From contig QOPE01000001.1 in NCBI GenBank assembly GCA_003331565.1, forward strand, positions 15,823-79,822: a stretch of 64,000 nucleotides of DNA, read 5' to 3'. Within the stretch, counting starts at the first letter, position 1; each line of letters opens with the position of its first letter. Both the position numbers and the translations under genes were made by a program. Below are positions 1 to 64,000 of this stretch, in pieces. This DNA comes from SAR86 cluster bacterium (GTDB lineage Bacteria > Pseudomonadota > Gammaproteobacteria > Magnimaribacterales > D2472). Under the pieces are notes generated by a model, which had not been told where the DNA came from, did not search any database, and was given only the letters and a program-made list of their open reading frames with translations.

Positions 1-2
1 CT

Positions 3-1478
3 AGTTTCAAGGTTCATGGGTTGGTAAGTAATGTAAGAACTAGAATTATTCATAAACTTCTCGATATGAATTATTTCGTAGATGGCAACCATAAGAAATC
101 TAAAATTATTTCGAATATTATTTTTGATTCCTCTCAGTTTGGAGCAAGCTTAATCGACCTTGTCCATTTAATTAGCAGGCTTTGTCTCACTTTAATTATT
201 TTTATATGGCTTTTATTTGTAAATGTGGTTGTTACTCTAGCCATGATTTCCATTTTAATGATTCTTTACCTTGCAATTCACTTCATCATCACACCCAAGA
301 TTAGACGTTCGGCTAACAACATTGCAGTTTTTAATGAATTATTGATAAAAGAACTTTCTAATTTTTTTGGATATATTCGAGAGATAATTTTTTACAACAT
401 ACAGGATAAAGTTATCAATCAGTTAAGTGGTACTAATAATAATATTGCTACTTCAACGGGATCCAAGTCATTTCTAGTGAACATGCCTAGATTTCTGGTT
501 GACTCACTAATACTAATATTACTTGCTTCTTTTGTTTTAGTGGCTAATTCATATCAACAAGACTTTGTAGGATTTTATAGCTTACTAGCAACATATGGAA
601 TTGCAGCTATAAAACTTTTGCCGGCTGTTCAAAATATTTTCTACTATACTCAGCAATTATTATCTAGAAAACCAAATATGGTAAATCTAAACAATTTTTT
701 TGATTCAAAAGAGCATCATCAAAAAAATACAGAACTTATAGAGAGTTTGATCCCTGATCTAAAAGAAAAAATTAAACTATCCAACATTTCGTATCAATCA
801 AACACTAATGATTCAATTCTGGAAAACATTTCACTTGAAATAAATTTTTCAGATAAGTTAGCTATTGTCGGTCCATCTGGATCTGGTAAATCATTTTTAA
901 TGAATACAATTATCGGTCTTAGCAGTCCAACCAGTGGATCACTGGAAATCGATGGAATCAGAATTGACGATAGTAATGTTAATTCCTATCGAGACAAGAT
1001 TTCCTACATACCACAAAAAATTTTCCTTAGCGAAGGAACAATTAAAGATAATGTACTTTTATTTAGTAAAGAAAATTTTAAGGAGTCTAAATATAAAGAA
1101 GCTTTAAAGCAGTCCGGTATGGAATCTATTCTCAATAACAGTGAGCAGAATGATGAAACTACTATATCAGATCAAAGCCATAACCTTTCAGGTGGCGAAA
1201 AACAGTGTTTAGGGTATGCAAGAGCGCTTTATGAGAGAAGAAATATTATAGCTCTTGATGAAGCTACTTCATCTATGGATTTTAATCTAGCCAGCAAAGT
1301 GATCTCTTCAATTTTAAAAGAATGGAAAACGGTAATTTGCATTACTCATCAATCATATCTTCTTCGTAATTTTGAAAAAATAATTGTCATGGATGATGGA
1401 AAAATCCAAGATTTGGGTAGTTACGAGGATCTACTTCTAAGAAATAAGTATTTCAAAAATCTATGTTCTAATGAATAA
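3..1478 (+). CDS. ABC transporter, fused permease/ATP-binding protein (exporter type), 5'-truncated by window edge
   Basis: The frame is open back to base 3, so the TTG at 21 on the ORF track is probably internal. The N-terminal half is hydrophobic. NBD motifs are Walker A GPSGSGKS, signature LSGGEKQ, Walker B IIALDEATS and H-loop ITHQ. The NBD starts about 80-90 aa earlier than in full-length exporters. Confidence 0.85.
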   Translation, partial: SFKVHGLVSNVRTRIIHKLLDMNYFVDGNHKKSKIISNIIFDSSQFGASLIDLVHLISRLCLTLIIFIWLLFVNVVVTLAMISILMILYLAIHFIITPKIRRSANNIAVFNELLIKELSNFFGYIREIIFYNIQDKVINQLSGTNNNIATSTGSKSFLVNMPRFLVDSLILILLASFVLVANSYQQDFVGFYSLLATYGIAAIKLLPAVQNIFYYTQQLLSRKPNMVNLNNFFDSKEHHQKNTELIESLIPDLKEKIKLSNISYQSNTNDSILENISLEINFSDKLAIVGPSGSGKSFLMNTIIGLSSPTSGSLEIDGIRIDDSNVNSYRDKISYIPQKIFLSEGTIKDNVLLFSKENFKESKYKEALKQSGMESILNNSEQNDETTISDQSHNLSGGEKQCLGYARALYERRNIIALDEATSSMDFNLASKVISSILKEWKTVICITHQSYLLRNFEKIIVMDDGKIQDLGSYEDLLLRNKYFKNLCSNE

Positions 1479-1565
1479 ATTATTTTAAAGACAAGCCTAT
1501 TTTTACTATGAGATTAATTATCATAGTATTATGTATTATTTAAATTTTGCAAAAATAATTTCAAA

Positions 1566-2450
1566 TTGAAGTCTCTTATAAAAGGTGATCTAACATACTC
1601 TAAAGGTAAGCTTCTTTCAGTCCTAATTAACCGTATTAACCACAAATATGCTTCATTGCATATTAATAAGTTTCCACAGTTAGCAATTTTTTCATTTGAT
1701 CATATCGGTATGCACATAAATTTATATGGAAGGTATGAAAGAGAATTTTTAGACTTAGTAAGTGAATTAATATCTAAAAAAATCCCAAATGCATGCTCAA
1801 TAAGTGCAGTAGATATCGGAGCCAATATTGGAAACCATAGTGTGTTTTTTGCTAATCATTTTAAGAATGTATTTTCTTTTGAGCCAAATCCAATAACTTA
1901 CGAAGTTCTGAAAATTAATTCAAAATATGCAGCATCAAAAAAAAATATCCATTCTTACTGTTTGGGATTAAGTGATAGAAATGCTGAGCTTCATTTCGAA
2001 GTAAATTCATCAAATATTGGTGGTTCAAGGATTATTCAAGAAAAAAATAAATTAGATTCAAATAACTTTATAGAAATTTTGGTGAAAAGGGCTGATGAAC
2101 TTGATGCTCTTAAAGAAGCAAACATAGGCTTAATAAAAATTGATGTAGAAGGTCACGAAATCAATGCTCTAAAAGGAGCCCATGAAATCATAATTAAAAA
2201 TAAGCCCATAATCATATTTGAGCAACATGCAAGCGAAATCTATGATGGAACCTCAGAGGTAATATCATATCTAGAATCTTTGGGTTATGATTTTTTTGAA
2301 TTAAAAAAGCGCTTTGATTTCGGAGAAGGTTTTTTAAATAGGTTTGCAAGATTATTACTAACAAAAATTTTTGGTTCGAGACTGAGTTTAGTTCAAGCGG
2401 ATAAGTTCAAAGAGAAATGCTACGACATGATTGTAGCCATTAATGAATGA
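1566..2450 (+). CDS. FkbM-family methyltransferase
   Basis: It has the DIGANIGNHSVFF SAM-binding loop and the KIDVEGHE motif typical of FkbM-type methyltransferases. The start is TTG. Confidence 0.7.
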   Translation: MKSLIKGDLTYSKGKLLSVLINRINHKYASLHINKFPQLAIFSFDHIGMHINLYGRYEREFLDLVSELISKKIPNACSISAVDIGANIGNHSVFFANHFKNVFSFEPNPITYEVLKINSKYAASKKNIHSYCLGLSDRNAELHFEVNSSNIGGSRIIQEKNKLDSNNFIEILVKRADELDALKEANIGLIKIDVEGHEINALKGAHEIIIKNKPIIIFEQHASEIYDGTSEVISYLESLGYDFFELKKRFDFGEGFLNRFARLLLTKIFGSRLSLVQADKFKEKCYDMIVAINE

Positions 2451-2471
2451 TGGCTAGTTTTTTATACTGAT

Positions 2472-3299
2472 TTACTTTTTATAACATATGCATACCCAAA
2501 ATGGCTCAGCATTTGAAAATTTAATATTTTCAAAGCCAGCCTCTTCAAGCATTTTATGTATATCTTTTCTGCTATATCTTTTTTCTAATCTTGTTCCAAA
2601 CCTATCAAGGGAGTCGGTAGCCAAAAAGGTGAAAGCCTTATTTCTATAATCTGAAAGAGGGATATATCTAGGGTCGATACCCGATTTTTCAAAAAGTAAT
2701 GCTAAACGGGAAAGGGGATAATATATAAATATTGCTATCAAATAAGTTATAAATTTTTTTATAGGTGATGGCATTCTTGAGATGACTAACCGTATGATAT
2801 TTGAAAGCCACCATATAGTCTTAAATATCAGTGATCGATTTTCAAAATTATAATAAAGGTATAGGAGGAAAGGAGCACCATGTTTAAGTATTTTATTACA
2901 GCATTTCAAACCCTCCACAGTGTCAGGAACATGATGCAATACCCCAAGACAATACCCAAAATCTTGCGAGCCTGGCTCTAGAATATCATCACTCACTGAT
3001 GCATTATGAAACGCGACATTATTAAATTCAGATAAGTTATCTTTTGCCACATTCAAAGCTTTAATGCTTGGGTCAATGCAATTAAGGAAACCAACTCTTG
3101 GTGCAGAAAAAACAGCCCATCTACCACTTCCGCAACCCATATCAAAACCAACTGAATTACTATTTAGTTTTTCGAATGGAAATATTGAGAAATATTGATC
3201 CCAGGCCATTTTTAGATCAACTTTGGAAATATTACTTTGTCTAAATCTATCCCATTCTTCACCAAAATCTGCAACTACTTTTTTATCAATATTTTTCAT
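2472..3299 (-). CDS. class I SAM-dependent methyltransferase
   Basis: It has the glycine-rich motif I GFDMGCGSGRW and the downstream LGVLHH segment. There is a hydrophobic stretch near the C-terminal third. Confidence 0.7.
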   Translation of the reverse strand: MKNIDKKVVADFGEEWDRFRQSNISKVDLKMAWDQYFSIFPFEKLNSNSVGFDMGCGSGRWAVFSAPRVGFLNCIDPSIKALNVAKDNLSEFNNVAFHNASVSDDILEPGSQDFGYCLGVLHHVPDTVEGLKCCNKILKHGAPFLLYLYYNFENRSLIFKTIWWLSNIIRLVISRMPSPIKKFITYLIAIFIYYPLSRLALLFEKSGIDPRYIPLSDYRNKAFTFLATDSLDRFGTRLEKRYSRKDIHKMLEEAGFENIKFSNAEPFWVCICYKK

Positions 3300-3402
3300 A
3301 GCTTATATGCGTATAGGATTTTTTGTGATTTTAACCTAATTTTAAGAAATAGACTTGCTAGATTTTTAGAGCTATGAAGTGAGAATACCAAGAATTATCC
3401 TT

Positions 3403-4302
3403 TTAATGAGGAAAATCTTTACCAAGCTTTTCTTGAAAACCCCTATTTATACTTTTAAAGAATATTTTTTTATTTTTACCAATAATCAACGAAAAAGCAT
3501 AAAGCAAACCGTTAGCTCGAGAAACTCTTAATAATATTACCAAGGGTCCCAGTATTGAACGCAGCAGAGGTTTATCATAATGCTTCCTATAATTAATAAG
3601 ATTATTTTTCATATTGTAATAAATTCTTAGTAATGAATACTCTCTTTCCATAACATTAGGATGAAAATGTTTGGCCATTGGAGTAGAAGCAACAATGCCA
3701 TCGGATAGAAGTCTAAAATTAAAATCAACTTCATCACCATACATAAAATATCCAATATCTACGTTGCCAATTCTTTTAATCGATTCTACCCTTATAAGTG
3801 CGCCATTAAATAAATGAGCATATGGATAATAGAAATTATCACTTAAAGGTAAAGCATTAATTGAATTATATTTTTTCCAAAATTTAAGCGTATTTGGAAC
3901 TCCATTTTTTTTTATTAATGGATATGGAAAAACAAATTGATTATGATTATTTTCATCAACTATTACTGATGATAAGCATGAAAATTTATCTTCAAATTGA
4001 TTGCATAGTACATTTAAAGCATTTTTATCTGGATAACCATCATCATCCATAAGCCATATAAAATCATAGTCCTTTTCCAGACAAAAGGTTATTGCTGAAT
4101 TCCATCCACCAGCTGAACCAAGATTCTCCTGTTCAATTTTTTCAACAGGATATCTATCTAAAACCATATTAGTATCATCTGTACAGCCATTATTTATTAC
4201 TAGAATTTGATCAGGTAACCTTGTTTGATCAAGAATTTTATTTAAGCATCTATCCAATAGAACAGCGCGATTATGAGTTACAACTGCTGCAAGCACTTTC
4301 AT
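3403..4302 (-). CDS. family 2 glycosyltransferase (rhamnosyltransferase-like)
   Basis: The N-terminus is GT-A type (AAVVTHNR...LVINNGCTDDT), with the acidic motif WLMDDDGY. Confidence 0.75.
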   Translation of the reverse strand: MKVLAAVVTHNRAVLLDRCLNKILDQTRLPDQILVINNGCTDDTNMVLDRYPVEKIEQENLGSAGGWNSAITFCLEKDYDFIWLMDDDGYPDKNALNVLCNQFEDKFSCLSSVIVDENNHNQFVFPYPLIKKNGVPNTLKFWKKYNSINALPLSDNFYYPYAHLFNGALIRVESIKRIGNVDIGYFMYGDEVDFNFRLLSDGIVASTPMAKHFHPNVMEREYSLLRIYYNMKNNLINYRKHYDKPLLRSILGPLVILLRVSRANGLLYAFSLIIGKNKKIFFKSINRGFQEKLGKDFPH

Positions 4303-4429
4303 AATTAGACTATAACGGAAAAAACAAATCTAAGCATAAAGCTTATTATAAAAATGCAATTTATAATCCAATTTAGGCATATTTATAAAAGATGATATGT
4401 ATCTATCATTGAACTATAATGCGCAAAAT

Positions 4430-4516
4430 GCCCAGGTGGTGGAATTGGTAGACACAAGGGATTTAAAATCCCTCGAAGGCAACTTCGTGCCGGTTCAAGT
4501 CCGGCTCTGGGCACCA
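4430..4516 (+). tRNA. tRNA-Leu (anticodon UAA)
   Basis: The 87-nt sequence GCCCAGGTGGTGGAATTGGTAGACACAAGGGATTTAAAATCCC...GGTTCAAGTCCGGCTCTGGGCACCA has a 7-bp acceptor stem, a long variable arm, a TTCAAGT T-loop and an encoded CCA. It is close to E. coli tRNA-Leu(UAA). A TATAAT lies at 4415-4420, 9 nt upstream. Confidence 0.92.
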
Positions 4517-4544
4517 TTTATCTAATTAAGAATATAATTCTTAA

Positions 4545-4991
4545 ATGTATAGAGAAAATTTTATGATCGCTGCATTAAGAGAAGCTCAAAATGCAGCTTT
4601 GAATAATGAAGTTCCAGTTGGAAGCATCATTACACTGGATGATGAAATCATTGCTGTTGGCAGCAATAAATGTATCTCAAAAAACTCTCCTATTCGTCAC
4701 GCAGAAATAGAAGCAATTGAATATGCTTGTAGTATTCTTAGTAACTATAGGTTACCAAATACAAGCATGTATGTAACTTTGGAGCCTTGTCATATGTGCT
4801 GTATGGCGATCGTCAATGCAAGGATAGATAATCTTTTCTTTGGGGCGAAAGAACCAAAAACGGGAGCTGTTGTTTCAGTTGATAATTTCTTTAAGAGTAA
4901 TTTTCTTAATCATAAAGTGTCTTTCTCTGGAGGCTATATAGAAAAAGAATCAGAACTGTTGCTTAAGAATTTTTTTGCAAGTAAAAGGTGA
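4545..4991 (+). CDS. tadA: tRNA adenosine(34) deaminase
   Basis: It has the cytidine-deaminase-fold zinc motifs HAEIEAI and PCHMC, and 148 aa is typical of TadA. Confidence 0.88.
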   Translation: MYRENFMIAALREAQNAALNNEVPVGSIITLDDEIIAVGSNKCISKNSPIRHAEIEAIEYACSILSNYRLPNTSMYVTLEPCHMCCMAIVNARIDNLFFGAKEPKTGAVVSVDNFFKSNFLNHKVSFSGGYIEKESELLLKNFFASKR

Positions 4992-4997
4992 GGCTTG

Positions 4998-5807
4998 TTA
5001 GGTCAAAGTCACCCAAATTGGGCAATGGTCGGAGGGTTTCTCCATTGCGCGCGCATCATAATCAATCCCTGTTGATTTTATTGAGCCATATAGTTTTTCT
5101 GAAACCATAATATGATCTATTCTGAGACCTCTTTTAGGATTATCATCAAACATCCTAGACCTATAATCAAACCAAGAAAATATTGAATCTTCATCTGGAT
5201 TTTGTTGCCTCCAACTGTCAATAAAGCCAAGGTCTTTAATTGAATTCCACATTTCAATTTCTTCAGGCAAAAAAGCACACTTACCATCACGTAGCCATCT
5301 TTTAGCATTTACCTCGCCAATTCCAATATCATTTTTGGATGGTGCTACATTAAAATCTCCCATCACAATTATATTAGACGTGGAGCGCTGTAATTTTTTA
5401 ATGTGATCTTTTAAATCTTTATAGTACTTAATTTTTTTAGGAAACTTTGTTTCATGATTTCTATTTTCACCCTGAGGGAAATAACCATTTAATATGTATA
5501 TATCATTTTTTTTAAACTTATATCTTCCTTGAATAAATCTCTTTTGATCTTCAGCAGTATCTTTTAAAAATCCTTTCGAAACCTCAATTGGTTTTTTTTT
5601 GCTTAGTAATGCCACACCATAATGACCCTTCTGCCCCCAATATTCACAGTGATAGCCAATTTCATTTATTAACTCAACAGGAAATTCATCATCATGTACT
5701 TTTGTTTCTTGAAGTCCAATCACGTCAGGATCAAGGTGATCACGGATGTATTCAAGCTGATGAGGTCTAGCCCTAACACTATTAATGTTAAAAGATATAA
5801 TTTTCAT
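4998..5807 (-). CDS. xthA: exodeoxyribonuclease III
   Basis: ExoIII/AP endonuclease family features are MKIISFNINS, LQETK, the GDFN motif and C-terminal SDHCP. Confidence 0.9.
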   Translation of the reverse strand: MKIISFNINSVRARPHQLEYIRDHLDPDVIGLQETKVHDDEFPVELINEIGYHCEYWGQKGHYGVALLSKKKPIEVSKGFLKDTAEDQKRFIQGRYKFKKNDIYILNGYFPQGENRNHETKFPKKIKYYKDLKDHIKKLQRSTSNIIVMGDFNVAPSKNDIGIGEVNAKRWLRDGKCAFLPEEIEMWNSIKDLGFIDSWRQQNPDEDSIFSWFDYRSRMFDDNPKRGLRIDHIMVSEKLYGSIKSTGIDYDARAMEKPSDHCPIWVTLT

Positions 5808-7864
5808 TAATTTTGATTAGCTGCAATTAATTGAGAGCTAAATTTTAAGTAATCAATAATGATATTTTTTGACTCATTAAGAAGAAAATCGTTCTCTAAA
5901 GATATTTCTTCAGAATCAATTTCTTCTCTAAATGCTTCCATATCATCATAAGTATTAAATACTTCAATATTTAAGAGATTTCTGCGAGAATTCTCAGTAT
6001 TTAAAATCCATAATCTCCTGTCAAGCTTATCTTTTTTTCTTTCATCAATATTTAAAGAAAGTTCCTTTTTATTTTTGCGTTGATCATATTTTTCACGAAC
6101 TTTTAGAATATATTGCATGTTAGGATCCTTAGTTAGCCTATCAATATGATTTTCAGATGCTCGCTGAATAGCTGTATCATCTAGATTATAAATTCTATGC
6201 CTGATCGGTCTTATCGTATCCCATGGAAGTGATTCATCTAATGCGCTTTCACCAGTTTCTTCAATATCCCATGAAGACGGTAGTACTATATCTGGTTCAA
6301 TACCTTTTGCTTGAGTGCTTGAACCGCTGACCCTATAAAATTTTGATTCAGTAATTTTAATTTGACCTGAACTAAGATCATCAAGACGCTGCACCGTTCC
6401 TTTTCCAAATGTTCTATGGCCAATTACAATACCTCTTTTGTAATCTTGAATTGCTCCAGCAAAAATTTCTGAGGCTGAGGCTGAATATCTATCTACTAAA
6501 ACTGCGATAGGTTTTTTCCAGATTTGCTTAGCTCTTCCATCTCCCCAAGGCCTGATATTTCCAGAACTCTCTTTCACTTGAACAGTTGCTCCAGATGCAA
6601 CAAACAAACCAGTTAATTTATTTGCTTCATATAATGAGCCACCAGAGTTACCTCTAAGATCAACTAATACTGCATCTACATCATTTTTATTAAATGACTT
6701 GAGAATATCTTCAACATCTCTTGAGCTACTTCTAAAATTCGGATCTCTTTCTCTCCAGGCGTTAAAGTCTATATAAAATGCTGGTAACTCGATTATTCCA
6801 ACTCTATAATTTCTTGAGTCTGAATCTATGTTAATTATTTTGCTTTTTGCAGCCTGTTCCTCTAGATGAACTTCTTCTCTTACAAGCGTTACAAACTTTC
6901 TTTCTGAGGACTCAAGAGATTTTGACGGCATAATTTCAAGCACTACTTCAGTACCTGCATCTCCACGAATTAGTTTTACAATCTCATCTATTCTCCAACC
7001 AACTACATCTGTACTTTTTTCTTCATATGCCTGTCTTATGGAAACTATTCTGTCATCAGGAGATAGCTGATTTGATTTGGCGGCAGGTCCACCAGGAACC
7101 AAACTTACAACTTTTGCATAATCATCTTCAATCCCTAATAGTGCACCAATACCTTCAAGACTTAAGCTCATTTGCATGTCAAAATCTTCTGCAGATTTTG
7201 GCGATAAATAGGCTGAGTGAGGGTCAAATTGGCTCGTGAAATTATTCATAATAATGGAAAAATAGTCCTCATTAGTTCGCTGCATAATTCTTCTTATTCT
7301 TCGCTCATACCTGTCAATAATTGTTTGCTTGATATCAGTTTCATCAGATAAATCTTCATCAAGGATTTCATTCAATAAATCATTCTTTGTGAGAAGGAAC
7401 CATTCTTTTCGCAATTCTGCAAATGAAGATTTCCACTCATTATCATCAGAATAAACATCTATATATTCAGATTTTGTAAAATCAAAATCAAAATCTTTAA
7501 GGATTTCAATTTGGTATGAAGTAGCCTCTATAAGTCGATTAAAATACTGATTTAATATCTTAAAGCTATTATTAAGATCAAAAATATCATCATTAAGATT
7601 ATTTCCATATTGCTCAAATTCCAATTTAGTAAAATAAACTTTCGATGGATCTAGGCTTTCAATTAGCTTTTGATGAAAAATATTATTTATTTCTTCAATA
7701 TTATTCACTTTAAAAAAGTGGTCTTCTTTAACTTTTTTGATAATTTCTTTTTGTATTTTTTGGTTTTTAAGTGTTGGTTTGATGTCTAAATTCACATCTA
7801 CTGCAAGCACAAAACCAGTGCAAATAGCAAATAAAAATAAATTTAAACTTCTAAAAAATATCAT
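5807..7864 (-). CDS. prc: carboxy-terminal (tail-specific) processing protease, S41 family
   Basis: There is an N-terminal signal sequence, a PDZ-like centre, the nucleophile segment RGNSGGS and the lysine segment TFGKGTVQ. Its stop overlaps the xthA start by 1 nt. Confidence 0.88.
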   Translation of the reverse strand: MIFFRSLNLFLFAICTGFVLAVDVNLDIKPTLKNQKIQKEIIKKVKEDHFFKVNNIEEINNIFHQKLIESLDPSKVYFTKLEFEQYGNNLNDDIFDLNNSFKILNQYFNRLIEATSYQIEILKDFDFDFTKSEYIDVYSDDNEWKSSFAELRKEWFLLTKNDLLNEILDEDLSDETDIKQTIIDRYERRIRRIMQRTNEDYFSIIMNNFTSQFDPHSAYLSPKSAEDFDMQMSLSLEGIGALLGIEDDYAKVVSLVPGGPAAKSNQLSPDDRIVSIRQAYEEKSTDVVGWRIDEIVKLIRGDAGTEVVLEIMPSKSLESSERKFVTLVREEVHLEEQAAKSKIINIDSDSRNYRVGIIELPAFYIDFNAWRERDPNFRSSSRDVEDILKSFNKNDVDAVLVDLRGNSGGSLYEANKLTGLFVASGATVQVKESSGNIRPWGDGRAKQIWKKPIAVLVDRYSASASEIFAGAIQDYKRGIVIGHRTFGKGTVQRLDDLSSGQIKITESKFYRVSGSSTQAKGIEPDIVLPSSWDIEETGESALDESLPWDTIRPIRHRIYNLDDTAIQRASENHIDRLTKDPNMQYILKVREKYDQRKNKKELSLNIDERKKDKLDRRLWILNTENSRRNLLNIEVFNTYDDMEAFREEIDSEEISLENDFLLNESKNIIIDYLKFSSQLIAANQN

Positions 7865-7883
7865 TTGGAATAAACTTATAAAG

Positions 7884-8489
7884 ATGAGTAGTAACTATAT
7901 CGAATTCTACTTCGATTGTTCAAGTCCTTGGACATATTTAGGCTTTGTTGGAATCAATGAGATATCTTCGAAGTACAACATTGATATTAAATTTTTACCA
8001 ATTCTTGTAGGAGGAGTCTTTAATTCAGTAAATGACGATATATATAAATTCAGAGCAAAGCCCAACCCACTAAAATCTAATTACTATAATCAAGATTTAA
8101 AATTGTGGGCAAAAGTGAGGAATTTACAAATTAACTGGCCATCTATTTTTCCTATTAACTCTGTAAAAGCTATGCGTGGCGCATTATTTTTTAATGAGCA
8201 AGAGCAAATCTCAGATTATGCCCTCAAAATCTTTAAAGCTTATTGGACAGATGGAAAAGATATTTCCAAAGATAATGTAATTTCAGAGATATGTGAGGAT
8301 TTAAATATAGATTCCAATGCTTTCATAAATTTTATAAATCAAGAGACCACGAAAAGTGCATTAAAGGAAAATACTCAGGAGTTAATTGATAGAGGTGGCT
8401 TTGGATCACCAACATATTTTTTTAAGGACTCAATGTTTTTTGGCAATGATAGGATCCAATTACTTGAGGAGCAACTAAAGATTAGTTGA
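7884..8489 (+). CDS. 2-hydroxychromene-2-carboxylate isomerase / DsbA-like thioredoxin-fold protein
   Basis: The family pattern IEFYFDCSSPWTYLGF...GGFGSPTYF is present. I moved the start to ATG 7884 because the upstream 49 codons of the track ORF run antisense through prc. Confidence 0.75.
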   Translation: MSSNYIEFYFDCSSPWTYLGFVGINEISSKYNIDIKFLPILVGGVFNSVNDDIYKFRAKPNPLKSNYYNQDLKLWAKVRNLQINWPSIFPINSVKAMRGALFFNEQEQISDYALKIFKAYWTDGKDISKDNVISEICEDLNIDSNAFINFINQETTKSALKENTQELIDRGGFGSPTYFFKDSMFFGNDRIQLLEEQLKIS

Positions 8490-9567
8490 GTTGTAGTAAT
8501 GCTGCCTCTTCACGAACACGTTCAGGTGTGCCCAACAATTGTCTATTTAGGCCAATTCTTTTGAACCAATAATGTAGTCCTAATAGGTCTGTAAAACCCA
8601 TTCCTCCATGAACTTCAGTTGACTTTTTTGCCACTTCTTTAGTTACATCACTCAAATGGGACTTAGCCTGACATGCCATCAGCCTCGCTTCATTAGGCAT
8701 ATGTTTTTGCGCATGAGCGGCATGCCATATCAAGGCGTAGCAGGGCTCTAATTCAGCAACCATCTCCGCACACATATGCTTTACAGCTTGAAAAGAACCA
8801 ATAGCTCTACCAAATTGTTTTCTTTCTTTTGCATAATCAACAGCTTTATTAATCATGTTTTGAGCTGCTCCAAGAGAGTCAGCTGCAAGCATTATTCGTC
8901 CTGCATCAATTACCTTTTCTGCAGTATTTTTTGAATTTTTTGTTTGCTCTAAGATTTCAAAATCAACATTTTTTAATATCAATTCACAGACATTTCTAGT
9001 TCTATCGATTGTTTTTAATTCAACTAAATCTATTCCATTTGCTTGTGCATCAATGACACCGATGCATCCATTTATATCAGAGATCATAAAATGAGTTGCA
9101 TATTCATAATCCAATACAAAAAGAGATCTGCCTGAAATTTTGTTTCCTTTTATTTGGATTTCTGAGTCATCTCTTGCTCCAGTGAGAGCTGAAAATCCAA
9201 CTCCAAATTTAACTTCATTAGATGCAACATTGGTCAAGTAATTTTGCTTTTGTTTATCTGATCCACCATCAATAATAGCTATTGGTGCCATAACATACGA
9301 TCCTACGAAAGGTGTTGCTCCTGCCCCATATCCCAATGATTCTGATATTGCCGCTGCAAATAATATGTCTAATCCAAGTCCTCCAAATTCCTCAGGGACT
9401 AGAAGGCCATTAATACCTAAATTAACAATTCCATCATGTATATCTTTTGCAAATGTTCGATCATCAGCTGCAATTTTTCTAAGGATGTCTACTGATGAAT
9501 TCTCCTCAAGAAACCTTTTAATATTATCTTGGAAGAAAATTTGATCCTCTGATAATCCAAAATACAT
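8482..9567 (-). CDS. acyl-CoA dehydrogenase family protein (small, probably non-catalytic partner)
   Basis: ACAD fold is indicated by EVHGGMGFT. By manual alignment there is no Glu at either known catalytic-base position (IDAGRIML and LLGTPERV). It lies 3 nt downstream of the larger ACAD gene. Confidence 0.8.
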   Translation of the reverse strand: MYFGLSEDQIFFQDNIKRFLEENSSVDILRKIAADDRTFAKDIHDGIVNLGINGLLVPEEFGGLGLDILFAAAISESLGYGAGATPFVGSYVMAPIAIIDGGSDKQKQNYLTNVASNEVKFGVGFSALTGARDDSEIQIKGNKISGRSLFVLDYEYATHFMISDINGCIGVIDAQANGIDLVELKTIDRTRNVCELILKNVDFEILEQTKNSKNTAEKVIDAGRIMLAADSLGAAQNMINKAVDYAKERKQFGRAIGSFQAVKHMCAEMVAELEPCYALIWHAAHAQKHMPNEARLMACQAKSHLSDVTKEVAKKSTEVHGGMGFTDLLGLHYWFKRIGLNRQLLGTPERVREEAALLQLN

Positions 9568-9570
9568 TTT

Positions 9571-10800
9571 TTATTGAGCTCCCTGAACTTTAGGTTCCTT
9601 TGGGAGCCCAAGTCCTCGTTCAGAAATAATATTTTTTTGTATTTGACTGGTGCCACCCCCAATAATTAATCCTAGGAAATACATATAAATAAATTGCCAT
9701 GATCCTTTATCACGTAGGTGTGGACTATCCTCATACAACACTCCAATCTCACCCATAACATCAATCGCCAAACCCTCTAGTTCGTGCCTTAACTCAGTAC
9801 CAACTAATTTTTGAATCATTTTACCAACTTTGACATCTTGACCAGGATTCAATTTGGCTGACAATAATCTGAGAGCATGAGACTGGGAGGCCATAATTTT
9901 CCCCTGGATCTTCATAAGCCTATCCCTGTAAATCGAATGCTCAATCAGAGGTTTGCCATCAAGCTTTTCTTGTTTCATTAAATCAATGAGCATGTTTAGT
10001 CTGTTCATAATTGCATCAGGCGGTGCTAAGGAGCCTCGCTCATGACCAAGTGTTGCATTTGCAACTGCCCAACCTTCTCCTCGTTTACCAACAATATTTG
10101 TTTCAGGAATTTTTACATCAGTAAAAAATACCTCATTAAATCCTGCTTTCATTGTCATATCTACTAATGGTCTCACTTCGATACCCTCTGAATCCATTGG
10201 AATTAACAAATAGCTTATACCTGCATGTTTTTGAGCTTCAGGTTCTGTTCTAACTAGGCAAAACATCATTTGCGAATATTGAGCAGTTGAGGTCCAAATC
10301 TTTTGCCCATTAATTACCCATTCACCATCAATTAATTCACCCTTTGTTTGCAATGCTGCGAGATCACTGCCCGCATTTGGTTCAGAGTAGCCCTGACACC
10401 AAATCATCTCACCATGAAGTGTTGGTTTTATGTATTTCTCTTTTTGTTCCTGTGTACCCATTTCAAGTAGGGTAGGGACCAACATATCTATCCCTTGGCC
10501 TCCCATTGGGGCAGGAGTTTTTGCTTTAGAAAACTCAGTTGCAATTATTCTGCTTTTAAGAATGTCTGGCTCACCGCCATATCCCCCATATTCTTTCGGA
10601 ACTGCTCTTGCAAAATAACCTTGTTCGATAAGAATTTTTTGCCACTCACTCCTGGTGACTTGTATCTTTTTTTTCTTACTGCTTAAGCTTGCAAGAGGAT
10701 TCTTACTTGCATCTGTAAAAGTAACGCCATCATATTTTTTACAAAAAGCCTTTACTTCTTTTTCGAAATCTAAATATTCTTTACTATAGTGTAGGTCCAT
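9571..10800 (-). CDS. acyl-CoA dehydrogenase (large subunit)
   Basis: ACAD motifs are CQGYSEPNAGSDLA, KIWTS, GEGW...TLGHERGS and GGGTSQIQKNII. Confidence 0.88.
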   Translation of the reverse strand: MDLHYSKEYLDFEKEVKAFCKKYDGVTFTDASKNPLASLSSKKKKIQVTRSEWQKILIEQGYFARAVPKEYGGYGGEPDILKSRIIATEFSKAKTPAPMGGQGIDMLVPTLLEMGTQEQKEKYIKPTLHGEMIWCQGYSEPNAGSDLAALQTKGELIDGEWVINGQKIWTSTAQYSQMMFCLVRTEPEAQKHAGISYLLIPMDSEGIEVRPLVDMTMKAGFNEVFFTDVKIPETNIVGKRGEGWAVANATLGHERGSLAPPDAIMNRLNMLIDLMKQEKLDGKPLIEHSIYRDRLMKIQGKIMASQSHALRLLSAKLNPGQDVKVGKMIQKLVGTELRHELEGLAIDVMGEIGVLYEDSPHLRDKGSWQFIYMYFLGLIIGGGTSQIQKNIISERGLGLPKEPKVQGAQ

Positions 10801-10815
10801 ATTTTCCTTATAAAA

Positions 10816-11631
10816 TTATTTCCAATTAGGAGGTCTCTTTTCTAAGAATGCTGTTATACCTTCTTTTGCATCTTCACCTTTTAGGCATTTTGCTAATTCA
10901 TCTTTTAAAAAAGGAATTGCTTCATCAAAGTTTAAATCATCTTGAGCATTGTAAGCAGCTAGACCTTGTCTCATGGTAGTAGGTGCTAGGCTCGCTAGTT
11001 CATTAGCAATGCCATCAACTATGCTGCCAAGATCTTCAGCCTTTACTACTTTGTTAATTAATCCATATTCTTTTGCCGTTTCAGCATCAATAGCATTGCC
11101 TCGCATAATGAAGTCTAGTCCTTGCCTTTTAGGCATTAATCTAAATAATCCTGCCATGACCATGAAAGGCCATATCCCTCTTTTTATTTCAGGTGCTGAA
11201 AATTTAGCTTCTGCAACCGCAACCGCATGAGTTGAGTTAGTTACCATCAACAAAGCTCCAGCTAAAACACTACCTTGTATTTTACAAATAACTGGTTTAT
11301 TAAGTTTCCTGATTCTAATGCTAATATCCTCAGTCCCTCCGCCAAGCTTAGGAACACTTGATTGCTCTGATTCTTCTTTTCCTGACATACTTCTTAGATC
11401 ACCACCAGCACAAAAAATATCTCCAGCTGCTTCAATTACAACAACTCTTATATTTTGATTCTGATCTGCATAGGTTAGGCAGTAAATTAATTCATTCGCC
11501 ATCATGTCATTGATAGCATTTTTTCTTTCCGGTCTGTTTAATTTGAGAGTTAAGATATGATCATTTTCATTCACTATCAAAGCCCCAAACTTTAATCCAT
11601 CCAGTGATAAAGATTTTTTATGCATATTCAT
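10816..11631 (-). CDS. enoyl-CoA hydratase/isomerase (crotonase) family protein
   Basis: It has the oxyanion-hole segment FCAGGDL and the PEIKRGIWP catalytic-Glu segment. The size is 271 aa. Confidence 0.85.
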   Translation of the reverse strand: MNMHKKSLSLDGLKFGALIVNENDHILTLKLNRPERKNAINDMMANELIYCLTYADQNQNIRVVVIEAAGDIFCAGGDLRSMSGKEESEQSSVPKLGGGTEDISIRIRKLNKPVICKIQGSVLAGALLMVTNSTHAVAVAEAKFSAPEIKRGIWPFMVMAGLFRLMPKRQGLDFIMRGNAIDAETAKEYGLINKVVKAEDLGSIVDGIANELASLAPTTMRQGLAAYNAQDDLNFDEAIPFLKDELAKCLKGEDAKEGITAFLEKRPPNWK

Positions 11632-11632
11632 T

Positions 11633-13399
11633 TTAAGTCTCCAAAAGAGTAGAGGGGATATTTACTTTTTTTGCTCTAAGGTATTCACCTAAAGACTTTG
11701 CCTGAGCATCTTTTCTTGAATTAGATGAAACACCATCCTCTAGAATATCGTGAATATAAAAATTAAGAGAAAGGATGTTAGGAAGATCGAATCTCTCTAT
11801 TTTAAATTCTTTTAGATCAGGCATTAATTCTTTAAGCTTTTCAATTGTTAGAAATGAACTCAAAAATGCAAACGCATCTAAATCTTTTGCCCACACTCCC
11901 AAATTTGCACAACCACCCTTATCTCCTGATCTTGCACCAAACAAAGTCCCTAGAGGGACATGACTTGTTTCACCTTTTGGAGCATCCGGTATTTTTACAG
12001 GCTCTGTTTGATAGTAAATTTCTTCAAAATTTAACTGACTTGTTGGCTTAAGTTCTTTTGATTTACCATTGAAATGGACCACTTCATTGATATGCTTTGA
12101 ATCTACTAATGCTGGCCAATAAATGAGTACCGGGCCATCAGATTTAACGCCACCACCAGCAAAAAAGCCGGGATAGTTTGATAAAGCTAATTCAATAATC
12201 TTTGCACTAAAAAGTCTGCCAACAAGTTCTTTATCTTTTGATTTAACATTTATTCTCAGAGCAGCCATTGCTTCTTCATTAGTGTTAGGGTCATCTTTAT
12301 CATTTCTATCAAGATGAATTGAAACCTCATCAAATTGTTCTCTTCCCCCTACAGAGTTAAATAAAGTATCCGTAAATATTTTAGCTTTCTCCTCAATATC
12401 CAATCCTGTCAAAACTAGCTCCATACCATTTCTATAACCCCCGGCAAGGTTAATGCACACTTTATGTTTTTCTGGAGGTGAGCTTCCTCTACAACCCGAA
12501 ACAAATACTTTATCTTTTTCGGTTTGCTCAATTTTTAAAGTATCAAAATGCGCAACAACATCAGGATTTATATAAGCAGGAGCAGAAATTTCATACAACA
12601 ATTGTGCTGTTACTGTTCCTGTTGATACAAGCCCTCCTGTCCCAGGATGCTTCGTAATATAAAAGCTACCATCCTCCAGAATTTCTGCTATTGGATAGCC
12701 TACGTTATCAAAGCTTGGAACTTCTTTAAAAAAAGCATAATTACCACCTGTGGCCTGGCAGCCACATTCAATAATATGACCAGCAGCTAATGCACCTGCT
12801 AATTTGTCATAATCGTTACGCTCCCAACCAAATTTCCATGCAGCCGGACCTATTACTACTGCAGCGTCAGTTACTCTTGGGCAAACAACTATGTCTGCCC
12901 CTAGATCTAACGCCTCCTTGATACCCCATGCTCCTAGATAAGCATTTGCTGTGAGAGTATGACAGTCAGATTCTTGAAGAGGCGTACCTTTATCAATGTT
13001 ATTAAAAGGTTCATTTAATTGAATCAAATTTTCCATTCGTGGCATCAAGTCATCACCAGTAATGTAGGCTACTTTTAGATCAGTTTTTAATTCAGCAAGA
13101 ATCTTTTCAATTTCGTTTGCCATTGATTGAGGATTTAAACCTCCTGCATTAGTAACTACTTTAATGTTCTTCGATTTACATGTGTGCGCAATTTCTTTTA
13201 TTTGCTTTAAAAATGTCCCTACGTAACCTTTATCTTCACCTCTTTGCATTCTTTGATTGAAAAGAATTGTCATTGTCAGTTCTGCTAAATAATCTCCAGT
13301 AAGAACGTCTATAGGGCCTCCCTCAACCATTTCTTTAGCTGCAGATAACTTATCTCCATAATAACCACTGCAATTAGCTATTCGTATAAGATCAGTCAT
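11633..13399 (-). CDS. AtuA-like acyclic terpene utilisation protein (DUF1446, with C-terminal DUF4387-like part)
   Basis: The N-terminus IRIANCSGYYGDKLSAAKEMVEGGPIDVLTGDYLAELTM and the C-terminal RSGDKGG...AQAKSLGEYLR resemble AtuA/DUF1446 proteins. The 588-aa length fits, and so does the context with an acyl-CoA carboxylase. Confidence 0.75.
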   Translation of the reverse strand: MTDLIRIANCSGYYGDKLSAAKEMVEGGPIDVLTGDYLAELTMTILFNQRMQRGEDKGYVGTFLKQIKEIAHTCKSKNIKVVTNAGGLNPQSMANEIEKILAELKTDLKVAYITGDDLMPRMENLIQLNEPFNNIDKGTPLQESDCHTLTANAYLGAWGIKEALDLGADIVVCPRVTDAAVVIGPAAWKFGWERNDYDKLAGALAAGHIIECGCQATGGNYAFFKEVPSFDNVGYPIAEILEDGSFYITKHPGTGGLVSTGTVTAQLLYEISAPAYINPDVVAHFDTLKIEQTEKDKVFVSGCRGSSPPEKHKVCINLAGGYRNGMELVLTGLDIEEKAKIFTDTLFNSVGGREQFDEVSIHLDRNDKDDPNTNEEAMAALRINVKSKDKELVGRLFSAKIIELALSNYPGFFAGGGVKSDGPVLIYWPALVDSKHINEVVHFNGKSKELKPTSQLNFEEIYYQTEPVKIPDAPKGETSHVPLGTLFGARSGDKGGCANLGVWAKDLDAFAFLSSFLTIEKLKELMPDLKEFKIERFDLPNILSLNFYIHDILEDGVSSNSRKDAQAKSLGEYLRAKKVNIPSTLLET

Positions 13400-13997
13400 G
13401 CTGCTTCTCTATTAAACCGGATAAAATTAAATCAGATAAAAAATTTGATGAATCTTCTGGTGAAGCCAATGACGGCTTAGAGTGAATTTTTTTATTTTGA
13501 AAGTATCTGCCCAAACCTCCCAAGGCCAAAGCTGTTGCTTCGGTATCGATATCAGCAATTTCATTAGCTTTAACAGCTTCATCCAAAAGGCTTTTAATAA
13601 AATTTGTAATGTAATTTTCATGAAAATCTATCATTTCGTTGGTTGAATGTTTTTTGCTCAAAGATAAAGTAAATTTTTCAAATCTTGGACCCACAGCCTG
13701 ATTGACAGTATTCAAGTAGACATGCAATTTTTCTATGGGAGAATCTAGTGTTTGAATTTTTTCCATAGCAATTTTGCCATGCTTGGTTAAAACATTATTA
13801 ATGGTTAAATTTATCAGCTCATCCTTACTCGGCGCAATTTCATAAAGCGTTCTCAGGGATACCTTAAGCATTGATGCTAAATCGGCCATTGTTTTATATG
13901 ACTTACCCTCATCAATTATCTTTTCAAGCCGATCCATAACTTCATGATGACGATGGTTTAAAGTACTTGCTTCTTTTAAGAGAGCTTTATTCATCAA
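13392..13997 (-). CDS. TetR-family transcriptional regulator
   Basis: It has an N-terminal HTH (TMADLASMLKVSLRTLYEIAPSKDEL) and is 201 aa. It overlaps the upstream carboxylase gene by 11 nt and the downstream AtuA-like gene by 8 nt. Confidence 0.8.
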   Translation of the reverse strand: MMNKALLKEASTLNHRHHEVMDRLEKIIDEGKSYKTMADLASMLKVSLRTLYEIAPSKDELINLTINNVLTKHGKIAMEKIQTLDSPIEKLHVYLNTVNQAVGPRFEKFTLSLSKKHSTNEMIDFHENYITNFIKSLLDEAVKANEIADIDTEATALALGGLGRYFQNKKIHSKPSLASPEDSSNFLSDLILSGLIEKQHD

Positions 13998-15906
13998 TTA
14001 CCAATAGTGATTCACCGTTTTCAACCTGCTGACCTTTTTTAACCATAATCTTTGAAATTTTGCCTGCATTTGGTGACTTGATCGTTTGCTCCATCTTCAT
14101 AGCTTCAATAATCATTAATGATTGTCCAGCTTTAACTTTTTGATCTTTTTTTATAAGAACCTCTGAAATTTTGCCTGGCATCGGAGCCAACAAACCACCT
14201 TCAATGGATGAAGTACTTGGATCAACGAATCTCGGTAAAACCTTCAGTTGGATATCATTAAATGAGTCAAAAACGAATAACCTATCTTTGTCCCTATAAA
14301 TTTGATATTGACTTCTAATATCATCAATAACACATTCAAGCACTTCATTATCAAAGGAAATAATTTCCACATTTTTTTCAAGAATCGAAATAGATTCTTT
14401 ATTTATGTAGCTATATTTAATTTGATGTATCTCATTTTCAAATTGAAAAGAAATATTCTGATGCGGCAGTCGACCATTCGTCCAAGAATGCTTAATAAAT
14501 CGGAGTTTATTTTTATTTTTAATATTAGTTTGCGATATCCACAAAGCGCCTGCGATCATTAAGTTATTTTTATTATAATCGTTGAGAACTTTTTTCCTGT
14601 TAGGACTTTGAATCTCAATAAAGTCAGATGTTGTATTTCCGGCCAAAAACTCTGGATGCCTGATGCATTCAACTAAAAAATCTTTATTTGTTTTCACTCC
14701 TCCAATACAGGATTTTTCAAGGGCGGTTGCGAGTTGTAAGCATGCATCTGTCCTGTTGGGGGCCCAGCTGATTACTTTTGAGAGCATTGGATCGAAGTTT
14801 GTACCGACCTCATATCCTTTCTGGACACCTGAATCCCACCTAATAGATTTATTTTTGTAAGGTTCATAACATACTATTTTTCCAGTTTCAGGTAGAAAAT
14901 CATTATTTGGATTCTCTGCATAAAGTCGAACTTCCAGTGCATGCCCATTAAATTCAACATCGTTTTGTTTTAATTCTAGATACTCATTTTTTGCAATGTT
15001 TATCTGTGCTCTTACAAGATCAACTCCTGTAACTTCCTCAGTAACAGGATGTTCAACTTGCAACCTAGTGTTAACTTCAAGAAACCAGAACTCATTTGTA
15101 TTTTCATCAAGAATAAATTCGACAGTGCCTGCCGATTGATATTTAATTTTTTTTGCCAATTTGACTGCCGCATTACCAATTTGCTCTCTTAACTCATCAT
15201 CAAGTTTGGGTGAAGGGGACTCTTCAATAATTTTTTGATGTCGTCTTTGAATTGAGCATTCTCTTTCACCTAGATGTATAACATTTCCATGTTGATCACC
15301 CAGAATCTGAATCTCAATATGTCTTGATTTTTTAATGTATTTCTCAATAAATACTCTCTCATCATCAAAACCAGATTTTGCTTCTCTTTTTGCAGCTGCA
15401 ACTGCATCTTTAAGCTCATTTTTATTATTAACAATTCTCATCCCTTTACCACCGCCTCCAGCAGCAGCTTTAATTAGCAATGGGAATCCAAGTTGTTTTG
15501 AGTCTTTAATACTTTCAGCTTTTTCTAGAGTTGGTACGTTTGCTTTTATCGCTAATTCTTTAGCTTTGATTTTGTCTCCCATCACCTTAATAACATGAGG
15601 TGTTGGTCCTATCCAAATTATGTTGTTACGAATTACTTTTCTGGCAAAAATTGAGTTTTCAGATAGAAACCCATAGCCAGGATGGATTGCATCGGCTTCT
15701 GTCTTTTTTGCTGCATCTACAATTTCATCTGCATCCAAATAGCCATTTTTAAGTTTTACTGCAACATCAGACATGCTTACAAATGTTGCATTTGAATCAG
15801 CTTCTTCATAAACGGCAATTGTTTTAATTCCCATTTCATTAGCTGTTCTTATGATTCTGCAAGCAATTTCACCGCGGTTAGCTATAAGTATGGAATTGAT
15901 TTTCAT
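13987..15906 (-). CDS. biotin-dependent acyl-CoA carboxylase alpha subunit (biotin carboxylase + BCCP; geranyl-/methylcrotonyl-CoA carboxylase type)
   Basis: It has the ATP-grasp biotin carboxylase N-terminus (ILIANRGEIACRIIRT, GGGGKGMR) and the C-terminal biotinylation motif EAMKME. Confidence 0.9.
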   Translation of the reverse strand: MKINSILIANRGEIACRIIRTANEMGIKTIAVYEEADSNATFVSMSDVAVKLKNGYLDADEIVDAAKKTEADAIHPGYGFLSENSIFARKVIRNNIIWIGPTPHVIKVMGDKIKAKELAIKANVPTLEKAESIKDSKQLGFPLLIKAAAGGGGKGMRIVNNKNELKDAVAAAKREAKSGFDDERVFIEKYIKKSRHIEIQILGDQHGNVIHLGERECSIQRRHQKIIEESPSPKLDDELREQIGNAAVKLAKKIKYQSAGTVEFILDENTNEFWFLEVNTRLQVEHPVTEEVTGVDLVRAQINIAKNEYLELKQNDVEFNGHALEVRLYAENPNNDFLPETGKIVCYEPYKNKSIRWDSGVQKGYEVGTNFDPMLSKVISWAPNRTDACLQLATALEKSCIGGVKTNKDFLVECIRHPEFLAGNTTSDFIEIQSPNRKKVLNDYNKNNLMIAGALWISQTNIKNKNKLRFIKHSWTNGRLPHQNISFQFENEIHQIKYSYINKESISILEKNVEIISFDNEVLECVIDDIRSQYQIYRDKDRLFVFDSFNDIQLKVLPRFVDPSTSSIEGGLLAPMPGKISEVLIKKDQKVKAGQSLMIIEAMKMEQTIKSPNAGKISKIMVKKGQQVENGESLLVIDE

Positions 15907-17555
15907 AATCTGAAGACCCCAAACTCACTTGCACCTTTAATTTCAGAGTTATTAATTACAGATAAGCAAAAACCAATTATTGTTCTTGTATCTCTTGGAT
16001 CAATTATCCCATCATCGGTAATCATGCTGCTCGCAACTAGGCCAAGGGACATTTGTTCAGCCATATTTTCAACCATTTTTACAATTTCAGCATCAGCTTT
16101 TTCATCAAATTTTTCACCTTTTCTTGCAGCCTGGCCTCTCCTTACAATCGACATAACACCAGCGATTTGCTTTGGTCCCATCACAGCAATTTTTGCTGTT
16201 GGCCAAAGGAAAGTGAACTTATTATCATAGGCCTTACCTGACATTGCGTATGTCCCAGCTCCATAAGATGATCCCACAATAATGGTAATATGGGGCACGG
16301 TTGAATTTGATACTGCATTTATAAGTTGAGAACCTTTTTTAATGATCGCTTGTCTTTCAAAGTCTTTACCGACAAGAAAACCAGTAACATTTTGTAAAAA
16401 AATTATTGGCATATTTCTTTTATTGCAGAGCTGAATAAATGTTGCTGCTTTTTCAGCAGACTCTGGATAAATTGGGCCATTGTTGCCAACAATGCCAACA
16501 GGATAGCCATGCATCATTGACCAACCACATATCATTGTTTTTCCATAAAGAGGCTTATATTCTTCAAACCTTGATCCATCAACAATTCTTCCTATCACCT
16601 CTCTAATATCCAATGGACTTTTAAGATCTTCATCAACCAACCCCAATAACTCGTCAGGATCTAAGGTGGGCTCATCTCCAAACAAGGAAGGCTCTATTCC
16701 CTGTTTTTCCCAATGAAGATGTGAAACAACGTTGCGGCATAAACGAATAGCATCCATTTCATCTTCAGCAAGATAGTCAGATAAGCCTGATACCTCAGAG
16801 TGCATCTTAGCGCCGCCAAGGGTTTCATCATCAGACTCTTCGCCAGTTGCCATTTTTACAAGAGGGGGCCCTGCTAAAAAAACTTTAGCTTGATCTTTAA
16901 CAAATATATTGTAATCAGACATTCCAGGTTGATATGCACCACCGGCTGTAGAAGATCCAAAAACAACTGAGATGACCGGTATTCTCATTTTTGAGAGTTC
17001 TGTCATGTCATAAAAAAATCTTCCAGTCGCAGCAAAATGAGTATGTCCAATTGTGGGTGCTATCGGAGGCTGATCTCCTTTCTTACCTGTACCCATTCTT
17101 AAATCACCACCTGCAGATTCAACAAAATTTATATACGGCAATCGATTTACTCTGGCAATTTCCATTGCACGATTCCACTTTTCTCCGACATAAACTGTCA
17201 TAGCTCCTGCTAGTACAGATGGATCATTTGCAAATATTACGCATTCTGTACCAGCAACAACTCCTATACCACATACGCAACCACCGCCAACAGTAAATTC
17301 CGTCCCATAGGCAGCAAATGGTGCAATTTCAAGAAATGGTGTGTCGGGATCTAGAAGATTGAAGACTCTTTCTCTAACAGGCATTTTTCCTCTTTTTGCT
17401 AGTCTTTCATGATGATGCTTACCACCTCCCAGTTTTGCTTTATCAAGAAGTTCATCAAGGAAACTTATCTTATCAAGCATCATTTCTTTGTTCTGAGAAA
17501 ACTCTTCAGAGTTAGTATCAAGATTGGATTTAATTTTTGGTGCAAGATTTTTCAT
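15903..17555 (-). CDS. acyl-CoA carboxylase carboxyltransferase (beta) subunit
   Basis: Carboxyl-transferase family features are RGKMPVRERVFNLLDPDTPFLE and duplicated crotonase-like halves. It overlaps the alpha gene by 4 nt. Confidence 0.9.
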   Translation of the reverse strand: MKNLAPKIKSNLDTNSEEFSQNKEMMLDKISFLDELLDKAKLGGGKHHHERLAKRGKMPVRERVFNLLDPDTPFLEIAPFAAYGTEFTVGGGCVCGIGVVAGTECVIFANDPSVLAGAMTVYVGEKWNRAMEIARVNRLPYINFVESAGGDLRMGTGKKGDQPPIAPTIGHTHFAATGRFFYDMTELSKMRIPVISVVFGSSTAGGAYQPGMSDYNIFVKDQAKVFLAGPPLVKMATGEESDDETLGGAKMHSEVSGLSDYLAEDEMDAIRLCRNVVSHLHWEKQGIEPSLFGDEPTLDPDELLGLVDEDLKSPLDIREVIGRIVDGSRFEEYKPLYGKTMICGWSMMHGYPVGIVGNNGPIYPESAEKAATFIQLCNKRNMPIIFLQNVTGFLVGKDFERQAIIKKGSQLINAVSNSTVPHITIIVGSSYGAGTYAMSGKAYDNKFTFLWPTAKIAVMGPKQIAGVMSIVRRGQAARKGEKFDEKADAEIVKMVENMAEQMSLGLVASSMITDDGIIDPRDTRTIIGFCLSVINNSEIKGASEFGVFRL

Positions 17556-17571
17556 ATTAGATAATCTAATA
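17555..17571. promoter_or_regulatory. candidate operator: perfect 17-bp palindrome TATTAGATAATCTAATA
   Basis: The palindrome (8-1-8) was read directly from the sequence. It abuts and overlaps the start codon of the carboxylase beta gene. Its core ATTAGATAATCTAAT matches the second site at 17619-17633 at 13 of 15 positions. Confidence 0.45.
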
Positions 17572-17572
17572 A

Positions 17573-17600
17573 TGGTAATATAATAAACTAAATATTACCA
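17573..17600. promoter_or_regulatory. inverted repeat TGGTAATAT-N10-ATATTACCA
   Basis: The 9-bp perfect arms were read directly. It sits in the divergent spacer between the two ATTAG/CTAAT palindromes. Its function is unknown (an operator or a 5'-UTR hairpin). Confidence 0.3.
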
Positions 17601-17618
17601 ATAAATAATTGTTTTAAA

Positions 17619-17633
17619 ATTAGTTAAACTAAT
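17619..17633. promoter_or_regulatory. candidate operator: perfect 15-bp palindrome ATTAGTTAAACTAAT
   Basis: The palindrome (7-1-7) ends 23 nt upstream of the ATG at 17657. It shares the outer half-sites ATTAG/CTAAT with the site at 17556-17570, and the two centres are 63 bp apart. Confidence 0.45.
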
Positions 17634-17656
17634 AATTAAAAAAGGAATAATTAATT

Positions 17657-18796
17657 ATGAACTCAAGAATCTGCGAACTATTAGATATCGAATTTCCTCT
17701 GGTAGCATTTACTCATTGTAGAGATGTGGTTGTTGCTGTATCAAAAGCAGGAGGGTGTGGTGTACTAGGTGCAGTTGGTATGACACCAGAACAATTAGAA
17801 GAGGAGCTCAAATGGATTGATGATCATATCGATGGCTTGCCATACGGAGTAGATGTTCTTATACCTAACAAAATGGCAGACAAGGACAAAAAGTTTGATG
17901 CAAAAAAACTATCATCAATGATCCCACAGGAATATGCTGATTTTAGGGCTGACATTCTTGAAAATCATGATATCGAAGCCAGTGAGTTAAGAAAAATTAA
18001 TACCGCTGCAACATATATGGCTGAGAACACCAAGGAGGATGGAGCTAAGGCACTTTTGGATGTTGCGTTCAGTCATCCCATAAAAATAATCGCTAATGCT
18101 CTTGGAGTGCCACCCGATTGGATGGTAAAAATGGGTAAAGATAACAATGTTAAAGTTGCTGCACTTCTTGGGACCTCACAACATGCTATTAACCAAGTAA
18201 AAGCTGGCGTTGATATATTAGTAGTTTCTGGCACCGAAGCAGGTGGTCATTGCGGCAGTGTTTCAACAATGGTCTTGATCCCTGAAGTTTATGAAGCTAT
18301 TCAACCGTATGGTGATGTTCCAATCTTAGCAGCAGGTGGAATTGCAACTGGAAAACAGATGGCTGCAGCTATGAGCATGGGTGCATCTGGTGCGTGGTGT
18401 GGATCAGTATGGCTAACAACAGCTGAGTCAGAAGTTCCACCTATAATTAAACAAAAAATGATCGAAGCGTCCTCGAGTCAAACAACTCGTTCTAGAAGTA
18501 GAACTGGTAAACATTCAAGACAGCTTGTTTCAGCATGGACTCAAGCTTGGGAAGCTGATGGTGCACCTGAACCACTTCCAATGCCCTTACAGCCAATGGT
18601 CGCTGAACCAGCATTAGCAAAGGTTAATAAATTAGCAGAGGGTGGTCATGAAGGAGCTAAAGATCTTTCTACCTACTGGGTTGGTCAGGGAGTAGGGCTA
18701 ATGAATCAGAGCATTTCTGCCAGCGATGTTGTCCAAGAATTTAAAGAAGACTTCATTGAGGCCTATGAAAGGCTAGCTAATTTTATAGGCGAATAA
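17657..18796 (+). CDS. nitronate monooxygenase (NMO/2-nitropropane dioxygenase family) FMN oxidoreductase
   Basis: NMO family segments are VSGTEAGGHCG and AAGGIATGKQMAAAMSMGASG. An AAGGA Shine-Dalgarno-like sequence lies about 11 nt upstream. Confidence 0.8.
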   Translation: MNSRICELLDIEFPLVAFTHCRDVVVAVSKAGGCGVLGAVGMTPEQLEEELKWIDDHIDGLPYGVDVLIPNKMADKDKKFDAKKLSSMIPQEYADFRADILENHDIEASELRKINTAATYMAENTKEDGAKALLDVAFSHPIKIIANALGVPPDWMVKMGKDNNVKVAALLGTSQHAINQVKAGVDILVVSGTEAGGHCGSVSTMVLIPEVYEAIQPYGDVPILAAGGIATGKQMAAAMSMGASGAWCGSVWLTTAESEVPPIIKQKMIEASSSQTTRSRSRTGKHSRQLVSAWTQAWEADGAPEPLPMPLQPMVAEPALAKVNKLAEGGHEGAKDLSTYWVGQGVGLMNQSISASDVVQEFKEDFIEAYERLANFIGE

Positions 18797-18844
18797 TTTT
18801 ATTAGTTTCTATTTGGATGGTGGCTGGCTCAGTAACAGTTAACT

Positions 18845-19456
18845 CTATTCAATAAATCTTTGTGAAGTTGCCCGTTTAAACGCATCTCGATTAAATAGTT
18901 TTTCTGACCATCGAGCTATATTTGGCTTTAATGCTTCGTTAACATTTAAAGAAGTAGCTAAATAAATAGCATAGCTTACACATATATCAGCTAGAGTGAA
19001 TCGGTCGCTACAAAGGTATTCCCTAGATTCTAACTTTTTTTCTAACAACCTCAGTCTTGCCAAAAACCATCTTTTGTAACCTTCTGCAGCTGCATCAGCC
19101 ACACCTACTTCTTGTAGGGCATATCTTAGGTAAACAGTAAGAGGGAAGGTCAAAGTAGCATCAGAATGCGCAAGCCAATTTAGATAATCAGCATAGTCAT
19201 CTTCATCAGGAGAAACTATTAAATCAGATGGACCATATTGCTCACACAAATAAGTACACATAGCTACTGATTCGGTCATTTCAACTTTTCCATCCTTTAA
19301 ATATGGAACAGTGCCAAGAATATTTATATCTAGATATTCCTTTTTAAAAAATCTTGGTGGAAATGGCAGCATCTCTAACTCATAATCTAAACCCATTTCT
19401 TCTGCAGTCCATAAAGGGCGAACATGCCTTGAATCATTACATCCAAAAATCTTCAT
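18845..19456 (-). CDS. glutathione S-transferase family protein
   Basis: The 203-aa protein has a thioredoxin-like N-domain (GTVPYLKDGKVEMTESVAMCTYL) and a helical C-domain. Confidence 0.75.
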   Translation of the reverse strand: MKIFGCNDSRHVRPLWTAEEMGLDYELEMLPFPPRFFKKEYLDINILGTVPYLKDGKVEMTESVAMCTYLCEQYGPSDLIVSPDEDDYADYLNWLAHSDATLTFPLTVYLRYALQEVGVADAAAEGYKRWFLARLRLLEKKLESREYLCSDRFTLADICVSYAIYLATSLNVNEALKPNIARWSEKLFNRDAFKRATSQRFIE

Positions 19457-19539
19457 AATTTATTCATATCAAAAATATATTAAATTAGCATCTCAGTTCC
19501 AACATATCATTGCAACCTTATTTTGATTAGAATGATCTC

Positions 19540-20547
19540 ATGAAAATTGATGCGCCAATTATCACTAGAGATCCTAGTGATGCCGCAGATTTATCTTCAA
19601 AGATAGAGGCGTCGGGATTTGATGGGCTGTGTACATTTGAAGGTCCTCATGAACCATTCCTGCCGCTCGCAGTTGCGGCATCAAACACTAAAAAGATTAA
19701 TTTAATTACATCCATAGCCATTGCCTTTGCTAGGAATCCTATGCTGTTAGCAAATATTGGTTATGACTTACAGCTCTTATCAAAAGGACGATTTATTATG
19801 GGTCTTGGATCTCAGATCAAACCGCATATAGAAAAACGCTTTTCAATGCCATGGTCTTCTCCAGCAAACAGAATGAGGGAAATGATCCAAGCTATAAAAT
19901 CTATATGGGAATGTTGGGAAAATGGAACCCAGTTAAATTTTAAGGGAGAATTTTATAGTCATACGCTTATGACACCCCTTTTTAATCCTGGAAAACATGA
20001 GTATGGTCTTCCCAGTATATATCTTGCTGGAGTGGGGCCATTGATGACATGTGTAGCAGCAGAAGTTGCTGATGGATTATTGGTCCATCCATTTCATTCA
20101 GTAAAATCTCTTGAAGCCATAACACTTCCTGCAGTAGACAAAGGGCTTAATAAATCAAAAAATAAAAATTTTAAAATTTCAATTGGCGCCATGGTGGCTG
20201 CTGCAGATGATCAGAATGAGCTTGATCAAGCAATTAATGGACTGAGAATGCAGCTTGGTTTTTATGGCTCCACACCTGCCTATAAAGTTGTTCTAGAGGA
20301 GCATGGTTGGGAGAATATACATTTTGAACTTAACAAGCTCTCAAAAAAAGGAGCGTGGGATGAGATGCCAAAACTTATTAATGATGAAATGCTGGAAACA
20401 ATTGCCATTGTCGGAAGTATTAATTCTGCCAAGGATCAGATTCATGAAAGGTACTCTGCAATTGCTGAAAGAGTAGCTCCAACTTTTTTTAATCCTAATG
20501 CTGAAGCACCCTTTAACTTTATAAATGTTTTTAATGAGAGGCCTTAA
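19540..20547 (+). CDS. luciferase-like monooxygenase (LLM) class oxidoreductase, Rv2161c/TIGR03617-like
   Basis: The pattern GFDGLCTFEGPHEPFLPL...IAFARNPMLLA...GRFIMGLGSQIKPHIEKRF resembles that LLM subfamily. Confidence 0.7.
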   Translation: MKIDAPIITRDPSDAADLSSKIEASGFDGLCTFEGPHEPFLPLAVAASNTKKINLITSIAIAFARNPMLLANIGYDLQLLSKGRFIMGLGSQIKPHIEKRFSMPWSSPANRMREMIQAIKSIWECWENGTQLNFKGEFYSHTLMTPLFNPGKHEYGLPSIYLAGVGPLMTCVAAEVADGLLVHPFHSVKSLEAITLPAVDKGLNKSKNKNFKISIGAMVAAADDQNELDQAINGLRMQLGFYGSTPAYKVVLEEHGWENIHFELNKLSKKGAWDEMPKLINDEMLETIAIVGSINSAKDQIHERYSAIAERVAPTFFNPNAEAPFNFINVFNERP

Positions 20548-21027
20548 TTGAAAACTCTACCAGATATATCAGACCTATATCCTCAGATGCTAAATGTCTC
20601 CAATAAAAGATTTCTTCGATATGGCAAATCTAATATTCTTAATGGTGAGATCGAAACTGTTTTCTGTACCGATGATAACAGCCTAGTTAAATCAATTCTG
20701 GCAGAAGATGGTAGAGGAAGGATATTAGTTATTGATGCAGTAGGTGTTAATCATGTTTCCATGATTGGTGATCAAATTGCTGCTGAGGCAGTAAAAAATA
20801 ATTGGCAGGGAGTTGTCTTAAACGGTTACATAAGAGATGTAACAGAGATTAATGATCTTCCAATATCAATAATTGCAAAAGGCAGCGTGTTTAAAAAAAC
20901 TGAAAAATTTGGTCTTGGAAAGAGAGGAGCAATGATTTCCTTTGCAGGATTGATATTTAAACCGGGCTACTGGTTGTACGCAGACGAAAATAATTTTGGG
21001 ATCAGTCGTCAAAAATTAGAATTTTGA
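20548..21027 (+). CDS. rraA: RraA-family protein (RNase E regulator RraA or HMG/CHA-aldolase-type enzyme)
   Basis: It aligns by eye with E. coli RraA along its length (DGRGRILVIDAVG...WQGVVLNGYIRDV...YADENNFGI). The TTG start lies immediately after the LLM stop codon. Confidence 0.7.
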   Translation: MKTLPDISDLYPQMLNVSNKRFLRYGKSNILNGEIETVFCTDDNSLVKSILAEDGRGRILVIDAVGVNHVSMIGDQIAAEAVKNNWQGVVLNGYIRDVTEINDLPISIIAKGSVFKKTEKFGLGKRGAMISFAGLIFKPGYWLYADENNFGISRQKLEF

Positions 21028-21920
21028 TCAATGATCAATTGCTTTTTTTTCCAAATATCATCAACGAAAACCTTAAATTTCTCCCTATAATTATTTGAGC
21101 TTTTATCATGATGATTAATAAGCTCAATCGGTATTTGGTATTTTTTAACTATAATTTTTACATTTTTCATTTCACCACAAGCAAATGCCCATGCTGAGCG
21201 TTTGTCTGTTTCGTAAATCAATGTGAAATCAATTAATTCACTTACCATTTGCATGCCTGAAAGCGCAGTTGCAAGCGCTCCAATTTTTGGATTAAGTAAA
21301 TTTTTATAGTCTGATTTCATTGCCGCTTTCTTGGTGTCTGAGAATCTTGTTCCCTCAGCAAAACTGAATGCTGTTGCTGGATGCCTTGTAAACCTTTTTG
21401 CCGCAATTCTAGAATTTTCAAAATCAATTATTTTTAAGTTAGGATTTTTAGTTATTTCTTCCCTTGAGTGTCGATTCACAAATGGCATATCTATCGTCTT
21501 GTGTACCAAATAAATAAGCGGTATCCATCGCAACTGTTTTTTCATGAAGAATTTTAAAAGCGGAGCTTTATAATTCGCAGAAAAAAGAAGTACAAATATG
21601 TCAGCCCATGACATGTGATTACTGGTGCCCAGGTACCAACTTTTTTTAGAAATCCCTTCAGGAAATTCAATTATCCAATTTGGTCTATGAAGAGGAATTA
21701 ATGAAATTTTCATTGCCCAAACAACAATCTCACCAATTCCATTAGCAATTCCAGTGATAAATTTTTTTATTTTTTTTGAGGGGAGTACGCGAGGCAAACA
21801 AACAATCGAAAGTACAATCAGTCCGATCGAAAGAATAATAATAATTGTGTTAACTGTTAGAACACCAATTATATTTTTATAAAGACTTCTCACCCCGTTT
21901 AACCTCTTCCCAAAGCTCAT
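21009..21920 (-). CDS. membrane-bound acyltransferase (PlsC/YihG-like)
   Basis: It has the H(X)4D motif NHMSWAD, the FAEGTR motif and an N-terminal TM helix. The first codon on the track is TTG at 21923, so I used ATG at 21920. GTG at 21893 is an alternative start. Confidence 0.7.
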   Translation of the reverse strand: MSFGKRLNGVRSLYKNIIGVLTVNTIIIILSIGLIVLSIVCLPRVLPSKKIKKFITGIANGIGEIVVWAMKISLIPLHRPNWIIEFPEGISKKSWYLGTSNHMSWADIFVLLFSANYKAPLLKFFMKKQLRWIPLIYLVHKTIDMPFVNRHSREEITKNPNLKIIDFENSRIAAKRFTRHPATAFSFAEGTRFSDTKKAAMKSDYKNLLNPKIGALATALSGMQMVSELIDFTLIYETDKRSAWAFACGEMKNVKIIVKKYQIPIELINHHDKSSNNYREKFKVFVDDIWKKKQLIIDQNSNF

Positions 21921-22662
21921 CAAGGTCGTCTATATTAGCATTTTCTATGTTTTGATTTCTTTTTTTTGCAATTTCCTCAAGTTTTAAAAACCTTCTGATG
22001 AATTTTTGGTTAGCTGATTCAATTGCTATATCAGGATCAATTTGAAGGTGTTTGGCTAAATTAATTAAGACAAAAAAGAGATCACCTAACTCTTCTTTTG
22101 TCTGGTCTTTTTTATGTTGAATAGATTTTAATTCGTTTAATTCTTCATAGACTTTTTCAAATACATCTTCAGTAGAATCCCAATCAAAATTTTTCTTTGA
22201 GGCTTCTTTTTGAATCTCTTTAGATTTTTGAATTGGAGAAAGAGAGCCTGAAATCGATTCAAAACTTACCTTGTTAGTATTTTGCTTTTTTTCTTTCTCT
22301 TTTATTTCATCCCACAGCTTTGATTGCTCATCTGCTGAAATCTTTAGATCAAAATCCGGATCAAAAACATTTGGGTGTCTTGTTATTAGTTTTTTGCTCA
22401 AAACCTCAATAACATCATTAAAATCAAAATCATTATTTTCTTTTGCAATCTGTGAGTGAAAGATTACTTGAAGCAAGACATCGCCAAGCTCTTCTTTTAT
22501 ATTTTCCTGATCATTTTTGGCAATAGCTGCAACCAACTCATAGGCTTCTTCTATGGAGCAATGTGCGATTGAGTTGTGATCCTGTTTTATATCCCATGGA
22601 CAACCCTTATCTTTATCTCGAAGCCTTTCCATCAGCTCGAGAAGAGGATCAATATCAGCCAA
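21877..22662 (-). CDS. mazG: nucleoside triphosphate pyrophosphohydrolase MazG
   Basis: It has tandem MazG domains with EELGDVLLQV and EELGDLFFVL (EExxD/E) motifs and is 261 aa. Confidence 0.88.
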   Translation of the reverse strand: MADIDPLLELMERLRDKDKGCPWDIKQDHNSIAHCSIEEAYELVAAIAKNDQENIKEELGDVLLQVIFHSQIAKENNDFDFNDVIEVLSKKLITRHPNVFDPDFDLKISADEQSKLWDEIKEKEKKQNTNKVSFESISGSLSPIQKSKEIQKEASKKNFDWDSTEDVFEKVYEELNELKSIQHKKDQTKEELGDLFFVLINLAKHLQIDPDIAIESANQKFIRRFLKLEEIAKKRNQNIENANIDDLDELWEEVKRGEKSL

Positions 22663-22663
22663 C

Positions 22664-23803
22664 TTAGTAGCCGCTTATATCTGCGTATCTAGACTTATGA
22701 TAAGTTGAGGAACCAAAAATTTGTTCTGCCACTCTTGCACGTTTTAGATAAAAGCCAATGTCATACTCATCTGTAACACCAATACCACCATGCATTTGGA
22801 TTGATTCATTGCTTACTGTGTGCAAGGTTGTACCAGCTTGAAATTTTGCCAGGCTTGATAGCCTTTCAAGCTCATTAGAGTTTTCATCTGCAGCATGCAT
22901 TGCAGCTATTACAGCTGATTTTGTTAACTCGATTTCACAAAACATTTTTGCTGCTCTATGTTGCAAAGCCTGAAATGACCCAATCAGCACACCAAACTGC
23001 TTTCTTTCCTTAAGATAATTTAAAGTTATTGCAAATGCTTCCTCGGTATTTCCTAGCATTTCCGCTGACATTGCAATTCTTCCAAAATCCAAAACTTTTT
23101 GAATTTGGTCAGAAGCACCATCAATCTCGCCAAGGATTGCCTCAGCTGAAATTGTTACATCTTCAAATGAAATATTTGCATAATTTCTTGAATCTGCAGT
23201 TGGTACTTTTCTTCTATTTATACCCTTTAAACTAGGATCTACAATGAATGCTGATAATCCTTGGGCATCACCTTTGTTACCAGAAGTTCTAGCTATAACA
23301 ATCAAAAGATCAGCACTTGAACCATCAATTACAAAAACCTTTTCTCCATTGATGACCCATCCATCATTATTTTTTTCAGCGGTAAGCTCTGTATTTGCAG
23401 GTTCATGATGTGATCCCTCGTCAATTGCTAGAGCAGTCGTCAGCTTACCTTCAAGAATTTTTCCAAGAAGTTCTTCTTTTTGAGACTCGGAACCCATTTG
23501 ATTGATCGAAGTAACGCCTAATACACCTGTAGCAAATAAGGGAGAGGGAACTAGAGTTTTGCCTAACTCTTGAAGCACCACGCTTATGCCTGCAAGACCA
23601 AACTCTGAACCTCCATATTTCTCTGGAATAAGAATGCTTGTCCAGCCAAGCTCAACCATTTCATTCCATAGACCTTCATCCCAAGAATTTGGATGATCTT
23701 CATCTCTGAGTTTTCTTAAGTGAGATACCGGAGCTTTATCTTTTGCGAAGTTTGAAGCAGTATCTTTTAAAAACTGTAATTCTTCATTTAAGACTAGTTT
23801 CAT
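22664..23803 (-). CDS. acyl-CoA dehydrogenase family protein (small, probably non-catalytic partner)
   Basis: ACAD fold is indicated by IQMHGGIGVT. It reads LDFGRIAM and IFGSSTYH at the two catalytic-base positions, so neither has a Glu (manual alignment). Confidence 0.8.
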   Translation of the reverse strand: MKLVLNEELQFLKDTASNFAKDKAPVSHLRKLRDEDHPNSWDEGLWNEMVELGWTSILIPEKYGGSEFGLAGISVVLQELGKTLVPSPLFATGVLGVTSINQMGSESQKEELLGKILEGKLTTALAIDEGSHHEPANTELTAEKNNDGWVINGEKVFVIDGSSADLLIVIARTSGNKGDAQGLSAFIVDPSLKGINRRKVPTADSRNYANISFEDVTISAEAILGEIDGASDQIQKVLDFGRIAMSAEMLGNTEEAFAITLNYLKERKQFGVLIGSFQALQHRAAKMFCEIELTKSAVIAAMHAADENSNELERLSSLAKFQAGTTLHTVSNESIQMHGGIGVTDEYDIGFYLKRARVAEQIFGSSTYHKSRYADISGY

Positions 23804-23815
23804 ATTAATCCTTTA

Positions 23816-25006
23816 TTAAGCAGGAAGATCTAAAACTCTTTTAGCGATTACATTTAATTGAACTTCAGAAGTGCCGCCCTCAATTGAGTTTGCTTTTGTT
23901 CTCAACCATGCCCTTGTAATAGCTTTCTCTTTAGATTCAGCTTCATCACCATCCCAAATAAAACCTTTGTTACCCATGGCTTCTATCATGAGTTCATATC
24001 TGTTTTTATTATGCTCTGTCCCGTAGTATTTAAATATTGATGATGCAGCTGAGGCTTTTCCACCTTCATCGCCAGCTCTTTGGAGAGTTAAACCGAAGGA
24101 ATGCTCTTTCATCTTATGCTCAGTTACTCTTGATCTAAAATCTAGATCTGCAATTTTTCCATTTTCTTCACCAAGATATGTTTTTGCGAGTCCTACTACG
24201 CCTTTAGTCTTAGATCCATCACCACCACCTGCAGCAAGCCCAAAGTTTGATATAAAGTTTCTTTCATGTTGAAGGAGCTTCTTTGCAATGGTCCAGCCTT
24301 GATTCTCTTTTCCAATCAAGTTTTCTTTTGGGACTTTCACATTATCAAAAAAAGTTTCACAAAATGGAGACTTTCCACTGATTAAGGTTATAGGTTTTGT
24401 AGTAACCCCAGGATCAGCCATATCAATTAATAAAAAACTAATACCACTATGTTTTGGTTCTTTTGGACCAGTTCTGACTAGAGCAAATATCCAATCAGCC
24501 TGATCAGCATATGATGTCCAAACTTTTTGGCCATTTACTAGATAATGATCACCCATATCTTCAGCTTTTGTTGAGAGAGAAGCTAAATCAGAACCTGATC
24601 CTGGTTCGGAGTAACCCTGGCACCATCTAATTTCACCTTTAAGTATTTTTGGTATGTGTTCCATTTTTTGAGCTTCATTACCGTATTCAATTATTACTGG
24701 AGCCAACATCCAAATACCAAAACTATTAAGTGCAGGTCTTGCTCCAATTTTAAAGAGTTCAGAGTTAAGAATTTTAATTTCATCACTGTTTAGACCGCCC
24801 CCACCATATTCCTTAGGTAATGCTGGAGCAGTCCATCCTTTTCCACCCATTTTATCTAGCCATATTTTTGATTCAGGATTTTTGTAAATAGCGTTCCTGC
24901 CACCCCAGACAACTTCGTCTTCAACCATTGGAGTTCTCATGGATGGAGGACAGTTTTCTTCTAACCACTCACTAACTTCAGCTCTAAAATTTTCTAAATT
25001 ACTCAT
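23816..25006 (-). CDS. acyl-CoA dehydrogenase (large subunit)
   Basis: ACAD motifs are CQGYSEPGSGSDLA, KVWTS, NQGW...LLQHERNF and IEGGTSEVQLNVI. Confidence 0.88.
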   Translation of the reverse strand: MSNLENFRAEVSEWLEENCPPSMRTPMVEDEVVWGGRNAIYKNPESKIWLDKMGGKGWTAPALPKEYGGGGLNSDEIKILNSELFKIGARPALNSFGIWMLAPVIIEYGNEAQKMEHIPKILKGEIRWCQGYSEPGSGSDLASLSTKAEDMGDHYLVNGQKVWTSYADQADWIFALVRTGPKEPKHSGISFLLIDMADPGVTTKPITLISGKSPFCETFFDNVKVPKENLIGKENQGWTIAKKLLQHERNFISNFGLAAGGGDGSKTKGVVGLAKTYLGEENGKIADLDFRSRVTEHKMKEHSFGLTLQRAGDEGGKASAASSIFKYYGTEHNKNRYELMIEAMGNKGFIWDGDEAESKEKAITRAWLRTKANSIEGGTSEVQLNVIAKRVLDLPA

Positions 25007-25091
25007 ACAGTTTGTTTCCTAGATTATTTACTTGATAAATTGAAGAGTTATTATAATCAAAAGATTAAATTAATTGTAATAAGGAATAGTT

Positions 25092-26135
25092 ATGAAAGCC
25101 TATCAAGTCGAAGAGCCAGGAAAACCTTTAGTTTGTAATGAAGTTGAAACACCGAACCCGCAAGGCAAAGAAGTTTTAGTAAAAACTATTAGTTGTGGAG
25201 TTTGTCACTCTGATGTTCACATTCATGAGGGCGCATTTAATCTTGGGGGTGGTAATAAGCTTGAACTGCCTCTGGAGAGGCCTTACACCCTTGGACATGA
25301 AGTATTTGGAGAAGTTATTGCCTGTGGAGATGATGCTACTGTTGAAATCGGATCTAAATTTGTTGTGTATCCGTGGATTGGATGTGGAGAATGTGAGCTG
25401 TGCAAAAAAGGGGATGAGCATCTTTGTAATCTAGCTCAAAACATAGGTGTGCAGATGCCAGGTGGTTTTGGAGATCACATTTTAGTGCCTGATCAGAAAT
25501 ACTTACATGAGGCTGGGGACATAGAGCCTCATCTCGCAGGAAGCTATGCATGCTCAGGTTTAACTGCATATAGCGCTTTAAAAAAAGGCTTACCTTATTC
25601 ATCCGATAATAAAGCAATTATTTTGGGGGTTGGTGGAGTTGGCATGATGGGATTACAAATAGCAAAATCTGCGTTTAATGTTAATCCAATCGTTATCGAT
25701 GTTGATGATGAAAAACTTGAGATAGCATTGAGTAATGGTGCTTCAAAAGCATTTAACTCTACTAAAGAAGAATCATTAATGGAGATCCTTGAATATACTG
25801 AGGGTGGTGCAATGACGTTAATAGATTTTGTTGGCTCAGAGTTATCAGCGGGTTTTGGAACCAATCTTTTAGCCAAGGGCGGTAAATACATTATCGTGGG
25901 TCTTTATGGTGGCGAATTAAAAATGCCACTACCCTTAATCCCAATCATGGAGAGAACCATTCAGGGCTCATATGTTGGAAGCCCCGTAGATATGGAAGAA
26001 TTGATGGAGCTAGTTCGTGCAAATAAAATTGATCCAATACCAGTCGAGAAGAGAAATGCATCTGAGGCTTACCAGACTCTCTTAGATCTCAAAGATGGAA
26101 AAATAATTGGAAGAGCAGCATTAATGCATGATTAG
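25092..26135 (+). CDS. zinc-dependent alcohol dehydrogenase (MDR family)
   Basis: Catalytic zinc ligands are GVCHSDVH and GHEVFGEV, the structural zinc loop is CGECELCKKGDEHLC, and the Rossmann motif is GVGGVG. Confidence 0.88.
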   Translation: MKAYQVEEPGKPLVCNEVETPNPQGKEVLVKTISCGVCHSDVHIHEGAFNLGGGNKLELPLERPYTLGHEVFGEVIACGDDATVEIGSKFVVYPWIGCGECELCKKGDEHLCNLAQNIGVQMPGGFGDHILVPDQKYLHEAGDIEPHLAGSYACSGLTAYSALKKGLPYSSDNKAIILGVGGVGMMGLQIAKSAFNVNPIVIDVDDEKLEIALSNGASKAFNSTKEESLMEILEYTEGGAMTLIDFVGSELSAGFGTNLLAKGGKYIIVGLYGGELKMPLPLIPIMERTIQGSYVGSPVDMEELMELVRANKIDPIPVEKRNASEAYQTLLDLKDGKIIGRAALMHD

Positions 26136-26878
26136 CCAAGATTAATCTTTGAAATAACCTCATTAATTTTTTTATTAATAACTATATCGGCTAACCCATC
26201 GTAAGGAGTCTCGTCATTATTAATAATGGCAAGCTTTGCATTGTTTTCTAATGCAATCTTTGGAAGAGAAGCGACAGGTTGAACAACAAGTGATGATCCC
26301 AGCACTAAAAATAAATCACAATCTACAGTTAAATTCTGAGCATTAATAAGATCATCTGCATTCATCGGCTGACCAAATGAAATGGTAGCGACTTTTATTA
26401 AGCCTGAGCACTCATTACAGGCTGGAATCGGTTCGTTATTTCTTACGGCATCATGAAAAATTTTCAAAGAATATTTTTTTTTACATTCAAGACATTTTGC
26501 AGATGTTGCATTTCCGTGAATTTCAATAATATTAGTATTTTTTTGGAATACTCTTTGATGCAAACCATCGATATTTTGAGTTACTAGAAAATTATCTTTG
26601 TTGAGATCTAATAATTTTGAAACAAATCGATGTCCCTCATTAGGATTAATTTTCTCTAGCAACTTATTTAATTCAATATTTCTTTCCCATGAAAGAATTC
26701 TCGACTGCTCACTTTTTATAAAATCATTGAAATAAATTGGTTTATTTGATTTCCAAAAACCATTATCACTCCTGAAATCTGGTAATCCGGAGTCGGTACT
26801 AATGCCTGCACCAGTAAGAATAATGATGCGGTTTGAGTTTTTAATAAGATTTGATAATTCTTGAATTCTATTACTCAT
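26132..26878 (-). CDS. cobB: NAD-dependent protein deacylase, Sir2/CobB family
   Basis: It has GAGISTDSGLPDFRS, QNIDGLH, a zinc ribbon (CLECKKKY...CNECSG) and catalytic HG. The size is 248 aa. Confidence 0.88.
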   Translation of the reverse strand: MSNRIQELSNLIKNSNRIIILTGAGISTDSGLPDFRSDNGFWKSNKPIYFNDFIKSEQSRILSWERNIELNKLLEKINPNEGHRFVSKLLDLNKDNFLVTQNIDGLHQRVFQKNTNIIEIHGNATSAKCLECKKKYSLKIFHDAVRNNEPIPACNECSGLIKVATISFGQPMNADDLINAQNLTVDCDLFLVLGSSLVVQPVASLPKIALENNAKLAIINNDETPYDGLADIVINKKINEVISKINLG

Positions 26879-26913
26879 AAGGAATAAATGCCTAGAGTAG
26901 TTATAATACGCGC

Positions 26914-27780
26914 ATGTTTAAAAAAATAGGCTTAATTTTTAAGAATTCTCTTTCAGATAATGATAAGAATAGTCTTAAGCAATTAATACCAGTCTTAATA
27001 AAATCAGACTGTACTATTTATGTTGAGGAAGAAATTAATTTTGATGGGAATTTTGCGACTGAAGTATTAAATGATTTTCCGAAGACCCTAGATCTGTTGA
27101 TTGTATTTGGTGGGGATGGAACTTTCCTTGGCTCAGCTCGAAAATTTTTAGAGTTTGAAATACCCATGTTGGGAGTTAATTTTGGCAGCGTTGGGTTTTT
27201 AACCGATATAAGTGTTGAGGGTTTTGAAGAAACTATTAAAGATATTTTATCTGGTAGGCATATTATAGAAGAAAGAGATTTGGTAAGAGTCTCATTTTCT
27301 AATCAGACATACTTCGGCTTGAATGAAGTCCTTATTCATTCGGGCTCATATGCTCAATTGATGAGGTATAAGCTAAAAATTGGTGAGAGGGTTGTTTATG
27401 AGCAGCGCTCTGATGGACTTATTATAGCGACTCCAACAGGTTCCTCAGCCTATGCATTATCTGCTGGAGGTCCAATTATTGATCCCGAACTATCTGTCTT
27501 TAATATAATTCCCATGATGTCTCAAAGTTTATCTTCAAGGGCTCTTGTGTCTCCAAACAAAAAAGATATTTCAGTTGAAATAATGGATGGTCCTCTTGAG
27601 CATGGAATGATATGTGTTGATGGTCAAGAAAATATCCAAGTTAACTTTGGCGATGAAATTTTAATATCTAAGAATGAAATTAAATTAAAAATTGTCCATC
27701 CAAAAAATAATAATTTTTATGAATCTTGTAGAGAGAAGTTGGGATGGAGTCTTGATATTACCAATACCAAGCCATCTTGA
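26914..27780 (+). CDS. nadK: NAD kinase
   Basis: It has the GGDGT motif (VFGGDGTFLG) and the TPTGSSAYALSAGGPI segment. Confidence 0.9.
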   Translation: MFKKIGLIFKNSLSDNDKNSLKQLIPVLIKSDCTIYVEEEINFDGNFATEVLNDFPKTLDLLIVFGGDGTFLGSARKFLEFEIPMLGVNFGSVGFLTDISVEGFEETIKDILSGRHIIEERDLVRVSFSNQTYFGLNEVLIHSGSYAQLMRYKLKIGERVVYEQRSDGLIIATPTGSSAYALSAGGPIIDPELSVFNIIPMMSQSLSSRALVSPNKKDISVEIMDGPLEHGMICVDGQENIQVNFGDEILISKNEIKLKIVHPKNNNFYESCREKLGWSLDITNTKPS

Positions 27781-28370
27781 GACTATCTCTTTCAAACATT
27801 CTTATATTTATAGCGATTCTCTTAAGCCTAGTTACCTTTTTTGGACAAAACCAACTCACTTTTTATTTAACTTTTTTAAAGGCAGACATAGCAAATGGCT
27901 TTTTAAGCTTTAGTTCGTTTGAAAAGACATATTTCATAGATTATGAATTTTGGAGATTAATATCTCCAATCTTTATTCATTTCTCAGTGGCTCATTTAGC
28001 ATTTAATTCGCTATGGGTTTATATTTTGGGAACTAGAATTGAAAATTTAGAGGGCTTTAAAAAGTTAATTCTTCTTATCATTTTTTCAGGAAGTCTCAGC
28101 AATTTTGCTGAATCTGCTGCATCAGGAGCCGTTATATTTGGCGGCTTGTCAGGTTGTGTTTACGGTTTGCTAGGTTATTGTTATATCAAAGAGTTTATTC
28201 AAAAAAGATTTTCTTTTGGAATGCCTCCAGCAATATATATTTTTATGATTGTTTGGCTTGCATTGGGATACCTTGATATCCTGAATCTTTTTGGTTTTGG
28301 GAAAATTGCAAACACTGCTCATTTGACTGGACTGATTTGCGGTATATTATTTGCACTAATTAAAAAATGA
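27777..28370 (+). CDS. rhomboid-family intramembrane serine protease
   Basis: It is polytopic, with catalytic Ser in GGLSGCVYG and His in AHLTGLICG. The TTG start overlaps the nadK TGA (TTGA), and no in-frame ATG precedes the conserved core. Confidence 0.8.
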   Translation: MRLSLSNILIFIAILLSLVTFFGQNQLTFYLTFLKADIANGFLSFSSFEKTYFIDYEFWRLISPIFIHFSVAHLAFNSLWVYILGTRIENLEGFKKLILLIIFSGSLSNFAESAASGAVIFGGLSGCVYGLLGYCYIKEFIQKRFSFGMPPAIYIFMIVWLALGYLDILNLFGFGKIANTAHLTGLICGILFALIKK

Positions 28371-29206
28371 GCAACGCTAAAACTATTAAAAAAGCAGTAT
28401 TGCCAGTCGCTGGGCTTGGTACTAGGTTTCTTCCTGCTACAAAAGCAATTCCAAAAGAAATGCTTCCAATTGTTGATACTCCATTGGTTGAATTTGCTGT
28501 TAGAGAGGCAATTGAAGCTGGTATCGAGGAAATAATATTTGTAACTAGTCATACAAAAAGATCTATCGAAGATCATTTCGATAGAAATCTTGAACTTGAA
28601 TTAAAATTATCGAGCTCAAATAAAGAAAGTTACCTAGATAAAGTTAATTTAAATGAGTATGAGGGCATCAAGTTCTCATTTGTAAGACAAAGAGATCAGA
28701 GAGGGCTAGGTGATGCAATCTCGCAAGTTTCTCATCTCATACTTCCAGATGAGTATTTTGCAATCCTGCTTGCAGATGATTTATTTGATGGTAATCCTGG
28801 AGTGACATCCCAGCTAATGGATGCATTTAAGTTGCATGGCAAAAGTATTATTGCAGTCAATGAGGTAAGCGAAGAGGAGACAAAAAAGTACGGTGTTATT
28901 AGTGGCGAGCTTTCAGGTAATCTTACAAGCATTGAAGAGATTGTAGAGAAACCGCAATCTAATCCTCCAAGTAATTTAGCAGTTACAGGAAGATACTTAT
29001 TGAGTGGCGAGATTATGGAGGAACTAAAAACTCTTGAACCAGGCTTTGGAAATGAAATCCAACTAACTGATGCAATCGCTAAAATGCTGCAAAAAGGTGA
29101 AATGCTGGGATTGAAATACGATGCATTAAAATTTGATTGCGGTTCAAAAGAGGGTTTTGTTCAAGCCAACATTCATTTTGCAAAAAAACAATACATAATA
29201 AGTTGA
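28367..29206 (+). CDS. galU: UTP--glucose-1-phosphate uridylyltransferase
   Basis: It has the N-terminus KAVLPVAGLGTRFLPATKAIPKEMLPIVD. Confidence 0.92.
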   Translation: MSNAKTIKKAVLPVAGLGTRFLPATKAIPKEMLPIVDTPLVEFAVREAIEAGIEEIIFVTSHTKRSIEDHFDRNLELELKLSSSNKESYLDKVNLNEYEGIKFSFVRQRDQRGLGDAISQVSHLILPDEYFAILLADDLFDGNPGVTSQLMDAFKLHGKSIIAVNEVSEEETKKYGVISGELSGNLTSIEEIVEKPQSNPPSNLAVTGRYLLSGEIMEELKTLEPGFGNEIQLTDAIAKMLQKGEMLGLKYDALKFDCGSKEGFVQANIHFAKKQYIIS

Positions 29207-30201
29207 GCGACTTACTCTTAAATCTTTTAAAATTTTTTAATCCAGAAACGTCACATTCGCTAAGTCTTTCATTGCTTAAAATTGCGCATAAATTGCATTT
29301 ATATTCCTTGCTAGGAATTAAATTTAATTTCAAAAACCAAGATTCGCTTGTATTCAAAAATTTAACTTTTAAAAATAGACTTGGCACGTCAGCTGGCCTT
29401 GATAAAAATGCTGACTACATTGAATGTTTAGGTGCATTGGGGTTTGGGTTTTTAGAGGTAGGAACTGTTACCCCTAGGCCCCAGATTGGCAATCAAAGAC
29501 CAAGAGTTTTTAGATTCAGTAAACATAATTCTGTTATCAACAGACTTGGTTTTAATAATAAAGGACTAGAGTACTTAGTTAATAACCTAAAAAGATCTAA
29601 ATATGATGGAGTTTTGGGGGTAAATATTGGCGCAAATAAAGACTCCGATGAAGAACAACGAATCAAAGATTATTTAACTTGTTTTAGAGCGGTAGCAAAG
29701 TATGCAGATTACATTGCCATAAATATATCCTCACCAAATACGCCAGGTCTTAGAGATTTGCACTCTAACAATAATATAGCTGAGCTGTTAAATGAGATTT
29801 CACTAGAAAGAGAAAAGCTAAATTATAAAAATCCAATTTTTCTAAAGATTAGTCCTGATGAGGATGAGAATACATATCAAAACATAATTAACTCAGTGAT
29901 TGAGTATAGTCTTGACGGTTTAATTGCTACTAATACAACAATTCAAAGAGACCAATCTAGCTCAAGATCAATCACAGATACTCAGGGTGGCTTATCTGGC
30001 AGACTACTATATGACAAATCTAATATAGTACTAAAGCAAATAGCCGATCATTCGAAACAAAATCTTCTAATCATAGGTGTTGGAGGAGTTGACAGCAGAG
30101 ACTCTTTCTATAATAAACTTAAATTAGGTTCATCTCTGGTTCAGGTCTACACAGGATTTATTTTTAAAGGCCCAAAGCTAATAAAAGCAATACTTGAGTA
30201 A
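29203..30201 (+). CDS. pyrD: dihydroorotate dehydrogenase (quinone), class 2
   Basis: Motifs are GLDKNADYIECLGALGFGFLEVGTVTPRPQ and NISSPNTPGLR. The TTG at 29203 gives an N-terminus co-linear with E. coli PyrD. The ATG at 29137 on the track would add 22 aa inside galU. Confidence 0.88.
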   Translation: MSDLLLNLLKFFNPETSHSLSLSLLKIAHKLHLYSLLGIKFNFKNQDSLVFKNLTFKNRLGTSAGLDKNADYIECLGALGFGFLEVGTVTPRPQIGNQRPRVFRFSKHNSVINRLGFNNKGLEYLVNNLKRSKYDGVLGVNIGANKDSDEEQRIKDYLTCFRAVAKYADYIAINISSPNTPGLRDLHSNNNIAELLNEISLEREKLNYKNPIFLKISPDEDENTYQNIINSVIEYSLDGLIATNTTIQRDQSSSRSITDTQGGLSGRLLYDKSNIVLKQIADHSKQNLLIIGVGGVDSRDSFYNKLKLGSSLVQVYTGFIFKGPKLIKAILE

Positions 30202-30204
30202 GTT

Positions 30205-30639
30205 ATGGAAATTATTATCCCTCTCTTAGTGATAATTTTTTTAGCTGGGTCAATAGGCTTCTTAAGACCATCAAAAAAAATGAAGTTTCTTGCTGAATTA
30301 AGAGTCGCAGCACTGAAGCTTGGATTCAAGATTAATTCATCAATTACATTAAAAAATAAGTTCAAAAACATGCAACCTAATCTGGTTTTATATCAGATAA
30401 GAAATACTACATCTATAGAAAAAGGGCAATTTGTAAGAGACGAAAATGCATTGAAATTATATGATCCATCATCATTAAAATTTGATCCAGATTTTGTAAA
30501 AATTGAAAAAAAAATTAATCAATTACCACAATCAATACTTGAAATTATTTTTTTTGAGTCCAATATAGCTATCCTTTGGGATGAAAAATTAGGTTTAAGT
30601 GAGTTGAAAAAAATTCATCATTCCATAAATAAGATTTAA
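30205..30639 (+). CDS. hypothetical membrane-anchored protein
   Basis: This 144-aa ORF fills the gap between pyrD and topA. It has an N-terminal TM helix (IIIPLLVIIFLAGSIGF). I recognise no motif. Confidence 0.5.
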   Translation: MEIIIPLLVIIFLAGSIGFLRPSKKMKFLAELRVAALKLGFKINSSITLKNKFKNMQPNLVLYQIRNTTSIEKGQFVRDENALKLYDPSSLKFDPDFVKIEKKINQLPQSILEIIFFESNIAILWDEKLGLSELKKIHHSINKI

Positions 30640-30657
30640 TTAAGAACAAAAAATTTA

Positions 30658-33252
30658 ATGCCATCAAGTCTTGTAATAGTAGAGTCACCAGCAAAAGCAA
30701 AGACTATTTCTAAATATTTAGGTGATGAATATATCGTTAAATCAAGTGTCGGCCATATTCGTGACCTTCCTAAAAAAGGTATTAAATCAGGCACCAAAAG
30801 AAATGTAATTCCTAAAGACCTGCCAGCTGATGAAAAGGCAAGATTAAAAAAAATTAATGAAAGAAAAAGATTAATAAATCGGATGGGAGTTGATCCTGAT
30901 AGTAATTGGAAAGCTACCTATCAAATTATTCCTGAAAAAGAGAAAGTAATTAAAGAACTTAAAACCTCTGCTAAGAAGGTTGAAAATATTCTCCTAGCTA
31001 CGGACTTAGATAGAGAAGGGGAAGCCATTGCTTGGCATTTAAAAGAGGCGCTAGGTCCAGAAAAATATAATTTTCAAAGAGTAAGATTTAATGCGATTAC
31101 CAAGGATTCAATCCTTGAAGCATTTTCTGATCCAAAGGAGATCGATCAGAACCTAGTCAATGCACAGCAAGCCAGAAGATTTCTTGATAGGGTGGTAGGA
31201 TTTGAGCTTTCTCCCTTACTTTGGGCAAAAATTGCAAGGAATTTGTCTGCCGGAAGAGTTCAATCAGTTGCACTAAGATTATTGGTTGAAAAAGAAAAGA
31301 GCATTAAGGAATTCAAACCTGAAGAGTTTTGGGAAGTGAGCTTTGTTGCAAAAGATTCTAATGACATCGAGATTAATTTTGATTTACCTAGAAAAAAAAT
31401 TGATCCGCTTCTATCAGCTGAAGAAGCAAAAAGTATTCAAGCTCTAATTGAAAATGCTAACCTTAATATTTCATCAATTTCACAAAGACCAGTTAAAACA
31501 AAACCAAAGCCTCCGTTTATTACATCTACTCTTCAGCAAGCTGCAAGTACTAGGTTGGGTTTTAATGTTAAAAGGACAATGAGGGTGGCACAAAAATTAT
31601 ATGAAAATGGTTTTATAACCTACATGAGAACCGATGCTCCTTCTTTATCAAAAGAGTCCATACAGGATGCAAGAGCATTTATTAGTGATGAACTTGACCC
31701 TAGTTATTTAACGAATGCTCCGAGAATCTATTCATCACAGGAAAATGCGCAAGAGGCTCATGAAGCTATTAGACCAACGAGTGCTTCTAGGAAACCCGGA
31801 ATGATAACTTCATCTTCAGATGAGGAGCAGCGATTGTATGAACTTATTTGGCAACAATTTATAAGTTCTCAGATGCCAGATGCAGAATATTTATCAACTT
31901 CAGCAAAAGTAAATCTGGAAGGATATGAATTTGTTGCAAGAGGAAGAGAGGTTGTTTTTGATGGATTTACCAAAGTCATGCCGCCACGTAAAGATGAAGA
32001 TGCAATTTTGCCCCCACTTGCAGAAGGAGATTCCTTAAATCTTGTCGATCTTAAAAATGAAAAGAAGTTTACAAAACCACCCGCCAGGTTTTCTGAAGCC
32101 GCACTTGTTAAAGAGCTTGAAAAAAGAGGTATTGGCAGACCATCAACTTATGCAAATATTATTTCTACCATTCAAGACAGGGGCTATGTATCGATTGAGA
32201 ACAGAAGGTTCTTTGTTAAAAAAATAGGAATGATTGTTTCAGATAGGCTAGTGGAAAGCTTCGATGACATAATGGATTACGGTTTTACTGCAAACTTTGA
32301 GACACAACTTGATGATATTGCGAATGGAACTAAGGATTGGATTACAGTATTAAACTCATATTATGAAGCGTTCCAAGATGATTTAAAAAATGCCTCTGAT
32401 CCAGAAATGGGAATGAGAGGTAATAAGGCAACTCCTACTAATATTAATTGTCCTCAATGCGGAACAAATAAACTAAATATCAGAAATGCAAGCAATGGAG
32501 TTTTTCTTGGATGTGCAGGATACAGATTGGAAGGGGATGAACAATGCAAAAAAACACTAAACTTAATTTCTGGTGATGAAGCTATAAGTGTTGATGATCA
32601 AGAAGAAGCAGAAAATTTAGTTATTAAAAAGAGATGCCCTCTCTGTGATACCAGCATGGATAACTATCTAATTGATGAGCACCATAAGTTGCATGTTTGT
32701 TCAAATAATCCTGACTGCAAAGGTGTCATCGTTGAAGAGGGCAATTTTAAGATCAAAGGATATGATGGCCCAACATTGGAATGTCATAAATGCGGAGCTG
32801 ATATGCAGCTTAAAACAGGTAGGTATGGCAAATACTTTGGTTGCAGCAACGATAATTGCGGTGCTACAAGAAGATTGCAAAGAAATGGAGATCCTTATCC
32901 AATATTTATGGATCCAATTGCATTAGAAGATCTTAAGTGTAAAAAAGTTGATGACTATTATCTTTTAAGGGATAGCCTTAAAGGGTTATTTCTAGCAGCC
33001 AGCCAGTTTCCTAAAAACAGAGAAACAAGAGCACCTTCTGTAGAGGAATTAAAGATGGCAGGTAGTCAACTACCGGAAAAACATCAATACCTTTTAACAG
33101 CTCCAAGTCATGCTGAATCAGGTCATCCATACATCATTAGATACAATAAGGCTGAAGATGTTCATTATCTTTCAGCAGAAAATGAAGGAAAAAAAACTGG
33201 AATTAGCTCAACATTTGAATCAGATACCTGGGTAACAAAGTCCAAAAAATAG
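30658..33252 (+). CDS. topA: DNA topoisomerase I
   Basis: It has the Toprim N-terminus (LVIVESPAKAKTISKYLG, ATDLDREGEAI), the active-site Tyr region (ITYMRTD) and several C-terminal Cys4 zinc ribbons. Confidence 0.95.
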   Translation: MPSSLVIVESPAKAKTISKYLGDEYIVKSSVGHIRDLPKKGIKSGTKRNVIPKDLPADEKARLKKINERKRLINRMGVDPDSNWKATYQIIPEKEKVIKELKTSAKKVENILLATDLDREGEAIAWHLKEALGPEKYNFQRVRFNAITKDSILEAFSDPKEIDQNLVNAQQARRFLDRVVGFELSPLLWAKIARNLSAGRVQSVALRLLVEKEKSIKEFKPEEFWEVSFVAKDSNDIEINFDLPRKKIDPLLSAEEAKSIQALIENANLNISSISQRPVKTKPKPPFITSTLQQAASTRLGFNVKRTMRVAQKLYENGFITYMRTDAPSLSKESIQDARAFISDELDPSYLTNAPRIYSSQENAQEAHEAIRPTSASRKPGMITSSSDEEQRLYELIWQQFISSQMPDAEYLSTSAKVNLEGYEFVARGREVVFDGFTKVMPPRKDEDAILPPLAEGDSLNLVDLKNEKKFTKPPARFSEAALVKELEKRGIGRPSTYANIISTIQDRGYVSIENRRFFVKKIGMIVSDRLVESFDDIMDYGFTANFETQLDDIANGTKDWITVLNSYYEAFQDDLKNASDPEMGMRGNKATPTNINCPQCGTNKLNIRNASNGVFLGCAGYRLEGDEQCKKTLNLISGDEAISVDDQEEAENLVIKKRCPLCDTSMDNYLIDEHHKLHVCSNNPDCKGVIVEEGNFKIKGYDGPTLECHKCGADMQLKTGRYGKYFGCSNDNCGATRRLQRNGDPYPIFMDPIALEDLKCKKVDDYYLLRDSLKGLFLAASQFPKNRETRAPSVEELKMAGSQLPEKHQYLLTAPSHAESGHPYIIRYNKAEDVHYLSAENEGKKTGISSTFESDTWVTKSKK

Positions 33253-33288
33253 CCTTTTAAAAATTTATCTTTATGTTAAGGTCAATAT

Positions 33289-33546
33289 ATGTCTAATTAT
33301 CTCGAACTAACACAATTACCAGACGGGACAATCGTCCTTAGAAGATCAGATGACCATGAAAATCCAATTGTTAAAATTGAATTTGGTAAAGAATCAAAAG
33401 ACTTTTTGAATGGGGAGGAGTTAGCTGTAGCTAAAGAAATGATCAGAGCTGGAATAGAAAGCGTGAGCGGAAATGTTATAGACTTCGACGAGTTTTTTGA
33501 TTCAAAAATGCAACGTGTTTCTAAGAAACCAGTTACTGTGCATTAA
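33289..33546 (+). CDS. hypothetical small acidic protein
   Basis: This 85-aa ORF between topA and lexA has no recognised motif. Its stop overlaps the lexA stop by 4 nt on the opposite strand. Confidence 0.45.
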   Translation: MSNYLELTQLPDGTIVLRRSDDHENPIVKIEFGKESKDFLNGEELAVAKEMIRAGIESVSGNVIDFDEFFDSKMQRVSKKPVTVH

Positions 33547-34151
33547 TTTTTTCTTATTAACCCTATACCGATACCTTCAACTTCTGCAGATTCGTTTCTG
33601 AGATCAATATGAATTGGATCGAAGTCTTTGTTAGCAGGCTTTAGCAATAATTTATGATTTTCTTTAAAAATATATTTTAAAGTAACATCATCTTCAGTTC
33701 TGACGACAGCCAAATCACCATTTTTGAAATCATTAGTTTTATGAATGGCCACTAAATCATCTTCATAGATTCCATCCTCTATCATTGATAGTCCTTTGAC
33801 CTTAAGAAAATAATCTACGTTTCTAGAAAATAAACTGGGATCAACATTAATTTCTCTTTCTATGTTTTCGGATGCCAGAGTTGCAGAACCTGCTGCTACC
33901 AAGCCAATAACTGGAATACTTGCACCTGATGAGCTTTTTTTGTTTTTAATGCTGATTCCTCTGGAAGAACCCCCAGCAATGGAAATGATATTTTTCTTTT
34001 CCAACGCGCGCAGATGACTCTCTGCAGCATTTGGAGATTTAAAGCCCAATTTTTGGCAAATTTCAGCTCTTGTAGGCGGGAATCCTGTCTTATTAATACT
34101 TTCTTCTATACAATTTAAAACTTTAGATTGTTGTGCAGTTAAATCTTTCAT
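33543..34151 (-). CDS. lexA: LexA repressor
   Basis: It has a winged-helix N-terminus (LTAQQSKVLNCIEESINKTGFPPTRAEI), the Ala-Gly cleavage site (LVAAGSA), Ser in KGLSM and Lys in TLKYI. Confidence 0.93.
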   Translation of the reverse strand: MKDLTAQQSKVLNCIEESINKTGFPPTRAEICQKLGFKSPNAAESHLRALEKKNIISIAGGSSRGISIKNKKSSSGASIPVIGLVAAGSATLASENIEREINVDPSLFSRNVDYFLKVKGLSMIEDGIYEDDLVAIHKTNDFKNGDLAVVRTEDDVTLKYIFKENHKLLLKPANKDFDPIHIDLRNESAEVEGIGIGLIRKN

Positions 34152-34162
34152 AATTTAAAAAA

Positions 34163-34182
34163 TACTATATATTTATACAGTA
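34163..34182. promoter_or_regulatory. SOS (LexA) box, one imperfect half-site: TACTATATATTTATACAGTA
   Basis: It matches the gammaproteobacterial consensus TACTGT-N8-ACAGTA, except that CTAT replaces CTGT in one half. It lies 12 nt upstream of the lexA ATG and 20 nt upstream of the divergent ATG at 34202. Confidence 0.8.
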
Positions 34183-34201
34183 TAAAAATTTATTAAACAT
34201 T

Positions 34202-35098
34202 ATGCAACCAGAACGTTCAAAACTAACTATAGGCATATCATCAAGAGCTTTATTCAATCTAAATAATAGTCATGAAATTTTCGTAAACGAAGGAGTTGAT
34301 GCCTATAAAAATTATCAAATTAAGAATGAAAATAAGATACTTGAACCCGGTGATGGCTTTAGCTTAGTTAAAAAGATTTTAAATCTAAATAGCTATTTTT
34401 CTGATGATCAAAGAGTTGAAGTAGTTCTGCTATCAAGAAACACAGCTGATACTGGCCTGCGAGTATTTAATTCAATTGAAGAATATGGACTCAATATTTC
34501 TAGGGCAGTGTTTTGTGGAGGAGAGAGCCCATACAAATATGTTGAAGCTTTTGAAGTTGATCTTTTTTTATCAGCTAGCACAGAGGACGTTAAGAGGGCA
34601 ATTGAAAATGGAGTTGCTGCAGCAAAAATTCTTTCATCAAAATCTAGACCATTGTCTAAAGACAAAGAATTAAGGATTGCCTTTGATGGCGACTCAGTAG
34701 TATTTTCTGACGAAGCAGAAAAGTTATTTGAGGAGAAGGGTTTAAAAGCATTTCTAGAAAATGAAAAGCAATCTAGGTCTCCTCTAAAAGCTGGCCCTTT
34801 TAAGTTATTTCTTGTTGAGTTAAATAAAATCCAGTCTGAATTAGACCCAGATGATTGTCCTATTAGAACAGCATTGGTGACTGCTCGATCAGCCCCTTCG
34901 CATAAAAGAGTTATTGAGACCCTGCGAGATTGGGGTGTCAGAATAGATGAGTCCTTGTTTTTGGGTGGGATGGATAAGGGGGAGTTTTTATCTTCTTTTA
35001 ATGCAGACATTTTTTTTGATGATCAACATAAGAATATTGAAGAGGCTTCTGATAAAGTAGCAGCAGGACATGTTCTATACGGTGTAAAAAATAAATGA
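34202..35098 (+). CDS. 5'-nucleotidase, cN-IA-like family (PF06189-like)
   Basis: The segment LRIAFDGDSVVFSDEAEKLFEEKGLKAFLENE...GPFKLFL matches my recollection of the bacterial cytosolic-5'-nucleotidase-IA-like family. Confidence 0.65.
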   Translation: MQPERSKLTIGISSRALFNLNNSHEIFVNEGVDAYKNYQIKNENKILEPGDGFSLVKKILNLNSYFSDDQRVEVVLLSRNTADTGLRVFNSIEEYGLNISRAVFCGGESPYKYVEAFEVDLFLSASTEDVKRAIENGVAAAKILSSKSRPLSKDKELRIAFDGDSVVFSDEAEKLFEEKGLKAFLENEKQSRSPLKAGPFKLFLVELNKIQSELDPDDCPIRTALVTARSAPSHKRVIETLRDWGVRIDESLFLGGMDKGEFLSSFNADIFFDDQHKNIEEASDKVAAGHVLYGVKNK

Positions 35099-35694
35099 AA
35101 ATAGCTTGCTTTGATATGGAGGGCACACTCACTCCTGAAATTTGGGAACAAGTCGCTCTTGATACTGGTATCGAAGGTTTCAAAAAAACCACTAGAGATA
35201 TTCCAGATTATGGTGAGTTGATGGATTTTAGACTAGATTTAATGGCATCAAATAATCTAGGCATTTCTGATGTTCAAAACGCAGTTAATAAACTTGATTT
35301 ACTAGATGGTGCAAAAGATTTTCTTGATGAGATCAAAGAGAGTTTTCAGGTTGTTATTCTATCTGATACATTTCATGAATTTGCATCACCTCTTATGAAG
35401 AAGATGGGTTATCCATTATTACTTTGTCATAATTTAGATATTCACCAGGATGGATCAATTAAAGGTTATAAACTTCGACATACCAAAGCAAAGCAACAAG
35501 CCATAGAAGCTTTTCAATCAATAGGCTATCAGTGCTTAGCGGCAGGAGACTCATATAATGATATTCAAATGTTTGATGTTGCAGATCATGCTTTTTTTAT
35601 GAATGCTCCAGAAAAGATCGTAAGGGAATTTCCTAAAATACCTTCCTTTAATAAATATGATGATCTCAAAAAAGCTTTTTTAGAAGTGGTATGA
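35095..35694 (+). CDS. thrH: phosphoserine phosphatase / homoserine phosphotransferase ThrH
   Basis: It is co-linear with Pseudomonas ThrH, sharing the HAD motif [45 protein letters not shown] and AAGDSYND. Confidence 0.85.
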
Positions 35695-36359
35695 AAATAA
35701 AAAAAGATTTAAGCCTTGGTGGCTATGAAAGGCCTAAACTTGAGGTTCCAAATAAAGAATCAAAGCTACTTCTCCATAGCTGCTGTGCTCCATGTGCTGG
35801 AGAAATTATGGAAGCAATTGCATCATCAGAGATTGAAACAACTGTTTTTTTCTACAATCCAAACATTCATCCCAAGGAAGAGTATGAGATACGCAAAGAC
35901 GAAAATAAAAGGTTTTGTGATCAGTTAGGCTTTGAATTTATTGATGCTGATTATGATAAAGAAAACTGGTTTGAGCGAATTAAAGGGCTTGAAAATGAGC
36001 CTGAAAGAGGTGCTAGATGCACAAAATGTTTTGATATGAGGTTTGAACGCTCGGCTTTATTTGCACATGAACATGACTTTCCAACTTTTGCTACCACACT
36101 TGGAATTTCAAGATGGAAAGATATGAAACAAATTAATGACAGTGGTCATCGAGCTGCATCAAGGTATCAAAAAGTAAACTATTGGGATTTTAATTGGAGA
36201 AAACATGGCGGCTCATCAAGGATGGTTGAAATTTCAAAACGAGAGAAATTTTATCAACAAGAATATTGTGGATGTGTTTATAGCCTCAGAGACACTAATA
36301 AATGGAGAATGTCTCAAAACAAGCCTCGCATAATTAGAGGTATTAAATTCTATAATTAA
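35691..36359 (+). CDS. queH: epoxyqueuosine reductase QueH (DUF208)
   Basis: It has the CCAPCA motif near the N-terminus, CxxC (RCTKC) and C-terminal YCGC. Confidence 0.8.
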
Positions 36360-36399
36360 TTTGGGAAATCGAATCCCGAGGGATTACAATACCTGCTCG

Positions 36400-37281
36400 A
36401 TGGAAAGTCCGGGTAAAAAATTCAGACAAGCTATAGCAGATAATAATCCACTAATGGTGGTTGGTGCAGTAAATGCATATTGTGCAAAAATGGCGGAAAA
36501 AGCTGGTCATAAAGCCATCTATCTCTCTGGATCAGGCGTCGCCTCGGCATCTTTTGGATTGCCTGATTTAGCAATCACAACATTAAATGATGTTGCTGAA
36601 GACTCAAGAAGGATCACTCAAGCAACTGAACTACCTCTTTTGGTTGACGTTGATACTGGTTTTGGTGGCGCGTTTAGCATCGGACGTACCATAAAAGAAA
36701 TGATTGCTGCCGGTGTTGCGGCAGTTCATATTGAAGATCAGGTTACTCAGAAAAGATGCGGCCACAGACCAAATAAAAGCCTTGTTAATAAAATTGAAAT
36801 GAGTGATCGAATTAAGGCCGCAGTTGATGGTCGGACAGATGAAAGTTTTTTTATAATGGCAAGAACTGATGCATATGCAACTGAAGGAATTGAGGGTGCT
36901 ATAGATAGATGCAAAGAATACATCGCTGCTGGAGCTGACGGGTTATTTTTAGAAGCTGTACATAGTTTAGAGGATTACAAACAATTAAAAGACGCGTTAC
37001 AAGTTCCTGTTCTTGCAAACATTACTGAATTTGGAAAGACACCACTTTTTAATGCAGAGGAACTTGCATCAGTAGGGGTAGATATAATGCTCTTTCCTTT
37101 GTCCGCTTTTAGAGCAATGAATAAAGCAGCAGAGTCTGTATATCAAGATATCTTTACTAATGGGTCTCAGGCAAATTCAGTAGAAAATATGCAGACAAGA
37201 GATGAACTATACGAGTATTTAAACTATCATTCATTTGAAGAAAAATTAGATGAATTATTCAAACGTAAGGGGAATAAATAA
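36400..37281 (+). CDS. prpB: methylisocitrate lyase
   Basis: It is co-linear with E. coli PrpB from SPGKKFR onward and has the KRCGHRP active-site loop. I prefer the ATG at 36400 because of the alignment. The TTG at 36361 (track start) remains possible. Confidence 0.9.
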
Positions 37282-38403
37282 ATGGTTAAGAAGTTAGAGG
37301 GAGCAGGGCTCCGAGGTCAAGTTGCAGGCGAAACATCGCTTTGTACTGTCGGGCAAGAGGAAGGATTGGCATATAGAGGTCATAAAATTGAAACTCTTGC
37401 TAAAAAAGGTACCTTTGAAGAGGTTGCTTATCTACTGCTTTATGGGAAGCTACCTAATCAATCAGAACTTGATTCATACAAAGAGCTTTTAAAAGGACAA
37501 AGAGACCTACCCCAGGAACTTAAAGAGGTTTTAAAAAAAATACCTGCCAGTGCTCATCCCATGGATGTTATGCGAACTGGAACCTCCATGCTTGGTAACC
37601 TCGAAGCAGAAGGAGACTTCTCAAACCAATTAAATTCAATCAATAGAATGGTTGCAACCATGCCTTCAATTGTTACGTATTGGTACAAGTATTCTCACGA
37701 TGGTGAGGATATCTCCTTACTTAATGATGAGGACACCATGGCAGGTCATTTTCTTAACATTCTCCATGGGAAAACACCTTCAGATTTATTTAGAAGAGTG
37801 ATGGATGCTTCGTTAATTTTATATGCAGAACATGAATTTAATGCTTCAACCTTTACAGCAAGAGTTTGTGCTTCGACTATGTCAGATATTCATTCATGTG
37901 TTGTTGCAGCCATTGGTTCTTTAAGAGGTCCACTTCATGGTGGAGCAAATGAAGCAGCTATGGAAATGATAGAAAATTGGAAAACAAGAGAAGAAGCTAA
38001 AGACAACATACTGAAGATGCTTGCCAACAAAGATAAGATTATGGGTTTTGGTCATGCTGTTTACTCAGAGAGAGACCCTAGAAACGCAGTTATTAAAGAA
38101 TTCTCAAAAGAGCTTGCCGTAGCTTACGGTGACGATAACCTTTATCAGGTTAGTGAAGAAGTTGAAACTGTCATGTGGGACGAAAAGAAACTTTTCCCAA
38201 ATGCAGACTTTTTTCATGCATCAGCTTATTTTTACATGGGAATTCCAACAAAACTATTTACCCCGATCTTCGTCATGTCTCGAGTAACAGGATGGACTGC
38301 TCACTGTATGGAGCAAAGAGCTAATAATAGAATTATTAGGCCAAGTGCTGACTATACAGGACCTGAGTCATCTGAATGGGTCAACATAGAAGATAGAGAA
38401 TAA
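37282..38403 (+). CDS. prpC: 2-methylcitrate synthase
   Basis: Citrate-synthase family features are GPLHGGANE and GFGHAVY. It sits between prpB and prpD. Confidence 0.9.
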   Translation: MVKKLEGAGLRGQVAGETSLCTVGQEEGLAYRGHKIETLAKKGTFEEVAYLLLYGKLPNQSELDSYKELLKGQRDLPQELKEVLKKIPASAHPMDVMRTGTSMLGNLEAEGDFSNQLNSINRMVATMPSIVTYWYKYSHDGEDISLLNDEDTMAGHFLNILHGKTPSDLFRRVMDASLILYAEHEFNASTFTARVCASTMSDIHSCVVAAIGSLRGPLHGGANEAAMEMIENWKTREEAKDNILKMLANKDKIMGFGHAVYSERDPRNAVIKEFSKELAVAYGDDNLYQVSEEVETVMWDEKKLFPNADFFHASAYFYMGIPTKLFTPIFVMSRVTGWTAHCMEQRANNRIIRPSADYTGPESSEWVNIEDRE

Positions 38404-39863
38404 TGTCTGATAACGTTGATATTAATGTCCGCTCAGGATACGACTCCCTATTAACAGAAATTGCCCAATATGTTTCAGATTATGACGTTAATTCTGATTT
38501 AGCACTTGAAACAGCAAAGAATTGTTTGATTGATACAGTAGGCTGTGGTCTGCTTGCTTTGACTTTTCCTGCATGTACAAAAATGCTGGGTCCGGTAGTT
38601 CCTGGCACCGAAGTTCCTCATGGAGTAAGAGTGCCTGGCACCAATTTTTCACTTGACCCTGTAAAAGGCGCTTTTGACATCGGTTGCATGATCAGATGGT
38701 TAGATTACAACGATACATGGCTTGCTGCTGAATGGGGCCATCCGTCAGATAACTTAGGTGCAATTTTAGCTGTTGGTGATTTTGTATCTCAAAAAAATAT
38801 AGCAGATGGAAAAGATCCTCTAACGATGAAAGATGTTTTGCAATCTATGGTTATGGCACACGAAGTTCAAGGAGTTTTGGCACTAACAAACAGTTTCAAT
38901 AGAGTTGGCTTGGATCACGTTGTTTTAGTTAAGGTCGCATCAACAGCTGTTGCTACAAAATTATTGGGCGGCAATTTTAAACAAATTAGAGATGCCGTTT
39001 CTCAAGCTTGGGTTGATGGTCAAAGTTTGCGTACTTATCGTCATGCACCAAATGCAGGCTCAAGAAAAAGCTGGGCTGCTGGTGATGCCACTAGCAGAGC
39101 TGTGCGGCTAGCAATGATTACTCTTGGTGGCGAGATGGGTTATCCAAGTGTTCTTTCTGCGAAAACCTGGGGTTTTGAAGACGTGCTCTTTAACGAACAG
39201 CAACTTTCTTTATCACAGCCTTTTGCAACTTACGTAATGGAGAATGTTTTATTTAAAATTAGTTTTCCAGCTGAGTTTCATGCCCAAACAGCTGTAGAGG
39301 CAGCAGTGACTTTGCACAGCCAGATTAAAGATAGGCTTTCAGAAATTCAGCAAATAGAAGTAACAACTCATGAATCAGCTATAAGAATTATCTCAAAAGT
39401 TGGTGAGCTAAATAATCCTGCTGATCGAGATCATTGTTTGCAGTACATGATTGCCATTGGTCTTATACATGGAGACCTCATTGCTGAGCATTATGAAGAT
39501 GATGTTGCTGCAGATCCTCTAGTGGATGAGCTTAGAGAAAAGATGGTTATTAAAGAGGATAAACGTTACACAGAAGAATATCTCGAAGCTGATAAACGCT
39601 CGATTGCCAATAAAATTCAAATCTTTTTTAATGACGGTTCTTCCTCTGATGCTGTTGAAGTGGAATACCCTATTGGGCATAAAAGAAGACGTGAGGAGGG
39701 CATCCCAGTCCTCGAGAAAAAATTTAAAACCAATTTAGAAAAAATCTATGATGCTGAGCATGCTAAATCTATTTTTGATAAGTGTTCAGATCTTGGATCT
39801 TTAAGTCAAATGTCCGTTATAGATTTTCAAGAATTATTTACCTTAGAAAAAAATCCTTTTTAG
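38403..39863 (+). CDS. prpD: 2-methylcitrate dehydratase
   Basis: The 486-aa protein belongs to the MmgE/PrpD family and follows prpC with a TAATG overlap. Confidence 0.88.
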   Translation: MSDNVDINVRSGYDSLLTEIAQYVSDYDVNSDLALETAKNCLIDTVGCGLLALTFPACTKMLGPVVPGTEVPHGVRVPGTNFSLDPVKGAFDIGCMIRWLDYNDTWLAAEWGHPSDNLGAILAVGDFVSQKNIADGKDPLTMKDVLQSMVMAHEVQGVLALTNSFNRVGLDHVVLVKVASTAVATKLLGGNFKQIRDAVSQAWVDGQSLRTYRHAPNAGSRKSWAAGDATSRAVRLAMITLGGEMGYPSVLSAKTWGFEDVLFNEQQLSLSQPFATYVMENVLFKISFPAEFHAQTAVEAAVTLHSQIKDRLSEIQQIEVTTHESAIRIISKVGELNNPADRDHCLQYMIAIGLIHGDLIAEHYEDDVAADPLVDELREKMVIKEDKRYTEEYLEADKRSIANKIQIFFNDGSSSDAVEVEYPIGHKRRREEGIPVLEKKFKTNLEKIYDAEHAKSIFDKCSDLGSLSQMSVIDFQELFTLEKNPF

Positions 39864-39864
39864 A

Positions 39865-41880
39865 TCAGAACTCTGAGGGAATAAACCTCACTGCCTCTTG
39901 GCTAAATAAAAATGTTTGATCTGCAAAATGTGGTGAGGATTCTACTCTAGAGGAACCAAAATTATGCATCCCATAAACAAATCTATATTCTCCTTCTTGA
40001 GCAACGATGAAAAATAATCCATCACCACCGCTCATGTCCATGGTTTGAGTTTCTTTATTAGGAACACCATAAACAGCTCTTAAGGTATCGACAGAGCCTT
40101 GAATTGGATGAGATCTATCTCCTCTCGAAATGGTTGTTAGATCTCTCCATTCATCATCATCTTTTTTATCGATCATAGAAAATATCTTTTTACACTCTTC
40201 AATTGCATCAAAGGTTGAAATAAGATCTTGATTATTAAATTCAGATAACCATTCTTGAGCCATTATGCATGAACTCATGCCTGCCAATCTATTTTGGAAA
40301 TCTGTTTTTAGATTCCATGAAGATAGCTTATTTAATTTTTTTGGATTTTCTTTTATAGCTTTTTGAAGATATTTGAATTGTCTGGATGATTTTGAATATT
40401 GATTATCATGCTTAAACTTATAAAACTCTTCATAGTTAAAAACTATCTCAGATTCTAAAATTTCATTTGCCCTAAACGACCTATTAGTCAGTCTGGTCTC
40501 AAAATCTGCATCAGAATAATTATATTTTAATTCTTTTGAAAATTTTCCCATCACATAGAAAGGATCTTGATTCGTACTTTGAATCCATCCGTTTTTAGGG
40601 TTTACATAAGTTGGTAGATCTAGAACTAAATCTTGCGAAGGCAAATTTTTTGATTTCGAAGTTGTAATGATTTTCCTGGATAAAGTTGGGTTATCCCTTT
40701 TTGGAATCATGCCATTATAAAAATATCCAATATTTTGTTCTCGATCCATTACTACAAAATTAAAACTTGGAATTTTTCTCTTATTAATCTTTTCTTTAAA
40801 TTCATTAACTGAGCTAGATACATTCAACTCAAACCATCCAAGGGTTTCACCAAAATAAGTATCTGTTGAATGACTGATAGCAAACTTATCTCCTTCTATT
40901 TCAATGACGGGCCCAAAATCAGAGTACTGGAAGTCTCGATTAACATTAATTGTTAAGAAATTTAGCAGCCTTATTCGCAATGAATCTTTTTCCGTCACAA
41001 AATCTTTCCAGCTATCATCGACCTTATACTGATTAGTATTATTAGGATTTATTTCTAGTTTATAGATATCAAATATATCTGGTCTATTAACTGTTGCACC
41101 CCATCCAATGTTTTTATTGAAACCTACATTGATCAAAAAAGACCCAGGAAAATTTCCACCATGAGCTTGCCAACCTTCATCACTACTAACATTTAATTCA
41201 TACCATCCAACTGGTCCTGATAAGGGTTGATGAGAATTAATCATTAGATAGGAACTATTTGGAATAGTTTTTTTCCCATTAACTGCAATTGCATTTGAAC
41301 CGGTCGGCACCTCAGCAGATTTTTCAAAGTTATTTAATGACTCAATTTCCCTAAAAAGTCCGGCAAATAAAAGATGTTGTATGTGCGAACCCAAGAGCAC
41401 ATCCCGAATAGTTACGGGATGCATTTTTCTGTTTACTTTAGCTGGATTCTGTTTGGCAAAATAATTAATCCCGTCAACATAGCCTTTGGCAAGGTCAATG
41501 ATTTCTGATGGAAGTTGAGCCAAGCTATTCTCGTCGTATTTTTCATGAATTTTTAATAGTCTTATTAGGTAATCAGTGGTTGCTCCATCAATTCCATTTT
41601 TTATACCGTTTTCACCTTTATATAGGGGCATGAGCTGAACTAAATCTTCGTAAGCATCTTCAGCATGCACATAACCAATACCAAAAGATATATCCTTATT
41701 TGTTGCTCCTTTGATGTGCGGTACTCCCCAAAAATCTCTATTGATTTCATAGGAGTAATTGTTGATATCAATATTTATTGGTCGAAATTGGGCGCAAGAT
41801 TGGAAAACAACCATGCACACAATTATCATGGAATGAGCTATTGGTTTTTTGTAGAAAGACACAATATAGATTCTATACAT
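39865..41880 (-). CDS. Ntn-hydrolase acylase, penicillin amidase (S45) family; PvdQ/acyl-homoserine-lactone acylase-like
   Basis: The presumptive beta-chain N-terminus GSNAIAVNG...MINSHQP carries a Ser-Asn nucleophile as in S45 acylases. The N-terminus is hydrophobic with a lipobox-like FQSC. The start codon is uncertain. Confidence 0.75.
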   Translation of the reverse strand: MYRIYIVSFYKKPIAHSMIIVCMVVFQSCAQFRPINIDINNYSYEINRDFWGVPHIKGATNKDISFGIGYVHAEDAYEDLVQLMPLYKGENGIKNGIDGATTDYLIRLLKIHEKYDENSLAQLPSEIIDLAKGYVDGINYFAKQNPAKVNRKMHPVTIRDVLLGSHIQHLLFAGLFREIESLNNFEKSAEVPTGSNAIAVNGKKTIPNSSYLMINSHQPLSGPVGWYELNVSSDEGWQAHGGNFPGSFLINVGFNKNIGWGATVNRPDIFDIYKLEINPNNTNQYKVDDSWKDFVTEKDSLRIRLLNFLTINVNRDFQYSDFGPVIEIEGDKFAISHSTDTYFGETLGWFELNVSSSVNEFKEKINKRKIPSFNFVVMDREQNIGYFYNGMIPKRDNPTLSRKIITTSKSKNLPSQDLVLDLPTYVNPKNGWIQSTNQDPFYVMGKFSKELKYNYSDADFETRLTNRSFRANEILESEIVFNYEEFYKFKHDNQYSKSSRQFKYLQKAIKENPKKLNKLSSWNLKTDFQNRLAGMSSCIMAQEWLSEFNNQDLISTFDAIEECKKIFSMIDKKDDDEWRDLTTISRGDRSHPIQGSVDTLRAVYGVPNKETQTMDMSGGDGLFFIVAQEGEYRFVYGMHNFGSSRVESSPHFADQTFLFSQEAVRFIPSEF

Positions 41881-41891
41881 TTTTATTAAAT

Positions 41892-42581
41892 ATGAGCAAA
41901 AATATTCTAATTATTGGTGGCAACTCAGAGATCGGCAAACATTTAGGAAAACTTTGTCATAAGGACGGATATTCTCTTTTTGTTACGTCCAGGTCAGGAC
42001 AAACTGAAATTGATGGGACTCAAATTCAATGTGATCCATTAGGGGACTTATCAGTTTTAGATGAACTTCCAGAATCATTGGATGGATTTGTATATTGTCC
42101 TGGCACCATTAATTTAAAGTCTCTTCAACGAATGACCCTGGATGATTTACAAAACGATATGAATATAAATTTTTTTGGTGCCTTTAATACCTTCAAGCAC
42201 GTACTTTCAAAACTTAAAAAGGATAATGGTGCATCAGCAGTATTCTTTTCAACGGTTGCAGCCCAAACAGGAATGACATTTCATTCATCAATAGCTGCTG
42301 CGAAAGGAGCCCTAGAATCTTTTGCAAAAGCATCTGCAGCTGAATTAGCACCTAGATTAGCAATCAATGTCATTGCTCCTTCAATTACCAAAACACCAAT
42401 GGCATCTAATTTGCTTTCAGATGACAAAAAGATTGATGCCTCTGCTGATAGACACCCCTTGAAGGAAATTGGAAGTCCTGAACAAGTAGCCAAAACTGCT
42501 AGATTTCTGCTGGATGCTAAAGAGAACTGGATTACTGGTCAGATTGTTAATCAAGACGGTGGCATGTCAACGTTAAAGTAG
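41892..42581 (+). CDS. short-chain dehydrogenase/reductase (SDR)
   Basis: It has the Rossmann motif ILIIGGNSEIGKHL and the catalytic YxxxK-equivalent region (SSIAAAKGAL). I moved the start to ATG 41892 because the track extension runs antisense into the acylase gene. Confidence 0.8.
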   Translation: MSKNILIIGGNSEIGKHLGKLCHKDGYSLFVTSRSGQTEIDGTQIQCDPLGDLSVLDELPESLDGFVYCPGTINLKSLQRMTLDDLQNDMNINFFGAFNTFKHVLSKLKKDNGASAVFFSTVAAQTGMTFHSSIAAAKGALESFAKASAAELAPRLAINVIAPSITKTPMASNLLSDDKKIDASADRHPLKEIGSPEQVAKTARFLLDAKENWITGQIVNQDGGMSTLK

Positions 42582-42614
42582 GGCTATAACTTAAATTGGA
42601 CTATAATCACGTCC

Positions 42615-43694
42615 ATGTCAGGCAACACATATGGAAAAATATTCACTGTTTCGACTTTTGGCGAGAGTCATGGAACAGCTATGGGCTGCATTATCGATGG
42701 GTGTCCACCTAACATAGCTATCTTAGAAACTGACATTCAGCATGATCTTGATCGAAGAAGGCCAGGTCAATCTGACGTTACTACTCAAAGAAAAGAAGAT
42801 GACAAAGTTAAGATTCTTTCAGGTGTATTTGAAGGAAAAACCACTGGAACGCCTATTGGCCTAATTATCTTTAATGAAGATCAAAGATCGCATGACTATT
42901 CAAATATAAAAGATGTTTTTAGACCTAATCATGCTGATATTACTTATCAAGGCAAGTATGGAATAAGAGACTATCGTGGAGGCGGCAGGGCGAGTGCCAG
43001 AGAAACATCAATGCGAGTCGCAGCTGGAGCTGTTGCCAAAAAGGTGCTCAAAGAAAAAGGGATTATCATTAGTTCTTGGGTCCAGCAAATTGGTGAGATT
43101 AAAGCAGACAATTTCAGTAATAACTCTTCAAATAAATATAATTTTTGCGATGAATCAAAACTGCCAGAGCTAGACGAATTATTTAATCAGCTTATTGATG
43201 ATGGTGACTCAGTTGGAGCTGAGTTAGGAGTCAAAATTTCTGGTTGTAAAATTGGTCTCGGCGAACCAGTTTTTGATAAATTAGATGCAGAGCTTGCAAA
43301 AGCAATAGTTTCAATCAATGCTGTTAAAAGCGTATCTTTTGGGAATGCAGACCTATTTTTATCAAAAAAAGGCTCAGAGGTAAGGGATGAAATGAACCCT
43401 GATGGTTATCTCTCGAATAATTCTGGCGGGATTCTTGGAGGAATTTCATCCGGTCAAGATATCGATCTTTCATTTATTATCAAGCCAACCTCAAGCATTG
43501 CATCAAAATCAAAAGCTGTGGATGTGGATGGCAATGAAGTATCGCTAGAGGTCAAAGGAAGGCATGATCCATGTGTTGCAATAAGAGCAGTTCCCATTGC
43601 AGAAGCTATGTGTGCTCTTTGTATTCTTGATCATTATCTAAGAAATGCTGCTCAATGCTCTGATGTAAACCAAAAGCTTCCTTTTAATCCCTGA
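42615..43694 (+). CDS. aroC: chorismate synthase
   Basis: It has the N-terminus [18 protein letters not shown] and the [10 protein letters not shown] motif. Confidence 0.93.
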
Positions 43695-45085
43695 TGAAAA
43701 CCCTTTATGACAAGTTATGGGATGACCATGTCGTAGAAGATCTAGGATCAGGCGATCACCTTATTTATATTGATCGACACTTTCTTCATGAGGTTACATC
43801 TCCACAAGCGTTTGATGGGATCAACAAAAAAAATCTAAGGCCTTGGAGAGTTGCTGCCAATATTGCAACTCCTGATCACAATGTTCCCACAACAAGGGGT
43901 CAAAACTTTGAACTTGAATCTATTGAGGATGAGGTATCAAAAATTCAGATTATAGAGCTTGATAGAAATTGTAATAAATTTGATATCCAACAATTTGATA
44001 TCAATTCAGAGCAACAAGGAATAGTTCATGTTGTTGGTCCTGAAAATGGCTTCACTTTACCAGGCATGACGATAGTATGCGGAGACTCTCATACCTCAAC
44101 ACATGGAGCATTTGCTGCTCTATCAATGGGAATTGGCACCTCAGAGGTAGAACATGTTTTGGCTACACAATGCTTGAGAATTAAAAAGCTTAAGAACTTT
44201 AGAATTAATCTATCAGGATGTCCTCGACCTGACGTTACTTCCAAGGATGTTATTTTATATGTGATCCGATCAATCGGAACCGATGGGGGAACAGGGCATG
44301 CCATTGAATTTAGCGGAGACTATATCTCATCTCTTTCAATGGAATCTCGAATGACTATTTGCAATATGTCTATTGAAGCAGGAGCTAAGGTAGGCTTAAT
44401 TGCTTTCGATAAAATGACAGAATCTTATCTATCTGACAAGGTGAAATTAGATAAAAGTGAATATGATAAAGCGCTAGATTACTGGAAAAGTCTTTCTTCA
44501 GATTCAAACGCAAAGTTTGATAAGGAAATAGAAATCGATGTTTCCAAAATTAAGCCACAGGTCTCTTGGGGAACCTCTCCTGAAATGACAAGTGACTATG
44601 ATTCATGTGTTCCCGAACTAAATCAAAATAGTGACAAATATTCAACTTATAAAAAGGCAATTGAATATATGGGTCTAAAAGAAAGAGAAAAATTATCTGA
44701 TCTTACTTTTAATAAAGTATTTGTTGGTTCATGTACTAATTCAAGAATAGAAGATCTAAGGTTAGTAGCATCAGAGGTCAAAGACAAAAGAATTTCAGAA
44801 AATATTGAGGAAGCTTTGATTGTTCCAGGTTCTGGTCAGGTAAAGTTAGAAGCCGAAAAAGAAGGCCTTGATAAAATTTTTATTGAAGCAGGCTTTAGTT
44901 GGAGGGATCCAGGTTGCTCAATGTGTTTGGGGATGAACGAGGATAAATTATCTCCTGGTGACAGATGTGCATCTACATCTAATAGAAATTTTGAAGGCCG
45001 GCAAGGACATATGGGAAGAACACACCTGGTAAGTCCGATGATGGCAGCAAGAATAGCTATCCATGGAGGAATTCCGCATGAGTGA
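43694..45085 (+). CDS. leuC: 3-isopropylmalate dehydratase large subunit
   Basis: It has [14 protein letters not shown], the GDSHT motif, and the Fe-S cysteines CTNSR and DPGCSMCLG. Confidence 0.94.
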   Translation: MKTLYDKLWDDHVVEDLGSGDHLIYIDRHFLHEVTSPQAFDGINKKNLRPWRVAANIATPDHNVPTTRGQNFELESIEDEVSKIQIIELDRNCNKFDIQQFDINSEQQGIVHVVGPENGFTLPGMTIVCGDSHTSTHGAFAALSMGIGTSEVEHVLATQCLRIKKLKNFRINLSGCPRPDVTSKDVILYVIRSIGTDGGTGHAIEFSGDYISSLSMESRMTICNMSIEAGAKVGLIAFDKMTESYLSDKVKLDKSEYDKALDYWKSLSSDSNAKFDKEIEIDVSKIKPQVSWGTSPEMTSDYDSCVPELNQNSDKYSTYKKAIEYMGLKEREKLSDLTFNKVFVGSCTNSRIEDLRLVASEVKDKRISENIEEALIVPGSGQVKLEAEKEGLDKIFIEAGFSWRDPGCSMCLGMNEDKLSPGDRCASTSNRNFEGRQGHMGRTHLVSPMMAARIAIHGGIPHE

Positions 45086-45704
45086 GTTTAAAAATATTTC
45101 AGGGATTGCTTGCCTCCTTGATATAGATAACATTGATACTGACCAAATTATTCCTACCGAGTACCTTAAGTCTATAAAGAAATTTGGATTTGGAGATTTT
45201 TTGTTTGATGGTTGGCGATATCACGATATTGCAAATATTAATACCCTGACTTCATCGAGATCGCTAAATAAAGATTTTATTTTGAATCAAGCGCCATATA
45301 ACGAATCAAAAATTATTATCACAGGTAAAAATTTTGGATGTGGGTCTAGTAGAGAACATGCAGTTTGGGCACTGCGTGATTTTGGTATAGAAACAGTTAT
45401 AGCAGAGTCTTTTGGCGATATTTTTTATAATAATTGTTTTAAGAATGGAGTTCTTCCAATAGCTCTTAATCAGGATGAGCTTTTAATGGTGAAAGACTAT
45501 GTGAGCAATGAATCAAAACTTCACATCAGCCTTGCAGATAAGAACATTGCCATCAAAAATGAAAAAATAGCTTTTGAAGTAGATTCTGGGATGCTAGACA
45601 TGATTATTACAGGTCAGGATGAGGTGGATATTACTTTATCAATTTCTAAAAAGATCAAGTCTTATGAATCTAATAGATTGAAACAGAAACCTTGGCTTAA
45701 TTGA
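45078..45704 (+). CDS. leuD: 3-isopropylmalate dehydratase small subunit
   Basis: It has GKNFGCGSSREHA. I chose the ATG at 45078, which overlaps the leuC end by 8 nt, over the track start at 45063. Confidence 0.92.
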   Translation: MSEFKNISGIACLLDIDNIDTDQIIPTEYLKSIKKFGFGDFLFDGWRYHDIANINTLTSSRSLNKDFILNQAPYNESKIIITGKNFGCGSSREHAVWALRDFGIETVIAESFGDIFYNNCFKNGVLPIALNQDELLMVKDYVSNESKLHISLADKNIAIKNEKIAFEVDSGMLDMIITGQDEVDITLSISKKIKSYESNRLKQKPWLN

Positions 45705-45708
45705 GTAA

Positions 45709-46779
45709 ATGAAGAAGATATTAGCATTACCTGGAGATGGAATTGGTGCTGAAGTAATGGAATCTGCGCTTGAGATCCTTGATTACTTGATGACTAGAGA
45801 TAATCTTGACTTACGAGTCAATCACAAGTCAGTAGGGGGAACCTCATATGAAGAGCATGGGTTGCCTATTACTGATGAAGCTCTTTCATTGGCAAAAGAT
45901 TCAGATGCAATTCTTTTTGGTGCCGTTGGGTCTCCGAAATGGGACTCTTTGGAATGGGATAAAAGGCCTGAGCAAGCACTTCTGACTCTAAGAAAAGAGC
46001 TCGATTTATTTGCAAATCTACGTCCAGCTTTTCTATTTAATGAGCTCGCAGATGCATCTTCTCTTAAAAAAGAGGTTATTGAGAATTTAGATATTTTAAT
46101 TGTCCGTGAACTAACTGGGGGATTATATTTCGGTGAACCAAGAGGTATTGATAAATCAGTTACCCCAGCATTTGGCTTCAATACAATGCGATATGATGCT
46201 TACGAAATTAATCGAATAGCTAAAATTGCATTTGAGGCTAGCCAAAAAAGAAAAAATAAAGTTTGTTCAGTTGATAAAGCAAATGTTCTTGAAGTATCTA
46301 GGTTTTGGAGAGAAACAGTAAGCGACTTACACAATAAAGACTTTTCCAGCCAAGAACTTTCTCACATGCTCGCAGACAATGCTGCCATGCAGTTGGTTAT
46401 AGACCCTAATCAATTCGATGTAATTTTAGCTTCAAACTTATTTGGGGATATTCTTTCAGATATTGCTGCCACATTAACAGGATCAATTGGGATGCTTCCT
46501 TCAGCTTCATTAAATGAGAAAAATGTTGGTATGTATGAGCCATGTCATGGAAGCGCTCCTGATATTGCAGGCAAAGATTTAGCTAATCCTCTGGCGATGA
46601 TTTTGTCTTTATCGATGGCATTTCGGTATTCTCTTAATTTGGATGGTCTTGCTGATGAACTTGATAAGGCTGTACGTTGTCTAATTTCCAATGGAGCAAG
46701 GACCAGAGATATAGCTAATGAGAGTCCTTTTTTAAAAACTTCTGAAGTAGCTAAAGAACTTATCGAGATTCTTAAATGA
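45709..46779 (+). CDS. leuB: 3-isopropylmalate dehydrogenase
   Basis: It has LPGDGIGAEV, the NLFGDILSD motif and GSAPDIAG. Confidence 0.94.
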   Translation: MKKILALPGDGIGAEVMESALEILDYLMTRDNLDLRVNHKSVGGTSYEEHGLPITDEALSLAKDSDAILFGAVGSPKWDSLEWDKRPEQALLTLRKELDLFANLRPAFLFNELADASSLKKEVIENLDILIVRELTGGLYFGEPRGIDKSVTPAFGFNTMRYDAYEINRIAKIAFEASQKRKNKVCSVDKANVLEVSRFWRETVSDLHNKDFSSQELSHMLADNAAMQLVIDPNQFDVILASNLFGDILSDIAATLTGSIGMLPSASLNEKNVGMYEPCHGSAPDIAGKDLANPLAMILSLSMAFRYSLNLDGLADELDKAVRCLISNGARTRDIANESPFLKTSEVAKELIEILK

Positions 46780-47801
46780 AAGCAATAAATTTAGGCATTA
46801 TTGGGGCAACGGGAATGGTTGGTCGAAAACTATTAGATTTATTGGCTAAAAAAGATTTTCCAATTAATAAACTTTCTTTATTTGGAAAAAGTACTGTTGG
46901 CGAATCCGTATTATTTAGGTCAGAAGAGCAAATTATTCAGCCTTTAAACAATGATTCGTTTAATGGTTTAGATTTAACAATTTTTAGCGCCGGCTCATCA
47001 GTAGCAAGAGAATTTTGTTACAAAGCTATAAATCAAGATAATTATGTAATCGATTTGTCTTCTGAGTTTAGATATCAGGAACATGTCCCGCTTATTGTCC
47101 CAGAAATAAACGGAGGAATAATTGACGACCTAAAGCAACCAACACTAATAGCTAATCCTAATTGTACAACTGCTCAACTGCTTATGGCCTTGAAGCCAAT
47201 TCATGACTTGGCACAGATAGACCATTTTGACTTAGCAACCTATCAAGCGGTTTCAGGGACTGGAAAGGCAGCTGTAGAGGAGCTCCGTCAGGAAACATTC
47301 TCAAAAGAATCTACCGATATTCAAAAAGTCTATCCAAAACAAATAGCTTTCAATGCAATCCCTCAGTGCGACATATTTTTAGATGATTACTATACAAAAG
47401 AAGAGATGAAAGTGGTTTGGGAAACTCAAAAAATTATGGATCCAAAAATAACTGTCAATGCAACCTGTGTCAGGGTCCCTGTTTTTAATGGACATTCTGA
47501 AGCTGTATTTATTAAAACCAAAAATTTTGTTACTAGGGAAGAAGTTTTAAAGGCTCTTAATAATTTTAATGGGGTTACAGTTATAGATAATCCTGATTTA
47601 CAAGAGTATCCAACACCCCTTGAGCATGCAAATGATACTGAGGAGGTTTATGTAGGCAGAGTAAGAAGTAAAGATATGCATGATCATGGGTTGATATCTT
47701 TATGGATTGTTGCTGATAATGTTTATGGTAAAGGAGCGGCACTCAATGCAATTCAAATTGCTGAGAGATTGTTAAATAATAACTCTTTAAAGAGAAATTA
47801 A
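46776..47801 (+). CDS. asd: aspartate-semialdehyde dehydrogenase, short (Bacillus-type / USG-1-like) form
   Basis: It is co-linear with Bacillus-type Asd, sharing GATGMVG, the active-site segment ANPNCTT, QAVSGTG and the NGHS histidine. Its position equals that of asd/usg upstream of fimV-truA. Confidence 0.8.
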   Translation: MKAINLGIIGATGMVGRKLLDLLAKKDFPINKLSLFGKSTVGESVLFRSEEQIIQPLNNDSFNGLDLTIFSAGSSVAREFCYKAINQDNYVIDLSSEFRYQEHVPLIVPEINGGIIDDLKQPTLIANPNCTTAQLLMALKPIHDLAQIDHFDLATYQAVSGTGKAAVEELRQETFSKESTDIQKVYPKQIAFNAIPQCDIFLDDYYTKEEMKVVWETQKIMDPKITVNATCVRVPVFNGHSEAVFIKTKNFVTREEVLKALNNFNGVTVIDNPDLQEYPTPLEHANDTEEVYVGRVRSKDMHDHGLISLWIVADNVYGKGAALNAIQIAERLLNNNSLKRN

Positions 47802-47802
47802 A

Positions 47803-49152
47803 ATGAAGTTTCAACATTTAGTTTTACTGTGTTTAGTAGTACCTCTTTTTGGCCAAGTCAAGATTTCATCACCCGACGTAAGTATCAATAATGATGGCGA
47901 GGCAATTATAAAGATAGATTTTTCAGCTTCAAAAACCTTTGAAGAGAATGAACTAATTTTTTCTACATATAAGACATCTAACCCGTTTGATCTAACAAGT
48001 ATCAAGTTCTCTTTGCTTGAAAATTTTGAAAATAAACAAAGATTAACGATTGCTCTAAAAGATTCATATCTAAATGATTATTTTTCGTTTAGGTTGAGCT
48101 TTGGGGAAAGCTTTAAGAAAGATATATTTATTTTTTTACCTTCAGATGCTAGAAGAATAATCTCACAACGCAAACAGCAAACAAGTTTTACATTGCCAGC
48201 AAAAAAGATTGTAGGTGAACCTGAAATATTTGAACCAAAAGATAATAACGAACCAGTTCTCATGGCTGAAGACATTGATATTGAGGAGATGGATCTTGAT
48301 TTGGATGATAAAAATGAGATTACTCCTATAACCAAAAGCACAGTTTATGCAGAAGAAATTGATACCATTTGGTCAGTTTCAAGATCTTTAGCATCATCTT
48401 ACGATGCATCAATATATCAGATTATGTGGGCTTTATTTATCTCAAATCCAGATGCCTTCATTGATGGGAACATCCATAAGGTTCGATCAGATTTAGACTT
48501 AAACATTCCATCAGCAAATGAAATAGAGTCAGTAGATTCTGAATCAGCAAAAGAATCTATAAATTTTATGGATCCGAATATACAAAAAAATGATAGTAAA
48601 CTAATCCTCACCTCTCCTGAAGATTCTATTAATTATGCAGAAAATGAACCTATCATTGAGGATGAATCTGAAGCAACAGAAAGTTATATTGACCCTCTTT
48701 TAGATGAAGTAACAGAACCTATACCTCAAGCCACATCTAAGGCTACGCCTGAAAAAATTGTTGATGCAAACACTTCTATTGTTAATTTAAATTCCTCATC
48801 AGATAGTAATAGACAGATGAGCTCTTCAACAGATAGATCCTCCATGTCACTAATAATTATTAGCTTATTAAGCTTTGCATTTGGTGTAACGATAGCCTAC
48901 TTCTTGATTTCAAGAGGTAAAAAAACTATCAAGAATGATAATGATGAAACAGATATTCAAGATTCCAATCTTGATACTGAATTAAGCATTGAGAATGATG
49001 ATGAGATGCAACAACTTGATTTAGCAAGAGCATATATTGAAATGGGTGCTTTCGAGGATGCAAATAAAATTTTAGATGAACTGCAGGAGGCTTCATCAAG
49101 TAAGAGAATCCTTGATGATATAAAAGTGCTCCAATCTAAATTCGAGCTTTGA
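47803..49152 (+). CDS. fimV: FimV/HubP-family protein (short form)
   Basis: It has a signal peptide, a LysM-like motif (IYQIMWALFISNPDAFIDGNIHKVRSDLDLNIPS), one TM helix and the FimV C-terminal motif LDLARAYIEMGAFEDANKILDEL. Its position between asd and truA matches Pseudomonas. Confidence 0.7.
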   Translation: MKFQHLVLLCLVVPLFGQVKISSPDVSINNDGEAIIKIDFSASKTFEENELIFSTYKTSNPFDLTSIKFSLLENFENKQRLTIALKDSYLNDYFSFRLSFGESFKKDIFIFLPSDARRIISQRKQQTSFTLPAKKIVGEPEIFEPKDNNEPVLMAEDIDIEEMDLDLDDKNEITPITKSTVYAEEIDTIWSVSRSLASSYDASIYQIMWALFISNPDAFIDGNIHKVRSDLDLNIPSANEIESVDSESAKESINFMDPNIQKNDSKLILTSPEDSINYAENEPIIEDESEATESYIDPLLDEVTEPIPQATSKATPEKIVDANTSIVNLNSSSDSNRQMSSSTDRSSMSLIIISLLSFAFGVTIAYFLISRGKKTIKNDNDETDIQDSNLDTELSIENDDEMQQLDLARAYIEMGAFEDANKILDELQEASSSKRILDDIKVLQSKFEL

Positions 49153-49934
49153 CTAGGTTTGTAGGCATTTGTCAGTACGACGGAACCCTATTTTCAGGGT
49201 TTCAGTTTCAAAAAAATGCTCGCTCTGTTCAAGATGAACTCGAAAAAGCATTAAAAAGCTTTACTAATCTATCTTCAAGAGTTAATTGTGCTGGCAGGAC
49301 TGATAAAGGCGTACATGCATTAAGTCAAATATTTGATTTTTCAGTTGAAGATCCCAGCAGAAATATAAATTGGATAGCTGCATTCAATAGTTCCCTTCCA
49401 GATGATCTTGTTGTCACTCATGTTGAGGAAGTAGATTCTAATTTTCATGCAAGATTCTCCGCATATGAAAGATCGTATGTCTATTTGATAAAGGTTGGAG
49501 AAATCAGATCTACTTTTCTTAGAAACTACGTTTATCATGTAAGCAAACCATTAGACCTCAAACTATTAAGTAAAGAACTTGTAGGAATTATCGGCACACA
49601 TGATTTTAGTGCTTTTAGATCATCTCAATGCTCAGCAAAAGATCCTGTAAAAACCATCTCAAAAGCAAGTTTTGAAGAAAGAGATAACTTAATTTGTATT
49701 GAATTTAGTGCCAATGCTTTTCTTCATAACATGATCAGAATACTAATCGGTACATTAGTTGAGATTTCAACAAATGCAGATTCAGAATATACAATAACCG
49801 ACATAATAAGTTCTAAAGATAGAGCTTTGGCAGGAAAAACTGCACCAGCTAATGGTTTATATTTTTTAGGTGCTAAATATAAGGACATACAAAATACCAA
49901 TATCCATTTTAAGAAATTTTTTGATTCGTTATGA
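49149..49934 (+). CDS. truA: tRNA pseudouridine(38-40) synthase
   Basis: It has YDGTLFSGFQ and the catalytic segment GRTDKGVHA. The TTG start overlaps the fimV TGA, and no ATG precedes the conserved core. Confidence 0.9.
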   Translation: MTRFVGICQYDGTLFSGFQFQKNARSVQDELEKALKSFTNLSSRVNCAGRTDKGVHALSQIFDFSVEDPSRNINWIAAFNSSLPDDLVVTHVEEVDSNFHARFSAYERSYVYLIKVGEIRSTFLRNYVYHVSKPLDLKLLSKELVGIIGTHDFSAFRSSQCSAKDPVKTISKASFEERDNLICIEFSANAFLHNMIRILIGTLVEISTNADSEYTITDIISSKDRALAGKTAPANGLYFLGAKYKDIQNTNIHFKKFFDSL

Positions 49935-50566
49935 GTAAGATTAAAGTATGCGGAATTAATGATTTAAGTTGTTTGAATTGTGTTCAAAAATTTAAACCAG
50001 ACTACTTAGGATTTATTACATACCAAAATAGCCCAAGATGTGTAGATGCTAATTTTTTAAAGCAAGCTCAAGAGTTTATTGATGATGAGATCACGCCAGT
50101 TATTGTTTTTGTTAATGAAACAATTTCATTTATTAGTGAAATTATCAAAATTATTCCTAATGCATTGCTTCAATTTCATGGCAATGAGACTGACGAATTT
50201 TGCGCACAGTTTCATAGGCCTTACTGGAAGGCCATTCATGTAAAAGATGAAACTTTTATAGATAAAATAAATTTATATCCAAATGCAGATGCTATTTTAT
50301 TAGAGTCATACTCACCTCAAGCTTCAGGAGGAACGGGTAAGGCCTTTAATTGGGATCTACTAAATGGCTTGGAGAAAGATAAAAAAAAGTTTATTCTTGC
50401 AGGCGGCGTAGGCAATAATAACATTGAATTAGCGCTGAAACTGGGGCTATGGTGCCTGGATGTTAATTCATCCCTTGAAACATCACCAGGAAAGAAATCA
50501 GAAAAGAAAATTAAAGAATTTTTTCAAAATCTTAGAAATTATGAAAGACAAGTACAGCGAACCTAA
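49931..50566 (+). CDS. trpF: phosphoribosylanthranilate isomerase
   Basis: It has MSKIKVCGI at the N-terminus and the LQFHGNE and GGTG motifs. Confidence 0.88.
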
Positions 50567-51743
50567 TAGTGAAGGCTTTTTTGGCAGCTATGGTGGTAAA
50601 TTCGTCCCTGAGACCCTCATGGAAGCACTGGATGAGCTTGAAAAATGCTATGAAGACATAAAATCTGATTTAGAATTTCAGAAAAAAATTGATAGGGATT
50701 TGGCTGATTTTGTTGGCAGGCCATCTCCACTTTATTTTGCTAAAAGGTTAACAGAGCATTTTAAGGGGCCAAATATTTGGCTGAAGCGAGAAGACTTAAA
50801 TCATACTGGTGCGCACAAAATAAATAATACTATCGGACAAATATTGCTTGCCAAAATGATGGGTAAAACCAGAATTATTGCTGAGACCGGTGCAGGGCAG
50901 CACGGGGTTGCAACAGCAACGGTTGCAGCTCGGTTAGGACTAGAATGCCATATTTACATGGGAGCTGAAGATGTCCAAAGACAATCACTCAACGTATACA
51001 GAATAAAACTATTAGGAGCACATGTGCATCCCGTTGAATCAGGGACCGCAACACTCAAAGATGCTTTAAATGAAGCCATTCGTGATTGGGTAACCAATGT
51101 TGACAATACTTACTATATTATCGGTAGCGTTACCGGCCCTCATCCTTACCCGATGATCGTTAGAGATTTCAATGCAATTGTTGGAAGAGAGTTAATTCAT
51201 CAATCTCAAGCTTCTTTTCAATCCTTGCCTGATGCCATAATTGCTTGTGTTGGAGGAGGCTCAAATGCAATTGGTATTTTTCATCCGTTCATTGATGAAG
51301 ATGTTCGCTTGATTGGTGTTGAAGCGGCAGGTCAAGGCATCGATACCGGAAAGCATGCTGCGCCGTTAAATGATGGTGAGCCAGGAATACTGCATGGCGC
51401 CAAGAGTTATCTAATGCAAGATTCAGATGGACAAATTATGGCAACTAGTTCTATTAGTGCTGGATTGGATTATCCGGGTGTTGGTCCAGAGCACTCATTC
51501 TTAAAAGATAGCGGCAGAGCTGAATACATTGCAGTTAATGATGAATCAGTTATGAAAGCATTTCATCAACTGAGTGAGCTGGAAGGAATTATCCCCGCAT
51601 TAGAAACTGCTCATGCGTTTGCTCCACTTGACTTAATATGTAGTGAGTTTAATGAAGATCAAAATATAGTTATCAATGTATCAGGAAGAGGTGATAAAGA
51701 CATTGCATCTGTTGCCAAGCTTGAGGGCATAGATCTTGAATAG
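50541..51743 (+). CDS. trpB: tryptophan synthase beta chain
   Basis: It has [13 protein letters not shown] and the PLP lysine in [10 protein letters not shown] moved the start to ATG 50541, which overlaps the trpF end by 26 nt. Confidence 0.93.
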
Positions 51744-52524
51744 GATTGAAAAACAGCTTGTTGAAAATAAAAAAAATAATATTAAATCTCTAATAGCATA
51801 TTTAGTTGCTGGCGATCCAAACATGGATGATACACTTTCGTTAATGCATGGCTTTGTTGATGCAGGTGTTGATGTTATTGAGGTTGGAGTACCTTTTTCA
51901 GATCCCATAGCTGAGGGTCCAATAATTCAATCGGCTCATGATCGTTCGCTAGCAAATAAAACTTCATTTGAAGGTATTATCGATCTCATTTCTAATTTTA
52001 GAAAAAAGAACACGAATACTCCTATTGTTTTGATGGGCTACCTAAACAGTTTTTTAAAAAATCAGAAAGCTTTTTCGAGATTCGATGATGTTGGGATTGA
52101 TGGGGTTTTAATTGTTGACGCTCCAGGAGAATATTCGCTAAAAGATCTTGGAATTTCAAATGCTAACGTAGTTTCAATTTCGCTAGTTTCACCAACAACC
52201 ACCAAAGAGAGAACTAAGAAGATATGTAATGCCAGCTCAGGATTTATTTACTACGTAACACTTAAGGGGGTCACCGGTTCCTCAAATGTTAACCTTGAAG
52301 AGATTAAGAGCAATGTAATTGACCTTCAAAAGAATACTGATCTACCAGTCATGGCTGGATTTGGTATAAAAAATAAAGAGCAAGCCGAGTCAATCTCTAA
52401 AGTTGCAGATGGAGTGGTGATAGGATCATATTTAGTTGAGAGTATTTTCCAGGCAAAAAAAACCACAGATTATAAAAAAATATATAATTATTTAAGCGAA
52501 ATTAAGTCGGTTATAAATAAATGA
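51736..52524 (+). CDS. trpA: tryptophan synthase alpha chain
   Basis: It has VAGDPN...[18 protein letters not shown]. The TTG start gives an N-terminus co-linear with E. coli TrpA. Confidence 0.9.
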
Positions 52525-53387
52525 ATTGGTTAACAAGGCTCATACCCTCAATAGGTGAAAAAGAACCTTCAGCCTCCAAAAGCAAAGTTCCTGATGGTCT
52601 TTGGAATAATTGTCCAGCATGTGAATCGATTTTGTACCAACCGGAACTGGAAAAATCGTTATTTGTATGTCCAAAATGCGGCCATCATCTGAGGATAGGT
52701 GCCAGAAAAAGGATCTCAATTTTTTTAGATCAAGATTCCTTCAATGAAATCTCCTCTGATGAGGAAACAAATAATATCCTTAATTTTAAAGATACTAAGC
52801 CTTATGATCAAAGAATTAAAGAGGCTGTTAGTTCAACAGGGGAGAAAGAAGCTCTTGTTACTGGAGTTGGGAAGCTTGATGGAAAAGAAGTTGTGGTCGC
52901 TGCATTCGAGTTCAGATTTATGGGTGGTTCAATGGGTGGAACTGTTGGAACTAAATTTGTTAAAGCAGTTCAGACTGCAATCGACAAAAATCTACCACTG
53001 ATATGTTTTTCTACAAGTGGGGGTGCGCGCATGCAAGAGTCAATGGTCTCTCTTATGCAAATGGCAAAAACTGCAGCAGCATTGGAAAAACTTAGAGAGA
53101 AGTCGCTGCCTTATTTTTCGGTGATGATAGATCCAATCTTTGGAGGAGTCTCTGCAAGCATAGCAATGTTGGGGGATATCAACATAGCGGAGCCCGGTGC
53201 ATTAGTTGGATTTGCTGGAAGAAGGGTGATTGAAGAGACAGTTAGAGTTGATTTACCCGAAGACTTTCAGCGAGCGGAATTTTTACTTGATCGTGGAGCA
53301 ATAGATATGATCGTTCACAGGGGTGAGTTAAGGTCAACAATTTCAAATCTTCGAGATAAGTTACTAAGCAATAATGCTGCTAAATAG
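52521..53387 (+). CDS. accD: acetyl-CoA carboxylase carboxyltransferase beta subunit
   Basis: It has an N-terminal zinc ribbon (CPACESILY...CPKCGHH) and the GGSMG motif. Confidence 0.93.
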   Translation: MNWLTRLIPSIGEKEPSASKSKVPDGLWNNCPACESILYQPELEKSLFVCPKCGHHLRIGARKRISIFLDQDSFNEISSDEETNNILNFKDTKPYDQRIKEAVSSTGEKEALVTGVGKLDGKEVVVAAFEFRFMGGSMGGTVGTKFVKAVQTAIDKNLPLICFSTSGGARMQESMVSLMQMAKTAAALEKLREKSLPYFSVMIDPIFGGVSASIAMLGDINIAEPGALVGFAGRRVIEETVRVDLPEDFQRAEFLLDRGAIDMIVHRGELRSTISNLRDKLLSNNAAK

Positions 53388-53733
53388 GCTAATTGGTTTT
53401 CTTGTAATAGCTGCACTCATTTTATTTTTATTTTTTTTCCTTGGGCCAAATAGCATTCGATTAACAAGTAAGATTGTTGACCAAAATGATACCCCTTTAG
53501 AACCACTTAGAAATTATGTCTACAGAGTAGGCATATTTAAGGACTCCTCAAAAGCAGAAAACCTCATTGCCAAGTTTAGGTCTCAAGATGTTTTAGTATA
53601 TTCAAGCGAAAATGATGATTTGATTTACGTCTATGTTGGACCATTTATTGGAAAGGAAAAGATTATTCAATCTAAAACTCTCTACAACGAAATAGCTGGT
53701 GTTGAAAATGGAGTAATAGAAGAATGGAAATAG
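53374..53733 (+). CDS. SPOR-domain membrane protein (DedD-like)
   Basis: It has an N-terminal TM helix and a C-terminal SPOR-like repeat (YRVGIFKDSSKAENLIAKF...YVYVGPF). It occupies the dedD position between accD and cvpA. Confidence 0.55.
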   Translation: MLLNRLIGFLVIAALILFLFFFLGPNSIRLTSKIVDQNDTPLEPLRNYVYRVGIFKDSSKAENLIAKFRSQDVLVYSSENDDLIYVYVGPFIGKEKIIQSKTLYNEIAGVENGVIEEWK

Positions 53734-54260
53734 CCGCCTTGAATGAACTAGATATGATAATTCTATCCATTATTGTTGTCTCAGCAATAATCTCTCTTTT
53801 TAGAGGCTTTGTAAAAGAAGCATTTTCATTGATTTTGTGGATTTCAGCTTTTTTCTTGACCATACTGTTCCAACCCTCTGCTCAAAAATTTTTATCTAAC
53901 TTTTCAATTTCAGTCTCTCTACTGGAACCGTTAACCTACATAATTGTTTTTGTAAGCTTAATATTTATAGGGGGCCTAGTTATAAATTTTATTCATGGTC
54001 TTGTGCAATGGTCTGGTTTGTCAGGATTTAATAGGCTTTTAGGAGCCATGTTTGGGTCATTGCGCGGAGTGCTAATTGTGAGCCTATTATTTATAGTTGC
54101 AGATGATTATGTTGAACAAAGTACTCTTGCAGAAAATTCACAAATTTATCCAATCATCAAAACATATAATCCAGTTTTAATTAGTAAAATTAGCTCTATG
54201 ATTGAAGATACAAATTCAGGTATGCTAACAAGTGAGCAACCCATCCTAGGAAATACCTAA
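53724..54260 (+). CDS. cvpA: colicin V production protein CvpA
   Basis: It is a 178-aa polytopic membrane protein with the conserved position upstream of purF. Confidence 0.75.
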   Translation: MEIAALNELDMIILSIIVVSAIISLFRGFVKEAFSLILWISAFFLTILFQPSAQKFLSNFSISVSLLEPLTYIIVFVSLIFIGGLVINFIHGLVQWSGLSGFNRLLGAMFGSLRGVLIVSLLFIVADDYVEQSTLAENSQIYPIIKTYNPVLISKISSMIEDTNSGMLTSEQPILGNT

Positions 54261-55738
54261 TGTGCGGAATAGTTGGAATTTCAGCTGAATCAAACGTAGC
54301 TTCAGAAATCTATGAATCTTTGCTCATGCTTCAGCATAGAGGCCAAGATGCAGCAGGAATGGTTGTCTGTGACGATGAAGGAAGATTAAACAGCAGAAAA
54401 TCAATGGGTTATGTCAGGGATGTTTTTCAGCAAACTCACATGGAAAAACTCATTGGAAACTACGGGGTTGGACATGTTAGATATCCCACTGCAGGCGGTG
54501 CCGGTAAAGAGTTTGCTCAACCAATGTATGTAAATTCACCATATGGGATAAGCCTTGCTCATAATGGCAACTTAACTAACTCAAAATCTTTAGCTAAAGA
54601 GTTATTTTTTGCTGAAATGAGACACTTAAACACTGACTCAGATTCAGAAGTTCTTTTGAATATATTGGCTCATGAGATAGCTAAGCAGAAAGCAATTAAT
54701 CCAACACCTGAACATTTATTTAAGGCTGTTTCAAAAACCCATATAAGATGTGATGGAGCATACGCAGTTGTCGCCTTGATTACCGGAGCAGGAATCTTGG
54801 CATTTAGAGATCCAAATGGCATTAGACCATTAGTGATCGGTGAGCGTGAAGGTAAGAACAGAAAAGAATATGTTATTGCATCAGAAAATGCTTTATTTGC
54901 ATCTTTAGGCTTTAAAACTCTTAGAGATGTTGAGCCAGGAGAAGCAGTCTTTATAGATAAAAAAGGAATCATTTCCTCAAAACAATGCTCTCTATCAGCT
55001 AAGTCACAACCATGCATTTTTGAATACGTTTATTTATCAAGGCCTGACTCAACCTTAGATCAAATTTCTGTTTATCAATCAAGAATGAGAATGGGCAAAT
55101 ATTTAGCAAAGAATATTTTGGAAAATATGCCAGACCATGACATAGATGTTGTGATTCCTATTCCAGACAGCTCAACAACAGCTGCCTTGCAGTTGGCAAA
55201 CGAACTGAATATTCCCTATCGGGAGGGATTTGTAAAAAATAGATACATTGGCAGGACATTCATAATGCCTTATCAAGAAGAACGTAAAAAATCTGTTAGA
55301 CGTAAATTAAATATCTTGGAGCTAGAGTTTTTAAATAAGAATGTTCTCTTGGTTGATGACTCAATAGTAAGAGGAACCACAAGCAAGAAAATTATTGAGA
55401 TGGCCAAAATGGCAGGTGCAAAAAAAGTGTATTTCGCCTCTGCTGCGCCACCAATTAGATATCAAAATCTTTATGGAATTGATATGGCTGCTACTGAGGA
55501 GTTAGTTGCTCATAATAAAACTGAAGAGGAAATTTGTGCTGAGATCGGAGCCGATAAGATTTTTTATCAACAATTAGATGATTTGATAAGTTCGGCCAAA
55601 GAGGGCAACCCTAAAATCACTGATTTTGAAATTTCAATTTTTAATGGAGAGTATCCAACACCAATTAGCTCTTCCTACTTAGAGGACTTGGAAATAAGTA
55701 GAAGCGACAGTAAAAAGATAACTAGAGAGGCTAAGTAG
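54260..55738 (+). CDS. purF: amidophosphoribosyltransferase
   Basis: It has the N-terminal nucleophile MCGIVGI and the PRTase motif [13 protein letters not shown]. Confidence 0.94.
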
Positions 55739-58310
55739 CTTCTACCAAATTGATCGCTGGTATTTCAGCATCATTTGCTTGATCAACATAGGACTTTATT
55801 TCATTAAAGTTAAGATATCGATAGATCTCACCACTCATGGTGTCAACTTCTTTCATTATTTCTAGATACTCACTTGGGCTTGGTAATTTACCTAATACCG
55901 CAGAGACTGCAGATAATTCTGCTGACCCTAGAAAAACATCAGCACCATCACCAAGTCTGTTAGGAAAATTTCTTGTTGAAGTTGAGATCACCGTAGAGTT
56001 AGGAGCTACTCTTGCCTGATTACCCATGCATAATGAGCATCCTGGTACTTCAGTCCTTGCTCCTGCTACACCAAAAACATTATAAATACCTTCTTCAATA
56101 AGCTGTTTTTCATCCATCTTCGTTGGAGGGACAACCCACAGCCTAGTTGGGATCTCTTTATATTTTTTTAATAGTTGTCCAGCAGCCCTGAAGTGCCCAA
56201 TATTTGTCATACAGGAACCAATAAAGACCTCATCGATTTTAGTATCTTGTACTTCAGAAAGAGGCTTTATATCATCAGGATCATTTGGGCAGGCTAGCAG
56301 AGGTTCCTTGATCTCATTAAGGTCAATCTCAATGACTGCAGCATATTCTGCATCCTTATCTGCTTCAAGAAGGGTAGGATTTTTTATCCATTCTTCCATT
56401 CCCTGAGCACGTCTTTCAAGTGTTTTTGGATCACCATATCCATTCGCTATCATCCATCTCAACATCACGATATTTGAATTTAAATATTCAATAATAGGCT
56501 CTTCACCCAATTTAATGGTGCATCCTGATGCAGACCTTTCTGCAGATGCATCGGATATTTCAAAGGCTTGCTCTACTTTTAGATTTGGCAATCCTTCAAC
56601 CTCTAAACATCTTCCTGAAAAAATATTTTTCTTACCTTCCTTTTCAACCGTTAGTAATCCTTGTTGAATCGCAGCATATGGGATTGCGTTAACAAGATCC
56701 CTAAGAGTGATGCCTGGTTGCATTTCTCCTGAAAATCGCACTAAGACGGATTCAGGCATATCAAGTGGCATTACCCCGAGAGTTGCAGCAAAAGCAACTA
56801 GTCCGGAGCCAGCAGGAAAGCTAATACCTATAGGAAATCGAGTATGGCTATCTCCCCCTGTTCCGACAGTGTCAGGTAAGAGCATTCTGTTTAACCAAGA
56901 GTGGATGATGCCATCACCTGGTTTAAGTGAAACTCCTCCTCTATTCATAATAAATTCAGGGAGGGAATGTTGAGTTTCTATATCCACGGGTTTAGGATAG
57001 GCAGCAGTATGACAAAACGATTGCATAACTAAGTCAGCGGAGAAACCAAGGCATGCAAGTTCCTTTAACTCATCCCTTGTCATGGGTCCAGTGGTATCCT
57101 GAGAACCTACCGTTGTCATTCTGGGTTCACAATAATCTCCTGGACGTACACCCTCAACACTGCAGGCCTTACCAACCATTTTTTGCGCCAAGGTAAAACC
57201 TTTAGCATCACTTTTATCATTGTTAGGTCTAACAAAAATATCTGTTGGCTCAAGTCCAAGTGTTTCTCTAGCTTTGTCAGTTAACTGCCTTCCAATAATT
57301 AAATTTATTCGACCATTAGCTCTTACTTCATCCATTATGACTTCAGTTTTCAACTCAAACGAAGTTAACAATTCACCTTCTAAATTTGTAACTTCTCCGG
57401 CATGAGGTTTAAGAATAATTTCGTCCCCCATACTTAAACTTGATACATCACATTCAATTGGCAATGAGCCTGCATCTTCAAGGGTATTAAAAAATATAGG
57501 CGCAATTTTCCCGCCAAGCACAAAACCACCCTCATGCTTGTTTGGTATAAATGGTATTTCATCACCAATGTGCCACAGCAGAGAGTTGGTAGCAGATTTT
57601 CTTGATGAGCCTGTTCCCACAACATCTCCAACAAACACTAGCGGATTACCTTTCTTTTTAAGTTCTTCAATTTTTCCAAGAGCATCATCCAAGCCCTCTC
57701 TTGGCATTTTGAACATTGCTTGGGCATGAAGAGGGATGTCTGGTCTTGACCAAGCATCTTGTGCCGGTGATAAGTCATCGGTATTAATTTCCCCAGACAC
57801 CTTAAAAACTGTTAACTTTATCTCATCCCTAAGTTTATCTTTTGTGGTAAACCATTTGCCTTCTGCCCAGTTTTCTAAAACTTTTTTTGCATAATCATTA
57901 CTTTTTGCAAGCTCATTAATCTCATTAAAGGCATCGAAAATAAGTAAAGTATTTGATAGAGCTGCTACTGCTGCTTCTGCAAGATTTTCATTTTTTAAAC
58001 ACTCAACTAGAGGAGTAATGTTATATCCTCCAAGCATTGTTCCAAGTAACTCAACAGCATAATTGGCATCAATATATGGGCTTTTTGTTTTCCCCTCAGT
58101 TATATCTGATAAAAAACCAGCTTTCACATATGCTGCTTGATCGACTCCAGCCGGAATGCGCTGCACCAAAAGCTCCATTAATAGTTCAGATTCTTCGTGA
58201 TCAGTTTTAAGTAGCTCAATTAATTCTGCAGTTTGATCAGCAGACAGAGGTAACGGCGGTACATTTTGCTCTGCTCTTTCTTGGCAATGAAGTTTGTATT
58301 GTTCTAGCAT
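55731..58310 (-). CDS. acnB: bifunctional aconitate hydratase 2 / 2-methylisocitrate dehydratase
   Basis: It has the AcnB N-terminus [22 protein letters not shown] and the Fe-S cysteine segments ([15 protein letters not shown]). I chose the ATG at 58310 (M7 of the track ORF). Confidence 0.93.
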
Positions 58311-58404
58311 GATGACTCCTCGCCGCATATTTTACTTCTCATTGAGACTTTGCTCCAGCAGATTAAGCTATTAATATTTTAAGTATTTAGAGTATTATTT
58401 TGTT

Positions 58405-58845
58405 ATGCGTAAACAACGTTCTTCAACACCTTGTCTTGGAATTTGTTCAACCACTTATGGAGATGACGTTTGCAGGGGCTGTAAGCGCTTTATTCATGAG
58501 GTGATTAACTGGAATTCTTATTCAAATGATGAAAAAGAGATTGTTAATTCAAGACTTGAAGAGTTTAAGGTGACCATCCTTAGCCATCGATTTAAAGTTA
58601 CTGACGCTGAGCTGTTATCTTCTAAACTCAAGGAGCATGCCATCAATTTCAATGATTCCCTTGATCCGATCACATGGATATTTGATTTATTGCGTGCATC
58701 ATCGCAAGATCTTGATCTTGAATTATTTGGTCTTGAATTATTGCCTGATCATCGAACCTTTTCACTATCTTCCATCAAAGATGAGATAAACACTGAACTT
58801 TTTGAATTGTCTCAAGCACATTTTGATAGGTACTTCACTAATTAA
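58405..58845 (+). CDS. DUF1289-like cysteine-rich protein with extended C-terminus
   Basis: The N-terminal TPCLGICSTTYGDDVCRGCKRFIHEVINW matches the DUF1289 pattern (PC-G-C...C-GC...W). The remaining roughly 100 aa are unassigned. Confidence 0.55.
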   Translation: MRKQRSSTPCLGICSTTYGDDVCRGCKRFIHEVINWNSYSNDEKEIVNSRLEEFKVTILSHRFKVTDAELLSSKLKEHAINFNDSLDPITWIFDLLRASSQDLDLELFGLELLPDHRTFSLSSIKDEINTELFELSQAHFDRYFTN

Positions 58846-60112
58846 CTGTTGGTAGTTCAAACCAGCTTGTTGTATACCTAGGTGACACATTTGCTCTTCT
58901 CATCGCTGTGAATCCTATTTTGCTTTGAGAAGCAAAATTTACTTGAGTGCTAGAGTGATTAATTTTATCAAGAGTTTTCATTAGTTGATTGTTGCGCCTT
59001 GCTCCGTTTATTTGCTCGAATAGCTCATACTGTAAAACATTATCATCAGTAAACTGACTTAACATTACACCTGCTTTTGCATAACAAAAACCATGTCTGA
59101 ATATCTTGGGAAGAATCCATCGTATGCCGGATAAGATATCCCGAGTATCGTCGCTAGGCTGATGCAAAGTATAGAATTTTATGGTTTGATGCTGCCTGTC
59201 TTGTTTCCTAAAAGGGCTTGTCCTAATAAAGACACCAACTTTTGAGCATAGCTGACCCTCTTTTCGAAGTTTCTCGCATGCCCTGACACCAAAATCATTC
59301 ACAATAGGTGAAAGAGTATTGAGATCACTGATTTTATTCGCAAAGCTTCTGCTAACAACAATTTGTTTTTTGGGAGCAGGATTTTCATCCATTGCCAAGC
59401 ATCTTTCTCCTCTTAATTCCCTTACTGTTCTTTCTAAAACCACACTATATTTCTTTCTAATCAATGGAATGTTTGAGCATGCTAAGTCATAAGCATTTTT
59501 CATCCCAGAATCGCTAAGCTTTTTATTAAGTCGTCTTCCCACTCCCCATACCTGATGAATGGGTACTCTTTTTAATGCGATCTCAATATCTTTTTGATTA
59601 TTAGTGATGCTGAAAATGCCAGGATGATGCGTTTGTTGTTTAGCCAAATAACTTGCAACTTTGGTCAAGGTTTTAGTCGGAGCAATCCCAATTCTTACTG
59701 GAATCCCAACCCACTGCTTAACAATATTTCTGCAGTATACTCCGAAGTCATTGGCCGCATCATGACTTTCAAGTGCCAAGTTTTCTAAGTCAAGAAACGC
59801 TTCATCAATACTGTATATCTCTATTTTTTTTGACATTTGAGATAGTACGCTCATGACTCTGCTTGAAATATCTCCGTATAAAGCAAAGTTCGACGAAAAA
59901 ACTTGACCTCCACTCTTTAGAAAATCTTCTTTTACTTTGAACCATGGAGCTCCCATTTGGATACCAAAGTCTTTTGATTCTTTGCTACGAGCTATCACAC
60001 AACCATCGTTATTTGAAAGTACAACGATTGGTACTTTTTTCAGATCAGGCCTAAAGATTCTTTCACAAGACGCATAAAAATTCTCACAATCCACTAATGC
60101 CAACAGATCCAT
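58838..60112 (-). CDS. umuC: DNA polymerase V catalytic subunit UmuC (Y-family)
   Basis: It has the Y-family N-terminus ALVDCENFYASCERIFRPDL, the SIDEAFLD acidic motif and GVGRR. It lies directly downstream of umuD. Confidence 0.9.
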   Translation of the reverse strand: MDLLALVDCENFYASCERIFRPDLKKVPIVVLSNNDGCVIARSKESKDFGIQMGAPWFKVKEDFLKSGGQVFSSNFALYGDISSRVMSVLSQMSKKIEIYSIDEAFLDLENLALESHDAANDFGVYCRNIVKQWVGIPVRIGIAPTKTLTKVASYLAKQQTHHPGIFSITNNQKDIEIALKRVPIHQVWGVGRRLNKKLSDSGMKNAYDLACSNIPLIRKKYSVVLERTVRELRGERCLAMDENPAPKKQIVVSRSFANKISDLNTLSPIVNDFGVRACEKLRKEGQLCSKVGVFIRTSPFRKQDRQHQTIKFYTLHQPSDDTRDILSGIRWILPKIFRHGFCYAKAGVMLSQFTDDNVLQYELFEQINGARRNNQLMKTLDKINHSSTQVNFASQSKIGFTAMRRANVSPRYTTSWFELPTVN

Positions 60113-60113
60113 A

Positions 60114-60545
60114 TTATTTATATATATTGATTGCTGCTGTCACAACGCCTATAACTTCTAGTTCATGACCTTGCTCAATAAAAATGGGTTGGTATTTAGC
60201 ATTTTCTGCTATCAGTGCAATACGTGGTTTTAATTGTAATCTTTTGCATAAGAATTCACCGTCGATAGATGCAACAACGATATCGTTATGATTAGGTTTA
60301 ATGCTTCTATCCACAATTAATACTGCGCCACTACCTATGTTCGCATTGATCATTGAATCACCAGAAGCTTTTACTAGAAACGTAGCCACTTGATTCTTAA
60401 TCAAGTACTGATTCAAATCAATTGGAGTTTCTAGGTAATCATTTGCTGGGCTCGGAAAACCAACAGGGACGCTCTCCGCAAAGAATGGAGTATAGTTTTG
60501 AGGCAGAGAATCCGCCGATATATTACCGATATAGCTTAATTTCAT
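60114..60545 (-). CDS. umuD: translesion polymerase V accessory subunit UmuD (LexA-like S24 peptidase)
   Basis: It is co-linear with E. coli UmuD, sharing GFPSPANDY, Ser in ASGDSM and Lys in FLCKRLQ. The cleavage-site dipeptide reads Val-Gly. Confidence 0.9.
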   Translation of the reverse strand: MKLSYIGNISADSLPQNYTPFFAESVPVGFPSPANDYLETPIDLNQYLIKNQVATFLVKASGDSMINANIGSGAVLIVDRSIKPNHNDIVVASIDGEFLCKRLQLKPRIALIAENAKYQPIFIEQGHELEVIGVVTAAINIYK

Positions 60546-60556
60546 AAAGGATAAAG

Positions 60557-60576
60557 TACTGTATAAATATACAGTA
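60557..60576. promoter_or_regulatory. SOS (LexA) box, consensus: TACTGTATAAATATACAGTA
   Basis: It is a perfect CTGT-N8-ACAG palindrome 11 nt upstream of the umuD ATG. Confidence 0.9.
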
Positions 60577-60607
60577 TTAAGTTTTTAAAGACAACTGGAT
60601 TGAAGGT

Positions 60608-61330
60608 TTAGATTTTAAACTCTTCCAAATTTTGAGATGTTGAATCCAGATAAAAACACCAGCCTGTTTTATCCCAATCACCAAGAACCACACGTTTTAA
60701 TTTAGAATTTTTGCCATCAAGCTCATGAATATTTGGCTTATGGGTATGACCATGGATAAGCAAGTCGATATCATGCTTATCAAAAAATGAAGTTACTTCA
60801 TTTGTGTTAACGTCCATGATCATTAAATCTTTTTGGGAAGAATTTTTTTTGCTGGCATCACGCATACTTGAAGCAATTGATTTTCGTTCAACCAGAGATT
60901 TATTGAGGAACTCAGTCTTCCATTTGGGTGAGCGAACTTGCTTTTTAAATGTTTGATATTCAGTATCATCAACACAAAACATATCACCATGCGAAAGAGC
61001 AATTTTTTTTCCGAAATAGTCAAAAAAGAAAGGGTCTGGAAGTAATGAGATACCAGTAGATTCTGCGAAAGAGCTATCTAAAAGAAAGTCTCTATTACCG
61101 TGAATAAAAAATATTTCTAAACCTGCTTTAGATGCTTTGCTAAGGGCATTTTTTGTTGAAGTAATTAATGATGACGAATCATCATCACCGATCCATACCT
61201 CATAAAGGTCTCCCAGAATATAGAGTTGATCCAAATTGGAGGAGTGTGATTTTAGAAAATCTACAAAAGCATTAGTGAGTGAAGTATCTGTTTCTGATAG
61301 ATGTAAATCAGAAATAAAGCCGAGGTTCAT
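60608..61330 (-). CDS. lpxH: UDP-2,3-diacylglucosamine diphosphatase
   Basis: Calcineurin-like phosphoesterase motifs are FISDLHL, GDLYE, HGNRD and HGHTH. Synteny with the PPIase gene matches E. coli. Confidence 0.9.
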   Translation of the reverse strand: MNLGFISDLHLSETDTSLTNAFVDFLKSHSSNLDQLYILGDLYEVWIGDDDSSSLITSTKNALSKASKAGLEIFFIHGNRDFLLDSSFAESTGISLLPDPFFFDYFGKKIALSHGDMFCVDDTEYQTFKKQVRSPKWKTEFLNKSLVERKSIASSMRDASKKNSSQKDLMIMDVNTNEVTSFFDKHDIDLLIHGHTHKPNIHELDGKNSKLKRVVLGDWDKTGWCFYLDSTSQNLEEFKI

Positions 61331-61950
61331 TCACTAATAGAGACAGAGTTAATGATTACAGGATTTGCTGGGGCATCTTGATAGCCATTGATAACCATAG
61401 TAGGACTTAGTGCAATACTATCAACTACCTCCATGCCTTCAATTACTTTTCCAAAGACCGCATAGCCCCATCCTTGAGTAGTCTCTGAAGAGAAGTTTAG
61501 AAAATTATTGTCCGCATGATTAATAAAGAACTGACTCGTAGCAGAGTGGGGATCCATTGTCCTTGCCATGGCGATAGTACCTCTATCATTTTTAAGACCA
61601 TTATTAGCTTCATTTTTAATCGCATCAGACTCTGAAGGTTTGTTTTGCATGTCAGCATCAAGGCCGCCACCTTGAACCATGAATCCTTCAATGATTCGAT
61701 GGAATATCGTATCAGTGTAATAACCGCTATTAGCGAGTGAAATAAAATTATCTACAGATATAGGCGCATTCTCTTTATCAAGCTCAATTTTTATTTCTCC
61801 TGCAGAAGTTGAGATAGTTGCAATCGGCATATTGTTCTCCATTAAAACGGTTTGTTGATTAGAGGCCTCAGAGCAGCTCATCACACAAAAAAAACCAATA
61901 AATAATAAAGCAGTTTTCTTTTGAAATTTTGCAGTAGATTTAATTTTCAC
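61327..61950 (-). CDS. cyclophilin-type peptidyl-prolyl cis-trans isomerase, probable lipoprotein
   Basis: It has the cyclophilin core (FHRIIEGFMVQGG, SATSQFFIN) and a signal peptide with lipobox VMSC. The start is GTG. Confidence 0.85.
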   Translation of the reverse strand: MKIKSTAKFQKKTALLFIGFFCVMSCSEASNQQTVLMENNMPIATISTSAGEIKIELDKENAPISVDNFISLANSGYYTDTIFHRIIEGFMVQGGGLDADMQNKPSESDAIKNEANNGLKNDRGTIAMARTMDPHSATSQFFINHADNNFLNFSSETTQGWGYAVFGKVIEGMEVVDSIALSPTMVINGYQDAPANPVIINSVSISE

Positions 61951-62013
61951 TTTGAGAATCTAATATTAATTATTAACTATATGACCTTATAATATAGCAA
62001 TTCTAGTATACAC

Positions 62014-63393
62014 ATGAGTCTTAAGCTTTATAACACTCTCACCAATAAAAAAGAGATTTTTGAACCCATTGAGCAGGGCAAAGTCGGAATGTATGTTTGC
62101 GGTGTGACCGTATATGACAATTGCCACCTTGGTCATGCACGAGCATATATAGCATTCGATATTTTAGTTCGTTACTTCGAGTACCAAGGCTACAAAGTTA
62201 ATTACGTTAGAAACATAACTGACATTGAAGATAAGATTATTGAGCGAGCTAATGAGAATTCAGAGTCAATATATGATTTAACAAGCAGAACAATTGCAAG
62301 CATGCACGCAGACTTTCAAGGGCTTGGATTAATTGAACCAAACAGTGAGCCAAAAGCTACTGAATATATTGATGGTATGGTGACAATGATTGAGGATTTG
62401 ATAGCGAAAGGTCATGCATATGTTGCAGATAATAATGATGTATTTTTTTCTGTAAGAAGTTATGAGGAGTATGGAAAATTATCTAACAAAGTTCTTGATG
62501 ATTTAGACCCAGGATCAAGAATTTCAGAGGATCAGGCAAAAGCTGACCCATTAGATTTTGTTTTATGGAAAAGCGCAAAACCTGAGGAACCATCATGGAA
62601 CTCGCCATGGGGGAAGGGAAGACCTGGCTGGCACATTGAGTGCTCTGTGATGTCTTTAGAAAAGCTTGGGAAGAATTTTGATATTCATGGAGGCGGACCA
62701 GATTTAATTTTTCCACATCATGAAAATGAGATTGCTCAATCAAAATGCTCAAACGATTCTGAGTTTGCAAATTATTGGATTCATTCAGGATTGTTGAAGA
62801 TCGGTGGTGAAAAGATGTCAAAGTCGCTTGGTAACTTTGCTTTGATCAAAGATTTAATTAAGCAATATCATTTTGAAGTCATAAGACTTTTCTTAATATC
62901 CAGTCACTATAGAAGCGAATTAAGTTTTGATGAAGGCTCTTTAAACCAAGCAAGAGCAGCACTAGAAAGACTTTATACAACTTTACAATTAAATGATGAA
63001 GATGCTGAAAACACCGCTACAGATAATCCTTTCATCGAAGCATTTGAGATGGCCATGAATGATGACTTAAATACACCTAAGGCTGTAAGTATTCTCTTTG
63101 ATATTGCAAAGGAATTAAATTCAAACAAGGACAAGAATTCTAGGAGTGAAGAATTATATGCATTTAAAACCATTGCAAATAACTTAGGCTTGCTTACTGA
63201 CAAGCCTGAAAACTTTTTTAAATTCGGAGTCGAAGTGGACGATTTATTCATTCAAGAAAAAATAGATGCTAGGAATCAAGCTCGCAAAGAAAAAGATTTT
63301 AAAAAAGCGGATCAAATTAGGAATGAATTATCTGATTTGGGTATTCTTCTTGATGATGGCCCTGATGGAACAACCTGGAAAACGAATAGCTGA
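62014..63393 (+). CDS. cysS: cysteine--tRNA ligase
   Basis: It has the class I motifs HLGHA and KMSKS. Confidence 0.95.
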   Translation: MSLKLYNTLTNKKEIFEPIEQGKVGMYVCGVTVYDNCHLGHARAYIAFDILVRYFEYQGYKVNYVRNITDIEDKIIERANENSESIYDLTSRTIASMHADFQGLGLIEPNSEPKATEYIDGMVTMIEDLIAKGHAYVADNNDVFFSVRSYEEYGKLSNKVLDDLDPGSRISEDQAKADPLDFVLWKSAKPEEPSWNSPWGKGRPGWHIECSVMSLEKLGKNFDIHGGGPDLIFPHHENEIAQSKCSNDSEFANYWIHSGLLKIGGEKMSKSLGNFALIKDLIKQYHFEVIRLFLISSHYRSELSFDEGSLNQARAALERLYTTLQLNDEDAENTATDNPFIEAFEMAMNDDLNTPKAVSILFDIAKELNSNKDKNSRSEELYAFKTIANNLGLLTDKPENFFKFGVEVDDLFIQEKIDARNQARKEKDFKKADQIRNELSDLGILLDDGPDGTTWKTNS

Positions 63394-63396
63394 GTT

Positions 63397-63660
63397 ATGC
63401 ATGAAGTAAAAAGCTATCAAATGTTTTTGTACAGATTAGAAGATAATTTATTAAAAATCACATCTTTAGAGAGAAGAATTTCAATGAAAGAAGGTAATGG
63501 ACTTAATCCAACAAACGAAAAACAACTCCTAAAAGAACTCATTGAAAAGCAGACCCTTATTGTAAGAAAATTGATTGATGATTTAGGAATTCAGGTTGAG
63601 GATAGTGGTGATGAAGAGCGAAATAGAATTGCAAAAAGGATACTAAAAGCTCTAAGTTAA
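63397..63660 (+). CDS. hypothetical small protein
   Basis: This 87-aa, probably helical ORF fills the gap between cysS and tRNA-Asn. I recognise no motif. Confidence 0.4.
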   Translation: MHEVKSYQMFLYRLEDNLLKITSLERRISMKEGNGLNPTNEKQLLKELIEKQTLIVRKLIDDLGIQVEDSGDEERNRIAKRILKALS

Positions 63661-63663
63661 GAA

Positions 63664-63739
63664 TGGCTCCCCGAGCAGGGCTCGAACCTGCGACAAATTG
63701 ATTAACAGTCAACTGCTCTACCAACTGAGCTATCGGGGA
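63664..63739 (-). tRNA. tRNA-Asn (anticodon GUU)
   Basis: The reverse complement TCCCCGATAGCTCAGTTGGTAGAGCAGTTGACTGTTAATCAATTTGTCGCAGGTTCGAGCCCTGCTCGGGGAGCCA folds as a 76-nt cloverleaf with anticodon loop CTGTTAA, T-loop GGTTCGAG and an encoded CCA. Confidence 0.92.
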
Positions 63740-63787
63740 ACAAGGTTGGCATTATAAATAAAAAACATAGAAAGTAATATATTAACC

Positions 63788-64000
63788 ATGACAAAAGTGT
63801 TGAAGGTACATTCAGATTTTGATCCTGCAGGCCATCAATCTATGGCTATTCAGCAGGCAGTTGAAGGCTTAAATGATGGACTGTTGCATCAAGTTCTATT
63901 AGGTGTCACTGGGTCTGGTAAAACTTACACGATGGCAAAGATCATTGAAGAAACTCAAAGACCTGCAATCATAATGGCGCCCAATAAAACTCTAGCGGCT
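63788..64000 (+). CDS. uvrB: excinuclease ABC subunit B, 3'-truncated by window edge
   Basis: It is not on the ORF track because it runs off the window. My translation [50 protein letters not shown]...APNKTLAA is co-linear with the E. coli UvrB N-terminus, including Walker A. Confidence 0.9.

Follow-up and report, generated by a model that had tools for sequence, protein, structure and literature searches.

A seven-gene SAR86 operon as a candidate module for removing methyl branches from isoprenoid-type acyl-CoA, with AtuA as the proposed acetate-releasing lyase

A seven-gene operon on the minus strand (8482-17555) of a SAR86 cluster bacterium (Magnimaribacterales; D2472) may, in the reading that we prefer and hold with moderate confidence, encode a self-contained module that removes the 3-methyl (beta-alkyl) branch from an isoprenoid-type acyl-CoA and in which AtuA would serve as the lyase. 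All positions refer to the window, the 64-kb stretch of assembly GCA_003331565.1 that was analysed (contig QOPE01000001.1, 15,823-79,822, forward strand). The initial annotation had described the operon as related to the atu pathway, but compact and rearranged, and as acting on a methyl-branched acyl-CoA; this appears right in outline.

According to open reading frames and Pfam matches, the operon starts with a carboxyltransferase beta subunit (CT-beta; 550 aa, 15903-17555; Carboxyl_trans, E = 7e-125) and a biotin carboxylase/BCCP alpha subunit (639 aa, 13987-15906; Biotin_carb_N, CPSase_L_D2, Biotin_carb_C and Biotin_lipoyl), followed by a divergent TetR-family regulator (200-201 aa, 13392-13997), an AtuA-family protein (588 aa, 11633-13399; PF07287 AtuA, E = 2e-161, and PF23544 AtuA_ferredoxin) and a crotonase-family hydratase (271 aa, 10816-11631; ECH_1, E = 3e-45). 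It ends with two acyl-CoA dehydrogenase (ACAD) genes, a large one with all three Pfam ACAD domains (409 aa, 9571-10800) and a small one with the N- and C-terminal domains (361 aa, 8482-9567). As originally noted, the seven genes share one strand and no junction exceeds 15 nt. The beta-subunit stop and the alpha-subunit start overlap by 4 nt, the next two junctions by 11 nt (8 nt with the ATG at 13994) and 8 nt, and the remaining three (AtuA/crotonase, crotonase/ACAD, ACAD/ACAD) have gaps of 1, 15 and 3 nt. The regulator thus overlaps both of its neighbours and lies inside the operon, as had also been proposed. The arrangement is not due to chance: a gene-neighbourhood survey recovered the identical order on two near-identical contigs (L083, L084), in SAR86 AG-422-O05 (L002) and in the gammaproteobacterium SP335 (L005). 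Among 46 related loci of at least 20 kb, a carboxylase lies at most 7 kb from AtuA in 40 (87%), and 30 have a crotonase as well.

The TetR protein carries no Pfam match in the public gene calls, and as a single sequence it stayed below the Pfam/NCBIfam thresholds (TetR_N, E = 0.0066; TetR_C_24, E = 0.0045). A profile built from five orthologs, searched against PDB sequences, matched over 60 TetR structures besides 6azh_A (TetR, E = 7e-12), and one ortholog (L077:2413-3048) passes Pfam TetR_N. The gene occupies the same operon position in L002 and L005. Upstream of the operon, 18-45 nt before the first start codon, lies a perfect 28-bp palindrome with 9-N10-9 arms (TGGTAATAT-N10-ATATTACCA, 17573-17600), which is unique in the window even when three mismatches are allowed. 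Ahead of the orthologous first gene, identical arms with the same spacer length recur only in L002 and L005; in an alignment of the three genomes the palindrome is kept, whereas spacer and flanks diverge. From this pattern we infer a candidate operator for the internal TetR, which is probably an autoregulated repressor. The palindrome sits in a 101-bp divergent intergenic region, on whose other side a plus-strand gene encodes an NMO/FabK-like FMN oxidoreductase (379 aa, 17657-18796; PF03060 NMO, E = 2e-48; FabK-like at 137 bits, below the cut-off of 453). Sharing the region of the candidate operator, this gene is a possible member of the regulon; in L002, L051, L055 and L077, too, NMO homologs lie close to a carboxylase of the same clade as that of the window.

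[quoted passage not shown] The alpha subunit bears the biotinylation motif AMKM (as 'IIEAMKMEQ') and shares 41% identity with AtuF of A. baumannii. Against the PDB, CT-beta scored nearly equally with human MCCb (476 bits), PaMCCb (464 bits) and PaGCCb (448 bits). The residue at the position of MCC Phe191 controls access of geranyl-CoA (Jurado et al., PMC4673880). In the alignment, CT-beta has Thr at this position (MCC Phe191/GCC Gly162), and the MCC Phe was absent from every aligned AtuA-linked CT-beta, which had G, A, S or T instead. CT-beta also lacks the three-residue MCC insertion, shares the GCC-like motif 'GSSTAGGAYQPGMSDY' with PaGCC, and contains a clade-specific Gly-rich loop inserted after 'ESAGGDLR', next to the pocket. 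In a neighbour-joining tree of 54 sequences that included few reference enzymes (200 bootstrap replicates), CT-beta fell into a clade of its own (94.5%), outside the MCC (97%) and GCC (99.5%) clades. It was joined with canonical GCC alone in 0 of 200 replicates, and its sister was an actinobacterial AtuA-linked clade (union, 92.5%). This tree places the carboxylase, within the gamma-carboxylating family, in a third lineage; it is neither MCC nor an AtuC ortholog. Equivalence to AtuC by descent was ruled out on the same grounds.

The crotonase retains the second canonical catalytic Glu ('PE') but not the first, having 'AGALLM' in place of 'GGG.E'. This single-Glu pattern recurs in canonical A. 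baumannii AtuE ('GGGFGL', 'PE'), to which the crotonase is only 27% identical, and in every aligned AtuA-adjacent ECH from related loci; we propose that the protein acts as hydratase of the carboxylated enoyl-CoA. In the large ACAD, helix G carries a Glu ('LGHERG'), and a Gly ('IGGGT') stands where MCAD has Glu376; AtuD shows the same placement ('FQEERL', 'IGGGA'). Identities of the crotonase to AtuE and of the ACADs to AtuD amount to 26-27%. The small ACAD has Glu at neither position ('IDAGRI', 'LLGTPE'), is therefore probably non-catalytic, and in L001, L002 and L005 always follows the large one. The best PDB matches of the large subunit were 4x28_A (168 bits), listed in the PDB table as 'Acyl-CoA dehydrogenase', and Tcur3483 (6wy8_B, 148 bits); we take 4x28 to be ChsE4-ChsE5 (FadE26/27), with 4x28_A as the FadE26/ChsE4 chain, and 6wy8 to be IpdE1-IpdE2. 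In NCBIfam the large subunit is pimC_large-like (224 bits against a cut-off of 624) and the small one IpdE2- and pimD_small-like, again below the cut-offs. Judged from these residues and matches, the pair is a two-subunit ACAD of the FadE26/27 kind, with a catalytic and a non-catalytic partner. Like the window pair, the alpha2beta2 enzymes ChsE4-ChsE5, IpdE1-IpdE2 and PimC-PimD are encoded by adjacent large and small genes and keep a catalytic Glu in one subunit alone, and the pair is most similar to these families; its scores stay well below the equivalog cut-offs, however, its heterotetramer is putative, and its context is a carboxylase/AtuA operon rather than steroid or pimelate catabolism. 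The earlier description as a 'split' ACAD needs correction: the genes are not halves of one gene, but two paralogs, each with its own N- and C-terminal domains.

AtuA matched the DUF1446 and DUF4387 profiles from end to end, in agreement with its original assignment to AtuA/DUF1446, and combines in one chain a CmlA-like core (residues 5-443) with a ferredoxin-like domain that resembles CmlB (482-579). A confident AF2 model (pLDDT 91.6, pTM 0.90) fitted both chains of citramalate lyase 9evf in Foldseek (9evf_A, E = 9e-22, TM 0.72 on the target; 9evf_B, probability 0.99, TM 0.63, 108 columns against 105 residues). Searched against the PDB, the AtuA profile retrieved 9erq_A (E = 1e-7); the 9erq/9evf deposit, a CmlAB structure of 2025, is entitled 'AtuA family protein / citramalate lyase subunit A (cmlA)'. 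For the AtuA family, the initial view that its function is unassigned is thus out of date. The Raoultella planticola enzyme CmlAB cleaves citramalate directly to pyruvate and acetate (bioRxiv 10.64898/2026.01.16.699985). It thereby releases acetate from a tertiary beta-hydroxy acid and leaves a ketone, the same bond chemistry as in the HIHG-CoA lyase step. The two systems differ in that CmlAB consists of two chains (456 and 105 aa), acts on a free dicarboxylic acid and not on a CoA thioester, and belongs to glutamate fermentation (where mal has a DUF1446 gene as its neighbour, PMC4682846) and not to a carboxylase operon; AtuA is one fused protein, only 16% identical to CmlA (16-18% across CmlAB). 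Our literature search found no AtuA of an atu-type cluster that had been characterised directly by biochemistry. We propose AtuA as a 3-hydroxy-3-alkylglutaryl-CoA:acetate lyase.

The window has no HMG-CoA lyase signature motif, and in none of 80 loci from many phyla does one lie closer to AtuA than about 10 kb, which suggests the order ACAD, carboxylase, single-Glu hydratase and AtuA acetate lyase. Inferred from family membership and context, and with chemistry as in the Pseudomonas Atu pathway, the steps would remove a branch that otherwise blocks beta-oxidation. The two-subunit ACAD would form the 3-methyl-2-enoyl-CoA, whose gamma-methyl group the alpha and beta subunits would carboxylate, the open, Phe-free pocket taking a substrate larger than 3-methylcrotonyl-CoA. 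The crotonase would hydrate the product to a 3-hydroxy-3-alkylglutaryl-CoA, from which AtuA, as a fused CmlA+CmlB-type lyase, would remove the carboxymethyl group as acetate. The resulting 3-oxoacyl-CoA would be finished by the usual enzymes of thiolysis and beta-oxidation, whose genes would lie elsewhere. As the operon contains no acyl-CoA synthetase, thiolase or alcohol/aldehyde dehydrogenase, entry and exit steps lie outside its coverage. At the palindrome, the TetR protein would probably act as a repressor of the operon and perhaps also of the divergent NMO gene, letting go on binding a pathway acyl-CoA or acid; being encoded inside the operon, it would regulate itself.

The module has close relatives in actinobacterial CT-BC-ECH-TIGR03084-AtuA-ACAD-ligase-TetR clusters such as that on pDK3 of Rhodococcus sp. 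DK180 (L081), which carry the sister CT-beta clade, share the core order and encode an AtuA 51% identical to that of the window. They differ in having a single ACAD gene, an AMP-ligase and a DinB-like TIGR03084 protein, all three unlike the window, and their CT-beta lacks the Gly-rich insertion. In 25 of the 80 loci, AtuA comes together with this metal-binding TIGR03084 protein, which could perform part of the chemistry there.

The main challenge to AtuA as the lyase comes from a scheme with the same pathway in which AtuA is accessory (trans-to-cis enoyl-CoA isomerisation, substrate delivery or assistance to the carboxylase) and a LiuE-like enzyme of the HMG-CoA lyase type, encoded elsewhere, performs the cleavage. 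Such a division of labour agrees with the assignment of the HIHG-CoA lyase activity of P. aeruginosa to LiuE (review PMC4097962), with the low identity of AtuA to CmlA and the free-acid substrate of the latter, and with a possible share of TIGR03084 in the chemistry; since the window is part of a genome, a LiuE-like gene could lie outside. We nevertheless judge it unlikely, because the 80 loci lack the motif around AtuA, the carboxylase is its neighbour in most long loci, the only characterised family member is an acetate-releasing C-C lyase, and the operon holds no other candidate for the fourth step. Far less credible is ordinary leucine/isovalerate catabolism with the carboxylase as MCC and the crotonase as methylglutaconyl-CoA hydratase, although CT-beta scores highest against MCC, GCC itself has weak MCC activity (PMC4673880), and in a streamlined genome a single enzyme might serve both purposes. 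The Liu pathway (MCC LiuB/D, hydratase LiuC, HMG-CoA lyase LiuE) shares the carboxylase superfamily lineage, with gamma-carboxylation of a 3-methyl-2-enoyl-CoA, and the sequence of carboxylation, hydration and cleavage. CT-beta of the window, however, has neither Phe191 nor the MCC insertion and falls outside the MCC clade, and AtuA, whose linkage to the carboxylase is conserved, stands where the Liu pathway has LiuE; an HMG-CoA lyase nearby, as plain leucine catabolism would have it, was not detected by its motif, nor was an isovaleryl-CoA dehydrogenase among the annotated window genes. Methylglutaconyl-CoA hydratase has a two-Glu site, which the crotonase lacks.

The two further alternatives concern the substrate. 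The C24 branch of a sterol is beta to the C26 thioester, and the C24 methyl of an algal 24-methyl sterol C26-oyl-CoA might be removed in the same way, through carboxylation, hydration and an acetate lyase. The presumed FadE26/ChsE4 identity of the best ACAD match, a cholesterol side-chain enzyme, points this way, as does EchA19 as second-best NCBIfam match of the crotonase, but these steroid-like matches are all far below the family cut-offs (EchA19, 178 against 400 bits). The C24-branch lyases of Rhodococcus are Ltp3/Ltp4, and AtuA is not known to take this role there. SCP2 sterol-binding and ketosteroid-isomerase-related genes flank the pDK3 cluster. The scanned part of the window contains no cyp125, ring-degradation or sterol-transport genes. 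Although a study of SAR86 genomes reports that fadE26/27-like genes are widespread and that there is potential for degrading sterol side chains (PMC11582366), we regard this substrate as doubtful, somewhat more so than an accessory AtuA. We give very little credence to direct orthology with the Pseudomonas Atu pathway for monoterpenes (citronellol/geranate), with geranyl-CoA as the substrate. With atuR-atuABCDEFGH of Pseudomonas (canonical order in Acinetobacter baumannii, L082), the window shares five protein families; both clusters contain AtuA, both subunits of the carboxylase, a single-Glu crotonase, an ACAD with helix-G catalytic Glu and a TetR regulator, and they have in common the inferred four-step logic and, in CT-beta, the small selectivity residue, the missing MCC insertion and 'GSSTAGGAYQPGMSDY'. 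Identities nevertheless reach only 27-41%, CT-beta falls into another clade and has an additional loop beside the pocket, the ACAD has two subunits, and the regulator is internal and co-directional instead of divergent. The gene order is C-F-R-A-E-D/D', and, as initially stated, AtuB, AtuG and AtuH equivalents are missing: neither an SDR (AtuB/G) nor an acyl-CoA synthetase (AtuH) was found in the cluster or the scanned part of the window. The host, moreover, is an open-ocean oligotroph.

In the branch-removing module that we prefer, the substrate may be an acyclic isoprenoid acid or the side chain of a 24-methyl sterol. It is most likely an isoprenoid acid longer or bulkier than geranate, for example derived from phytol or farnesol. 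The operon would place this capacity in SAR86, an abundant marine bacterium of the oligotrophic open ocean, and AtuA, once mysterious, now looks like the acetate-releasing lyase of the pathway.

The seven-gene operon proposed in the initial annotation was recovered in full (8482-17555), with all reading frames on the minus strand. It opens with a carboxyltransferase beta subunit (CT-beta; 17555-15903, 550 aa; Pfam Carboxyl_trans) and a biotin carboxylase alpha subunit (BC-alpha; 15906-13987, 639 aa; Pfam biotin carboxylase and biotinyl domains, with the motif EAMKME), continues with a divergent TetR protein (13997-13392, 201 aa; without a Pfam family match), AtuA (13399-11633, 588 aa; Pfam AtuA, PF07287, and AtuA_ferredoxin, PF23544) and a crotonase (11631-10816, 271 aa; Pfam ECH_1), and closes with a large (10800-9571, 409 aa) and a small (9567-8482, 361 aa) acyl-CoA dehydrogenase (ACAD; both Pfam ACAD). 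In operon order, the first three junctions are overlaps of 4, 11 and 8 nt, and the last three are gaps of 1, 15 and 3 nt. GC content in the window is about 35%. On the plus strand, a DsbA-like gene (PF01323; 7887-8489) runs towards the operon, its end overlapping that of the last ACAD gene by 8 nt. A DsbA-like neighbour also occurs in the related AtuA-bearing loci L001, L083 and L084, and the gene may be of the kind counted as nahD in a SAR86 genome study.

The closest genomic relatives of the window AtuA (69-79% identity) were found in uncultured Gammaproteobacteria and two SAR86 single-cell genomes, and thousands of copies with 77-99% identity occur in marine metagenomes; near-identical contigs have the same gene order and the same neighbours as the window operon. 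In SAR86 AG-422-O05 (L002; contig QCMW01000001) and gammaproteobacterium SP335 (L005) the set of seven genes is complete and follows the same order, with the TetR gene again inside the operon, as proposed for the window. The SAR86 isolate HIMB1674 also carries the operon. The core of CT-beta, BC-alpha and AtuA, optionally with the crotonase, is also present in Pseudomonadales, Desulfobacterales, SAR324, Myxococcota, Chloroflexi, Acidimicrobiia and Actinomycetes. In the neighbourhood survey suggested by the initial annotation, from which many seemingly conserved minus-strand clusters were excluded as shadow ORFs of high-GC genomes, a carboxylase was encoded within 7 kb of AtuA in 40 of the 46 loci of at least 20 kb, in 30 of the 46 together with a crotonase.

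A minority of close AtuA homologs (L023, L043, L048, L064, L069 and L076) lack a carboxylase inside 7 kb, and several others (L022, L038, L056 and L077) adjoin a family III CoA-transferase; the AtuA family may therefore serve additional pathways as well. In 25 of 80 loci AtuA is directly adjoined by a DinB-like metal-binding protein (Pfam MDMPI_N; 'TIGR03084 family' in PGAP), usually in the order ECH-TIGR03084-AtuA (e.g. at 8153-8974 in L081, Rhodococcus sp. DK180 pDK3, and at 4982-5833 in L005). Because this partner is frequent beside AtuA elsewhere, it was also sought in the window by tblastn, which returned no match (E > 0.3).

Against PDB sequences, the window CT-beta scored nearly equally with 3-methylcrotonyl-CoA carboxylase (MCC; 476 and 464 bits) and geranyl-CoA carboxylase (GCC; 448 bits). 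In MCC, Phe191 and a three-residue insertion block geranyl-CoA, and Gly162 is the GCC equivalent of this residue (Jurado et al., PMC4673880). In our MAFFT alignment, which included human and Pseudomonas aeruginosa MCC-beta, Thr occupies this position in the window protein and Ser or Thr in the rest of its clade. The three-residue insertion is absent, as in GCC, with which the window CT-beta also has 'GSSTAGGAYQPGMSDY' in common. Immediately ahead of the pocket residue lies an insertion that is specific to the clade and rich in Gly in most of its members, by which the window protein exceeds P. aeruginosa GCC (PaGCC) by 12 residues. Neighbour-joining with 200 bootstrap replicates supported the window clade with 94.5%, MCC with 97% and canonical GCC (PaGCC, A. 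baumannii AtuC and L008) with 99.5%, and joined the window clade to an actinobacterial AtuA-linked clade with 92.5%. Assignment of the carboxylase as an AtuC ortholog does not agree with Thr instead of Gly at position 162 or with the bootstraps, in which the window clade joined canonical GCC alone in 0% (0/200). Within the gamma-carboxylating family, the window clade constitutes a third lineage. Its pocket should be open to substrates beyond C5.

The CT-betas of six loci from Desulfobacterales and SAR324 (L012, L014, L015, L016, L018 and L024) join MCC at 98.5% bootstrap and retain its three-residue insertion, but have Gly in place of Phe191. They are a natural counterpart of the F191G mutant, which had acquired activity on geranyl-CoA. 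The rule on Phe and Gly set out by Jurado et al. extends to a wider set of AtuA-linked carboxylases, the MCC-like deltaproteobacterial group included. As Phe is absent from the selectivity position of every AtuA-linked CT-beta examined, AtuA linkage combined with the pocket residue may be a better rule for carboxylase annotation than the best BLAST hit.

The crotonase is 27% identical to the canonical AtuE of A. baumannii (L082), and an AtuE-specific model or PDB entry was never top-ranked for it. Of the two canonical active-site Glu residues it lacks the first and retains the second, an unusual active site that is also seen in AtuE and in all 24 aligned AtuA-adjacent crotonases from related loci. 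For the large ACAD, the best PDB matches by sequence were 4x28_A (168 bits), which we take to be FadE26/ChsE4, and Tcur3483 (6wy8_B; 148 bits), presumably IpdE1. Its Glu is carried by helix G ('LGHERG'), and the position of MCAD Glu376 is taken by Gly, as in AtuD; this helix-G arrangement is that of isovaleryl-CoA dehydrogenase. The small ACAD has Glu at neither catalytic position. The dehydrogenase had been described as a split ACAD, but the alignment revealed adjacent paralogous genes with the catalytic base in the large subunit alone, and we rejected a split gene in favour of a two-subunit type; the pair is consistent with the alpha2beta2 organization of FadE26/27. A second adjacent pair of ACAD paralogs lies 5 kb from the operon on the minus strand (22664-25006). 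Its large (396 aa) and small (379 aa) members are 35% and 27% identical to the respective operon subunits, the small one again without the catalytic Glu, and both are pimC/pimD-like below the cut-off.

The 588-aa protein is of the AtuA/DUF1446 family along its full length, as initially proposed (PF07287, E = 2.4e-161, profile positions 1-437 of 437; PF23544 at the C terminus, E = 3.7e-15). It shares 35% identity with A. baumannii AtuA and belongs to a family of 6572 clusters (50% identity) at E <= 0.001. A PDB search with the single sequence returned no match. However, an AF2 model built from 35 diverse homologs was confident (pLDDT 91.6, pTM 0.90), and Foldseek identified one strong PDB match to it, 9evf_A (E = 8.7e-22, probability 1.0, target-normalised TM 0.72), from an entry entitled 'Citramalate lyase - ADP - pyruvate complex'. 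The second chain of this entry, 9evf_B (105 residues), matched with probability 0.99 and TM 0.63 over 108 alignment columns, and its length and fold lead us to assign this match to the ferredoxin-like domain at the C terminus of AtuA. A single AtuA chain is thus predicted to carry the fold of both CmlA and CmlB. The link is visible only via the model with Foldseek and via the AtuA family profile, which retrieved 9erq and 9evf from the PDB sequences (E = 1e-7), with an HMM alignment limited to profile positions 80-187 and 261-350, where R175, D178, D116 and G86 are shared. Residues D16, E40, D116, R175, D178, H208, E211, C212 and K313 are among those invariant in AtuA. The depositors named this protein 'Acyclic terpene utilization AtuA family protein | Citramalate lyase, subunit A (cmlA)'.

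Citramalate cleavage is the release of acetate from a tertiary beta-hydroxy acid. The Raoultella planticola enzyme CmlAB, from the laboratory of I. Berg, cleaves citramalate directly to pyruvate and acetate according to a 2026 preprint in which it is used (bioRxiv 10.64898/2026.01.16.699985). In 2015 this laboratory had noted an unexplained DUF1446 gene adjoining methylaspartate ammonia-lyase in enterobacteria when the fate of citramalate was still unknown (PMC4682846). In Pseudomonas, HIHG-CoA lyase activity has been credited to LiuE, with no role given to AtuA (review PMC4097962). The AtuA literature that we found comprised expression, biosensor and review papers and no enzymology, and for CmlAB it yielded a preprint using the enzyme but not the primary paper. 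From fold, family precedent and gene context, we infer that AtuA is probably the lyase of the module.

Plain leucine/isovalerate (Liu) catabolism, with the carboxylase as an MCC, would agree with the MCC scores of CT-beta. It disagrees with the replacement of Phe191, the missing three-residue insertion and the separate clade of the protein, and the window ACADs are not isovaleryl-CoA-dehydrogenase-like. In addition, neither PRDG[LFI]Q nor G[LIVM]GGCP, which we take to be the signature motifs of HMG-CoA lyase (HMGL), occurred in any of six frames of the window and 80 related loci. The initial annotation had instead seen a compact, rearranged relative of the Atu cluster. This probably holds for the function, in that the operon would work as the Atu pathway does, but it does not extend to an ortholog set: the proteins are 27-41% identical to those of the canonical cluster, the carboxylase belongs to another lineage, two ACAD genes stand in place of the single atuD, and the TetR gene is internal and co-oriented whereas atuR is divergent. 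The reported lack of AtuB and AtuG (SDRs) and AtuH (a synthetase) was confirmed for the operon, and neither an SDR or AMP-ligase nor an acyl-CoA synthetase or HMGL-like domain was present among the window ORFs scanned.

As a single sequence, the 201-aa ORF stayed below threshold in Pfam and NCBIfam (TetR_N, E = 0.0066; TetR_C_24, E = 0.0045). A profile of five orthologs matched more than 60 TetR structures in the PDB (best E = 7e-12, profile positions 19-199), and one ortholog passed Pfam TetR_N; the ORF therefore encodes a divergent TetR, as first called. A perfect palindrome, TGGTAATAT-N10-ATATTACCA, is located at 17573-17600, 18-45 nt ahead of the start codon of the first gene, in an intergenic region shared with a divergent NMO-like gene. 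Allowing up to 3 mismatches it is unique in the window; no second copy occurs, for instance beside the other ACAD pair. Of the 80 related loci, L002 and L005 alone contain it, in both cases at the equivalent position, and its arms are invariant in the three genomes while spacer and flanks diverge. The palindrome makes a good TetR operator candidate. Promoter and terminator scans did not rise above shuffled background in the AT-rich window DNA.

The operon is flanked (17657-21027) by genes for NMO/FabK-like, GST, 'F420-dependent' LLM oxidoreductase (TIGR03617 family, 431 bits, above cut-off) and RraA-like/HMG-aldolase-like proteins. An F420-type LLM is unexpected in a gammaproteobacterium; in distant taxa (L007, L009, L035, L051, L055 and L077), genes of this carboxylase clade likewise have homologs of NMO, LLM and GST next to them. 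Outside the operon the window is core genome, which also includes leuCDB, trpBA, accD, acnB and a zinc ADH. The 2-methylcitrate cycle genes prpB-prpC-prpD (36361-39863, plus strand) lie 19 kb from the operon and could dispose of propionyl-CoA from methyl-branched substrates. They are followed by a gene for a 671-aa penicillin-amidase-family protein (39865-41880, minus strand), possibly an acylase for AHL or other acyl-amides. A 449-aa ORF between asd and truA (47803-49152, plus strand) matched no Pfam family at E <= 1e-5.

A comparison of SAR86 genomes described phyH-based alpha-oxidation and 'fadE26/27' sterol side-chain genes (PMC11582366). The terms 'carboxylase', 'terpen' and 'isoprenoid' do not occur in its text, and the operon therefore appears to be undescribed there; some of the SAR86 'fadE26/27' genes counted as steroid side-chain genes may actually belong to this operon. 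As a joint reading, which we put forward tentatively and consider rather unlikely to hold as a whole, the operon would be a carboxylation-dependent SAR86 route for long or bulky 3-methyl-branched lipids, such as chlorophyll phytol-derived acids or the side chains of 24-methyl sterols, and would rely on a third carboxylase lineage that had not been recognised before. AtuA would then be a CoA-ester-specific acetate lyase, and the nucleotide site that contains ADP in the Cml structure would hold the ADP moiety of CoA. If true, this would answer the question of AtuA function, which dates back to the description of the atu cluster, and add a second route of marine branched-lipid turnover beside the phyH alpha-oxidation already proposed for SAR86. 

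The operon gives the AtuA question an answer that is concrete and can be tested, and, should the Atu-like model with AtuA as lyase be correct, also a clean system for the test: no nearby HMGL gene was detected as an alternative supplier of the lyase activity, and the solved CmlAB homolog can guide mutagenesis. SAR86 is among the most abundant bacteria of the surface ocean. Under that model, a compact module of four steps under its own regulation would let this marine heterotroph pass methyl branches, which prevent isoprenoid lipids from entering beta-oxidation.
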